Below, one piece after another: positions 1-64,000 of a DNA stretch of 64,000 nt. Position 1 is the stretch's first letter, and every line of letters starts with the position of its first letter. The notes below the pieces were generated by a model. It did not search any database, was not told where the DNA came from, and saw nothing but the letters and a program-made list of their open reading frames with translations. Origin of the DNA: Eledone cirrhosa (taxonomy: Eukaryota); NCBI GenBank assembly GCA_964016885.1, contig OZ024743.1:58900001-58964000 (forward strand), read 5' to 3'. A program made the position numbers and the translations under genes.

Positions 1-430
1 GGTGGTTGTCGCGGTGGTGGTGGTGGTGGAGGCTTTAACACCCGCAGTCATTGGTAATGGCGGGAAATGAATGTCTGCCTGAGACAAATTTAAAATATTG
101 CTACTGCTTATATTTTTTTTTTGTGTTGGCAAACGTAGTAACATTTACAATGGTGGTGTCGGTGTGAGGTGTTATTTTGTGAGGAAGGCTTTCAGCTGCT
201 TCGTGCAGAGGGGAATTAGCCATTTTTTTCAAAGAAATTTTTGGATAATAATAGAAGTTAAAATTTTGGGCACAAGGACCCAATCTTTTAGGGTGTCCTT
301 TTCGGAAAACAATGTATGTGTGCTTATAAACAGTTAACAATAAAATTTTCCATAAATGGCAATTTTTAACAAACGGAAATAACAAACCTTTGCGGAGCTC
401 ACGATGATACGATTTGCTACGTAGGTCGCC
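1..430 (-). mobile_element. 5' end (5'UTR + ORF1 start) of a putative L1/Tx1-type LINE, running off the window to the left
   Basis: Abuts (AAT)n at 431. Shares AACAAAC..GAGCTCACGAT-x-TAC (381-410) with the 5' end of the element at 13050-14390. Minus-strand ATG at 223 (MANSPLHEAAES) is followed by Thr-rich sequence, as in that element's ORF1. Confidence 0.55.

Positions 431-465
<35 letters not shown>
431..465. repeat. (AAT)n microsatellite; further tracts at 2906-2968, 5062-5093, 7947-7967, 9244-9256, 9796-9814, 14391-14411
   Basis: Directly visible; each tract lies at an element boundary. Confidence 0.95.
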
Positions 466-467
<2 letters not shown>

Positions 468-2905
468 CTGGTTGGACAGCTTGAGGGGAAAGAAAGAGGC
501 AACGACTTGATCTCTGGGACGGAGCAAACTAAAACATTCTGGAGAGGAATATGGGAGCAGGATGTTAGACATAATGTCCAGGCAGGGTGGATTGAGAGAG
601 TACAGAGGGAGATCGGTGAGCAGGCACACCAACAAACTCATTTGAGTATCACAGTTGAAACTCTTAAGGGGCAGGCCAAAAAACTAACCAACTGGAAATC
701 ACCAGGCCCGGATGGTGTGCAGGGGTATTGGATTAAAAGTTTAACATCCCTCCACCCGAAGCTGACGGCCATGTTCAATGACTGCTTGGTGTCGGGTGAG
801 GTGCCAGAGTGGTTGACAAAAGGTACCACAGTTCTGATAATGAAAGACCGAATCAAGGGTAATGATGTTACCAACTATAGACCTATCACATGTCTGTCCG
901 TAATGTGGAAACTGTTGACGAGCATTGTGTCTGAGGAAATCTACCATCACCTCCACACAAACAACTTGTTGCCGGACGAACAGAAAGGATGCCGAAAGAA
1001 GTCACGTGGTACAAAGGACCAGTTACTTATTGATAAGATGGTAATGGGGAATTGCAGGAGGAGACACACTGATCTTGCCATGGGATGGATAGACTACAGA
1101 AAGGCATTTGACATGGTGCCTCATTCTTGGATCACCAAAAGCCTGGAGATCTTCAGGGTGGCAGATAACATCAGACAGTTGCTGGGCAGGAGTATGGGGT
1201 CCTGGGAGACAGAGTTGACATCAACTGGAGTATCCTTGGGAAGCGTGAAGATCAATAGAGGTATCTTCCAGGGAGATAGCCTGTCCCCTCTGTTGTTTGT
1301 CCTTGCCCTGATGCTCTTGACCATTATGCTGCGAAAAGTGAGAGCAGGATACAAGTTGGGAAAGGGAGAGCTTACCATCAATCACCTCCTCTTCATGGAC
1401 GATCTTAAGCTCTTCGGGAAAAGTGAGAAGGAGTTGGATGTGCTTGTTGACACTGTCCGTATTTTCAGCAGTGATATATGTATGCAGTTTGGTATTAGTA
1501 AATGTGGAGTCATTGTGATGAGGAGGGGTAGGTTGAGCAGAAGTAACGGGATCCAGATACCAACAGGTGAGATGATAAAGGAAATTGACTCTGAGGAAGG
1601 ATACAAGTATTTGGGCGTTCTGGAGGCTGATGGCATAAAGAACAAAAAAGTGAAGGAATTGTTAAGAACTGAATACATTCGGAGAGTAAGGAGCGTATTG
1701 AAGTCACATCTGAACAGCAGAAATGCCATAAGTGCAGTAAATTCCCGAGCTGTGTCTATTATTAAGTACAGTGCGGGAATTCTGAGATGGAATGTTGCTG
1801 AACAAAAAGAAATGGATAGGAAGACTAGGAAGCTATTGACTATCTACAACATGTTCCACAGGAGGAGTTATGTCGATAGACTCTACCTAAGGAGATCTGA
1901 GGGTGGAAGAGGTCTTATCAGCATAGAGGACTGTGTTCAGATGGAGAAAAACAACCTATACAAATACGTGACCTATAGTAAGAAGCCAATGCTCAGAACC
2001 GTACTGAAGGAGGGGACAGTAGGCCAGGGGATGTCCAAGGAGGAAATAACATCAAGGAGGAAGAGCAGCCTTCAGGGAAAATCCCTTCATAGTACCTTCT
2101 TTGAGAAAACTGAATTTAGAGATCCACAGACATGGAACTGGTTGAGAAGAGGAGACCTCAAAAAGGCTACAGAAGGAATGCTAATGGCTGCGCAGGAGTA
2201 GGCCCTCAAAACGAAGTGGTTGAAGCACCATATTTACAAGGAGGAGGCTAGCCCACTGTACAGGATCTGTGGAGAGAGAGAGGAGACTGTGGCTCACATT
2301 GTATCCGAGTGTAAACACCTAGCCCAGACCCACTATAAGGGCTGGAGACACGATGTGATGGGCAGGGTGATCCACTGGCACCTGTGCAAAGTAAACAATT
2401 TACCACATTCTGAGAAATGGTATGAGCATAGGCCAGAGGCGGTGATGGAGAACAATCAGGTGAAGGTGCTGTGGGATTTTAGGATACAGACGGACAAAAA
2501 ACTGGAACACAATAGGCCTAACCTGGTGGTTGTGGACAAAGAAAAAAGATCGTGTCTGATTGTGGATGTGGCCTGCCCTTTCGACACGAGAGTGCAAGAG
2601 AAGGAGAGGGAGAAAATTAACCGATACCAGGACCTAAAGTGGGAGGTGAAAAGGATTTGGAACTGCCATGAAATCAAAGTGATCCCGATTGTCATAGGCG
2701 CACTGGGGACTATCTCCAAAAGTTTCCAGGGATGGTTAAAGAAAATCGGCCCTTTCACGCTTTTTCGAACGCTTCAAAAGGCATGCTTGCTTGGAACAGC
2801 AAGAACCCTCCGATACGTCCTGAATATCTGAGGCTGCAGGTAGTGGCTTGATATTCATTCCAACGGACTTTCCAGTTAACCAACATCAATGACTGATATT
2901 CAAGG
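466..2905 (+). mobile_element. R4/Dong-clade non-LTR retrotransposon (family A, copy 1), 5'-truncated, premature stop at 2199-2201
   Basis: RT motifs WKSPGPDG, NYRPITCL, EQKGC, WIDYRKAFDMV, GIFQGDSLSP, HLLFMDDLKL. Zinc knuckle (Y/C)RICGEREETVAHIVSEC, RHD, RLE motif RP(N/D)LVV..DVACPFD..EKINRY. Stop at 2831, 74-nt 3'UTR, then (AAT)n. CAG>TAG relative to copy 2. Confidence 0.9.
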
Positions 2906-2914
2906 AATAACAAC

Positions 2915-2965
<51 letters not shown>

Positions 2966-2970
<5 letters not shown>

Positions 2971-5060
2971 CTGCTTGATGTCAGGTGAGGTACCAGAGTG
3001 GTTTACAAAAGGTACCACAGTTCTGATAATGAAAGACCGAATCAAGGGTAATGATGTTACCAACTATAGACCTATCACATGTATGTCCGTAATGTGGAAA
3101 CTGTTGACGAGCATTGTGTCTGAGGAAATCTACCATCACCTCCACACAAACAACTTGTTACTGGATGAACAGAAAGGATGCCGAAAGAAGTCACGTGGTA
3201 CAAAGGACCAGTTACTTATTGATAAGATGGTAATGGGGAATTCCAGGAGGAGACACACTGATCTTGCATGGCATGGATAGACTACAGAAAGGCATCTGAC
3301 ATGGTGCCTCATTCTTGGATCACCAAAAGCCGGGAGATCTTCAAGGTGGCAGATAACATCAGACAGTTGTTGGGCAAGAGTATGAGGTCCTGGGAAATAG
3401 AGTTGACATCAACTGGAGAATACTTGGGAAGCGTGAAGATCAAGAGAGGTATCTTCCAGGGAGATAGCCTGTCCCCCCTGTTGTTTGTCCTTGCCCTGAT
3501 GCCCCTGACCAGTGCACTGCGAAAAGTGAGAGCAGGATACAGGTTGGGAAAGGGAGGGCTTACCATCAATCACCTCCTCTTCATGGACGATGTTAAGCTC
3601 TTCGGGAAGAGTGAGAAGGAGTTGGATGTGCTTGTTGACACTGTCCGTATTTTCAGCAGTGATATATGTATGCAGTTTGGTATTAGTAAGTGTGGAGTCA
3701 TTGTGATTAGGAGGGGTAGGTTGAGCAGAAGTAACGGAATCCAGATAACAACAGGTGAGATGATAAAGGAAATTGACTCTGAGGAAGGATACAAGTATTT
3801 GGGCGTTCTGGAGGCTGATGGCATAAAGAACAAAAAAATGAAGGAATTGTTAAGAACTGAATACATTCGGAGAGTAAGGAGCGTATTGAAGTCACATCTG
3901 AACAGCAGAAATGCCATAAGCGCAGTACATTCCCGAGCTGTGTCTATTATTAGGTACAGTGCGGGAATTCTGAGATGGAATGTTGCTGAACAAAAAGAAA
4001 TTGATAGGAAGACTAGGAAGCTATTGACTATCTACAACATGTTCCACAAGAGGAGTGATGTCGATAGACTCTACCTAAGGAGATCTGAGGGTGGAAGAGG
4101 TCTTATCAGCACAGAGGACTGTGTTCAGATGGAGAAAAACAACCTACACAAATACGTGACTGATAGTAAGGAGCCAATGCTCAGAACTGTACTGAAGGAG
4201 GGGACAATAGGCCAGAGGAAGAGAAAGAGCAGCCTTCAGGAAAAATCCCTTCATAGTACCTTCTTTTAGAAAACTGAATTTAGAGATCCACAGACATGGA
4301 ACTGGTTGAGAAGAGGAGACCTTAAAAAGGCTACAGAAGGAATGTTAATGGCTGCGCAGGAGCAGGCCCTCAAAACGAAGTGGTTGAAACACCATATTTA
4401 CAAGGAGGAGGCTAGCCCACTGTGCAGGATCTGTGGAGAGAGAGAGGAGACTGTGGCTCACATTGTATCCGAGTGTAAACACCTAGCCCAGACCCACTAT
4501 AAGGGCTGGAGACATGATGTGATGGGCAGGGTGATCCACTGTCATTTGTGCAAAGTAAACAATTTACCACATTCTGAGAAATGGTACGAGCATAAGCCAG
4601 AGGCGGTGATGGAGAACGATCAGGTGAAGGTGCTGTGGGATTTTAGGATACGGACGGACAAGAAACTGGAACACAATAGACCTGACCTGGTGGTTGTGGA
4701 CAAAGAAAAAAGATCGTGTCTGATTGTGGATGTGGCCTGCCCATTCGACACGAGAGTGCAAGAGGGAGAAAATTAACCGATACCAGGACTTAAAGTGGCA
4801 GGTAAAAAGGATTTGGAACTGCCATGAAGTCAAAGTGATCCCGATTGTCATAGGCGCACTGGGGACTCTCTCCAAAACTTTCCAGGGATGGTTAAAGAAA
4901 ATCGGCCCCTTCACGCTTTTTCGAACGCTTCAAAAGGCATGCTTGCTGGGAACAGCAAGAACCCTCCGATACGTCCTGAATATCTGAGGCTGCAGGTAGT
5001 GGCTTGATATTCATTCCAACGGACTTTCCAGTTAACTAACATCAATGATTGAGATTCATG

Positions 5061-5061
<1 letters not shown>
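2966..5061 (+). mobile_element. R4/Dong-clade element (family A, copy 2), more deeply 5'-truncated, frameshifted
   Basis: Near-identical to copy 1 from its position ~776 onward. ORF pieces 2975-3280, 3268-4269, 4306-4776, 4724-4987. Same 3'UTR ending in (AAT)n. Confidence 0.9.
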
Positions 5062-5091
<30 letters not shown>

Positions 5092-5094
<3 letters not shown>

Positions 5095-7946
5095 CTTCTC
5101 CGATCTGACATAGAAATTTTAACAAACTATAAAGTAGGTGAACATGTTAAACAAACTAAACTTAGAAAATTGAAAAAAAAGTACAGTATAAGATCAACAT
5201 GTGACATAGACATGCTGATAGAAACAATCAAGCAAAAAGTGTCGGCCAAAGCTGCTCGTATAAGGCGCTTTGAAAAACGATCTAGATTCTATAAGGACAA
5301 TAATATGTTCAAAAACAACCAAAGAAACTTCTACAGAAAAATTGGTAAGTCAACAATAACTGCTAAATCAATACCACCCAAGGAGGAAGTGCAAGAATTC
5401 TGGGAAAAGATCTGGGCCGAAGAAAAAGTTCATAACATACATGCCCCATGGATAGACAGACAAATGAAAGAAACAGCTCACCTTGAAGAACAAACATGGG
5501 AAAATATAACAGTTGAACAGCTGCGCTTGGCTCTAAGAAAAACCAGCAAATGGAAATCCCCAGGAAAAGACAAAATACAAAACTTTTGGATAAATGCCTT
5601 CACAGAGTCTCATGGGCTGTTAGCCCAACTTTACAATGAAATAGTTAAGGAGCCAGAAAAGATACCATCATGGCTAGTTAACGGCATTACATTCCTGCTA
5701 CCGAAGAATGATGAGACAAACAATCCCAAAAATTACAGACCGATAACCTGCTTGACCACAATGTATAAAATTTTAACATCAGTCCTAACTGAATACACAT
5801 ATGACCACCTGATAACAAATGACCTATTTCCCATTGAGCAGAAAGGGTGTAAACGAGGCTCATATGGCTGTAAGGATCTGCTTCTGGTTAACAAAATGAT
5901 ACTGGAAGATTGTCATAATAGACACAAAAATCTATCGATTGCTTGGATAGATTATAAAAAAGCATTTGATAGTTTGCCACACAGTTGGATTGAAAAATGT
6001 TTAGAGATTTTCAAAATATCCCCCGTTGTCAGGAGGTTTTTGTCATTCAGTATGAGGACATGGAGAACGACACTCCTTTTGAATAGTGAAACAAAATCAC
6101 TGGAAGCTGGAGAAGTTAACATTAATTGTGGAATTTTTCAGGGTGACTCTTTATCACCGCTTTTATTCTGCATCGCACTTATACCATTAAGTAAAATGCT
6201 CAATGAAACAAAACATGGATATAGAGTCTATGACAAAACCATTAATCACCTGTTCTACATGGATGACCTGAAACTATTTGCAAAAAATGATGAACAATTG
6301 CAAGGGCTATTATCCACTGTGAAGCAGTTCAGTGATGACATTAAAATGGAGTTTGGACTGGATAAATGCGCCAAAGCAACGTTCACCAGAGGAAAGCTGC
6401 TGAAGAGTTCAGACATTAATCTTGATCGGAGGAACGTGATAAGAGAGCTTGATCAAGAACAAACTTACAAATATCTAGGTGTTTGTGAAGGAGACGGAAT
6501 CAAGCACTCGACAATGAGGGAAAGGATAAGGAAGGAATGTTACCGCAGAGTCAGAGCAATCTTAAGAACGGAATTGAATGCAAGGAATAGGATCGATGCC
6601 ATAAACACGCTTGCCATACCAGTAGTAACCTACAGTTACAATGTCATCAACTGGTCAAGCACAGAGATCCGTAGGCTCGATACAAAAATCCGAAAATTCT
6701 TAACCATGCACAGAATGCATCACCCTAAGGCAGACATAGATAGAATATATCTCCCTAGGAAAGAAGGAGGACGTGGGTTAATCCAGTTAGACATTGCGTT
6801 GAAAACTGCAACAATTGGATTATCCACATATCTAAGGGAATCAAATGATTGGATGATCAAACTCGTTTTGAAACACGAAAGCACCAAAAGATCATATTCC
6901 ATTACAAAAGATGCACAAAGATACAGTAATGGACTACAAATTTCAGAAGTCCCATTTACTGCTGAAATGGAAAACACAGAAAAAGCAAAGCAGGTAAAAG
7001 TAACTGCAAAGAAAGAACTGCTACAGAAACTGGCTAAGAAATGGCAAGAAAAGCCTCTGTATGGAAAATACCCAGAGCGAGCTAACAATCCTGATGTTGA
7101 CAAAACTTTAACCCATCAGTGGTTGGCATCCTCTGGACTGAAATCGGAGACTGAAGGACTGATTATATCCGCACAAGATCAGTGTCTGCCAACAAAAAAT
7201 TACCAAGCCAACATAATAAAAAATGGGTGCAGCCCATTATGCCGTGTATGCAAAAAACAACCAGAGACCATTGACCATATAATCTCAATGTGCAGTCCTA
7301 TAGCTCCAACCGAATACCTAAACAGGCATGACAGAGCTGCACAATACATACATTGGATAATGTGTAAGCATTTTGACCTGCCCCATCAAAAGAATTGGTG
7401 GGAGCATCAACCACCTCCCATACTTGAAAAAGATCACATCTCAATCTTGTGGAACTTTAGCATCCAAACAGACCGAAAAATAGATGCAAATAGACCTGAT
7501 ATAATATTGAAGGACTTTCAAAGGAGGGTATGCCTGCTAATTGATATGTCTGTTCCAATAGACAAGAATGTATCTATAAAAACATTTGAAAAATTGAGCA
7601 AGTATAAGGACCTGGAGATAGAAATTGGAAAAATGTGGAAATTGAGAACTAAAACAATACCAGTGGTTGTAGGCGCTCTGGGAATGATACCTAAGGGGTC
7701 TAACGACTACTTATCGCAAATCCCAGGAAACCCGCGTATAGGAGAAATACAAAAGATAGTACTAATGGGAACTGCCCATATACTAAGGAAGATCCTGTCA
7801 ATATAAGTACATCACAAGTCTAAACACTAACGATGCATGTGTGAATATGTGTGTTCTTTCTTGGACATGGCGGACCTTGTTGTCTCTTGAGGTCACTGGT
7901 TGTGACTTGGTGATAACTCGTATAAACATAAAGCAAGATAAATGCA
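5092..7946 (+). mobile_element. R4/Dong-clade element (family B), 5'-truncated but with an uninterrupted ORF
   Basis: Same domain order as family A but divergent nucleotide sequence. ~140-nt 3'UTR ends in (AAT)n; flanked by AAT on both sides. Confidence 0.9.
5170..7806 (+). CDS. RT + CCHC zinc knuckle + restriction-like endonuclease polyprotein (878 aa; frame open back to the AAT tract, native N-terminus missing)
   Basis: GIFQGDSLSP, HLFYMDDLKL, CRVCKKQPETIDHIISMC, RHD, RPDIIL..IDMSVPID..EKLSKY, C-terminal GTAHILRKIL. Confidence 0.88.
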   Translation: MKKKYSIRSTCDIDMLIETIKQKVSAKAARIRRFEKRSRFYKDNNMFKNNQRNFYRKIGKSTITAKSIPPKEEVQEFWEKIWAEEKVHNIHAPWIDRQMKETAHLEEQTWENITVEQLRLALRKTSKWKSPGKDKIQNFWINAFTESHGLLAQLYNEIVKEPEKIPSWLVNGITFLLPKNDETNNPKNYRPITCLTTMYKILTSVLTEYTYDHLITNDLFPIEQKGCKRGSYGCKDLLLVNKMILEDCHNRHKNLSIAWIDYKKAFDSLPHSWIEKCLEIFKISPVVRRFLSFSMRTWRTTLLLNSETKSLEAGEVNINCGIFQGDSLSPLLFCIALIPLSKMLNETKHGYRVYDKTINHLFYMDDLKLFAKNDEQLQGLLSTVKQFSDDIKMEFGLDKCAKATFTRGKLLKSSDINLDRRNVIRELDQEQTYKYLGVCEGDGIKHSTMRERIRKECYRRVRAILRTELNARNRIDAINTLAIPVVTYSYNVINWSSTEIRRLDTKIRKFLTMHRMHHPKADIDRIYLPRKEGGRGLIQLDIALKTATIGLSTYLRESNDWMIKLVLKHESTKRSYSITKDAQRYSNGLQISEVPFTAEMENTEKAKQVKVTAKKELLQKLAKKWQEKPLYGKYPERANNPDVDKTLTHQWLASSGLKSETEGLIISAQDQCLPTKNYQANIIKNGCSPLCRVCKKQPETIDHIISMCSPIAPTEYLNRHDRAAQYIHWIMCKHFDLPHQKNWWEHQPPPILEKDHISILWNFSIQTDRKIDANRPDIILKDFQRRVCLLIDMSVPIDKNVSIKTFEKLSKYKDLEIEIGKMWKLRTKTIPVVVGALGMIPKGSNDYLSQIPGNPRIGEIQKIVLMGTAHILRKILSI

Positions 7947-7967
7947 AATAATAATAATAATAATAAT

Positions 7968-9243
7968 ACTTTCTTTATTAACCACAGGGGTTTACATAAA
8001 GTAGACATTAAAGACAGTACAGGACAAGACAGAACGGTACAAATGGGCATTTCTGCGTGTAAAAAAAAAAAAAACAGGATGTAACAAAAAATAACAATGA
8101 AACATTCCCCAATACGGGGAGATTCCCGAAGTACATTCGCGGGGAAAGCCCATTAAAAAGCCCCAGTGACCCTGACCACCAGGGCAAGTACCCTCTCCCA
8201 GTTTTTACCTTTAATTTACAGACACATACTCAGAGTAGACCCATTCACTCGGGCCATTCTTGCCTCTCTCACACATCTTTCAACGAAATGCTGGGAAGAG
8301 AACACTTCCCTCTCTACCCTGATTTTCATTTTCAAATGAAATTTGAAAAGGTTAATCACGGCATCACCGAAGGGGTAAGTGCTCGTCTTCAGCCTTTTCA
8401 AACATGTCCACCATACTATCTCTTTCGCCATGGTCACCAGACAGATAAAAACTGCCTGCCCTTCCCGGCTAAAGGAAAGGGGGCGGGGCAATCCTCACGA
8501 TGGACTCAGCTGATAGCTGGATCCGTCCTACACCCGACAGCAGGTGTTCGACATAAACCGACAAGTCAGCAATGATCGGACACTGGTCGAGTGCGTGCAG
8601 AACGGGTTCGTCGCCCTGCGCGCATCTCGGACATACCCGGCTGACGGCACCTCCATGCTTGTAGAGTTTATCCCGAACTGGCAAACGCCTCGGTATCACT
8701 GCCAGGCCAGGGATTACTGGAAGTTGTCCATAGGCCCCGGCCCGAAAGTTCTTCCGAAGTGATTGGCTAGTCGATTTTCGTCGACGCCTAGATTTTCCCC
8801 AAGTACGTCGTCGTTCTTCCCCTCCACTAATCCTCTATAGAACGCCAAGGTGGAGTTTCCACCGATCACATTGCCCGATTGGTCGGGGGCTGTGAGCGCC
8901 TGAAGACATTCTAGTCTCCAAGCGCTCCCTCTCGGTCTTCGCTTGACCCAGGACTGCAGAACCGTCAAGGAGACGAGCTGGGGAAAGACGCGTCTAGCAA
9001 ACGGCGACCACACTTGATCACCGTCGAGGAAGAGGTGGAGATGTCGTAGCCTGAGCGCGTGTCTGCGCATCATCAGCCACGGCATTCCAAGCCCTCCACG
9101 TAGCGGGTGTTGACAGCAGAAGGACCGCCTGACCATTGGAGCGCGTCCCTTCCACAAAAAGCGAAAGAGAAAACGCTCCTGCGCAGTCAGGCGGGGCTTA
9201 GGACAAGGTACGGCGGTCAGGCTGTATTAGATGACGGACGCGA
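7968..9243 (-). mobile_element. 5'-truncated L1/Tx1-type LINE (ORF2 C-terminus + 3'UTR), frameshifted
   Basis: Minus ORFs 8714-9157 (RGGLGMP), 8469-8699 (LPVRDKL..CPRC..EPVLHALDQC, zf-RVT-like) and 8216-8491. The 3' end reads ...CCCCTGTGGTTAATAAAGAAAGT into (ATT)n; the 5' break is also at AAT. Confidence 0.75.
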
Positions 9244-9812
9244 TAATAATAATAATTATAATGATGATTTTTTTACATATTTAAAACAATTGTGATAGAA
9301 TAAGTCTTATTACAAATGGAACATAAGATATCAGTCTTAACTCTCAGGAAGTGTCGATGCATCAAATTATGGCATAGGGCTCCAATATTTAATATTTAAT
9401 GTTGTACCAGAAATGTTTTAGTCAGAAAAGAAAATGGCTAGAAAACAACAGCCAAATAACTTCACCACCAACACCACCACCGCCACCGTCACTATCACCA
9501 TCACCACTATCACAAAAAAATCTAGCAAAATACAGACAAGCACTATCCCTACAGTACTGCTACCCCACCACCACCTCTACGACTGCATCATCGCTACCAC
9601 CACTATTCCCTCACCACTTAAGAGACGGGTGATGGTAGTGCCGCTACACATGAAAAGAAGCGAGCAAGGTATCAAAAGATATAAATAGACTGAGTTAGTG
9701 ACTCGGTCAAACAGCTAGCAACAACACCAAAATAATTATGTTGTATTTCTAAACTATCTCAAAATGTTTAGTTTAAACGATGTCAAATCTAAACTATAAT
9801 ATAATAATAATA

Positions 9813-9900
9813 ATTGTTTCTGCTTTTGGCACGAGAACAGCAATTGTCCCGATGTGTTGCTGGTGCTTTGTTTTGTCGGCCCCGTAAGGATGAAAGGGAA
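9813..9900 (-). mobile_element. Degenerate 3' fragment of the tRNA-derived SINE
   Basis: TTGTTTCTGCTTTTGGCAC...GTCGGCCCCGTAAGGATGAAAGG matches other copies; abuts (AAT)n. Confidence 0.7.
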
Positions 9901-10139
9901 AAACAAATTATAGAACAGAACACAGACAGAAGCAAACGCAACGACAAACACAAATGCCAAAAGTTTTGAACACAACAACCCCTACTTCCCTTAGCAGCAG
10001 CAGCAACAACAACACTAGTAACCGATGTTACTGGCCTTGAAAAACGAAAAATGCAAAGGAAAAAACAAACAAACCAGAAGAACTAAGTCAGACATTCAAA
10101 CATTACAATGAAACATGTTTATCTATTTATTTGTTTATT

Positions 10140-13010
10140 TATTCATGTTCGTCTACAGCGTGATGGTGCCACGCTAAAATCACCGGTGGTTATGTAAACA
10201 TACATTCACCTATCCTCGATATGAGTGTTTAAATATCGAACCTAAACAGTTCGAATAACGGTGAAGAGGAGACTGGAACGTTATGTGACAGACTCTCACT
10301 CAGCAAGTGCTCCCTGGCCCAGCAGCAGGGATCTGGCTGTCATCCAAATACTGCTGGTGTTGGAGGAAGAAGAAGAAGGAAAGGGACAAGAACCAACTGG
10401 ACGAAATAATTGAATAGAACTGTTATGCAATGTTACCTGAAGAGTAAACCCAAGGAAAAAGGCTATAGGAAACGGATGCATAACATCTGGAACGATATTG
10501 GTCTATTTAAATTAGATGAACAAAAATTGGCCGGGCAGGACAGGGTAATAAAATCTGATGGATGGATAAGCGAGTTGGAACTGGAGGAACTAAGCAGAGA
10601 GATTAGGTTCGAAATGGAGAGTGGAGTATGCCAGGCAAACGAGACAGTGGGAAATGAAGGTGGAGAGGTTGAGAGACCGGAGGAAGCATCCGAAGCAGAC
10701 AATGATCTGAATGCTGACATAAATAACATCTGGAACAAAGGTGTGGCCATTGAAGAAATGAATGCTGACGGGCTAGTACAAGATTTTGTTGATATCCTAA
10801 ACTTAGTGGTAGATGAAATGAACAATGATAGTGGGAAACCTATGAACCTAAGATTTGTAGACAGGAAACAGTTAAAAGAAACAACAGCTAAGGTAAACAA
10901 AGTCATCCCATACCTTGAAGCGAGGAACCTTCACAAATGCAACAATATCCTCAAAGCAACAGCAAATGCGGTGAGGAAATTACTTGGCATAAAAACGAGA
11001 GGAAACAACAAACAAGAAAAATCAGAACCTTGGTGGAAGAAACGACTGAATGGTCAAATCAGGGAAATGAGAAATGACATTGGAAAGCTTGAGTCCCTAC
11101 TGAATGGGACACTACAAAACATAGACACTAAAAATAGACGAGAAATAAAGTACAAAACTAGGAGGAAAAAGCTAAATATTATCATAGAGGAACTGAAGCA
11201 ACGCATTGTAGCAAACAGTGCAAAGATTAGGCGGTATGAGAGCAGAGTCAGTCAGTATAGAATGAACCGCATGTTTGACAACAACCAGATGTTGTTTGGG
11301 CAGCTTGCAGAGAAAGAAAGAGGCAACGACTTGATACCTGAGGCGGAACAGAGTATAATATTCTGGAGTGGAATATGGGAGCAGGATGTTGAACATAATG
11401 ATCAGGAAGTGTGGATTGACACAGTACAAAAGGAGATTAGTGAACAAGCACACCAACAAACTGATTTAAGTATCACAGTTGAAACTCTTAAAGGGCAGGC
11501 CAGAAAACTAACCAACTGGAAATCACCAGGCCCAGATGGTGTGCAGGCGTATTGAATTAAAAATATAACATACCTCCACCCGAAACTGACAACCCTGTTC
11601 AATGACTGCTTGATGTCGGGTGAGGTACAAGAGTGGTTGACAAAGGGTACCACAGTCCTGGTAATGAAGACCGAATCAAGGGTAATGATGTTACCAACTA
11701 TAGACCTATCACATGTCTATCCGTAATGTGGAAACTGTTAACAAGCATTGTGTCTGAGGAAATCTACCATCACCTCCACCCAAACTGCTTGATACCGGAC
11801 GAACAGAAAGGATGCCGAAAGGAGACCCGTTGTACAAAAGACCAGCTACTTATTGATAAGATGGTAATGAGGAATTGCAAGAGGAGACACACTGGTCTTG
11901 CCATGGGATGGATAGACTACAAAAAGGCATTCGGCATGGTACCTCATTCTTGGATAGCCTAATCTTCAAGGTGGCAGATAACATCAACCAGTTGTTGAGC
12001 AAAAGTATGAAGCCCTGGGAAACAGAATTAACATCGGGTGGAGAATCGTTGGGAAGAGTGAAGATCAAGAGAGGTATCTTCCAGGGAGATAGTCTGTCCC
12101 CTCTGTTGTTTGTCCTTGCCCTGATACCCTTGACCATTATACTGCGAGAAGTGAGAACAGGATATAAGTTGGGAAAAGGAGAGCTTAACATGAAAAGGAG
12201 AGCTTAACATGAACCACCTTCTCTTCATGGACGATCTTAAACTCTTTGGGAAGTGTGAGAAGGAGTTGTATGTACTTGTTGACACTGTCTGTATTTTCAG
12301 CAGTGATATATGCATGCAATCTGGTATTAATAAGTTTGGACTCCTAGTGATGAAGAGGGGTAAATTGAGAAGAAGCAACAGAATCCAGGTACCAACAGGT
12401 GAGATGATAAAGGAAATTGACACTGAAGGTGGAGGGAGAGAGAGGAGACTGTGGCTCACATTGTATCCGAGTGTAAACATCTAGCCCAGACTCACTATAA
12501 AGGCTGGACACGTGATGTGATGGGCAGGATGATCCACTGGCACCTATGCAAAGTAAACAATTTACCACATTGCGAAAAGTGGTATGAGCGTAAGCCAGAG
12601 TCGGTGATAGAAAACGATCAGGTGAAGGTGCTATGGGATTTTAGGATACAGACGGATAAGAAACTGGAACACAATAGGCCTGACCTGGTGGTTTTGGACA
12701 AGGAAAAAAGATCGTGCCTGATTGTAGATGTGGCCTGCCCATTCGACACGAGAGTGCAAGAGAAGGAGAGGGAGAACATTAACCGTTACCAGGACTTAAA
12801 GTGGGAGGTAAAAAGGATTTGGAACTGCCATGAAGACAGAGTCGTCCCGATTGTCATAGGCGCACTAGGTACTATCTCAAAGAGTTAACAAGGATGGATA
12901 AAGAAAGTTAGTCCAGCCCCACTTTTTGGAACACTTCAAAAGGCATGCTTACTGGGAATAGCAAGAACACTCCGATACGTCCTGAATATCTGAGGCTGCA
13001 GATATTCATG
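10140..13010 (+). mobile_element. R4/Dong family A relative with N-terminal region, decayed (stops, frameshifts, internal deletion)
   Basis: ORF 10410-11555 (N-terminal region, PWWKKRL, WKSPGPDG), then RT fragments to 12430. Jumps from IKEIDTEG directly to the zinc knuckle. RLE runs to TGA 12993, then 3'UTR start GGCTGCAG. 5' boundary approximate. Confidence 0.85.
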
Positions 13011-13049
13011 CTTGGTATACATTTTAAGAAACTTTCATGACTGATCAAC

Positions 13050-14390
13050 CCCGGACCAGTCCTCTCTTCCTGTCCTGGTAACCTCTATTGTGACGGCATC
13101 TGACCTCTCCACAATCATGCATCCCAAAAGCCACCACATATCTAGTCCAGGTGGAATCCTGGGAATGCGTACTCTAGTTTTTCTTTTTTCCATGTGGGAG
13201 GGGTACATAATAACATTGCTGGTTTTGAAGGGGTCGTCGAGTGCTTCAAAGTGAGGGCCTCCGACTTAAACAGCACCGACATGGTGACGTATTGTTGATC
13301 CCTCGCTACGTACTCTGTATCACCTTTGATGCACCTCAGCGCAGCCTCGACGTCTGCTTGGGGAGAGTTTGTGACTCTTTTCGTCTCAGCTGAGATGCAT
13401 CTGGAGACCAGATTTCTCTTCTCCACCGCTTCTATGGTTTCTGCCGGGGCAATTAAGTTGGCCCAGGTTTGCTCCTGTTTGATGAGCTTCCATGCCTAGG
13501 CCAACTTTGTTTCCATGTCTGTCAAGTCCATGTTGAAGCATGGCCTTTTCTTGGCTTTGCCACAGCGAAGTTGGCCCAGGTTTGCTCCTGTTTGATGAGC
13601 TTCCATGCCTAGGCCAACTTTGTTTCCATGTCTGGCAAGTCCATGTTGAAGCATGGCCTTTTCTTGGCTCTGCCACAGCGAAAGTGTTCTTGTTGTTGTC
13701 GTTGGTGTTGTTGTTGTCGCTGTTCTTGTTGGTTTTGTTGCTGTTATCACTGTTACAGTTAGTTATATCTTTGGTGCTGTCGCTGATTATGTTCTGTTTA
13801 CTGGTGTTAATTTCGTTGTTATTTTAGTTGTAATTGTTGCTGCTGCTATTGTTATTATTGTTGTTGTTGCTGTTGTTGTGGTTGTCACTGTTGTTGATAT
13901 ACTTTGTTGTCGTTCTTTCTGTTGTTGTTGTTGTCATTATTGCAGTTGTCGTTGACTTTCCTGTCGTAGCAGGTGCTGTTGTTCTTGTTCAAGAATCTTT
14001 TTTTACTGTTTTTGGTAATATCGCTGTTGCTGCTGCTGGCCTTTTTCTTCTCATTGTTGCTGGTGCTGGTGTTGGCGATATTGCCTGTGTGTTGTTATAT
14101 TTTAAAATTGTTGTGGATAGAGCAGCGTTAATAGCCTCAAAGTTTGACTCGCTGTCGCAAGACAGCAAAGTCAAAGTTGGGGGGCGTGCCTCCGCCATGT
14201 TTTTTTTTTCGACAAAAATTTTCTTTTACACACACAAAGTTTTAATATTTGGGGAGTCCTTTCTTGGGGGCAAAAAGACTAAAGTCTTATTTCCCGTTTG
14301 AAACAAAAATATTAATGACAAACTTATTTCAAACCGTTGAACAAAACAAACTTACGAGCTCACGATAGTACTCCATTCACTTCAACGACC
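13050..14390 (-). mobile_element. 5' portion (5'UTR + disrupted ORF1) of a putative L1/Tx1-type LINE
   Basis: Starts exactly at (AAT)n. ATG at 14198 (MAEARPPTL), Thr/Asn-rich low-complexity segment, further ORF1-like piece 13142-13426. 5' motif shared with 1-430. No ORF2 attached, so the clade is inferred. Confidence 0.55.
13455..13680. repeat. 113-bp tandem duplication (2 copies)
   Basis: AAGTTGGCCCAGG...GCCACAGCG at 13455-13567 and 13568-13680, 2 mismatches seen. Confidence 0.9.
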
Positions 14391-14408
14391 AATAATAATA
14401 ATAATAAT

Positions 14409-14596
14409 AATTGTTTCTACTTTTGGCACAAGGCCAGCAAATTACCCAGTGCATTACTGGTACTTTATTTTATCGACCCCGTAAGGATGAAAGGCAAAGT
14501 TAACCTCGGAGGGATTTGTACTCAGAATGGCAAGGGCCGTAACTCTATGCGTCAAAGCATGGCGTCCGACCCTCTACCGATATTGCCAATCCACCG
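14409..14596 (-). mobile_element. tRNA-derived SINE, near full length, inside an AAT tract
   Basis: Head CGGTGGATTGGCAATATCGGTAGAGG (A-box-like), B-box-like GAGTACAAATC, core TTTGCCTTTCATCCTTACGGGGTCGATAAAATAAAGTACCAG, tail GCCTTGTGCCAAAAGTAGAAACAATT. Confidence 0.85.
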
Positions 14597-15010
14597 AATA
14601 ATAATAACATTAATGAAGATGCTGATATTACATAAATCGTTTATTCATTAGAATTATTTCAACGGTTCTCATATGAAATCAAGATGCAATTCATGAATTT
14701 GTTGCTGTTATGAGAACGGTATCCTCAGATGAAATTCGATTTTGTGTTTTGTTGACAGCAGGAAAAAACCCACACATCCTACTGCCCGTGCGTCCATAAG
14801 ACATATGAATACCTGAAAGGGTCTCCCAGCCGTCGTGTTTACTGGAGTAAAGTGCTATCCACGTTTAAATTAGGGAAATCAGGAGATCCACTCATCTCCC
14901 ATGGAATTGAGGTCGTAAATCAGCAGAAAGGTAACAACTCAAGTATGCTATTGTTATCTGTATCAAACGATAGTCTATGCGTAGCCAGAATATATGTATG
15001 TATTTGTATA

Positions 15011-15090
<80 letters not shown>

Positions 15091-15091
<1 letters not shown>

Positions 15092-15812
15092 TAGCAGAAT
15101 AGCCTGGCGTTGCTCGGGATTCTAAACATAGATTGGCATGTTTATCCCTCCTTTCTGAAACAATACAGAGAAGTACGGAATACCTCGGGCTGGGGATGGT
15201 GTCTACATTTTGAGGTTATAAAAAAATCCATCGTAGATTACCAGGGGTTTAACTTAATCGGGTGCCTGAGAGTAAAATGTTCAACCCACGAAACCCAAGA
15301 CGGTAGGGGTAAGTAAAATGTCATTCGACAAACCGAACATGTATGTGTTGTGCTATGGTACAATGGAAGCAATAGTTACAGAGCAGTAAGCATGTCGGAC
15401 TGAAGTGGTAGAAAGCATGAAGGAATTTAGTTGGATACTTTTAAGGTGACAGTCCCTAACTCAACCAAAATGCTAAACAATGCGGTCCTAGGGCAAAAAT
15501 TTGAAATCTTTTTCAATCAGGAAGATTTGTGAAACATACGTAATGCATATGGAAAGTTTTAAAAAACATTGGTTGGGTACTTCTCGAGTTACAGGCCCTA
15601 AGGCAACCAAAATGCTTTAAAAAATCGGTTTTTCGCCTAATGCGATCCCTGGAACAAACAATGATAAAATATTTTTGCTCAAAACACTTTAAACGACATA
15701 AGTAATGCAAATTTTGAAGAAATCGCCTGGAATATTATTCCATTATGCCTCATAAAAGCCTTTAAAGCATAAAATATGCGGTATTTTGCCTAATGCAGTC
15801 CTTGGTGTATTG
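15091..15812 (-). mobile_element. Non-autonomous Helitron (3' end clear, 5' end uncertain)
   Basis: Minus strand ends ...CCCGAGCAACGCCAGGCTATTCTGCTAG (subterminal hairpin + CTAG) at a (TA)n tract; same hairpin as at 25975 and 40093. Confidence 0.7.
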
Positions 15813-15844
15813 AAATATATATATACATACACATATATACACAT

Positions 15845-16800
15845 AGATGTTAATTCAAACTACCCAAAAAATATCACAGATAATTTAGTGTCTCACTTAG
15901 AATTCCCGATCTCTCAACCAATGAAGATATTTTTAGTGCCCCTTCCTCTTATTACAACGATGACCCTTGCCCGCATTGGCTATAAAGAAAACATTACCTA
16001 TCTAGAAAGCACCCCAAGACGACATAGGATAAATAGACATAGGCAGATTAGTAGGTACTACCTCCTCCCCCCTTCAACCGAGAGATTTCTACACTAATAA
16101 CTAGGACTTTCTTCAAATTGCTGAATAAATACTTCCCCACACAACATAGGTGCTACACGATTTTTCATAAGAATACGATAAGACTCTCCTACTCCACTAC
16201 ACCTGAATCAGCTAGGAATATAGCCAACCTCAAAACTGCTAGATTAGATAAGACTACTACCTCCGAATCCCACCCCTGGACGGGAGCCTTGTGCAACTGC
16301 CACAATAAGGAAGCGTGTCCACTCGAAAACAAATGTCTGATGACATTGTGTATAAATGTGATGTCATCCCCGGCATCGATGACAACAGCAAAAAAACATA
16401 TATCGGAATGACATCCAACAAATTTAAGACCCAGTGGATGCACATACCCACTCGTTCAGTAGACCAGACAAAACCAATTAAACAACAGTCACGGCTTATG
16501 CCTTGGACCTCAAGAGGAACTCCACATCTTTCACGCTCAAATGGAAATTAATACAGATACAAGGGAGGCCACAATTGTTGTGACCTTTGTATTTCGGAGA
16601 GCTATGGAATGCTATTTGCCAACTCTCTGTACACTACCCGAAATCATGCATAAAAACTATGCAATGTATAAATCCTACAAACGAGTTCTGCCAACAGAAC
16701 GATAATTTCAAAAAACACCTCACTCGACATAATATCCCCCCACTATCCATTCCATCCCACCCCTACCCTCAATATTTGCCCTCTTTCTGTTCCCCTCAGA
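15845..16800 (+). mobile_element. Penelope-like element 3' fragment (RT thumb + GIY-YIG), frameshifted
   Basis: SNYP, KYFP..HRCYTIF..NTIRLSYSTTP, CNC..KEACPL..KCL, IVYKCDV...KKTYIGMT, CDLC. Confidence 0.8.
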
Positions 16801-16920
16801 GTATTAAGGTTCTGTAAGTACTCTTTACATACTTGCGTCTTCTACTTGTATAAACGTACATGTATGTATGAAAACGTGTGTGTACGCTTGTATGTATATA
16901 TGCATGGATGCTTTTGCGTA

Positions 16921-16952
<32 letters not shown>

Positions 16953-16983
16953 AGATCAAAAGATGGTTAAATGAGTTCCATGT

Positions 16984-17052
16984 ATTTTATTATGCGCATT
17001 TCAAAAACAAATATCATCATGCAATAACATTTGTGTTTTCATCAGATAAAAT
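16984..17052 (-). ncRNA. Type I hammerhead ribozyme
   Basis: Reverse complement of the motif at 17101-17169. Confidence 0.85.
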
Positions 17053-17100
17053 AGGAAGACATGACCAGGAGTGTTTTTAACCTTCATATCATGTCTTCCT

Positions 17101-17169
17101 ATTTTATCTGATGAAAACACAAATGTTATTGCATGATGATATTTGTTTTTGAAATGCGCATAATAAAAT
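17101..17169 (+). ncRNA. Type I hammerhead ribozyme (minimal, palindromic stem III)
   Basis: ATTTTAT-CTGATGA-AAACACAAAT..ATTTGTTTTT-GAAA-TGCGCA-TA-ATAAAAT. Stem I 7 bp perfect, stem II 9/10; predicted cleavage after 17162. Confidence 0.88.
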
Positions 17170-17318
17170 ACATGGAACTCAATTAAACATCTTTTGATCT
17201 TATATATTATGTATACTCCAGTCCTACAAACTGTAGAGTGCTTCTTATCCGATATCTGCATTGCTTTATTGTACTACAATAAAACTCACCTCCTACATAT
17301 ATATATATATATATATAG

Positions 17319-17354
<36 letters not shown>

Positions 17355-17425
17355 CGAACATTATAATTAATGTTCCATATAACCCATACGTACATATGTA
17401 TATGTATGTATATATATGTGTGTAA

Positions 17426-17473
<48 letters not shown>

Positions 17474-17489
17474 CTATATATATAGAGAG

Positions 17490-17882
<393 letters not shown>

Positions 17883-19524
17883 CTGTTTCTATCTACAATC
17901 AGGGGCTTTTTTATCGCTAACTCATGCTTGCTAAACTATTTTATACTACTTTCCTGCAGTTAAGATATTGATGAGCGTGTAGAAAAATGTATTTGCTCAT
18001 GACCTATATGTCATTCTTTTTCCACCACATCAGCAATACGTCAATACCCACTTAAGCTATCACAAAGAAAATATTTTTTATTTTATATAATCCGTCTCAT
18101 GGAAGGCTTTCGCATAAATCAAATCCTGCTACTGTTTCGCTAATAAGCTTAAACAATAGAATGTGTCAGCACAGTATTTCTGACGCTACCAATTTCATGT
18201 AGTTTTCATGTATAGAGCAAGGTGAACTAGTTGCAGTCATATGATGAATGAACATTTGTTCAAATTCTTTGAAAATTGTGACTGACTTAAACCCTGGTAT
18301 GTTTGAATATTATTCTTTTAAATACCAAAATTGATGCTTGTTTATTCACATTTATATTCGACACAGGTGTATTCATCTTAAGTCAGCGTTACTTTAACAT
18401 CTGTTAATCTTTCAATGACCATATTAAAATTATTTCATTAGGTGATTTTACCACAAAACGTATTATTGACGATGTCATCTTCAAAGTTATTTTATTATGT
18501 TTACAGCTTATGTCGACATTATAAGTGTATCGAAGTAACAGAATCAGTTTTACGTCGGGCAACATGTCTTCTTTTTATTTATTTGTGAAATATGAATTTA
18601 ACACCACCGAGTAAACATTGAGGTCACCTAAATAATCATCCACTCCACGGACATCACAAACGCAAATATATTTATATGGCTATATATCAAATTTTTAAGT
18701 TTTAATATTATTATTGTAGTTGCTTTTGTATTAGAAATTACTATTCTTCTTAAATACATCAATTAAACCCTCGAAACTCTCTTATACACCAACAGTACTA
18801 CAACCACAAACGCAAACCAATTGTGTGTTTCTATATTGAATTTATAAATATGGTTAAATAATATTATTTTTTTAAATTATTGATGTTGTCTCAAAAACAT
18901 TTCTATTGCTGTTGTATCCATATTTTGAGAATAGGTAACACCAACGAACAAAGAATGAAGAAATTTAGTGTATTTCCTATTTTCTTTTTCACCAGTTAAA
19001 ATGCACAGCAGTCACGACAGCTTAATAGTTCCACTTCAATAGAATGGAAATTCTAAAACATGTTTAGTTTACAAATCGTATGAGTGTTTTACAAAATTGT
19101 ATAATAAATCTTGCATTAAACATGATGTTAGCAGTCGTCCACATGACACTAAATTAAGAAAGAAACATTACATTTCAAAACGAAGATTCTTCTTTCAATT
19201 CTATGAGAGTGAGCAATTATTTACATTAATTTAATTTAAAGCGAATGCTGTAGTTTATTGTCCATTATTAGTAAACCTATATGCATATATTGCCACCAGT
19301 TTCATTGGAAATTTATTTCTATTTGAGGAGAATACTTCCGAAAGGCTTGGCTTCATGCAAACATGTCGATTCCTGCGTAATGACATCTAAATGAGTCAAT
19401 ATGATTACATTTATTATTACTTGAATGTCGTTTAAAAGTGTACGTCTAAATGAAGATATTAGTACATTTGAATTATTTCGTATGTGTGTCTGTCTGCTTT
19501 CATTACTCTCTAATACAGAATATA

Positions 19525-19660
19525 TAACCTCGGCGGGATGTGATATGAGTTCAAAATCCCGCCGAGGTTGACTTTGTCTTTCATCCTTACTGGGTCGATA
19601 AAATAAAGTACCAGTAATGCACTGGTTAATTGCTGGCCTTGTGCCTAAAGTAGAAACAAT
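19525..19660 (+). mobile_element. SINE, 5'-truncated with inverted 5' piece, 22-bp TSD
   Basis: TSD ATTA(C/A)TCTCTAATACAGAATAT at 19502-19523 and 19659-19680. Confidence 0.85.
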
Positions 19661-19926
19661 TAATCTCTAATACAGAATATAGCATCTATAATTTTTATAT
19701 CTGTCGGAATCCATCCTTGGTCAGTCCTGGCAACGGCTCATTTCTTTCACACGATAGGAAGAAAACAAAGTTAAGTCATGCATCATTTGAATAGAGAGAG
19801 ATCTGGAACGAATATCGACAAGTATTATATCTGTAACTTAAAATGTATCCTATCTCTAAATTTGCTGAGATTATACTGGTGTTGAATTAACATAACAACA
19901 AATACTGCCTTGTTATTAACAATGTA

Positions 19927-20115
19927 GGGCGGTGGATTGGTAGTATCGGTAGAAGGTCGAATGCCATGCTTTGCAGTATAGAATTACGGTCCTTTACGAT
20001 CTGAGTTAAAATACCGAGGAGGTTAACTTTGCCTTTCATCCTTACGGGGTCGATAAATAAAGTACTATTAATACACTAGGATAATTGCTGGCCTTGTGCC
20101 AAAATAAGAAACAAT
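19927..20115 (+). mobile_element. SINE, full length
   Basis: Head, core and tail as above; degenerate TSD TTATTAACAATGTAG / TTACTACCAATATAG. Confidence 0.85.
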
Positions 20116-20249
20116 TACTACCAATATAGCAGATGTTTCATACAAAATCAAGCTCACGTCACATGGCTACATTGTTATGTGTCTTTCTTGTTACGTTGAG
20201 TGTATTTGCTCTTTTTAAATTATCTCGGAGAAAATAAAAGATACTTACT

Positions 20250-20360
20250 AATTATTTCTGTTTTTGGCACAAGACCAGCAATTATCCTAGTACATTACTG
20301 CTACTTTATTTTATCGACCCCAAAAGGATGAAGGCAAAGTTAACCTCGGCAGGATTTGAT
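20250..20360 (-). mobile_element. SINE, 5'-truncated
   Basis: Tail and core match the other copies. Confidence 0.8.
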
Positions 20361-20611
20361 GAAACAACCGCATAATTTTAAAAACAACTACTCTCGAATG
20401 TGCAATATTGTCTCAAAAGATGACTTTATATTCCATAATTGATGCTATAAAATATATATGGCCTAAACCAATATTATATCTAATACACACACACACACAC
20501 ACAAACACACAGACACACACAAACACGCACAAACACACACACACACACGCGAACACATATACACTCACACACACGCGCGCCCACACACATGCGCACACAC
20601 ACACACACATG

Positions 20612-20642
<31 letters not shown>

Positions 20643-20964
20643 ACACATATATATATATATATACCCACGGAATTTAGAAACCTTGGATTGGTGTCAGATG
20701 CGTGGTTTGACCAGTGGGTGCTGAATTTAGCAAATCAAGTCTCTAAGAAAACTGTACTCCGATATAAAACCCATTGAACAACGATAGGTATGCATTCTCA
20801 ATAGATGAATTAGGAATACCAATAAGTGTAGGGCTCCTGATAACTGTGGATTATGCATTATCGTATCACACAGAATCCTATCGAACTAATTATTGTAGAG
20901 TGACGTGTTTGTTTTCTTCTAAAGTACTTGAACAATTCAAGTAAGCTTAATTTGTAATAAAGAA

Positions 20965-21180
20965 ATGTTATGAGTATGAAGTGTGGAAACTACAGGAGCA
21001 TTTGTTTCCTATCAGTTTCTGGCAAGATATTGGCAAGATTTTGGCAAGTGCTCTTCTTATCCACTTCAATATATCAATCCAAAATGATGTCCTTCCTTAA
21101 TATTTTTGTGGGTTCTGACAAGGTAGCAAGTGATATGAATTTCACTGCAACACATTTGAAACAAATGACTTCAAAATAAA
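20965..21180 (+). pseudogene. Decayed RTE-type LINE reverse transcriptase fragment
   Basis: CGNYRSICFLSVSGKILAR resembles the RTE consensus CGNYRGISLLSIAGKILAR; DMNFT follows. Confidence 0.6.
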
Positions 21181-21480
21181 GTATTAAAGTTTGTCACTTA
21201 AACATCTTTAGATATACTCGTTTACTTTAGCTTTGCAATTTCATTGAATTTCAATCATCAGCAAAAATGTCAGTTCCTTAGAACAATAGCTAGCCTATTC
21301 TTATGTTAAGCAACATTGAAAATGCTAGCGAATACCGGGGTCCCTTTGAACCTCACTGTAGCAGAATATTGTTTCTTTCTGTTATACATGATGTCATGGC
21401 ACCACATGCAATAACGATATTTATCTTTCAGTTAGTATTTACATCATAGGCACAGCCAAATATACTTTAAGAAGAAAAAT

Positions 21481-21671
21481 AATTGTTTCTACTATTGGCA
21501 CAAGCCCAGCAATTATCCAGTACATTACTGGTACTTTATTTTATCGACCCTGTAAGGATGAAAGTCAAAGTTAACCTCGGCGGAATTTGAACTCAGAATG
21601 GCAAGGGCCGTAACTCTATGCGTCAAAGCATGGCGTCCGACCCTCTACCGATACGACCAATTCACCGCCCT
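21481..21671 (-). mobile_element. SINE, full length
   Basis: Complete head, core and tail; TSD AAGAAAAATAAT at 21472-21483 and 21677-21688. Confidence 0.88.
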
Positions 21672-22559
21672 ACTACAAGAAAAATAATATATTTCAACAA
21701 AACTGCAGAGAAAATGTAACATGTTCAAAGATTTCTAAACACAAAACATACAATCGTAAATCACCAGCTTAATGAACATTCTATGCAAATCAGATAACTT
21801 TTTATATTTTACTCGAAATGCGGAAAAATTTAACCAAAAATGTTAAGCCGATCGTCACATTCTGTAATATATAGTGTTGAATTGTAACAATTAGAAATTC
21901 TATTTTACAGTTTAACAGTTGCTAGAACAGCTAACTTGACATTCACACTTGAAAGAAATAAGATTACTTGTAATCATTGAATCTTTCGACATTCATGATA
22001 ACAGTTCCATTAAAGCCATTAATGATAATTTGAATGATTTACCAAATGAGTTGTAAAGATAGAATATTACTCATTGTATGGCACCAATCTTAAAGTTTCT
22101 GCTTTACATAGTCTAACAGCCATGAACTAGATAACATTGTATTGCACAGACACATTTATTAATATAATTGAATATTTTTAAAAATACATGCTGATCATAC
22201 TGTTATGGAAAACAATTATCTTTCTCCCAAGAAGAATTTTACAGGTCAAAGCTTAATGTTAGAATGAAGATATGCTAATTACTACGGCTAAATGTCTTGC
22301 TATAATGTGTCCCATAGCATGAAAGGAGCTGGAACTGTTTCTAATTACTGTTTACTAGAGCACATTATTTCTAAACAAATGCTTACATCTTGGTCTTCTT
22401 CTCTCTTGACTTATAATGGCTCATGTAATCATGACAAACTCATCATGTATTTGTCAAACCTAAGCAGGTTCCATGGCAAGTTGAATTATGGAAGATCAGC
22501 AGTCATCAATGCATACAATTCTCCTTTCTCCATGAGACTGATGTTGGCGAAGGGAAAAT

Positions 22560-22742
22560 AAAAGGCCGATGCAGCTTGGTATCCATGTAGTCGCAAGTAA
22601 TTTTTTTCAGCTGCGTGGACTGGAGTAATGTATAAATAAACTGTATTTCTCAGGAACACAACGCACTACTCTGTACAGGAATCAAACTGAGAACATTACG
22701 ATCATGAGAATAGCAACCCAACCACTAAACCACACGCTTTCA
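22560..22742 (-). mobile_element. Older, different tRNA-derived SINE
   Basis: Minus strand GCGTGTGGTTTAGTGGTT (A box) ... GTTTGATTCC (B box) ... TGTGTTCCTGAGAAATACAG..CTCCAGTCCACGCAGCTG. Confidence 0.55.
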
Positions 22743-23900
22743 CAAAAATGTTTACAACAGTGCGTCAATGTAAATGACTGCTTACTGCTGTGCGCCAAAT
22801 CTATATGAATGCAGTTTACTTTGTAACCAGTCTAACAGTTTGTATCGGATCTCCATCGGCTCCGACGAGGAGAGTTCCATTTGAATCAATGAATGGACAC
22901 AACGGATCAGCGGTAACCGAACTCACGAACGTACGGTCGTGAGGCACTAAACCAAACTTGCTATTAGGTACCAAATCTAAATGACTGTTTAGTACGAAGT
23001 AGCAACTCTAAACGACTGCTTTCTGCTGTGAAATATATCGAAACGATTACTTACTACGATGCAACATATCCAAATAATTACTTGCTCTGGTGCAACAAGT
23101 GTAAAATTGACCTATAAATCGAGTCAATAAGAAAGACTATACGTAGTCGCTTTACACGTCGGAAATAAATGGCAAAACATCTTAAATCATGCACAATTAT
23201 ATAAGATAAATGAGCTGATAATGTAATCCAGATGAGACGGTCACGGCTAACACCATTTGACCATAGTTATGCATTATCACGGCTGGCATTAGATTAACCC
23301 TCACCCACACTGAAGTAAAATGACTGGAAATATTTCAAAACATATTTAACAATCATTACTATATATATTTTCGCGCACACACACATAGTTTTCAGCCCCT
23401 ATGGGCTACAGATAGAAACAAAATAAGAGCACGCGAAGATGCTGGTTAGTTTATTTATATAACAGCAATAAATATTCAAAACACTCTGCAACAATGTAAA
23501 AAAGATACAAATTTACAGATCAATTTAATATACTGTCTCGTAACACGAATCAAAGAGATAAATATATTGACAGTAATAATTGGTTAAATAAACAACTGAA
23601 CATTTGGCATATCGAAGATTCCAAAGAGATGAAAAAAGAATAACTCTCGTTAATGCCTAAGGATTAAGTTGGTCAGTTGTGATTCAGCGGGTTTAGATTT
23701 ATATTACTTTTATATACGTCTAACTATTAATCGTTAGTCGATACCCACCCTAGTGAGACATCACGACTAAGATGAAAGAGCTCAGGTCGCATGAATGCTT
23801 CTCCAGAATAGTGCGATGTGTAGTATAGGAGAGAAGTGAGATACCATTAATTCCATACGAAAAATCATCGACCCAACCACCTAATAGAAATAACTATAAC

Positions 23901-23947
<47 letters not shown>

Positions 23948-24320
23948 AATATGTATGTGTGTGTGTGGGGGGGGGGGGCGAACTCAGCACGGTGCATCTT
24001 TGGAATGTGCAGTTTTGCTATTGGTGTGGTCTATTTCTATTATTTTGAGAGTACATTCCACAATCAGTATATATTACCTAGTATTTCTATTTCATGTATG
24101 TTGAGTATATTTCTAAATCCTGAGATTTCTGTTATGTATCCACCCACATGTTTTTGTGTCATTCCCAAAACACATGTTATTATAAGGATTGTTGCTGCTT
24201 TCATCATCCATATTTGGAATATGCCTCCATTCGATTGATATATATATATATATATATAGGAAAAGAGTCAGGACACCGAGGGCTGAGCTCCGTCCGTTTC
24301 AACAGCTAGATGTGAACTAA

Positions 24321-24371
<51 letters not shown>

Positions 24372-24959
24372 CATGGCGTGCGGCGTTGTAGCAAATGGGA
24401 TACATATGAATAAAATTAGAGCGAGAAGACAGGGCGTCGGTCATCAGTGATCTTCCAGCCGTCATTCGTATTTCTTCGCATTAAAGATCATATACCTCCG
24501 TTTGATGCGAGCAATAACTAAAAAAGTTATTGGGATATGTAGAATAGGGAGAAGCGAGCGAGACATGTAAACAAACAGAGATGGTAATGCAACGGAAAGA
24601 GAGGAATAGGAGAAACAAATCCATGATATCTGTGAACTTAAGTTCTATCAAATCATGGACGAGGAGAGACACAGACGCGTCCGAGCCATGTGAGATGTAA
24701 GCGAGAAAAAGATATCACACAAGTCAGACGGGAGGAAGTGAGTCCCCTCTCTCACTTTGAGAGAACCAAGGAGTTGTAGGTACATAAGGCTGGTTAAATC
24801 TATACAGATGTAGATCCTTAACCCGAGCCTGGGCCTTTTGGTTAAGTAAGTTTACGCAGGAGGGTATATTTTTTTATAGTTCTTATTAAGCTCCTTAAGA
24901 ACGAAAGAGTTGTAGGTTTCAGGAGGCATGGTGTATAGATTTTTGGTTTTGTCAGACAT

Positions 24960-25902
24960 AACATGTCCTATATTGGCTCTACCTCTAACCCTTTTAAGGT
25001 ACACTATAACGCGCACTTATTTTCCTTCCGAGACCCTAGCAATAGATGCTCAACATCTCTAGCTAGGCTCATTAAAATCCTTAAATTAAGCAACATTGCA
25101 CACTCACTAACATGGGATATCTTGGCTAGATCCCCAGCGTTCAACGGACGAAGAAACTGTTGTGATCTATGTCTTACAGGGGCCTATTACATAACTCTGT
25201 CACGACCACAACCTATTAATGATAGAAATGAGGTAACTATTAACTGTTACCATCGAAAGGCAAATTCCTTCGCCAACAGAATATTTGACCCAACATAGTC
25301 ATCAAATCTCGCCATTACATATAGCTAGCGTGTTAAATATTTAACTGAGACTGTTACCTCCCTTACATTGTCTCACATTAAAGCCTATTAGCATTACTTA
25401 GTTATAAATCACCTAGAAATTTTAATTAGTAAGGTAAATTTCCTAAAGTGGCCATTTTATTACGCATAGGCAGACCTTGCTCAATCCAGCCTCGACAGAA
25501 GCCTAATGCTTGCTTATAGCAGACATTTGGCACACCCAAGAACCCTTTCGTGAAATACCAATATATGTAACATCACCTTCACGTAATCACCATACTTTAC
25601 TTTATTTTATATTCCTTATTCCATCTTAACCTTATCAATATTTTCATTATCTCATTTGAAGTTCTGAAGAGCTGCTCGATTATATTACCTAAGTTACCTA
25701 TCTTCATCTGAACCAGATCAATAATGATCAATTGATCCAGAAATATTATATGGAGTAGCGAAACAATTGTAAACAAACATTATTATTCCTTACTTTAAAC
25801 TATAATTACACTCCTTATTCCTTACATTAAACTGCAAACATGTTGACACTCTTTAACTAACGTCTCCCTTGTGAATGTTGTGGTCTTGTTTTGCTTAACT
25901 AA

Positions 25903-25905
<3 letters not shown>
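24960..25905 (+). mobile_element. Penelope-like element 3' end (GIY-YIG remnant + terminal repeat with hammerhead)
   Basis: ORF 24963-25298: SYIGSTSNPFK..YNAH..SF, TSLA, W.IL, CDLCL, CYH. Ends at (TA)n. Confidence 0.85.
25661..25774 (+). ncRNA. Type I hammerhead ribozyme with extended stem II
   Basis: GTT-CTGAAGA-GCTGCTC...(89-nt stem II domain)...GAGTAGC-GAAA-CAATTG-TA-AAC. Confidence 0.75.
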
Positions 25906-25974
<69 letters not shown>

Positions 25975-25975
<1 letters not shown>

Positions 25976-26962
25976 TAGCATTAAAGCCCGGCGTTGCTCG
26001 GGGTCATTAAGTTACCAAAGTTAGGTTGCACCACCCATTTTATGGCAGCACTTTTTTGTCTGCCAGGCACTGGGTGAATGAATTGCAGACCTGGAAGCAT
26101 GAGCTGCGCCAGCAGTGACAATTGTAGTTTCGCCTATGGATATTATCTCTGTGCAAAAAAGTGTTGAAATTTATTGTTTCACAGTACTTGCGCAACACGC
26201 GCGTAGACGATGCCAGCCGAACAACAGAGCTGCGATGGAGTTGTTCTGCATGGTTGTCTAATGTGTGTTTTCTAAATTTAAGTAAGTAGGGAGGGTTGTG
26301 ATATGAGGGAGAGTTAGCTGTTGTTTCTAGCAGCTTTAGTGACCTCATAGAGGATATGTGTTTTCTAAATTTAAGACAGTAGGGAGTGGTGTGATATGGG
26401 GGAGAGTTAGCTGCTGTTTCTAGCAGGTTTAGTGACCTCATAGAAGATATGTTTTCTAAATTTAAGACAGTATGGAGGGGTGTGATATGGGGGAGAGCTA
26501 GCTGCTGTTTCTAGCAGGTTTAGTGATGTCATAGAAGATATGTTTTCTAAATTTAAGACAGTAGGGAGTGGTGTGATACGGGGGAGAGTTAGCTGCTGTT
26601 TCTAGCAGGTTTAGTAACCTCATAGAGGATATGTGTTTTCTAAATTTAAGACAGTAGGGAGTGGTGTGAACGGACAGTATCACCATCAAGCTTGGAAACA
26701 GAAAGTAGCAGAAAGTATGAAGTTGTATAGATTTTGAATGGTAGTGGAAAGAGTTTAGCAGTTTAAATGACAGAGAAAAATCGTAAAATATTGAGTTTTA
26801 TCTATTTTTTGCGTCATTGTGGCTGAAATTGAAAAAATTATCTGCGTCAAGACGCAATAGAAACTATTTCGAGTGTTGAATTGTAAATTTCAATTGAAGA
26901 AATTCTATATCGTAGATTTCTATAACGAAAGAGCTTGACCACACACTGAGCTTTATAGATTA

Positions 26963-26965
<3 letters not shown>
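25975..26965 (-). mobile_element. Complete non-autonomous Helitron within (TA)n
   Basis: Minus strand: 5' TC (TCATAATCTATAAAG), 3' CCCGAGCAACGCCGGG hairpin + CTAG; (TA)n on both sides. Confidence 0.8.
26262..26669. repeat. 91-93-bp minisatellite, ~4.3 copies, inside the Helitron
   Basis: TCTAAATTTAAG recurs at 26271, 26364, 26455, 26546, 26639. Confidence 0.9.
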
Positions 26966-27023
<58 letters not shown>

Positions 27024-27039
27024 CCTGCGGAATAGTTCG

Positions 27040-28090
27040 ATGAATTAGAAGACATCTTTTTATTTGCAGTTTGAACTATAATACCAGGTTGGTTAGCGTC
27101 GATCCTCCTATCAGTGCGTATTTGCATATCCTAGAGTGAGGGGGCTTTGGCATTCTCTGACACCATTTCTTGTGTACGTGTGTAACACTTTTTCTGTTTG
27201 CATTTCGTAGTATTGGCATTACTTCCAGTGTATGTTAATCCTAACTCTGTCGTGTCTATGTATATGTACTCCGTTACTTCATTCATTCATACGTCTTTGA
27301 ACTTCTGTGTATTCCAACTCCTTTATCTCATAGTTTTTCACTCGTAATTTTCCCCTCTTCAGGGTTGTTCTGGCACATTATTCTAGTCAAAATCACGTGT
27401 GAAACCATTTATTGCCTCAAGCAGCGTTTTAAGTTGTCTCACGTCTGTCGCGCACGGATTATAGCCTCCATAGACCGGAGATGCTCAATTTTCTTGCCAT
27501 AGCATTTATAACCAAGTATAGTCCTGGTTTATATCTCAGGTTATAGTGTCAATGCTAAACACAAGAGGAATTGTGGTAGGGAGTCTCCTTGAAATATTCA
27601 TCTTTCGCCTTATCTGCTGAATTCATATATAAATTCATCTTTCCCCTTATCTGCTGAATTGCTTGCCACTTATTCATGTCATATATGATGAATGTTTTTA
27701 TTCTTTGCACTACTTAGTTTATGAATGATTCTGTCAATCAATCCATGCCATGTGGGATATTTTTTCATCTTCTGCAGTTTTATGTTATCATTTTGTTGAT
27801 TAGTAATTGGTTTTTACAGGCATATGGTAGTTTGTAGCAGAATTTCTGTTCTTCTGGAAATAGAATTTGTTATCTAAGCGCTTGGTCAGTTTCTGCGATA
27901 TTATTGCAGTTAAGGTCTTTTAATTTATAGAAAGCCATATTATGGGGGTTTGCCGTAACATCATTCATGCGGTTCAGTGTGGTTTACCTCTTAGTTATCT
28001 AGTCGGGCGGCACCCCTGTCTCATTAGCATCTCATTAATTTTTATCGAATTGCACCATGTGTCTCTGTTAAATATTTCAAGCAGAAATTT
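27040..28090 (-). pseudogene. Highly decayed R4/Dong element (family B-like), not in the ORF track
   Basis: Manual minus-strand translation gives LFPEEQKFC..YACKNQLLINKMI (~27790-27865), MAWID (~27745), IFQGDSL..FLLCLAL (~27550-27600), RIDANQP (~27090). The 5' side abuts (ATT)n at 28093. Confidence 0.75.
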
Positions 28091-28667
28091 GGTATTATTA
28101 TTATTATTATCATTATTACCATTATTATCATATCAAGAGTAAGCCAAAATGATAAAAGAGATGTAATAATTTACACACCACACTTAAAACCACGCAATGA
28201 ATTCTTTTCAAAATTCCAGTATTCGCTAGTGTAAATTGATTATTTGAATTACAAAAGAAGCATTAATAGCTTGCTGCGTGGAAGCTATTTATTAAATGCA
28301 GAAACACAAAACAGCTGACTTCACTTCACATTTATCAATTATAACTTAGTGTCAAGACTTTCGTCGCACAGTCTGCCACCTGGTTACTAACAGAGTACTG
28401 AAACTAAGAAAAGAATTGACAAGAAGAAAATGATAATTATAAAGTAAAATTAACAGTTTTTCTATCATATTTTGAATATCTACAATGAGTCATCCACGAT
28501 ATAATTTCTTTAGTTTCAAGGCACTTTAACAGATCACTTGTCATAGAAGTACAAATTTAGAATTAATAGTTCAATCATCGAACTATTTGAAATGCTAAAT
28601 AATGTCGTGCGACATTATAGTAATTGTTCAAACAAGATGGGCAAATCGTGTGAGAATGTTTGTTATA

Positions 28668-28847
28668 TAATTGTTTCTACTTTAGGCACAAGGCCAGCAA
28701 TTACCCAGTGCATTACTGGTACTTTATTTTATCGACCCCGTAAGGATGAAATGCAAAGTCAACCTCGGCAGGATTTGAGCTCAGATCGTAAAGGGACGTA
28801 ACTATGCTGGAAAGCATGGCGTCTGACCCTCTACTGATACTGCCAAA
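28668..28847 (-). mobile_element. SINE, near full length
   Basis: Matches the other copies. Confidence 0.85.
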
Positions 28848-29049
28848 TGGGCATGAAATATAGTTTGGAAGTAAGAATACCAAACATAACAATTCTGTAG
28901 GCTTCACTGTTCATCAAAATAGTTTAAATTCAGTAATAGTTTGAGCATCAAATTCCAGCAGAACTTGTGAAATAAGACTGGCGTCGAAGCTCTACATTTT
29001 AATCAGATACATTTGCTTCTGTTAGAGATTTGAATGAAAAGAAACGTTA

Positions 29050-30850
29050 AGTTGCTTGATCGACATGTAGTAATAACAATTGAAGAACAAAAAACAAACA
29101 AACATACAAAAACAATGGAAATGTATACTTGTAATACAACATTAATTCGAGTGCAAAGAATGCATTAAATCGGCTAAACATGATAATTGTAAAGGAACAT
29201 TTTGTAAGGATGGAAAACTAACAGTATGGAAATACAATTATTAGAACTACTAAAACAGTTCGAGAATTGCACGAACTATCAAGAAAAATATCTTAGCATT
29301 TAGCAGTAGTGATATATACAATAACCATATTGATTTTATTCTCGACCCCCACAAATATTAATCGAAGATAAATTGTGCTAAATTCGATTATGTTCAGGTG
29401 CAGATCAATCAGGCATCATATACTATTAATACTAGTAATAAAAATCAGCTCAAAACAATCAAAATGAACGAAAACTCCAAGATAAAAGGCGATAAAAAAA
29501 ACATTCTCACGCATGACAGAATGTAAATGAAAGATAGGAAGACAAATTTCATCCTTATTGTTATTAGATGTAAATGTTCAAGATATACTTGCATGTTTTG
29601 AAGAAATACTAAGAACAGCCATCATTAAGGTAGAAAGGGAACCTTTGGATAAATAAAGATGGTAAAGATCTCTTCTTTAATCAAGTGTGATGAACAAATT
29701 GGTCTTGAATAAAGATGTTATGAATATAAAAAGAAGAAATATGTTAGGAAGCAGCTTTGGCTGGGAAATTAGTGCAGCTAAGGATACAAGAAATATGTGA
29801 AGTCATAGAAATAAGTGAGAGAGCAAATAACCTACAAAAAACATCATGCCATATATTTAAAGCTATCGAAAGAGCAAGTTACTGAATATAGATATGGACG
29901 CCTACTAACAAAAGCACATGAGGCTATTGATAGCTGGCTAGTTTACTCTGAGTGACGGTAGAGCTACAAAAGGATGATGTTAGTAATGTGTTAAACCAAT
30001 TAAGCTAGTATATTTCGAGAGACAGAGAGTACTTCAGAAGCTGATAACCAAGCAATTAGAAAACTAAAATGTAGTCAATTCCCTGGAACACTTCACGTAG
30101 ATATAGAGGGTAGAGCATAGATGTTCATCACCAACATTAAACACAATTCCGTTTTTCGAAACGGGGTTCCTAATTTCGGAATATGATGAAATATAAGGTA
30201 AAATGTAAACTATCGTTTTGATTTTCATTCTTGAATTTCTCATTTGCGTTGTAACTGCTTTTCCAAAGAAATCATAACCAAAATGTTCTATACAAATCAT
30301 ATTAAATGTATAAAGGTTAAATCAGTTGGGGAAGTGAATAGTTCGCTGATATTCTTTGTAACATAGTAAATAATTTAAAATAATCTGTCAGAATCAATTG
30401 TTGGTCAACTGGCAAAGTATGAAAAGAACAAATTTATGGGAGAAACAAAATGTACAAATTATATTATAGCCCAATCAATATTTTGCTATGTTGTACTTGC
30501 CCGAACATAACTAACAATAAATACGAAATTTAAAGAAACAGGCTTCTTTCCAATAAAAGAGGAAGGGCATCTAACATATTTCTATTTTCCACAGAATTAT
30601 ATGGACTGTTTGTAGTAGAATGTTATTATCGGACATTGTATGTTTATTCAAAGATATTCATCCGACTCCAAAGTATATTAAATGTGTTAGTAATATAATG
30701 TAATTTGGACCTATAGTGAATACGTACAAACATGGCTAATATTTTTAGATGTACTCGAATGAACAGAATAGTATTGAAACAAATTACTGCTAACGCACCA
30801 GTAATTCCGTAATATAATAAACCTTCAGTCGGTTGTACTAAACTCGCTGT
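29050..30850 (+). pseudogene. Possible ancient RTE-like LINE remnant
   Basis: NHIDFIL (~29323) and SGAD..HH-like (~29395) APE motifs; weak C-terminal RTE-like traces at 30430-30730. Very degraded. Confidence 0.3.
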
Positions 30851-32128
30851 GCAAATTGACAATGCAACTTTGTCAGAGGAAATCTATATTTAAAGTCAAA
30901 ATGAGTACCAAGTTTAATCTAAACTATAGACCAAATACGGATTCGGAGAAAGACTCTATTGTATTACAAATTTATTTCATAAACATTTGACTACGACTCA
31001 TCGTCCGAGGGAAATACCTGAAAAGAAGATAATTGATATGTATAATGTGAGGACAAATATGTCTAAAGAGTTAATATTGAGAATGAGTTGCACTGGATAA
31101 TAAATATTTAGCATGTTTAAACGTTGGTTAGAGTGAGAATATAAATGGTCTCAACGGTTTCAAATATAAACATTAGCGCTCCCACGATGAAATATGATAA
31201 GCAGTAAATCAGTTTGAAAGATCGTCGTCAGGTATAGTTATTTATCACGGATGTAACATTTGAATACAAAAATAACAAAATAATGTTTCCTAATAATACA
31301 GATCTTAAATTAATTAACAACAGTCATCAGGAGAATGATTTCCTCATTACACTGGCATTTTTCATTATTTATGAATTATTCTTTGTTGTTATGGATGCTA
31401 ACACCCAACTATTCTGCTTTTGTTGTCATTGTTGTGCTTGTCCCTATAGAAGTTGTTTTTGTTGTTACTCATTCATAAGTCGTAGTTGTTGTGGTGACTA
31501 CTATTCAAGATAGTGTTGTTGTAGTTGCCCCTATAGATGTAGTTCTCCTTGACATGTTTGCGCCTATATAAGCAATCATTGTTGTGGTTTCTTGTATAGA
31601 ATTTGATGTTGTTGTAGGTGTTCCTAAAAAATTTGTTGTCATTGTTGTGGTTGCTCCCATGAGAATTAATCTATTGTTGTGGTTGGTAATATATGAAGTT
31701 TTGTTATTGTTGTTCCTATAAAAGTCGTCGTTGATGTGACGGCCCCTGTATCAATCGCTGTTGTTTGGGTAGTTACTCCAACGGGAGTCCAATGCTGACA
31801 TTTTAGCTTCCTTGACAGGATGGTGCCAAATGGAATTGGCTAAAGATTTTATATTTATATTCCAGAAAGTTTGCTACAGAAATTGCGATTCATTACAAGT
31901 AATTAAATATGTACATATGTAAATATGTACACAAAGTGATGGATATTGTTGGAGCGCACGTGCGTGTACTCGTGAATGAAATAGTGTGTACTACATCAAG
32001 AGTCTTCAGATCACCAGAAGTGAAAACTACATACATCACATGACGTTATTGTCTTAACATCGTCTGGAGGAGTATCATTGTAACATGATAGGAGACCATA
32101 ACATTAATTCCAAGAACCTCATTACACA

Positions 32129-32202
<74 letters not shown>

Positions 32203-32487
32203 TGTGTGTATTGAAATAAAGAGATAGAAAGTTGGAGAGAGGGAGAGAGTGTGTGAGAGAGAGAGAGATGGAGAGAGAAAGAGAAGTAGAGCGAGAAAGA
32301 GGAGGAGAGAAAGAGTAGTAGAGAAAGAGAAAGAGAAAGAGAGAGAGAGTTTGCGATGCTGAGCCAGGGAGACCATTGGAATGATTTGCTGAACACACAA
32401 GCCGCAACCGTATGGTGCCATAGTCAGGATGTTACATCTCTCTCTCCCCCCTCTCTCTCTGTATATATAAATATACATAAGAGTGTA

Positions 32488-32680
32488 TCTACTATATGAA
32501 TGGCGATTTCTGTCTGTCTGTGTATCTGTGTATCTGTGTAGAACCAGTTGGCGCCTACACCAGTGATCTGATCCTGATGAAACTTTACACTCATATTAAG
32601 CTAATATTTAGAAAAAGGACTGGCTAATTTGATTTCTATAAAAATCAACAATGGAAACCCCGGGGATATCTTTGCATGGA
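32488..32680 (+). mobile_element. Helitron-like 5' end fragment
   Basis: A|TCTACTATATGAA followed by (TGTC)/(TGTATCTG) repeats, typical of non-autonomous Helitron 5' ends; no 3' end found. Confidence 0.4.
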
Positions 32681-32841
32681 GGAGGAAAAAGAAGACGTTT
32701 CAGAGAGAGAGGTGGAAGAGGGGATACTACTACACTAATATAAACCCTCCTTCCCACTACTGTCCTTCAAATCGAGGCAACCATTTATTAGAAATATATA
32801 ATGTGCGTTCAATCTCCCATCTGTAGAGAAATAGAGAGAGG

Positions 32842-32845
<4 letters not shown>

Positions 32846-32909
<64 letters not shown>
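32846..32909. repeat. (AG)n microsatellite; many (TA)n and (CA)n tracts elsewhere (e.g. 15008-15090, 17784-17879, 25908-25974, 48964-49081)
   Basis: Directly visible. Confidence 0.95.
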
Positions 32910-32913
<4 letters not shown>

Positions 32914-34280
32914 TGGTATGAGAAAAGAGAGAGAGAGAGTGGTTGAGAAAGAAAGAAAGAGATTAAGGGGAATGGGGATGGAAGAAAATGATAGCAGCGT
33001 TCGATAACTTTAACTGTTATTTATTCTTTACACACTTTCCTGAACCTTACGTCTCTTTCTCTCTCTCTTTCACACAAGACTGTGTGTGTGTGTATATGTG
33101 TGTTTTGTGTGTGTGTGAGAGAGAGAGAGAGTGTGTGTGTGTGTATTTCGTGTGTCCGCGAAGTTACAATGTCGCAAGAACGGGAGAAAATTTTGCTTCG
33201 TCAGATGTCTGGTGTGGGTCATGCATATTTCAACGCATTAAAGACAATATATATTACCCCAGTGCGTCAATAACTAAAGGAAGTTATTAGGGAAAAAGGG
33301 GGAGAGAGAGAAAAAAGTAGAAACAGAAGGGAAAAGGGAAGAAAAAGAAAACAACAGTGAAAAAACAGGAAACAACAAACCGAAGAGGGAAACCCGAAGC
33401 ACATATGTGTGAGCAACTCGAAGAAGGAGAAACCACTAAAGTCAACATCAATTACTGAACTTGAGTTAGAGATTTGTGTGGACGAGAGAAAAAGCGTCTG
33501 ATCTCCGGAAGAATAAGTGAGAAAGAGACAACTAAAGGAACAGGCGAAGGAACAGTGATGTGGCAAGCAGAGAGAGGGAGAGTGAAAGTGAGAAGGAAAA
33601 GGAGAAGGGGAAAGGAAGAAAGAGAGGGAATAGTTGATAACAACAAAATATATAAGTATAAAGAGAGAACTGGTCACGTCGAAACTTGATAAAAATTTAA
33701 GAAGAAACAGGGGCTGTGTAGTTGCTGGTTAGGTGTACTCATAAATAAGAGGAAAGCAATAACGGGAGAAAACTTTCCTTCATCAGTTGTCTGCTGGGGG
33801 TCATGGATATGTCAACGCATTGTATACAACATTAATGCTTCTATGCTTCATACCCATGGCCAATACATTTTTCTGCATGAATATTATGACTAACATTATA
33901 AAGCATTTAATACCTACATGTATCCATTTACTACACCATTTTCTTACATATTGCATGCACACTACTGTTATTAATTTTCTTGATATTATATTCTTGCTAT
34001 AACATTTTTGTTATGATTTGTTGATGTATCTAATAATGCTTATATACACCATATACCTTCTAATACTTATATTATAGCTTTCACACAAATTTTCATTATG
34101 CCTTTCATTATGCTTTAACACACATTTCCAATGCATTAAACACAATTTGATTGTTATTTATGTTGTATTTCTGCTAGGTTGTGTATATGATGTTTTACAT
34201 TGAGCTACTTATCTTACTGGTAATTGGGTAATATACAATATTACCATTATCTTATTTATATTTATATATATAAGTATAAC

Positions 34281-34376
<96 letters not shown>

Positions 34377-34755
34377 TTTACATATATACAAAGTCATAGA
34401 TATATATGTGGCAACCGGTCACGATGTGGCTCAATGAAGAAGTAATAAATTAAATAATCAGAGCAATATATCATAAATCATGTCCTTAGAAGTATTAGAT
34501 AAAATATATACCATTTCCTCTCCCAATTAGCGTAATTAACCATATAAAAAAATCAATTAGACCAGACTATAAGAATAAAGGCTCCTATGAAGAAATATTT
34601 GATAAATAACCGAAAGCGACCTCTTCGCGGTGACCACAATAGAGTATTAACCCAACATTTCAACAGCATGTAGAAACTGACCAAATATACCGTCAACCAT
34701 ACACAATTAGGTGTAAATTTAAACTTAGATGAAACGTGTACATATCGTAATTACA

Positions 34756-34833
34756 TCTCTACCATGGTTTCGTTCGTGTTTTGAGATATCCTATTATTAA
34801 GGACGAATCTAGAGTAACTAACTCATCAGGAGA
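34756..34833 (-). ncRNA. Type I hammerhead ribozyme
   Basis: TCTC-CTGATGA-GTTAGT...ACGAAC-GAAA-CCATGG-TA-GAGA on the minus strand. Confidence 0.78.
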
Positions 34834-35422
34834 CACACTCAATCGGTCAGTTAATTTTCCAAAGCGATCGCGCCAGAAATAGATTTTAAAATGGCTAAGA
34901 ATCGTGACGTGGCAGTGGTCAAGTGAGAAAGAATGTGATTAGTTGCTTACGGCGAGTAGGCTGGTTGCTAGAAAGCGCAGCCCAATATCGCCCAATTGCA
35001 TCTCAACCCAACGGGAGATTATTAAATATAAAAATTTACATATACATAAAGTCACAGATATATATGTGGCAACCGGTCACGATGTGGCTCAATGAAGAAT
35101 TAATAAATTAAATAATCAGAGCAATATATCGTAAATCATGTCCTTAGAATTATTAGATAAAATATATACCATTTCCTCTCCCATATAAAAAATCAATTAG
35201 ACCAGGCTCTAGGAATAAAGGCTCCTATAAGAATAATCTCCCGTTGGGTTGAGATGCAATTGGGCGATATTAGGCTGCGCTTTCTAGCAAGCAGCCTACT
35301 CGCCGTAAGCTACTAATCACATTCTTTCTAACTTGACCACTGCCACGTCACGATTCTTAGCCATTTTTTAAATCTATTTCTGGAGCGATCGCTTTGGAAA
35401 ATTAACTGTCCGATTGAGTCTG

Positions 35423-35500
35423 TCTTCTGATGAGTTCGTTACTCTAGATTCATCCTTAATAATAGGATATCTCAAAATACGAACGAAACCATGGTAGAGA
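35423..35500 (+). ncRNA. Type I hammerhead ribozyme
   Basis: TCTT-CTGATGA-GTTCGT...ACGAAC-GAAA-CCATGG-TA-GAGA; intact core, palindromic stem III. Confidence 0.85.
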
Positions 35501-36647
35501 TGTAATTACGGTATGTACACGTTTCTTCTAAGTTTAAATTTACACCTAATTGTGTATGGTTGACGATATATTTGGTCAGTTTCTACATGCTGTTGAAATG
35601 TTGGATAAATACTCTGTTGTGGTCACCACGAAGAGGCCGTTTTCGGTTATTTATCAAATTTTTCATCATAGGAGCCTTTATTATTATAGCCTGGTCTAAT
35701 TGATTTTTTATATGGTTAATTATGCTAATTGGGAGAGGAAATGGTATATATTTTATCTAATAATTCTAAGGACATGATTTATGATATATATATATATATA
35801 TATATAAGTGGTTACACCACAGTTAGTTCACCATACCGAGAACAATTGTTTCACCATAGCGGATCCGCTAAGGTGAAACAATTGTTCTCGGTATGGAGAA
35901 AAACCACAGACCCTCCATCTCAACACTACTTTTTAAAAGCAGAAGAACTGCGGAACCGGTAAAGGAACCAAACAAATATATATATATATTTTTTAAAATA
36001 AGACTCCAGTTGCATTTTCCATTTCACCTTTTATTCTTTATACTTTCACTCGTGTAGGACACCTCGATCATTTTTCATTGTGTAAAGAAACTCAATTTCT
36101 AATATATATATGTATATTTCTCAACCTGTTAGTTCTATCGTTACTTTGGTATATTATTGTGGGTTAGATTTGGCCTACCACAATGTTCGATTTGTCAAGC
36201 TATTTAAACGTATGTTATTACTCTAAGGACCTAACTTATTGAGTACTTTGCTAACTCATCATTTCATATAAGTAGGCCGAATTTGCTTGCAAACCGCCAG
36301 AGATTCGATTTTACTAAATTCCCATTTATATATATATATATTTATATATAAATAATATTAATAAATGGAAACTATCTTTCTAAAACCATATTTATTTTAT
36401 TATACATACACACATCCTCATGTTCTCCCCCGACCCCGCCACTGTCATGCGTTCGGAGCAAATGATAACATTTGCTCCGAACGAACTACACGTGTCTGAA
36501 GAAAAGAAACCTGCAGCCGTAGAATCAGCCAGATCCATACAGGGACCATGTCTCGAGCTACCTGCCGGCGAAAGAATTGTAACACGCAATAAATTGAGTC
36601 CAGATGCATCACTGATTTTTATTTTCTTTATACTATGTATATATACA

Positions 36648-36743
<96 letters not shown>

Positions 36744-36953
36744 TATATATATATATGAAAACAGGGAGAAAGAGACGATTATTAGGAAGACAAATATTTT
36801 TTTTTTCCTATTTTGTTTCTCTCTCTCTCTATTGTGGGTTAGAAAATGATTAAAACGAAATGTTTTAATTTGTGTGAAGTGTTAAGGTATTAGTTGATTT
36901 ATTTATTATTTAACAATGGCATTTATTTATCTATTTATATATTTAATAATTGT

Positions 36954-36996
36954 CTATTACCGGTTTCAGCATTTTTATGCATTATCAAATGATAGT
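36954..36996 (-). ncRNA. Degenerate hammerhead-like motif
   Basis: Minus: CTAT..TTGATAA-TGCAT-AAA-ATGCT-GAAA-CCGG-TA-ATAG; two core substitutions. Confidence 0.4.
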
Positions 36997-38099
36997 GAAA
37001 TATATTAGTGTGGTGTCGCACATGTTAAAGAGAAGTTGCAGAAAGAATAATGTTATTTACAAACAAGGTTTATGAAGTGAAAAAAAAAGGAAAAAAAGAA
37101 AAAAACGGCCATAATATAGAGCATAAAAAGTCAATGTGGAAGAAAAAATAATGTTATTTACAGGCATAGTTCTTGAAGTTAAGCAGATCAAAATGTGTTA
37201 ATATAGCAAGAGTGCTTAGTTGATCCATGATTTCATGAGGGAGGCAAATGCTGGACTGAGGTTTGATATGATTTCCCTTTTTAGAGAGTTAATATGCAGA
37301 GGGAAGCAATTCTTGCTGGATGATATTTAATTTATTTAATAAAAAGGATTAGATAGGGGGTGAGGGAGGTAACTCTTGTAAATGTTTAATTGTTTGTTGA
37401 AGTTTTAGATTGGCCGGATTTTTAGAGCATATATATATACATGTATACATATATATGGGATAACAAGTTACCGTTATATGTAATCCAGTTAGAGGTTGTG
37501 AGTACTTAGTATTGTGGATAGTTTTATTTTTTTTATTTCTTTATTTTTTTTTTTTTTTTTTTTTCTATTTTTTTAATTTCTTAATTCTTTATTAAATACA
37601 ATGACACCCTCTAAAGCTATTCTTTAAACGTAGATTAATAACTATTAACTGATTTTAGCGAAATGTATCCTAAACATTCATATTTCTTTCGACTAAATAA
37701 TTAAGTAATCTCACACTAACGATTAACAAATAAAATCGGAGTTATCTTTCCATTTCAATCATATAAATATTATACCTAACTCTGTTAATTTAATTTAAAA
37801 ATTCTCAATTTTAATTACATATTTATTTAGATAAAATACAAAATCAATTTCCCTCGTAACTCATATTAGAACAACCATCTAAAACTTGAACCACCTATTT
37901 ATTTACTTAATTATTTAATTACTTAAAACACAAAATCCACTTCCCTCGTAACTCATTTTAAACAACTAATAATTGTAAATTAGCCTTTTAATAAAAATAC
38001 ATATGCTATTGACTAATGCGGCCACTAGGTGGACGAAGGCTGTCTCTGGATAACCATGATAATTACGTCACATGTGCGAAACTTACCGGACAGGGTCAA

Positions 38100-39370
38100 A
38101 TACCCTTCCCACAGCTATCCTATCAGAAACATCCTATGACATTGATGCTCTCTCCCAACATGTTATTGAAACTGAACCACGAATGCCTCCAGACCAACAA
38201 CGGGCTTACAGTATTATTTTTGACCATCTGCGGCACCGAAAAGGAGATATATATTCTTCCTTGATGCACCTGGAGGGACAGGAAAAACATTTGCAACAAA
38301 GCTCCTCCTTGCAAAGGTTAGGCAACACTAGGATATCGGGGTAGCTGTGGCCTCATCTGGGATTTCTGCAAATTTGTTGCCCGGTAGCAGGACAGCACAC
38401 TCAACCTTTAAGCTGCCTCTTAATTTAGCAGCATCTGCAAGAGCTCAGACCAGGAGCAAGTCCTCAGAAGGTGTCATCTCATCGTGTGGGATGAATGCAC
38501 CATAGCTCTCAATGGAGCTCTGGGAGCAGTAGATAGAACCCTAACACATATCAGAGACTCTTAGACTCCAATGGGACGTGTAACGCTTCTGTTGTCTGGT
38601 GATTTCAGGCAGGGCAGATGAAGTCCAAGCACACCTTAAGTCCTCTCCATTGTGGCAACAAGTTACAACACTGACTCTTACCACTAACATGGCACGGCGA
38701 CCAACTATCAGCGAAATTTGAACGGGACATTTTTACACTTGGCGTTGGCAAGGTGCCTCTAGATGCTGGTGGAGAAATGACAGTCGGTCCAGTTTGCGCT
38801 ATTGTTAATACAGTGGATGATTTCAAAGATCAAGTGTTTCCAAATTTGAATGAAAATTATGAAAACCACAATTGGCTGAGTAAAAGAGCAGTACTGGCTA
38901 AAAAAAACAACGCTGTTAGTAAACTTAACGAGCAGTTGGTGCAGTCCCTTCCTGGTAGTCTTCAAACTTACAAGTTACTTGATACAATCGTAGATCAAAT
39001 TGGAATGGTAAATTATCCTCCAAAATTTCTCAAATCGTTGCAGCCTCCAGGACAACCTCTCCACATATTAGACCACCATTCTTTCTGGATGTGGAAAAGG
39101 TGATGATGTATTCATTCCAAGAATTCCTATCATTCCATCAGGAGAAGAAATTCCATTTTCCTTTAGAAAACTGCAATTTATCATTCGTGTCAGATTTGCT
39201 ATGTCCATAAACAAATCGCAGTGTCAGACCTTATCTGAGGCAGGACTTTATTTGGAAGAGTCATGTTACTCACACGGACAATTGTATGTTGGCTGCTCTA
39301 GAGTGGGAAGCAAAGGAAATCTAGTTCCATATGCTCGACAAGGAAAAACAAGGAACATTGTTTACTAAGA
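38100..39370 (+). pseudogene. Helitron RepHel PIF1-family helicase domain, decayed
   Basis: Across frames: FLDAPGGTGKTF, AVASSGIS..LLPGSRTAHSTFKLPL, LIVWDEC, LLSGDFRQ, WLSKRAVLAKKN, FIPRIPIIPS, AMSINKSQCQTL, SHGQLYVGCSRVG, TRNIVY. Confidence 0.9.
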
Positions 39371-40122
39371 GGTCTTATAATCGCAACAATAAGGAAGTAG
39401 GTACGTACGCACCTTTTCTTGAACAAACCTTTTCTTAATCAAAATCAGTTCATTTTGTGTTAGGTAAACCCCTCCAAAGAAGAGATCCTCCATTGATTGG
39501 CAAATTGTGAGAGAGTGAAAAGACTGAGAGCAAATTAATCCCAACAGGAAACTGCAAAATGGTTCATGTACAGCTACTACAGATTTGTTGGTATCTTTAT
39601 ATAACAAATACAGATTTTGATTTAATGGGTGTTTTAAGATATATAAAACAGATGTTTGTGTGTGTGTGTGTATGTGTGTGTGTGTGTCTCTCTCTGTGTA
39701 TGTTTATGTGTGTGTGTGTAAATCTTATGCATTTCTACAATATGCAGCCGATTTGCACCAAACATTCGACATCGGTTACCTATGTACTCCGGGTGGACAT
39801 GGGCACTTTCATATCTCAAGATATTGATTATAGGGCCCCCGAGGCAGTTAAACCCCTTTAACCGTTTCCTTGGAGGCGACAAAACGTCATAACTTCTGGA
39901 GTTCGCAACCGATTTTCAACAAATTTGACACATGTGCTATGTATGTTCTACAGATGAAGATGAACACTCAGAATTGGCACATGTTGAGTAGGGAACCACT
40001 GGGGACAGGAACTCTTTATGGAAAAAGCCGATGATTTTGTACAAGCATAGTTTTCGAAGCAGAACCGAAGTATTGACATTAATGTTATTTAATACCCGAG
40101 CAACGTCGGGTACCTCTGCTAG
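39371..40122 (+). mobile_element. Helitron 3' region ending in hairpin + CTAG (possibly includes a nested non-autonomous Helitron from ~39595)
   Basis: TACCCGAGCAACGTCGGGTA (40093-40112) then CTAG (40119-40122), followed by T and (TA)n. Confidence 0.8.
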
Positions 40123-40187
<65 letters not shown>

Positions 40188-40277
40188 GTGGGTCACCTTA
40201 ACGGCCATAACCCTTAGGAGCTAGTAGTTGGCATTATATTTGCAGACTATGGGACTTAGTCCTATAGGATGGAAATA

Positions 40278-40357
40278 GCTATCTGATGAACTTTACTTTT
40301 CCGTTAGAAGTTCTCTAAATTTCTAATTTTTTGTAAAGCGAATCCGCCGGTAATAGC
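40278..40357 (+). ncRNA. Type I hammerhead ribozyme, mildly degenerate, in a solo terminal fragment (40188-40440)
   Basis: GCTAT-CTGATGA-ACTTTAC...GTAAAGC-GAAT-CCGCCGG-TA-ATAGC (GAAA>GAAT). Confidence 0.65.
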
Positions 40358-40789
40358 ATTATGAACAGGTAGATATTTAAATCATTTTTTAATTAATTTA
40401 AAGGATTGTTTAATGTTTGTATGTTCTGATCATTTCCATTTTTATATATAATATATATATTTATATATACTGTATATATATATATATATATATGGTGGCT
40501 GTCAACTCGTTTTCGAGTACGGCCACTACTTTATATCCATGTAGTAGAACCCCTACCGATGCGCTGAACGAGTGTGACTTTTTAGTCTAACCAGCGACTT
40601 GAAAACTCTGGTACAAACACTACACTTGTGACAATTATTGACACATAGTGCTGTGCCCATGGTACCATGTGACGACAAGTGCAGAGAGATCTCCACATAT
40701 AAAGCAATGCCTGTGCCGTGAAGCTTTTATAGTGGGCAAAGGCACTGCACAAAGCCAGTCCCACTTTCTTAACCAAGATGATATTTACC

Positions 40790-42747
40790 AAAAAGAGTAC
40801 ACAAATACACGCACGTACACAGAACCCCGCCCCCCCCAAACAAAAAACGCACGCACATACAGAACCCACGTAACGCCTGTACCCGCACGCATACGAATGT
40901 ATACACCAAATACATATAAAAATATATATATATTAAAAAATATAAATATATATATATATGTGTGTGTGTGTGTGCGTGTATACATATAATTAAATAAACG
41001 TATATAAATAAATAAACAAATACGTATATAACAAGCGCAAACACATACCTACATGTAAATAGACTTATGTTCGGAGACTACGTGAACCAAAACACGATGT
41101 ACACATATAAACACACCCTACATACGTACGAACCCGCATACTCACACAGACGCAGAACTCACGTATACACATAACCAAAAGCATATGTACCGGAAAAAAT
41201 AATAATATATACGCCATAACATATACAATCAAATATACGTACGAGAAAGTATACGTACCTTCACAAAACATACAGGTAATATATACTAGAGAGGCATTTC
41301 TCGGATAGGGGGCAGTCAACCCGATTCCTACAATTAGAGTTAGCACTAACTACAGGGTTGCACGTGTTCCTACGGCTAGGTTATTTAGCTAAATTTGAAG
41401 CGGTGATGTTATTTGCAAGGTTAGGAGTCGTAGAATAAGAAATTTTAATAGTATTTCTATTAAAAATTTTACTATATTTATATGTAGGGGTAAAATGCTT
41501 CATAATAAGGGAGAGAAAGATCTTAGCTAATGGTGTGGCCACCTTCATATTATATGGTCGGTTACACCATATAATGTGTCGGGATCTATTTCTTCTAGGT
41601 CTATTCTCGTACTCTGTATATGCTACCTTATCGACAAATCCACTCCGAGTAAGTGCTTCATTGTAATATGTGGAATGGTCGTTGAAAATATGCTCGTTAG
41701 TAGATATACGGGAAAGCCTCAAAGAAACGTTTCTTACCAGGTTATTGGTTATGCTGGCAGGATGGTTACAAATGCCTCTCTAGTAACATTGTCTACAAAT
41801 GTAAGGTTGAACGTAGGGCCTACATAGGGTTAACCGCCAATAGATTCAAGCAGCGTCTTTACATGAATACCCATTCTTTTCGTTACCCTTTAAGAAGGAA
41901 TATGACGTCACTTTCAGCTTATATCTGGAGTCTAAAAACAACCACACCCAATATAATTTACACTGGGAGATCCTAGCTAGGGCTAGATAGTATAACGGAA
42001 ACAAAAGTCCATGTGACCTCTGCGACGCTGAGGCCCTGGAAATACTCTACGGCAAAAACCATATCTAAAAAAAAAACCGCACGCCCATACAGAACCCACG
42101 CAACTCTTGTACCCGCACGCATACGAATGTATACACCAAATACACATAAAAATATATATTAAAAACAAATATATAAATATATCTATGTGTGTGTGTCTAT
42201 ACATATAATTAAATAAACGTATATAAATAAATTAAAGCCCTGGAAATACTCTACGGCAAAGACCATATCTTAAACAAAAAATCTGAGTCAATTTCGGTTT
42301 GTAAACATAAATTGCACAAAACTTTCCTGTATTACAGCCCCACATTATACCCTAACGGATAGTACCAACTATACGCGGATATTTTACGTCTTGAGGTGGT
42401 AGCTAAGTATATGTTATGTTTATACCATTTCTTATTTGTATAGGTAAGTATATATTACCTGTATGTTTTTTGAAGGTACGTATACTTTCTCGTACGTATA
42501 TTTGATTGTATATGTTATGGCGTATATATTATTATTTTTTCCGGTACATATGCTTTTAGTTATGTGTATACGTGAGTTTTGCGTCTGTGTGAGTATGCGG
42601 GTTCGTACGTATGTAGGGTGTGTTTATATGTGTACATCGTGTTTTGGTTGACGTCGTCTCCGAACATAAGTGTATTTACATGTAGGTATGTGTGTGCGCT
42701 GGTTATATACATATTAATTTATTTATATACGTTTATTTAATTATATG

Positions 42748-42796
<49 letters not shown>

Positions 42797-43360
42797 TTTA
42801 TATATAATTTTATGTGTATTTGGTGTATACATTCGTATGCGTGCGGGTACAGGCGTTGCGTGGGTTCTGTATGTGCGTGCGGTTTTTTTGTTTTGGGGGG
42901 GGGGGGGGGGTCTGTGTACGTGCGTGTATTTGTGTACCTATGGCGAGTGTTTTGCGTATGCTTGTGTAGGGTACGTATATGTATGCGTGTATCAATATAT
43001 TTAATTTCATTTACCTTTGTATTTTATTTACTTTATTCTTAACTCTGAAGCCGGGAATCATTCGGTTTCCTAGTTAGAATTTTAGTCTACGACATCAGTT
43101 ATGCCATAAACGTGGTTTTGTTTTTGCGTATAATTGTTTTTTACCGCTCCAAATAATGACGTATTATATTCGTTTTTCCCCGTTCTTTGCCAGGGAACGT
43201 TTCCACGAACCAGAGTATCGTCTTCTTGTCTTCCTCCAGTTGCAACGTTTTTTGAAATATTCAATTCTGCGTTCACAGATTGACTTTGTTAGTTTCAGAA
43301 GATCCCGTTAAGGGTGAAATCAGCGATTCTTTGCTTAAACTTTAATCTGTTATTTTAATA
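40790..43360. mobile_element. Rearranged Penelope-like element with inversions
   Basis: Minus 41285-41769: SNHP..RLSRIS..IIWCNRPYN..KIFNRNTIKISYSTTPN..NCRNRVDCPL.EKCL. Plus from 41770: KCLSSNIVYKCKV...YIGLTANRFKQR..CDLC..E. 3' repeat 42446-42937 is inverted at 40790-41285. Confidence 0.8.
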
Positions 43361-43600
43361 TATATATATATATATGAGGGCTGCAGCACGACTTCGAGTA
43401 AAGCCTTCGCTTGTTACTTAAGCGGACATGGATTTTTATTCCTGATCGGCACTTGCCTATGGCCAGTCATCCCATGCATCACAGAAAATGTCACGTATCA
43501 AATGAAGACTAGGAGACTCTAGCTCCAAAAAAAATCTTTATTGAATCACCGTTGTCTCTCCGATGACCCAATGATACACAGGTTTTATTGTGTTACATGA

Positions 43601-43733
<133 letters not shown>

Positions 43734-43877
43734 ATTAAAATACTGGAGCGTGTTGGAGTTAAACACCCTCTTCGTATTATAGAAATGACAGTAAAAGGTA
43801 TAGCTCAATGCAGTTAAACAGCGCCAAACAATTAAGAGAGTAAAACAAAGAATCCTTTAATACATCAAAAGTTTTTA

Positions 43878-43920
43878 TTAGCCGACAATTTTTCGTCCTA
43901 TTAAGGACTCATCAGGGAAA
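43878..43920 (-). ncRNA. Minimal type I hammerhead ribozyme (the inverted copy at 48888-48918 has lost the GAAA strand)
   Basis: Minus: CC-CTGATGA-GTCCT-TAAT-AGGAC-GAAA-AATTG-TC-GG. Confidence 0.75.
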
Positions 43921-45838
43921 TCAAAATAACAAGAAGTAATATCGGCAGATATAAGCCGGAAGCTCCGAAGAATATGGAGTGTACATACACTAAAGTCTTG
44001 CAAAAATATATAATAAAAATAAAAATAAAAATAAAAATAAAAATAATAAAAATATATAATAAGAATAACTAAGGATGTATATAACATTAAGAACCATATT
44101 ACAAATATAGTCCAAAGCAACTAACCTAAAGCTAAACAAATGTGGTTATATAGAGCAGGAATTATATATAACACAATGTAATATAACATAACACATTATA
44201 ATAATATACCTTTACCAACATTAAAATTACAATTAAAAATCAAAAGGTACAATATATACATGTATATATGTGCGCGCACACACACACACACACACACACA
44301 TACAACAATACGCACATCCATGTTCAACTACACCAATTAAGCCTTATTAGAAGTTTGAATATAAAAATAAGCATGATAAGAGTGAAAGTAATACCAATAC
44401 ATCTACCCAATATACATGAGGCAATAATATGATATAATTACAAGAGACACATATAATAAATAATAAACAATAAAATTATATAATTCAATATAATATAATA
44501 GATAATCCCCGGTTAATTTACACAAACAGTATAGATGTCACAATAATAATATAATGATAATATGTTAACAATGTACTAACATTTACAATAAACAATATAT
44601 ACAAATCGATTCATACTGGGTTACAGAGTAAATGAGGAAAAATAAATTATACAATACTAAAAAATCACTATGATGGTACAGAAAAAATTATGATGGTACA
44701 GAAAAAAATATACAGACATTTTACATGATATGTAAAGTCTAAATATCATAATGTTACATATAATGAACAGTAAGTAATAAGGATCAATATTACAATATTA
44801 CAAAAATACAGACATCTTACATGATATATAAAGTTTAAATATAATAATGTTACATATAATGAACAGTAAGTAATAAGGATCAATATTACAATACAATATA
44901 ATATAATATATTATATAAAATAAATTGACATAAAATAATATATAAAATAATATATAAATACTTATAATTACAAGGTTAGTAGACATACATATGTGGATGT
45001 GTAAGTAAAGCCAGACAGTGAATAGTAAATAGAGTTTAAAAACATAGAATAAAATAAATAAATATAATCAACCGGAAATTACAAAACAAAAACAAATATA
45101 TACACAGTTAGGTCTCAAATGATGATAACAATAAGGTAAAAACTAAGGAAAACAATCACTTTAATTGACTCAAAACCCTATTTGATAAATTAATATTAAA
45201 AATATTAAAACTATCCAATAAGGTAGTATAATATTAGCTGTAGTTTAAGTCATTAAAGTTTATAAACTTTAATGTTTCGTTACAAATGTTTACAAAAAGG
45301 AATGAAATTTTTTACTATCATATACATAACGATATCTAAAAAAACTGACTTAAGTAGAATTAAGGTAGGCTAATGGGGATAGAATTGTAGAAATATATGG
45401 AGGGTGCAAAGGGGCATAAAATATAGTCGATATACTATAATAAATAATAGAACAGAGCGTAAAATAGGGGGGGGGGTTAAATATAATCATAGTCAATCCG
45501 GAGGGGTTGACAATAAGTTTATGTGCGCATGGGGGGGGGGGGGATCCAAAGATGCATCTGAATAAAATTAAAATTAAAATTAAAAATAAAATTAAAAATA
45601 AAATTAATAATAAAAATAAAAATAAAGATAATAATAAAATAAAGTAAATGGCGTAAAGTGTGTAATCTTATATATATTAACAAGGTGTAATAGTGAAAAC
45701 ATAGATATGGTACAGTAGCCAAATGATTATGAGTGCTAGAATGAAGAGTCATCAAAAACCAATGGTAATAATGATGATAACAATAATGTTGGCAAACAAA
45801 TGAACCTAAACTAAAAAATAAGTAATGGAATATATCTG

Positions 45839-47296
45839 CTAATGGGTACAATTTGTACTACTAGAACGTTTGGGTTTATAATAAAAGTAAGAATTAGAAA
45901 TAGCGTGGGGGCAAGAAGAGAATATCTCGGACTTTCTATTAAGTAAGGATACGCTAGAGAAAATTATAGAGTGTGTCTCAAGGATACAGAGTTTACAAAA
46001 CTTAGTATGAGTAGGAAGGTGGTTAGAGCGTGCTACTAAACGCCAGTTAAGGCTATATGGTATATAAGCTCCCTTAAGATCCCAGATATAATGCGCTAAA
46101 GAAGTAGAATTCTTAAACCTAACATGTTTGAAGTTAGAGATATGAGAGTTAAACCTAGTCTTAAAAGTGTTTGAAGTAGATCCTATATAAGTTCTATTAG
46201 AGGAATTAGTTATAACTTCGCAAGCGTAGACAATGTTCTTAGAAAGGCAGTTACCGTTTAAAGGGCAGTTAGCACTCACTCTACAATTGCACTTCCGGGT
46301 GTTATTGGTTGGCTCGAGTGGTGATGTATTACACGTAGGATTTCTATTAGATAAGGACTGTTCTGGTGGTAAAGCATTGTCAGATCCGTTCAGACTAGTA
46401 GTATGTAGAGAGGAGAATCCATCCCTAATTTTCCTATTATTAGTGCTAGCTAAATGAGAACTAATATTAGGGGTGGTAGAGAATGAGAGTTTAATAAAAT
46501 TTTTATTAAAAATACCATGGTATTTATGAGAAGGGGGGAAATTTTTCTCTAAGATAGTGAAGAAAGACCTAGGGATATTAGTTGATACATCCTGATTATA
46601 TGGCGGGTTGAAATAAGTATTTAATCGCCTTCTATTTTTATTCTTACCGACCCTACCTTTATCAAATGTCCCACCATCGAGACTAGGGTTACTACCAGGA
46701 TTAGTTAAAGCCACATTCATAGAATCAGCCATAATTTCGTTATGTCTATTATAGTTTCTACCTCCAGTAGATCTGCTGCTGTCCGGAATCCCTTCAAGAG
46801 GATTAGGGCCAATGATAGCAACATTATTAGAATAAGATCCAGCAAAACCAACACCAATGCATGAGCGCACAGGGGGTTCAACTTGTCTCCTAGAGGTATT
46901 ATATTTGCTATTACGAGTCCGGTGGGTTAACTTATGGATGGGTTCAGATACACCTATATAATTTCTACGGTTACTATATTTGCCACTCCCATTCATGGCT
47001 ATGTTATGTGATATAATGTTATTATTGTTAAGAGTAAGCGGAGATTTTCTAAGGTTACTATTATTATATTGTATTTTACTAGAGTGAACTGAATTTGCTA
47101 GGGCATTATTGTAGTACTCCGCATGTTCGTTAAATGTTCCTATGTCCTTAGAGAGTGTGGAAATCCTATTAGATACGCCCTTAATTATAGAGTTTATCAT
47201 AGACTTAGGGTGGTTAGAATTGGGGCTAACATAAGAAAGAATTTCATTAGGCTTATGGAAGGGTTTAAAACTATTAGTGACCAAGTCCAGAGTCAC
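45839..47296 (-). pseudogene. RT thumb + linker + GIY-YIG endonuclease portion of the Penelope-like ORF (485 codons open)
   Basis: SNHP, FNPPYN, CNCRVSANCPLNGNCL, IVYACEV..RTYIGST..FKTR, CKLC.LE, SCPH. Separated from the upstream RT by a -1 frameshift in a T-run near 47300. Confidence 0.88.
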
Positions 47297-48416
47297 ATCT
47301 AAAAATTAACCGCTCTATCATTTCTATCTATCGTGATCGAAAGGTTGTAGCTTCTAAAAAACTTATAAAGCTTCTTCTTATTATGTTCTACATTGTTGGT
47401 GCTAGAGTTAATTACAAACAATGCATCATCACGATATAGTCCGCCTATAAGGTGCGGGAAGGTAGCGTATAGTTCATTAAGGAGGAACAACCCAACAAGA
47501 TCAGTAACCTGGGCCGAATCACTCGAACCCATTGTAACGTCGAAATTATTGGGCGTGTTTTTACGGGTCCAAAATGTGTCCTCAAATTTAATAATAGTTT
47601 TACGGGCTGCTAGTATAATATCTACCTGTGATCGTGTAAGGCTGGACACTCTCATGGCCAACATTAAGACTTTATTGAGGAGGATGGGTGAAATTGATGT
47701 GTAGTAGGCATCAATATCGAATTGGATAAACTTATTAGATTCGAGTTTATTAATTCCAGAGAACCAATCTATAACTTCCCTAGTGTAAAATTAACTTTAT
47801 CCTTAACATCTGGTATAATAAGGTCAAGGATTTTTTTACTGATAATGGCTATATCAGACTTAGAAGGACAGATAAGTCTAACAGAGGGGTTACTAATAAA
47901 ATCGACCTTATGATCCTTAAGTGTGAATCTCGGTTCTCGAGGGTAATATGGCTGGGTATACTTATCGAGTCCGAGGTCAGAGACTATTCTAAGGCCCTCA
48001 CTATTGATATGGTTCAAATTCTCAAGCGTAGTTTTTTTATAGTTTCTATATAACTCTTTATAAATAAAATCGCGGTATGCACTATAGTCCATGGAGTATA
48101 GATTCTTAGTCTTATCTGCCGGGACAAGAATAGACTTATTCTCATCAAAACCCTTAACAATATTTTTAAGTCTGGACTGGAACTTATCAAAGTTATTATA
48201 ATTTCTATGTCTATTATTTGGCCTAAACCTAATATTTTTGACCAGAGAGAGTAAGTCACTTTCAAAACTATCTAATAGTATATTGTGTGGTGGGCTCTTA
48301 TAAGTTTTGAAGCCATGGCTATAAAATTTGTTCTATTCCTGGGGTCCTTCCTATTCTTATTATTATCTTAATTGTAATTTTAATGTTGGTAAAGGTATAT
48401 TATTATAATGTGTTAT

Positions 48417-48598
48417 TGGATTGGCAGTATCGGTAGAGGGTCGGACGCCATGCTTTCTATCATAGTTACGTCCCTTTACGATCTGAGTTCAAATCCCGCC
48501 GAGGTTGACTTTGCCTTTCATCCTTACGGGGTCGATAAAATAAAGTACCAGTAATGCACTGGGTAATTGCTGGCCTTGTGCCTAAAGTAGAAACAGTT
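48417..48598 (+). mobile_element. SINE inserted in the inverted terminal repeat of the Penelope-like element
   Basis: Absent from the sister arm (44180-44200); inserted at GTTAT. Confidence 0.88.
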
Positions 48599-48960
48599 AT
48601 GTTATATTACATTGTGTTATATATAATTCCTGCTCTATATAACCACATTTGTTTAGCTTTAGGTTAGTTGGTTTGGACTATATTTGTAATATGGTTCTTA
48701 ATGTTATATACATCCTTAGTTATTCTTATTATATATTTTTATTATTTTTATTTTTATTTTTATTTTTATTTTTATTTTTATTTTTATTTTTATTATATAT
48801 TTTTGCAAGACTTTAGTGTATGCACACTCCATATTCTTCGGAGCTTCCGGCTTGTATCTGCCGATATTACTTCTTGTTGTTTTGATTGCCCTGATGAGTC
48901 CTTAACATTGTCGGCTAATAAAAACGTTTGATGTATTAAAGGATTCTTTGTTTTACTCTC

Positions 48961-49085
<125 letters not shown>

Positions 49086-50499
49086 TGGGTTCAACACATA
49101 ATTAGACAGCAATATAATGGAAATATATTATATCGTATCTTACATTCCACGTATGTATATATTGTTTTATTTATAATACGTTTGGCGTTCGGAAGGCACA
49201 TACAAAGCTGGTTAACTAGAAATAAAATATTGACAAAAATACGGATAAAAAGTACACACAATCTCCTACGTGAATTGAACCACGTATTGTCAGTGGTATT
49301 GTCAGAGTTGTAGTTCGATCCCATCTGGTGGTTTTCACTACTTTCTCCGTCTCTCAATATTTAACTATTATTCATATTTCATATATATTGTGGCTGCCTT
49401 CAGTAAGCTAAAAGTATTTGCAAATTTCTCCAATGCTTCGGAAAAGAAAATAATATTATTTTATTATATATTTCATTTTGCAACGGTTGATTTGTCTCTG
49501 CATCATTGATAACTTCATTTGTTTGCGTTTGCCTTTAGACGATGAATTCTCATTTGCACAACGCATGTCTCACATCTCGCATGTCTCGCTGAACCGAATA
49601 AGTTTCTGCATAACTAATGCACATAAAGGGAAATAACTCCCACTGTTCCTAACTCAACTCTCCATAAATTCTGTCTCATCGTGTTCTGTCGAATAATTAC
49701 TTCCCATCTATTGTGATCGTTGTAATACACATTGTACCTTTACCCCTACTTTCGCCAAAATACGTAACATAATGTCACAAAAAAAACAACAACAACCAAC
49801 GTACTTTGCTAATCAACCCTTTTCATCGTAACGTTAATAATATTCAATATTATCCTATCAATTTTCACATTGTATAATTCGCATTGTAGTATTAGTAATA
49901 ATAATAATAATAATAATAATTTCTTTTTATTACTTCATTTAGAATAATAACAACAATATTAATAATTCCATCTAAATAACATTTCATAAAACTTTATAAC
50001 ATAATTATATGCGTTTTATAATTATCTAAATCAACATTTGAGCACCATCATCGATATTTCATGCACACATACACACGTGTGTTACCCACAATAATAACTG
50101 ATAACTGTACTGTCTATTACTTACTGAATTAACTACTTTGAACGTCCCCGTCCTTCCTTTTCGACTGACCACCTATAACCGTTCCTTACCTGAACCGCAC
50201 AATATTACATGTCGTAATATCTAACAATTTCTTTTTCCATTCCAGCTGCAGTTACTTCTGATGCGCAACTACCAGCGAACATTTGATGTTATCTTCACCA
50301 CCAGTTTTATCCTCATCCTCATCCTGCGAACTCACAAATCCCTCATTACTAGGCAATTAATCAGACCTTTGGTAACTTATCAGATGTTCGTGCTAAGTAT
50401 CGCAGTTTTCATTTGTTGCGCTCCTTTCGGTATGATGCAATTTTCGTCTGTTGGTAGGGAGTTCAAACAACGAAATCTCCTTTTAATGTTCCTATATAA

Positions 50500-50759
50500 C
50501 AGTGCTTCCCAACCTTAAGTTCGCAGAGATAGTTATAGGAGGTCGTGAGCTAAGTTCAAAATTTCAAGTTCTTTGTTAAAAGCAGAATAAGCACTCATTG
50601 TAAGGTATAGTTTCTTCAAAGATAAACATTTTTCGTATCGTTTGTTATTCTGTCTATAGTATAACATTCTAAAAGGTGAATAATTGCAGTGGGGCAGAAT
50701 GGTGGAGAAATTTAGTTAAATAAAGTGTTCCTGAATAGTCAAAAGTTTGGAAACCACTG
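50500..50759. mobile_element. hAT (Charlie-like) MITE
   Basis: TIRs CAGTGCTTCCCAACCTT / AAGTTTGGAAACCACTG; imperfect 8-bp TSD CTATATAA / CTATAAAG. Confidence 0.65.
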
Positions 50760-51942
50760 CTATAAAGGTTCATGGAATAGGCTTGCGTCTGCTATGAAAC
50801 TAAATTTGTGAACCTAAATTTGTGAAATTAAATTGTAGCGTTAATTAAGAACATTGGATACGGTACTTGCTAATTCATAAATGGATAATTACCTCATAAC
50901 TCTATCATTATTAACGTCACTGATTATGTTCTCATGCCTCTTCTATACACTTCTCATAAATATGCTCCCGTATAGGAGATAGCATGGGAGTCTTCTCTGT
51001 AGTCAGTAGATTCTTTAGAAACAGCAGCCAACTACTCACATACACATTTTTTCAAATACGAAAGGACTCGTACATTAGATCATAACATCCTAGATATTCC
51101 TAAAATAGTATGTTAACAGTTGGTATGTTTTGCTGGAAACTCTGCACGATCGAATCTTTCCCATGAGTTATCAATAATAAATACATCACACACGTACATA
51201 AACATGTGCAGGCACATACGCATGCCCATAGACATGCACATGCACAATGGTATATACATATTGTACATATGAGGTAACATATTTTCAACACTGATAAATA
51301 CAGGGTATATTGGTAGATGTAGGCGTAGTGATACTTTATAAGGTGGGTACGGTTAGAACTAATATATCATAACTGTGCAGGCTCAGGGTTGAGCTAGTGT
51401 TAAAAGACAATAGGAACAACATCAAACAAAGACAAAACAATAATATTAACGACAGAAAGAACAACAGCAACTATAAACACAACCACACTACTAGACACTT
51501 GCATGAGTGTGGTGAACCTCTGTCATTTTCTGCGATCAGTGTTATAATTGTTCAAACAGCGAAACAGCTTGTTGAAATTAACATGCAAATAGATCAGCAC
51601 TTAAGAGACACACGTATTCTTAACGTGGTTCTCAGGGAGATTCAGCGTGACACATTTTGTGACAATATGGTCCATTGAATTACAGATATAGTCCATCTGA
51701 CATGCTTGCAAAAGGTTTCCTCTACTTATCTTCACTTACAACGCTTTGATAACACCACTCCTGCGTATGACTATGTTAAATGAAGCTTGGCCAAAATGCT
51801 ACAGTAAGACATACGATGTAGGCCGTTATGTTGGTGAAGCGAACTCTTTAGACATTCGGCCGCGCTATATTCATATAGCGAAACACACGCAATATATTAC
51901 TTTACATTTTATTCAGTGTAACATTATTTACACTTGCATGTA

Positions 51943-52130
51943 GCGGTGGATTGGCAGTATCGGTAGAGGGTCGGACGCTATGCTTTGCAGGATAGAGTTA
52001 CGGCCATTTACGATCTGAGATCAAATCTCGACGAGGTTAACTTTGCCTTTCATCCTTACGGTGTCGATGAAATAAAGCACCAGTAATGCACTGGCATAAT
52101 TACTGGCCTTGTGCCAAAAGTAGAAACAAT
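51943..52130 (+). mobile_element. SINE, full length, 17-bp TSD
   Basis: TSD ATTAT(T/A)TACACTTGCAT at 51923-51939 and 52129-52145. Confidence 0.88.
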
Positions 52131-52295
52131 TATATACACTTGCATAGTTGGAAAAACGTCTGACAAAATCCATTATTGAATTTAGGAGTCGATATTTACG
52201 ATCTTAAATGTAAATAAGGTCAAATTTGCTTCTCATGTTTGCCTGAGATTGATCAAATATAGTCCCACTGGAGGCGAGATTTATTCATGGCCGTG

Positions 52296-52519
<224 letters not shown>

Positions 52520-52529
52520 TATATATATT

Positions 52530-52965
52530 TCGTTTCTGAATTTGTTTAGAAAGATTCTTTATCTGAAAATGTGTGTTGAAACTGATATTGTTATATTTGG
52601 GAGGGTCATGTCGCCAATAAGAAACACACGCACCAGTTACATTCACTCCAATTTATTATAAATTTAAAAAAAGCAAACACACAGAATCAAGATGGCGCAG
52701 GACAGAACAAAGGAGAGGCACAAAACAAAGAAAATAATCCCCAGTCACTGAAGAGGTCACATAATATGTGACGAAAGAACTTTGACAATATATGAACAAC
52801 CGTCCGGTTGTGGAACCAACCAACCAACCAACAAACCGGGAAAAACTTAAAAAAAAACAACTTTTTTTGAAAAGTTTTTTTTAAAATTTATAATAAATTG
52901 GAATGAAAGCAACTGGTGCGTGTGTTTCTTATTAGAAACATGATCCTCCCAAAGTATAACAATAT
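52530..52965. mobile_element. ORF-less fold-back mini-element with a hammerhead in the spacer
   Basis: Inverted arms ~52585-52672 and ~52876-52965; (TA)n flanks. Confidence 0.7.
52744..52786 (+). ncRNA. Minimal type I hammerhead ribozyme
   Basis: GTCA-CTGAAGA-G-GTCACAT-AAT-ATGTGAC-GAAA-GAAC-TT-TGAC. Confidence 0.7.
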
Positions 52966-52988
52966 ATATATATATATATATATATATG

Positions 52989-53067
<79 letters not shown>

Positions 53068-53658
53068 ATGTATATACATATATATATGTATAGAAAAAAT
53101 ACTCAAGGTTGCAGATACATTTAATGTTTTTTAAGCATACAAGCAAATTTACGGTACAGATCGATAAGGAATTGTTCATTCAAAACAAATTATACTTTTT
53201 TAATGTTGTTGCAGAAAGAATCATAGTTATCACATTCACTTTTTACTAACCGGCTTCCTCACATGTGAGCTTTTCAATGTCTAACATATTTGAGATATTG
53301 AAACAACAGTTGCATGGCTCGCCTGCTCTAAACTCCGAAACGAAAGGCAGGGACACGAGTAGCAACAAAAGATCTTAGTAATTAAAACGTACCGTGATTT
53401 AGATATACAAAACTGACGCCATCATGGCTGAAACGCTGTTTGTCTAGTCATGGCTAACTAAACGGGTATACACTGTCCTGAACATAGGAGCTAATATTCT
53501 AAGTATTGTATCTTTGTACAGTATATGGAACTGTAGAATGTTAACGTTCCACTATACAGAGAGGATCTATGACAATGTATATGTTCGTGCGCGATTCTTG
53601 GATCTCCTTCAAATTCTACGATTCTTAGAAGTGCGAGCTGAATACCCTAACTCATCAA

Positions 53659-53940
53659 CAATACAGGCAGCATGTACCGAAATAAAGAAGATGTATCACA
53701 ATACAGAGAGAGTCGACCACAATATATCAGAATAGGCAGGATGTACCACAACGCAGACAGGATATAACACAATACAGATAGGACGTTCGATAATAAAGAC
53801 AAGATGTACCGTATTATAAACGTGATGTACTATATTACAGGCACATTGTCCCACAATACACACAAGATCTCCCCCAACACACAATACAGGGTGGACATCT
53901 CAAAGTGCAGAAAAGACATCTCACGATATAAAGAAGATCT
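53659..53940. repeat. Degenerate ~21-bp minisatellite (consensus ~ACAATACAGACAGGATGTACC)
   Basis: Recurring CAATACAG and GATGTACC motifs at ~21-nt spacing. Confidence 0.55.
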
Positions 53941-54722
53941 CTTAAGGAATGTAACCGATGTCATAACAGTAACTGATACAGAAGTCAATTTACATTTGTT
54001 TGTTGCTAGTTATTGAAATATTGGTTATTATTTGTATGTCTTGGATCGATTACCACCATGCTATATACGTTGCCAAACATAGAGGTCACCCATAGTTTAA
54101 CACTTACAACGACAACAGCAACAAAAACAACAGCTCTCTGTCATTCGAATCTAATGGATTTGCACTCAGGTGACTTGACCCTCTGCGGCTCTCTATGAGA
54201 TGTCTATGATATGGCTGTTTATTGATGACATCAATGACCAATACTTTCCCAATGCAATTTTCTAATGTATTCTCAGAACACTTCAGTAACCCACGAACCT
54301 CTCCCGGAAAAATCCCCTAACCTTTCCAGCTAATGTGACTCACACAGATTTGATGATATAATATTGACAAAATTATTGTTTGTAATGTTATATTATGATT
54401 CATCTGGAGGTATTAGAAGGTCGGATAGAGAGTTTTGCGTTGTTCCATCCGACATTCTTCACTCATGACACGAAATATGTCATGATGATGCCCCCACGAC
54501 TCCATCAGAAGTTAAAGGTAGATGCAATGATGAAACTATTGTTTGTAGTATATATAGAATGAAGTGATCATGCCCGGAGATGTTATAAAATAGTTTGTAA
54601 AATAGGGTGAAGACCTTTAAAGATGGAATAAGAAGATGACAACGGCTTTGTAAACACCATTTTTGTTGACACACACACAAACACACAGACACACACACGA
54701 TCTCACTTTCCTCAATTGAATG

Positions 54723-54753
<31 letters not shown>

Positions 54754-54765
54754 GGAACAAGTATG

Positions 54766-54861
54766 ACCCCGACGGAAGAGCTCAAGCCGTTTCGACGGCT
54801 ATTTCTGGACTAAAGAAGAATTTTTAGCCTGGTAAATAAATAGCCGAACTTCTCAGCGGGT
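54766..54861 (-). ncRNA. Degenerate type I hammerhead in a solo terminal fragment (54753-55230)
   Basis: Minus: ACCCG-CTGAGAA-GTTCGGCTATTT...AAATAGCCGTC-GAAA-CGG(..GAGCTC..)CCG-TC-GGGGT; a related 3' half occurs at 24270-24310. Confidence 0.5.
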
Positions 54862-55289
54862 ATTTCCTTATATGGGAAGATAGTAATTGTCTAGAGGATT
54901 GGTCAAAAATGTGTTATAAAGAAGGATAAATCTATCATGGCATTTGGTGGGCGGTAGGGGCGGCTGAAATTGTCGGTGAAACAAAGAGGGATTGGGGGAA
55001 ACACAGTGAGGCGTTGAAAGTGAAATCTATACAGCAGATTCTAAGGATAGTGTATAAAAGTTTGAAAAAAGTGTACTGGAGAAGAGAGTGGGGGGGGGGT
55101 GTAGTTGAAAGAATAGGTAAATCGAAAGGGAGTAAAAAAAAAAGAACCATTATAAAAATAAGGAAATAAATATATAAAAACAATTTCTAGTTAATACTAC
55201 ATTTCTACAATCACCAAATTTATGGTCATATATATATATATATATATATAATATATAAGAACAAAAGATGGTTAAAAGAGTTCCATGTA

Positions 55290-55356
55290 TTTTATTATGC
55301 GCATTTCAAAAACAAATATCATCATACAATAATATTTGTGTTTTCATCAGATAAAA
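55290..55356 (-). ncRNA. Type I hammerhead ribozyme (same family as 17101; the sister copy near 60390-60424 lacks the CTGATGA half)
   Basis: Minus: TTTTAT-CTGATGA-AAACACAAATAT..ATATTTGTTTTT-GAAA-TGCGCA-TA-ATAAAA. Confidence 0.85.
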
Positions 55357-57034
55357 CAGGAGGACATGATATGACGGTTAAAAAACACTTGTGGATAGTT
55401 CAGTTTTAAATCAACATATGAGAAGTAGTTTTAGATTGATGTGTGATATTGGAAAACATATATTATTTAGAAGGGGGGGGGGATGAAAAAAGGAGGAGAT
55501 GAGAGTGAAGGTGGAGAGGGAGGAGTATAATGAGGAAGGATGAGATAGGAGGAGAGATGGGTGATAGAGAGAGAGAGATAGCTTTTATAACTGAGAAAGA
55601 TATATTGTTTTACATAGAGATGTTGAAAACCGTTGGAAGATAATGTATAAATTAAAAGAATTGGAAAATTAACGAAGAGAAAAATAATGTAAAGTTAAGG
55701 TTTGTATATTGAGGGGTTTGATAATATGTGCGAAGAAAAAGAAAGTGTTAATATGTATTGAGAATAATGAGTTAGATAAAAGGGAGAAAAGAATGAATTG
55801 AGGATGAATAATCTAACGTCAAAAAAAATGTATATGTTTACGAAGGATTATTACAAGGTGATATAGAGTAAGAATGTGTTGTATTATGTAATAATTGATT
55901 CTATGTTAGGCAAGAGTGAGAAAAGGTACAGATTAGGGGTTAGACATTAGAAGCGAAGAAAAGGAAGTGATAAATAGGGGTGATGTAGAAAGAGTAAACA
56001 AGTATTATAGAAGTTGAAAATTAACCAAGAGAAAAATAATGTAAAGTTAAGGTTTGTATATTGAGGAGTTTGATATGTGCGAAGAAAAAGAAAGAGTTAA
56101 TATGTATTGAGAATAATGAGTTAGATGAAAGGGAGAAAAGAATAATGAATTGAGGATGAATAATCTAACGTCAAAACAAATGTATATGTTTACGAAGGAT
56201 TTTTATAAGGTGATATAGAGTAAGAGTAATGAGTAAACAATATTATAGAATGTATAATAACCTTTGAAATAAGGTAGAAAGATGGGTATATTTTTAAAAG
56301 AAGTGTATATATATATTTGCCTTTGAGAAAAAGATTCTAAATTGATAAAGAATTGAATATTAGCTGTATACTTTGTGAAATGTTTTATGGAATTTATGCA
56401 AGCAGATAGAAAACAAGTCAGTGCGTCTATTTATTATAGAATCTAGATTAGAGATAATGGTAAATTTTTCATTTAGACAGAGATTGCAGATTTTAGACAG
56501 AGAACTGTTCAAGTATGAAGACGCACAAGAAACCTTCTTCCAAAAGATGCTATATTTAATATTTTTGTCTTTCAAGGACCATATGAGTTCTGAGAGAGCC
56601 GTGTTGGTTCTTTTAAGTTTGTATTTAAAAGACGAATGATGGTTATAAAGACGAGCTTTAAAAGAGGTGGAAGTGGAGCCAAAATAGGTGAAGGAATTGG
56701 TGTCAGTTATAACTTTACATTCGTAAATTAAGTTTTTATCAAGACAATGGTTGTTGAGAGGACATTTATTTTTAATAGGGCAATTGCAATTGCAATTAGA
56801 GAGATTATTAACGAGTGACCTAGTGTTATCTATAGAAGGAATTGGATTGGAGAAGTTGTTTGCGATAGGTATAATAGTTTCTTCATTTAGAATGGGATTA
56901 TGAACATTTAGCGAAGTTGGGTTTGACGTTGTATTTGGGTTTACAATTACGTCGGGAGTACTATTATTATGAAATTCAGTGTTGGAAGGAAGAGATTTAG
57001 TATTTAGTATTTTAATGTTGTGTTTATAGATAAT

Positions 57035-57085
57035 TGTTTCTACTATTGGCACAAGGCAATAAATCACCCAGTACATTACTGGTAC
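57035..57085 (-). mobile_element. 51-bp SINE 3' fragment with 18-bp TSD
   Basis: TSD GTTGTGTTTATAGATAAT at 57017-57034 and 57086-57103; absent from the sister arm (~58700). Confidence 0.85.
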
Positions 57086-60000
57086 GTTGTGTTTATAGAT
57101 AATGTTGGAAATGTTGGAGGATGTAGAATAAGAAAATTTTATAGTGTGTTTGTTAAATATTTTACTATAGATATGTGAGGGAGGGAGCATTTATTTAAGG
57201 CACTAAAGAATAATTTAGGAATATTGTTATTAATAGAGATGGAGAAAGGAGCATTATACCAGATTATGTTTTTGTATCTAGGTCTTTTATTAAAGTTATT
57301 GGAATGATCATGATTAATTATTCTACTGTAATTTCTTCTAGAATTTGTTTCTTTACTATATTTGATTTTATCAGGATAGCCGGCTTTGGAAAGCGTGTTC
57401 TTATAGTAATTGGCATTAGCATCACAGATGTTTTTATTAGAAGATAGGTTAGATATTATTTTTCCAATATTACTAACTATAGCATTCTTGATATTAGTAG
57501 GATGGTTAGATTTAAAGTTAACATAATTTAGGTTCTCATTGTTTTTGTGGTCAGGGTAATATAGGCCAGTGTCAAGATTAAGAGATACATCCAAGAAATT
57601 AGCTAGTTTGATACTGTTATCAAATTCAATTTTTAGGTTATGTTCGTTAAAGAGATTACGTATATTGTTCTTAATAATATTAAGGTTAACTATGTTGCAA
57701 TTTAAGAAAGTAAAGAGTCCATCGTCACGATAAATTCCACCGCGAAGTTAAGGAATTTTCCGACTCAAAGAGTTCAAAATAAAGATACCAATTAGATCAG
57801 TCAATTGGGATGAATCGGATGCTCCCATTGTGATGTCGAAGTTGTTAGAGGTATCGGCTCTGGTTCAATATTCGTTGTTGAACTCTAGGATGGTTTTACA
57901 TGCGGTGAGAATGATGTGAAGTTTATCTGTGGTGATGTCAGAGTATTTAAGTGCGAAAGATAGAGCATAATTGAGAAGTGAAGGCGAAATGGAGGAATAG
58001 TAGTTGGCAATATCAAATTGAACAAATTTTAGTTTGTTTTTATTATTCAATTTGTTGAACCAGCTAATCACTTCAGAAGAACCAAACCATAAATTTAGGT
58101 TCAAAGAAGAGCAATTAGAACGAACCTGTTGGATAATTCTATCCAAGATGGCTATGTTAACAACCCCCAGATCTGATTTAGAGGGGGCGATTAATTTAAT
58201 CTAATATTAACATTTTCTGTTTCTTCGCACATATTATCAAACCCTTCAATATATTACCCTTACCATGAGAACCTAAATTATGTTAACTTTAAATCTAACC
58301 ATCCTACTAATATCAAGAATGCTATAGTTAGTAATATTGGAAAAAGAATATCTAACCTATCTTCTAATAAAAACATCTTTGATGCTAACGCCAATTACTA
58401 TAATAACGCGCTTTCTAAAGCCGGCTATCCTGATAAAATCAAATATAGTAAAGAAACAAATTCTAGGAGAAATTACAGTAGAATAATTAATCATGATCAT
58501 TCCAATAACTTTAATAAAAGACTTAGATACAAAAAACATAATCTGGTATAATGCTCCTTTCTCCATCTCTATTAATAACAATATTCCTAAATTATTCTTT
58601 AGTGCCTTAAATAAATGCTTCCCTCCCTCACATATCTATAGTAAAATATTTAACAAACACACTATAACATTTTCTTATTCTACATCCTCCAACATTTCCA
58701 ACATTATCTATAAACACAACAATAAAATACTAAATACTAAATCTCTTCCTTCCAACACTGAATTTCATAATAATAGTACTCCCGTCGTAATTGTAAACCC
58801 TAGGCTAATTTCTACAGACCCAAATACAACGTCAAACACAACTTCGCTAAATGTTCATAATCCCATTCTAAATCAAGAAACTATTATTCCTATCGTAAAC
58901 AATTCCTTCTATAGATAACACTAGGTCACTCATTAATAATCTCTCTAATTGTAATTGCAATTGCCCTATTAAAAATAAATGTCCTCTCAACAACCATTGT
59001 CTTGATAAAAACTTAAGTTACGAATGTAAAGTTATAACTGACACCAATTCCTTCACCTATTTTGGCTCCACTTCCACCTCTTTTAAAGCTCGTCTTTACA
59101 ACCATCATTCGTCTTTTAAATACAAACTTAAAAGAACCAACACGGCTCTCTCAGAACTCATATGGTCCTTGAAAGACAAAAATATTAAATATAGCATCTT
59201 TTGGAAGAAGGTTTCTTGTGCGTCTTCATACTTGAACAGTTCTCTGTCTAAAATCTGCAATATCTGTCTAAATGAAAAATTTACCATTATCTCTAATCTA
59301 GATTCTATAATAAATAGACGCACTGACTTGTTTTCTATCTGCTTGCATAAATTCCATAAAACATTTCACAAAGTATACAGCTAACATTCAATTCTTTATC
59401 AATTTAGAATCTTTTTCTCAAAGGCTCATATATATATACACTTCTTTTAAAAATATACCCATCTTTCTACCTTATTTCAAAGGTTATTATACATTCTATA
59501 ATACTTGTTTACTCATTACTCTTACTCTATATCACCTTGTAAAAATCCTTCGTAAACATATACATTTTTTTTTACCTTAGATTATTCATCCTCAATTCAT
59601 TATCTTTTCTCTCTTTCATCTAACTCATTATTCTCAATACATATTAACATTTTCTGTTTCTTCGCACATATTATCAAACCCTTCAATATACAAACCTTAA
59701 CTTTACATTATTTTTCTCTTCGTAAATTTTCAAATTCTATAATACTTGTTTACTCTTTCTACATCACCCCTATTTATCACTTCCTTTTCTTCGCTTCTAA
59801 TGTCTAACCCCTAATCTGTACCTTTTCTCACTCTTGCCTAACATAGAATCAATTATTACATAATACAACACATTCTTACTCCATATCACCTTGTAAAAAT
59901 CCTTCGTAAACATATACATTTGTTTTGACGTTAGATTATTCATCCTCCATTCATTAATCTTTTCTCCCTTTCATCTAACTCATTATTCTCAATACATATT

Positions 60001-60895
60001 AACTCTTTCTTTTTCTTCGCACATATTATCAAACCCCTCAATATACAAACCTTAACTTTACATTATTTTTCTCTTCGTTAATATTCAAATTCTTTTAATT
60101 TATACATTATCTTCCAACGGTTTTCAACCTCTCTATGTAAAACAATATATCTTTCTGTTATAAAAGCTATCTCTCTCTCTCTATCACCCATCTCTCCTCC
60201 TATCTCATCCTTCCTCATTATACTCCTCCCTCTCCACCTTCACTCTCATCTCCTCCTTTTTTTCATCCTTTCACCCCCCTCTAAATAAAATATTTTTCCC
60301 AATATCCCACATCAATCTAAAACTACTTCTCATATGTTGATTTAAAACTGAACTATCCACAAGTATTGTTTAACCTTCATATCATGTCCTTCATATCATG
60401 TTTTTGAAATGCGCATAATAAAATACATGGAACTCTTTTAACCATCTTTTGTTCTTATATATTATGTATTCTCCAGTCCTACAAACTGTAGAGTGCTTCT
60501 TATCCGATATCTGCATTGCTTTATTGTACTACAATAAAACTCACCTCCTACATTATATATATATATATATATATATATATCGCCACTAAATTCATAAGAT
60601 TTAAATCTCCGTGAATCGAACCGACGTAACATAGCTTTCAACTTAGGATTCCCACTACACTGCACGAACCACCACAGAAATATAATCATTAAGTACATTC
60701 TAGCCTTCTTAGTTCTATACCACACTAATGTCTGTAAGTACCTCATCAACCCATAAGCATATCCCTTCTCAGCTGCTGTCAACACTTGATCCTAAATCCA
60801 AGAACATTTCAAAATACTACTACAACAGAACTTTACCTTCCCCCTGCTATAATTATAATCAGCATGTTTTCTCTTTATATGTATGTATATATGTG

Positions 60896-60937
<42 letters not shown>

Positions 60938-61411
60938 TGTGTGCATGTGTGTATATATATATATTGCCTCCTTAACCTCTGTATTAACTTGCCCATTATA
61001 TTGCTACTTTGTTAATGTTGTCTTATACATGTATGTTATTGATGATGAGGAAGCTAGACAACCCTTTCATCTAATATGGACCACACAAATCTCACTACAG
61101 TGATAAATCCTTCATCTATCAGATAATAACCGACTCTTACGGCCACCTGACCTACATTGTTTAAAGACACCAGCTTATCTTTACACTAGATATAATACAC
61201 CCCACGACAGCTTTTACATGTCAATTTTATACATCTGCCTCATGTCAGCTAGTTTTACACTCTAAAATCGTAGATATACTATACTTCCCACCTAGATTGA
61301 TGTGATTATTTCAAATAATTTATTGCTAGCATTGTTGGTATTGTTGTTATTGTTCTGATTGAATGCCATTACTACTACATTTAGTACCAATGCCTGTATA
61401 TTCTTTTCATT

Positions 61412-61530
61412 CTCACAAGCTCCGATGAACTGCCTGGTTATAACTTTGTATTGGCGATCGAGTAAAGTGAAAATAAGCGGATAGCGATCTCTAGACCTAC
61501 CAGTTCAGAGAAACAATTGTCAGCAATGAG
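61412..61530 (+). ncRNA. Hammerhead variant with extended stem II (core CCGATGA)
   Basis: CTCA..GCT-CCGATGA-ACTG..CTGGT...ACCAG..CAGA-GAAA-CAATTG-TC-AGC..TGAG. Confidence 0.55.
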
Positions 61531-61899
61531 ATTAAAAACCTTTTGTGTATAGCAAACCGTGTCACTCTTCTTTCCGGATTTACTATTACTCCAAGTGTTT
61601 ACAACATAGGAATTACAGCGTACTCGCAGCATCACTATGGAAACGTTTTGTTGAGTCAAACTTAGCCAAGCGTTGATATCATCCACTACCCGGAGTACCA
61701 TAACTTGACTACACTTAAGTGGACTACCTATAACAATAATTTGTTACCTCGTATATATATATAGTAATAATAATAAATTTGAAGACTAAAATCCAAAGAG
61801 GGCTCGATAAGGATAAATATATATCAAATATATAAGAACCGTAGAGCAGCGATTCTTTGCTTAAACTTTAATCTGTTATTTTAATATATATATATATAT

Positions 61900-63810
61900 A
61901 AACAAAAAAGAGAAATAGGACGAAGGTAAACAGTTACAAAAGGATTTAATCCACGTATTAACAATTGTTTCATCAGAATTTCAGTCCATTATTGCTACAC
62001 TATGTCATAATAGGCAATCAAGAAAGATACTGTAACATCCGAATTTTCAAAATACAAACTTGAAATGACCTTAGGAAATGAAATAAGGGGTAGTAGTGTA
62101 AGATAGAGGAACGGGTAGAGCGAGGGGCACAATAGAGAGAGAGAGAGAGAAAAGGGACGGAGGTAGGGAGAGAAAGAGAAAGAGATAGGGTGGTGTGAGA
62201 GGATTTGTATAGAATATAGTTAAGTTACAAGAAGGGAGGGGGAGGAGGATTGTGTGCTAAAAGTTGTGATGAGTAGAGGGAGAGATAAGGAAGATAGAAT
62301 TTTAAGTGGCATTTGGTAATGGACAGGCAAAAGTTTTACCAGAGAATAGATGAAGGAAGAAAGTATTAAATTTCATAGATAGTCTATTTTTAGGAGTGTA
62401 GAATTGTTATTTAGGGTAGAAAAGTAGTGTTAAGATTTAGTTGAAGGTTTGAAGTGTGAGAATTTCGCTTTCAGTTTATGCTGGCAAAAGATTGACCTTT
62501 CAATTTTGTTGTTGAGTAGTTGGTGGCCTGAGCTTAGGATATGGAAGAGCTCATTATTACACAACGGGCACGTTTTCATCCCACTCCGGTGTGGAGGAGC
62601 ATGTGAGAGTTTGGTCCATTTAAGGGTGTATTGTCGGTTACTGCCTTTTAAGTGCCAAATTTTGTCGGCGAGGGTCGTTACGTAACGGTGTTGGGAGTGC
62701 TTTATTGCGTAACGATGCGTGTACCAACGAGTTTTGAAGGTGTTTGAGGTGCTGCCTATGTAGTGCCAGGTTTGGTTGTCCGACTCAACCGAGCATCTGT
62801 ACACTAGGTTTGAATGCAAACATTCGTTATTCAATGGACAATTCTCTGGAAGGTGGCAATTACAGTTTCTGTAATGGGTAGTGGTGGAGTTATAGGTGGG
62901 CTGGGATGTGTGTGTGAGTGTGTTTTGTGCATACTGTTTGTTATTGGGTGGATGTGTATTAGGTGTATTATTGTGTTGAGTGATTGGGGTGTCGTTGTTA
63001 CGGAGTTTTTTGGCGTTGAGCATCTTAATGTGTGCGTCTAGGTTTGGTGCAGTGGAATAAGATAGTCTAATTGTTTTGGTATTGAGTATACTACTATATT
63101 TATATGAATTTGGAAAGTGTTTTCTTATAATTTTGTAGAATGTGGAAGGTAAGTTAAAGCTAATAGAAGAGTTAAAAATAGGATTATACCAAATGTAGGA
63201 TCTACTCCGTATTCTGTTTTGCTTTGGTGTTGCTGTTGTATTTGTGGTGTGGTTAGTATTAGGGGGGTCTAGGTGCGTGTGTGCGGGTGTTTGTGGGGTG
63301 TTTGGCGTGGCTATGGTTATGTGTTTTATGGTTGTGTCGGTCTATGTATTCTAGTTTGTCGGTATGGCCAGCCCGTTCTAATGCAGTGTTGTAATATTCA
63401 GTGTGTTGATAAAATATTTGTTGGTTAGATGAGAGGCGGGATATTCTAAGTGATATACTATGTGGCACGGACCTTATAATAGATAGTGGGTGGTTAGAGC
63501 TAGTGTGGGTGTAGGTGAGGTTCTCATTGTTTTGTGAAAGGGTGTGATAATTTGTGTGTTGAGATTGAAGGTGGCATCTAGGAAGTTAACTACTTTGGTA
63601 CTATATTCGTAGGTGATTTTAAGGCCAAGGCTGTATAGGGTTCTTCTAATGCTCTTACGGGTTCGCTCTATGTTTTGTTTATTCCTGTTTTTAACTAATA
63701 GGAGAGCGTCATCTCTATATATTCCGCGTCATATCTATATATTCCGCCTTGAATGTAACTAAATTTATTATGTAAGGTGTGGGCTATGTAAATACCAACA
63801 ATATCCATAT
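61900..63810 (-). mobile_element. Penelope-like element (Naiad-type), 5'-truncated, frameshifted
   Basis: GIYRDDALL (~63710), SNHP (~63495), ORF 63259-63468, YIWYNP.FN, ORF 62430-63023 with CNCHLPENCPL..CL..LVYRCSV..HYIGST..FKTR..CPLC..E..CQH. Confidence 0.88.
61955..62055 (-). ncRNA. Degenerate hammerhead with extended stem II
   Basis: Minus: GTATT-TTGAAAA-TTCGGA...TCTGAT-GAAA-CAATTG-TT-AATAC; at the expected position near the 3' terminus. Confidence 0.45.
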
Positions 63811-63827
63811 GTATATATGTATATATA

Positions 63828-63936
63828 TTGTTTCTGCTTTGGGAACAAGCCCAGCAATTACCCAGTACATTACTGGTACTTTATTTTATCGACCCCGTAA
63901 GGATGAAATGCAAAGTTTAGAAGGATTTGAACTCAG
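63828..63936 (-). mobile_element. SINE, partial
   Basis: Tail and core match the other copies. Confidence 0.8.
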
Positions 63937-64000
63937 TTATATATATGTTTTCTAAATGATAGTTTCTGATTTAGGCACAGGGCCTAAATAATCATAACAA

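Follow-up and report, generated by a model that had tools for sequence, protein, structure and literature searches.

In the first 14.6 kb of the window analysed here (64,000 nt of Eledone cirrhosa contig OZ024743.1, 58,900,001-58,964,000 of the forward strand; coordinates are positions within this window), retrotransposons of unrelated types are densely packed with AAT/ATT triplets between them. This raises the question whether one simple repeat serves as a shared target for elements that face opposite ways. The reading that we consider probable is that the nest arose in a pre-existing AAT/ATT microsatellite, with Dong-like elements of the RLE type reading AAT and APE-type elements, likely of the Tx1 clade, reading ATT, a polarity that likely stems from nicking and priming on opposite strands.

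Organization of the retrotransposon nest

Positions 1-14605 comprise eight independent insertions. The minus strand of 1-430 carries the 5' UTR and ORF1 start of an APE-type, L1/Tx1-like element (TxA). It is the 5' portion of a full-length copy of 5.66 kb, the rest of which lies outside the window, extending upstream to L031:4770. This piece is decayed, with stops and an internal deletion of ~230 bp. (AAT)12 (431-466) forms a head-to-head junction between the TxA 5' end and the 5'-truncation point of a plus-strand RLE element, DongA copy 1 (467-2905), which encodes RT, CCHC and PD-(D/E)xK motifs and is young (98.7% identical to the nearest copy compared). An AAC/AAT tail with (AAT)18 (2906-2968) leads into DongA copy 2 (2969-5061, plus strand), 5'-truncated and frameshifted, and (AAT)10 (5062-5093) into the 5'-truncated DongB (5094-7946, plus strand), which has a 903-aa open frame. 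The DongB protein is ~40% identical to that of DongA, and this DongB copy is very young (99.6% to other copies). At (AAT)7 (7947-7968) the 3' ends of DongB and of a 5'-truncated, minus-strand TxA copy (7969-9242) meet tail to tail. The latter retains the zf-RVT end of ORF2 and a 3' UTR with a CCTGT/CTTGT hairpin and AATAAA, with ATT on either side.

An interrupted (AAT)n (9243-9262) forms a second head-to-head junction, with DongC (~9263-13036, plus strand), an older, near-full-length relative of DongA that has lost its 3' tip and, compared with its paralogue, carries an internal deletion of ~670 bp at 12428. A second APE-type family, TxB, is represented by the 5' 1.35 kb (13043-14390, minus strand); its 3' part of ~4 kb has been deleted at a GAT microhomology. 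(AAT)7 (14391-14411) is both the TxB 5' junction and the tail of a full-length minus-strand SINE (14412-14596), which ends TGGC-CTTGT-GCCA...ACA(ATT)n and is flanked on its 5' side by (AAT)3 (14597-14605).

The first-pass annotation had described the dense packing, four Dong-like copies on the plus strand, three of them ending in AAT, and three APE-type pieces on the minus strand, all in agreement with these coordinates and tracts. Its count of nine insertions has to be lowered to eight, because the second SINE piece, an old minus-strand 3' remnant with an ATT tail (9796-9901), is shared together with its flanks (9729-10430) by an unlinked Dong copy (L041). It is cargo in the 5' UTR of the DongC subfamily. 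Both SINEs are on the minus strand as claimed, and only 14412-14596 is independent. A heavily decayed RLE-type remnant (27053-27863) had been thought to obey the same rule. It does lie on the minus strand, but its RLE homology is patchy, the ATT tract (28094-28128) starts 230 bp past the last match instead of abutting it, and the 3' side abuts (AT)27; we do not count it as good support.

Empty sites and order of insertion

The locus is segmentally duplicated, with deletions. A paralogue 155 kb upstream has a bare (AAT)25 where the locus has 13 kb with four elements (full-length TxA, two DongA and DongB), running from the upstream TxA through 431-7946 to the tract at 7947-7968, and a paralogue 155 kb downstream, in which TxB is full-length (5.37 kb), has a bare (AAT)8 where the locus has the SINE at 14412-14596. 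Because these two paralogues without the insertions retain the bare repeat, the target predates the insertions and is not only a tail. One (AAT)25 site has become five tracts of about 66 units in total, consistent with the self-feeding array proposed earlier.

The empty paralogous sites are what the locus adds beyond junction counts: the target came first, and the order of insertion can be read, together with orientation and both the 5' and 3' junctions. The history started with TxB entering an AAT tract, followed by a duplication. The SINE, DongC, the truncated TxA and the 4-kb deletion came next, then a second duplication, and last the full-length TxA, two DongA and DongB in the outer (AAT)25.

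The duplications and deletions could be taken to mean that such arrays derive from recombination between AAT tracts or from misassembly. We regard this as extremely unlikely, as the copies in the nest differ in family, in truncation point and in age (about 79-99.6% identity to the nearest non-paralogous copy), and junctions of these types are seen again on numerous contigs.

Genome-wide junctions and polarity

Genome-wide, an exact (ATT)3 lies directly upstream of 1587 of 1705 full-length TxA starts; for 93% of starts, then, the 5' junction is exact and keeps the phase ATT|GG. At the other end, (ATT)3 follows 9008 TxA 3' ends, which read AATAAA and then ATT, compared to 3 in the reversed control. 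The chance level, (ATT)3 within 25 nt of a random position, is 0.3% (60/20000). Individual junctions were inspected in the best 30 of at most 40 candidates scored per search, a sample that favours young copies. Triplets were present at the 5' junction in 30/30 TxA and 27/30 TxB copies, at the 3' junction in 28/30 TxA, 30/30 DongA and 30/30 DongB copies, and at the truncation point in 14/15 DongA, 7/9 DongB and 14/20 TxA copies; for the two Dong-like families pooled this gives 60/60 3' ends and 21/24 truncation points. The TxA truncation points were first tallied as 13/24. Four of the 11 misses (L005, L007, L015 and L019) proved to be internal deletions and were dropped, and the true start of L014 is ATT. 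The six truncation points without (ATT)3 comprise one degenerate tract, one (CTT)n, one site inside a SINE with a duplication of ~11 bp, and three plain sites.

The expected polarity was found at 209 of 214 Dong, 165 of 167 APE and 110 of 115 SINE junctions; at least three of the 12 junctions that break it resemble inverted Dong pieces. The opposite polarity described as strict is thus near-strict, not absolute, and both enrichment and strand bias at (AAT)n are present genome-wide. In an unbiased sample of 600 kb, 32 of the 42 tracts of at least four units lie within 40 nt of the Dong, APE or SINE families, and mixed nests occur in L232, L234, L250 and L268. The tail-to-tail junction pattern, searched with one tract length and hence a floor, gave at least nine matches. 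The system accounts for a large share of the AAT microsatellites of this genome, and also for local hotspots of transposable elements.

These counts bear on the possibility that the triplets are element-encoded tails only and the array a passive pile-up in tolerated junk. The SINE and the CR1-like and Penelope-like elements do carry ATT tails, so some tracts were born as tails, and most SINE copies lie outside microsatellites. For the LINEs, this explanation is refuted by the empty sites and by the triplets that precede full-length starts and mark the points of 5' truncation, and a passive pile-up predicts no polarity. As a general account it is highly unlikely.

Identity of the two LINE groups

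The Dong-like elements have a single ORF, which in copy L047 is an open frame of 1082 aa with RT, a CCHC knuckle and a C-terminal PD-(D/E)xK nuclease. The best solved match is R2, and the segment RPDLVVVD...LIVDVACP aligns with the R2 nuclease. A Pfam search detected no counterpart of the divergent N-terminal Myb/SANT domain given for Dong in the available part of PMC7998251. We see no difference in kind here, and the Dong half of the system is known biology.

In a sister copy of TxA (L040), an N-terminal APE domain (Exo_endo_phos, 2e-14) is followed by RT (RVT_1, 6e-29) and a C-terminal zinc-binding motif (zf-RVT, 3e-8). The catalytic motifs GDWN, YLD and TDH of ORF2 align with L1, and its best solved relative is human L1 ORF2p (PDB 8SXT and 9K6G; E 2e-53, residues 5-854), with R2 matching in the RT only (2e-21). 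These features fit the L1 group of APE non-LTR elements. ORF1 encodes a CCHC zinc knuckle, CVVCGEETHLRAFC. Elements of the Tx1 clade have two ORFs, of which ORF1 carries a CCHC zinc knuckle. The TxA starts and the empty sites add a further Tx1-type trait, target-specific insertion into a multicopy sequence. The elements are likely members of the Tx1 clade; the earlier proposal of an APE-type Tx1 lineage on the same triplet stands as to APE type and opposite orientation, and as to clade is likely. Homologue searches returned no named Tx1, Kibi, Koshi or L1 sequence, the closest named homologue being from Argonauta hians (73% in RT). A quick tree, which contained no named Tx1, Kibi or Koshi sequence, placed the elements in a clade of octopods (SH-aLRT 99), with unnamed sequences as its sister group. 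A metagenome scan with query P0002 gave no matches; with an alignment as query it gave 74 distant loci, mostly 20-35% identical, and the ends of the 14 inspected had no ATT array, which is uninformative.

TxA and TxB insert in ATT, whereas a sister APE family, TxC, inserts in (ATCT)n. The tip of the betaB6-betaB5 loop of the endonuclease, equivalent to L1 residue 197, is I or L in the ATT families and S in the ATCT sister, so that this residue tracks the target, along one lineage only. The loop is known to read the minor groove; according to PMC1950540, grafting such loops does not work in a simply modular way. These close sister families, with RTs 69-78% identical, offer a clean natural test of how an APE endonuclease gains or switches specificity.

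The SINE and its 3' hairpin

The first-pass annotation had the SINE using AAT/ATT as a landing pad. This holds for 14412-14596, which lies in AAT, but in an unbiased sample (ATT)3 flanks the 5' end of just 11 of 78 copies, and among the 11 matches in the window it does so once, ruling out strict (ATT)n specificity. Of 202 copies examined, 55 have target-site duplications of 10-22 nt, where shuffled controls gave 3.3 on average, and 41 of 46 duplications anchored at the SINE end begin with ATTAT. This target core equals the SINE's own tail; upstream of it there is no conservation. The SINE is a looser user for which ATTAT suffices.

Target and polarity (110/115 junctions) match those of TxA, and the partner of the SINE is likely the APE family TxA/TxB. 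A CTTGT loop is common to the APE family and the SINE, on differing stems (AACC/GGTT, GGCC/GGCC, TGGC/GCCA), and what the SINE shares with TxA and TxB 3' ends is this loop, a 3-4 bp stem, the spacing and the ATT tail only. The ATCT sister family has a CTTGT hairpin as well, and the hairpin is absent from the ATT-tailed ends of the CR1-like and Penelope-like elements. In minimum-energy folds of SINE and TxC test pieces the short hairpin did not form. No tRNA was detected by ARAGORN anywhere in the window; only by eye does the SINE head look tRNA-like.

A model for opposite polarity

The likely source of the opposite polarity is that the two endonucleases cut different strands, with reverse transcription primed at the respective nick. 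The APE enzyme would nick the (AAT)n strand and, by analogy with human L1, would probably cut at T^A (5'-AAT^AAT-3'). We infer both strand and position of this nick; junctions inside the repeat reveal neither. The freed DNA end would pair with the AUU tail behind the CUUGU hairpin, and a second nick some 10-20 nt off would give the target duplication. For the RLE of Dong, the nicked strand would be (ATT)n. With triplets left on both sides by each insertion, tracts would grow in number and attract elements of both families. The SINE would borrow the APE machinery via the same hairpin, with ATTAT sufficient, and the ATT tails of SINE, CR1-like and Penelope-like elements may seed new tracts.

Alternatively, polarity could come from pairing of the RNA tail: both endonucleases would cut AT-rich triplets loosely, and insertion would go ahead only at nicks with a 3' end that pairs with the tail, which is AUU in TxA and the SINE and AAU in Dong. 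The match between the SINE target core and its own tail, with nothing conserved upstream, fits this idea, as does the agreement of tail and target in every family, the ATCT sister included; L1-EN, moreover, responds more to the shape of DNA than to its sequence (PMC1950540, in part). Pairing at the 3' end leaves the exact in-phase 5' junction unexplained, however, and both Tx1L-EN and TRAS1-EN show sequence specificity in vitro according to the available parts of PMC1950540 and PMC7265360. The loop-tip residue that tracks the target also argues against it, though in one lineage only. We consider tail pairing as the source of polarity rather improbable and retain opposite-strand nicking.

A broader scenario is offered tentatively, as one that may well prove wrong: an undescribed octopod Tx1-like radiation may have adapted one APE endonuclease to different microsatellites, ATT for two families and ATCT for a sister nested among them, the switch being marked by a single loop-tip change from I/L to S. 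The ATT members and RLE-type Dong would have come by convergence to use opposite strands of one triplet, and the ATT members would drive a SINE, present in several hundred thousand copies, from which new landing pads are seeded. If true, the three parties would make up a system that expands itself, and the families would provide natural mutants for the study of retrotransposon targeting.

Comparison with known systems

The system extends through the genome and is for the most part a fresh variation on known biology, each ingredient having a precedent; the sources below are cited from the parts available. Dong, DongAg, DongBg and Darwinula Dong of the R4 clade likewise combine a single ORF, RT and RLE with a (TAA)n target, which is usual for Dong in insects, molluscs and cnidarians (PMC3812793, PMC7998251), and Dong-R4 is among the recently active LINEs of Octopus vulgaris (PMC13282606). 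The available parts of the Dong literature examined (PMC3812793, PMC7998251) do not describe a Dong element sharing its target with an APE element. Kibi in (TC)n, Koshi in (TTC)n and crocodilian Tx1 in (TTCC)n/(TTTC)n are, like TxA, APE-type, two-ORF and microsatellite-specific; the targets named in the text of PMC4494074 (its Fig. 3 has more) are pyrimidine repeats of vertebrates, whereas those in Eledone are ATT and, in the sister family, ATCT. No ATT-targeting Tx1 element was found in the partial literature searched, with Repbase and the Fig. 3 targets of PMC4494074 outside the comparison. In human L1 the tail is poly(A) and the target, TTTT/AA, is loose, in contrast to the AATAAA-ATT ends counted for TxA. 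The SINE recalls SINEU, which prefers the same target as Tx1-Mar and is likely mobilised by it; there insertion is into a Mariner transposon and the head of the SINE derives from snRNA, whereas in Eledone the link is the ATTAT target and the 3' hairpin (PMC4494074).

A precedent for opposite-strand sharing of one repeat is that of SART and TRAS, two R1-clade families inserted in opposite orientation in the telomeric (TTAGG)n of Bombyx, where the endonuclease is the main determinant and a few repeat units are enough (PMC7265360). Both of those are APE-type relatives at telomeres; in Eledone one APE-type and one RLE-type family, a pairing of which the first-pass annotation knew no description, share a dispersed microsatellite, and a SINE takes part too.

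Structure of the insertion array

The window, part of a 3.0-Gb genome, was annotated from sequence, ORFs, self-comparison and Pfam. It opens with the 5′ end of an APE-type L1/Tx1-like element, TxA (1-430, minus strand), which extends upstream as a 5.66-kb two-ORF element and is followed by (AAT)12. Two copies of DongA (467-2905 and 2969-5061) and one of DongB (5094-7946), RLE-type elements on the plus strand, and a truncated TxA (7969-9242, minus) come next, each followed by AAT. DongC (~9263-13036, plus) precedes TxB (13043-14390, minus), another APE family, of which the 5′ part is present, and both TxB and a SINE (14412-14596, minus) are again followed by AAT. The first-pass annotation had counted nine insertions. 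The packed array stands, with eight independent insertions: the SINE piece at 9796-9901 and its flanks are also present in an unlinked Dong copy (L041), and the piece is therefore Dong cargo. The window further contains a 113-bp tandem duplication in TxB ORF1 (13455-13682) that neither paralogue has, and a 91-bp × 4.4 tandem repeat (26264-26669).

A sister copy of TxA contains APE, RT and zf-RVT domains, with human L1 ORF2p as best match, and ORF1 of the APE element has a CCHC knuckle. In one Dong copy, a 1082-aa frame encodes RT, CCHC and a PD-(D/E)xK nuclease which aligns to R2. Among named sequences, the closest relative of this element comes from Argonauta hians, with 73% identity over the RT region; an octopod host is therefore likely. 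A large group of ORF2 proteins from ENA (P0002-P0264; 45-55% RT identity) is sister of the octopod clade. A third RLE element (L032:296-2926 and 5073-6144), ~35% identical to both Dongs, lies 14-20 kb beyond the upstream edge of the window and ends ahead of (ACAT)n; a pure (GAA)n(GAC)n array of 1.07 kb lies ~2 kb upstream of its frames.

Junctions and polarity across the genome

Exact-pattern searches of the whole genome found (ATT)3 directly upstream at 1587 of 1705 TxA starts, and 9008 TxA 3′ ends running into (ATT)3 against three in the reversed control. As background, (ATT)3 occurred within 25 nt at 60 of 20,000 random positions. Among the 30 best loci per search (at most 40 scored out of 408-2447 candidates, counting the copy in the window), triplets were found at all 30 TxA 5′ ends, 28 of 30 TxA 3′ ends and, as AAT, at 30/30 3′ ends of both DongA and DongB; TxB 5′ ends gave 22 exact and five near cases. 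Triplets also occurred at truncation points of DongA (14/15), DongB (7/9) and TxA (14/20, four internal breaks excluded). Truncation points cannot be encoded tails.

At 350 distinct tracts from the genome loci collected, a set enriched through the way of collection, Dong elements were on the plus strand at 209/214 junctions, and the APE families and the SINE on the minus strand at 165/167 and 110/115. In an unbiased sample of 60 stretches of 10 kb (600 kb) chosen at round coordinates, 32 of the 42 tracts of at least four units were no more than 40 nt away from these families; mixed nests were present in four of the stretches. The array and its near-strict polarity were confirmed, though not the count of nine, and the interpretation that AAT/ATT is used at opposite polarity is supported by the genome-wide junctions, the polarity counts and the empty sites described below.

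Nine triplets follow a TxA 3′ end in one contig; the sequencing run it comes from carries the label of a different organism. A truncated TxA inside a SINE (L021), at a non-repeat site with a ~11-bp duplication, is a rare off-target event. Dong junctions often shade from (AAT)n to (AAG)n, and GAA repeats often precede full-length Dong starts (L054, L110, L167, L184, L250).

Empty sites and order of insertion

The locus has paralogues ~155 kb upstream and ~155 kb downstream. The three copies (G000:C4, near 58.75, 58.91 and 59.07 Mb; L031-L034, L111-L114), 92-97% identical, are a tandem segmental duplication. The upstream paralogue keeps 95% identity as far as the edge of the tract, where a bare (AAT)25 replaces the full-length TxA, two DongA and DongB (~13 kb); the downstream paralogue has a bare (AAT)8 in place of the SINE. 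The target tract therefore came first and the insertions later. TxB is full-length downstream; in the window its 3′ 4 kb is deleted at GAT microhomology. From the empty sites an order can be given: TxB is oldest, followed by a duplication; the SINE, DongC, the truncated TxA and the deletion come next, then the second duplication and finally the four young elements, which are 97.6, 98.7, 96.2 and 99.6% identical to the nearest copies compared. The single (AAT)25 corresponds to five tracts of ~66 units in total in the filled copy, which fits the proposal that the array feeds itself; slippage also alters tract length.

The SINE and other ATT-ended elements

The unbiased 600 kb contained 125 SINE matches. 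(ATT)3 at the 5′ flank was found in 11 of 78 copies with a complete 3′ end, a minority, yet well above the 0.3% background. Non-repeat duplications of 10-22 nt were present at 55 of 202 distinct copies (shuffled mean 3.3); 46 duplications start at the SINE end, 41 of them with ATTAT, and sequence upstream of ATTAT is unconserved. The SINE 3′ end has a loop CTTGT on a TGGC/GCCA stem; the loop is carried by AACC/GGTT in TxA and GGCC/GGCC in TxB. A partnership of the SINE with the APE families is likely; the hairpin is small, and the SINE piece did not form it when folded at minimum energy. ATT ends are found in CR1-like and Penelope-like elements too, but without the hairpin, and together with the SINE these elements supply seeds of new tracts.

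SINE remnants occur as cargo in Dong 5′ UTRs (window 9796-9901; L041:2455-2655; L173, L176, L182): one Dong subfamily holds an antisense 105-bp piece, whereas the piece in DongB is a 3′ part in sense orientation, and its ATT tail lies within the element. Penelope-like GIY-YIG elements lie at 24939-25790, 41381-41779, 45839-48332, 56360-59384 and 62430-63585; one end type ends in (ATT)n and is a landing pad elsewhere (L204, L083, L086). CR1-like 3′ ends with (ATT)n tails are followed by TxA or SINE insertions (L247:7924, L026, L271, L276).

Proposed mechanism

Orientation, junctions, pre-existing target and the duplication at SINE insertions are direct observations. Under target-primed reverse transcription, an established process, the AAT strand would provide the primer for an element that reads ATT, and the ATT strand for one that reads AAT. 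A nick at 5′-AAT^AAT-3′, resembling the T/A junction of L1, would fit the invariant ATTAT. That pairing of the tail, rather than a strand-specific enzyme, sets the polarity seems unlikely.

A sister family in (ATCT)n

TxC relatives (~70-78% DNA identity) are located in (ATCT)n/(GATA)n (L227, L233, L258, L273, L279, L280, L281-L310). Of 30 loci, 20 have a visible 3′ end; by eye, 19 of these ends ran into TATCTA-type repeats and none into (ATT)3; several truncation points were also at such repeats. In a quick tree TxC and TxB were sisters with TxA outside (SH-aLRT 99), a topology which suggests that ATT is the ancestral target. TxC shares the 3′ hairpin of the ATT families, differs in the endonuclease loop tip and builds tandem nests of its own. 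Between anchors equivalent to L1 T192 and S202 (PMC1950540), loop residues were mostly N-R-I/L-G in ATT-family copies and N-R-S-G in TxC copies. We hypothesize, because one lineage only is involved, that the loop-tip residue may be tied to the target.

Comparison with known systems

In the literature searched (Repbase and Kojima and Fujiwara, 2004 fell outside its scope), no ATT-targeting Tx1 was described; Fig. 3 or the supplements of PMC4494074 may list an ATT target. Nor was the Dong/APE pairing on one triplet described in that literature. According to the parts of the sources covered, Dong on (TAA)n is already known, molluscs included (PMC3812793, PMC7998251), as are microsatellite-specific Tx1 elements and a SINE driven by Tx1 (PMC4494074). 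An octopus repeat survey reports active Dong-R4 and L1-Tx1, with targets unmentioned in the parts covered (PMC13282606). A parallel in these parts is provided by SART and TRAS, which use opposite strands of one repeat (PMC7265360).
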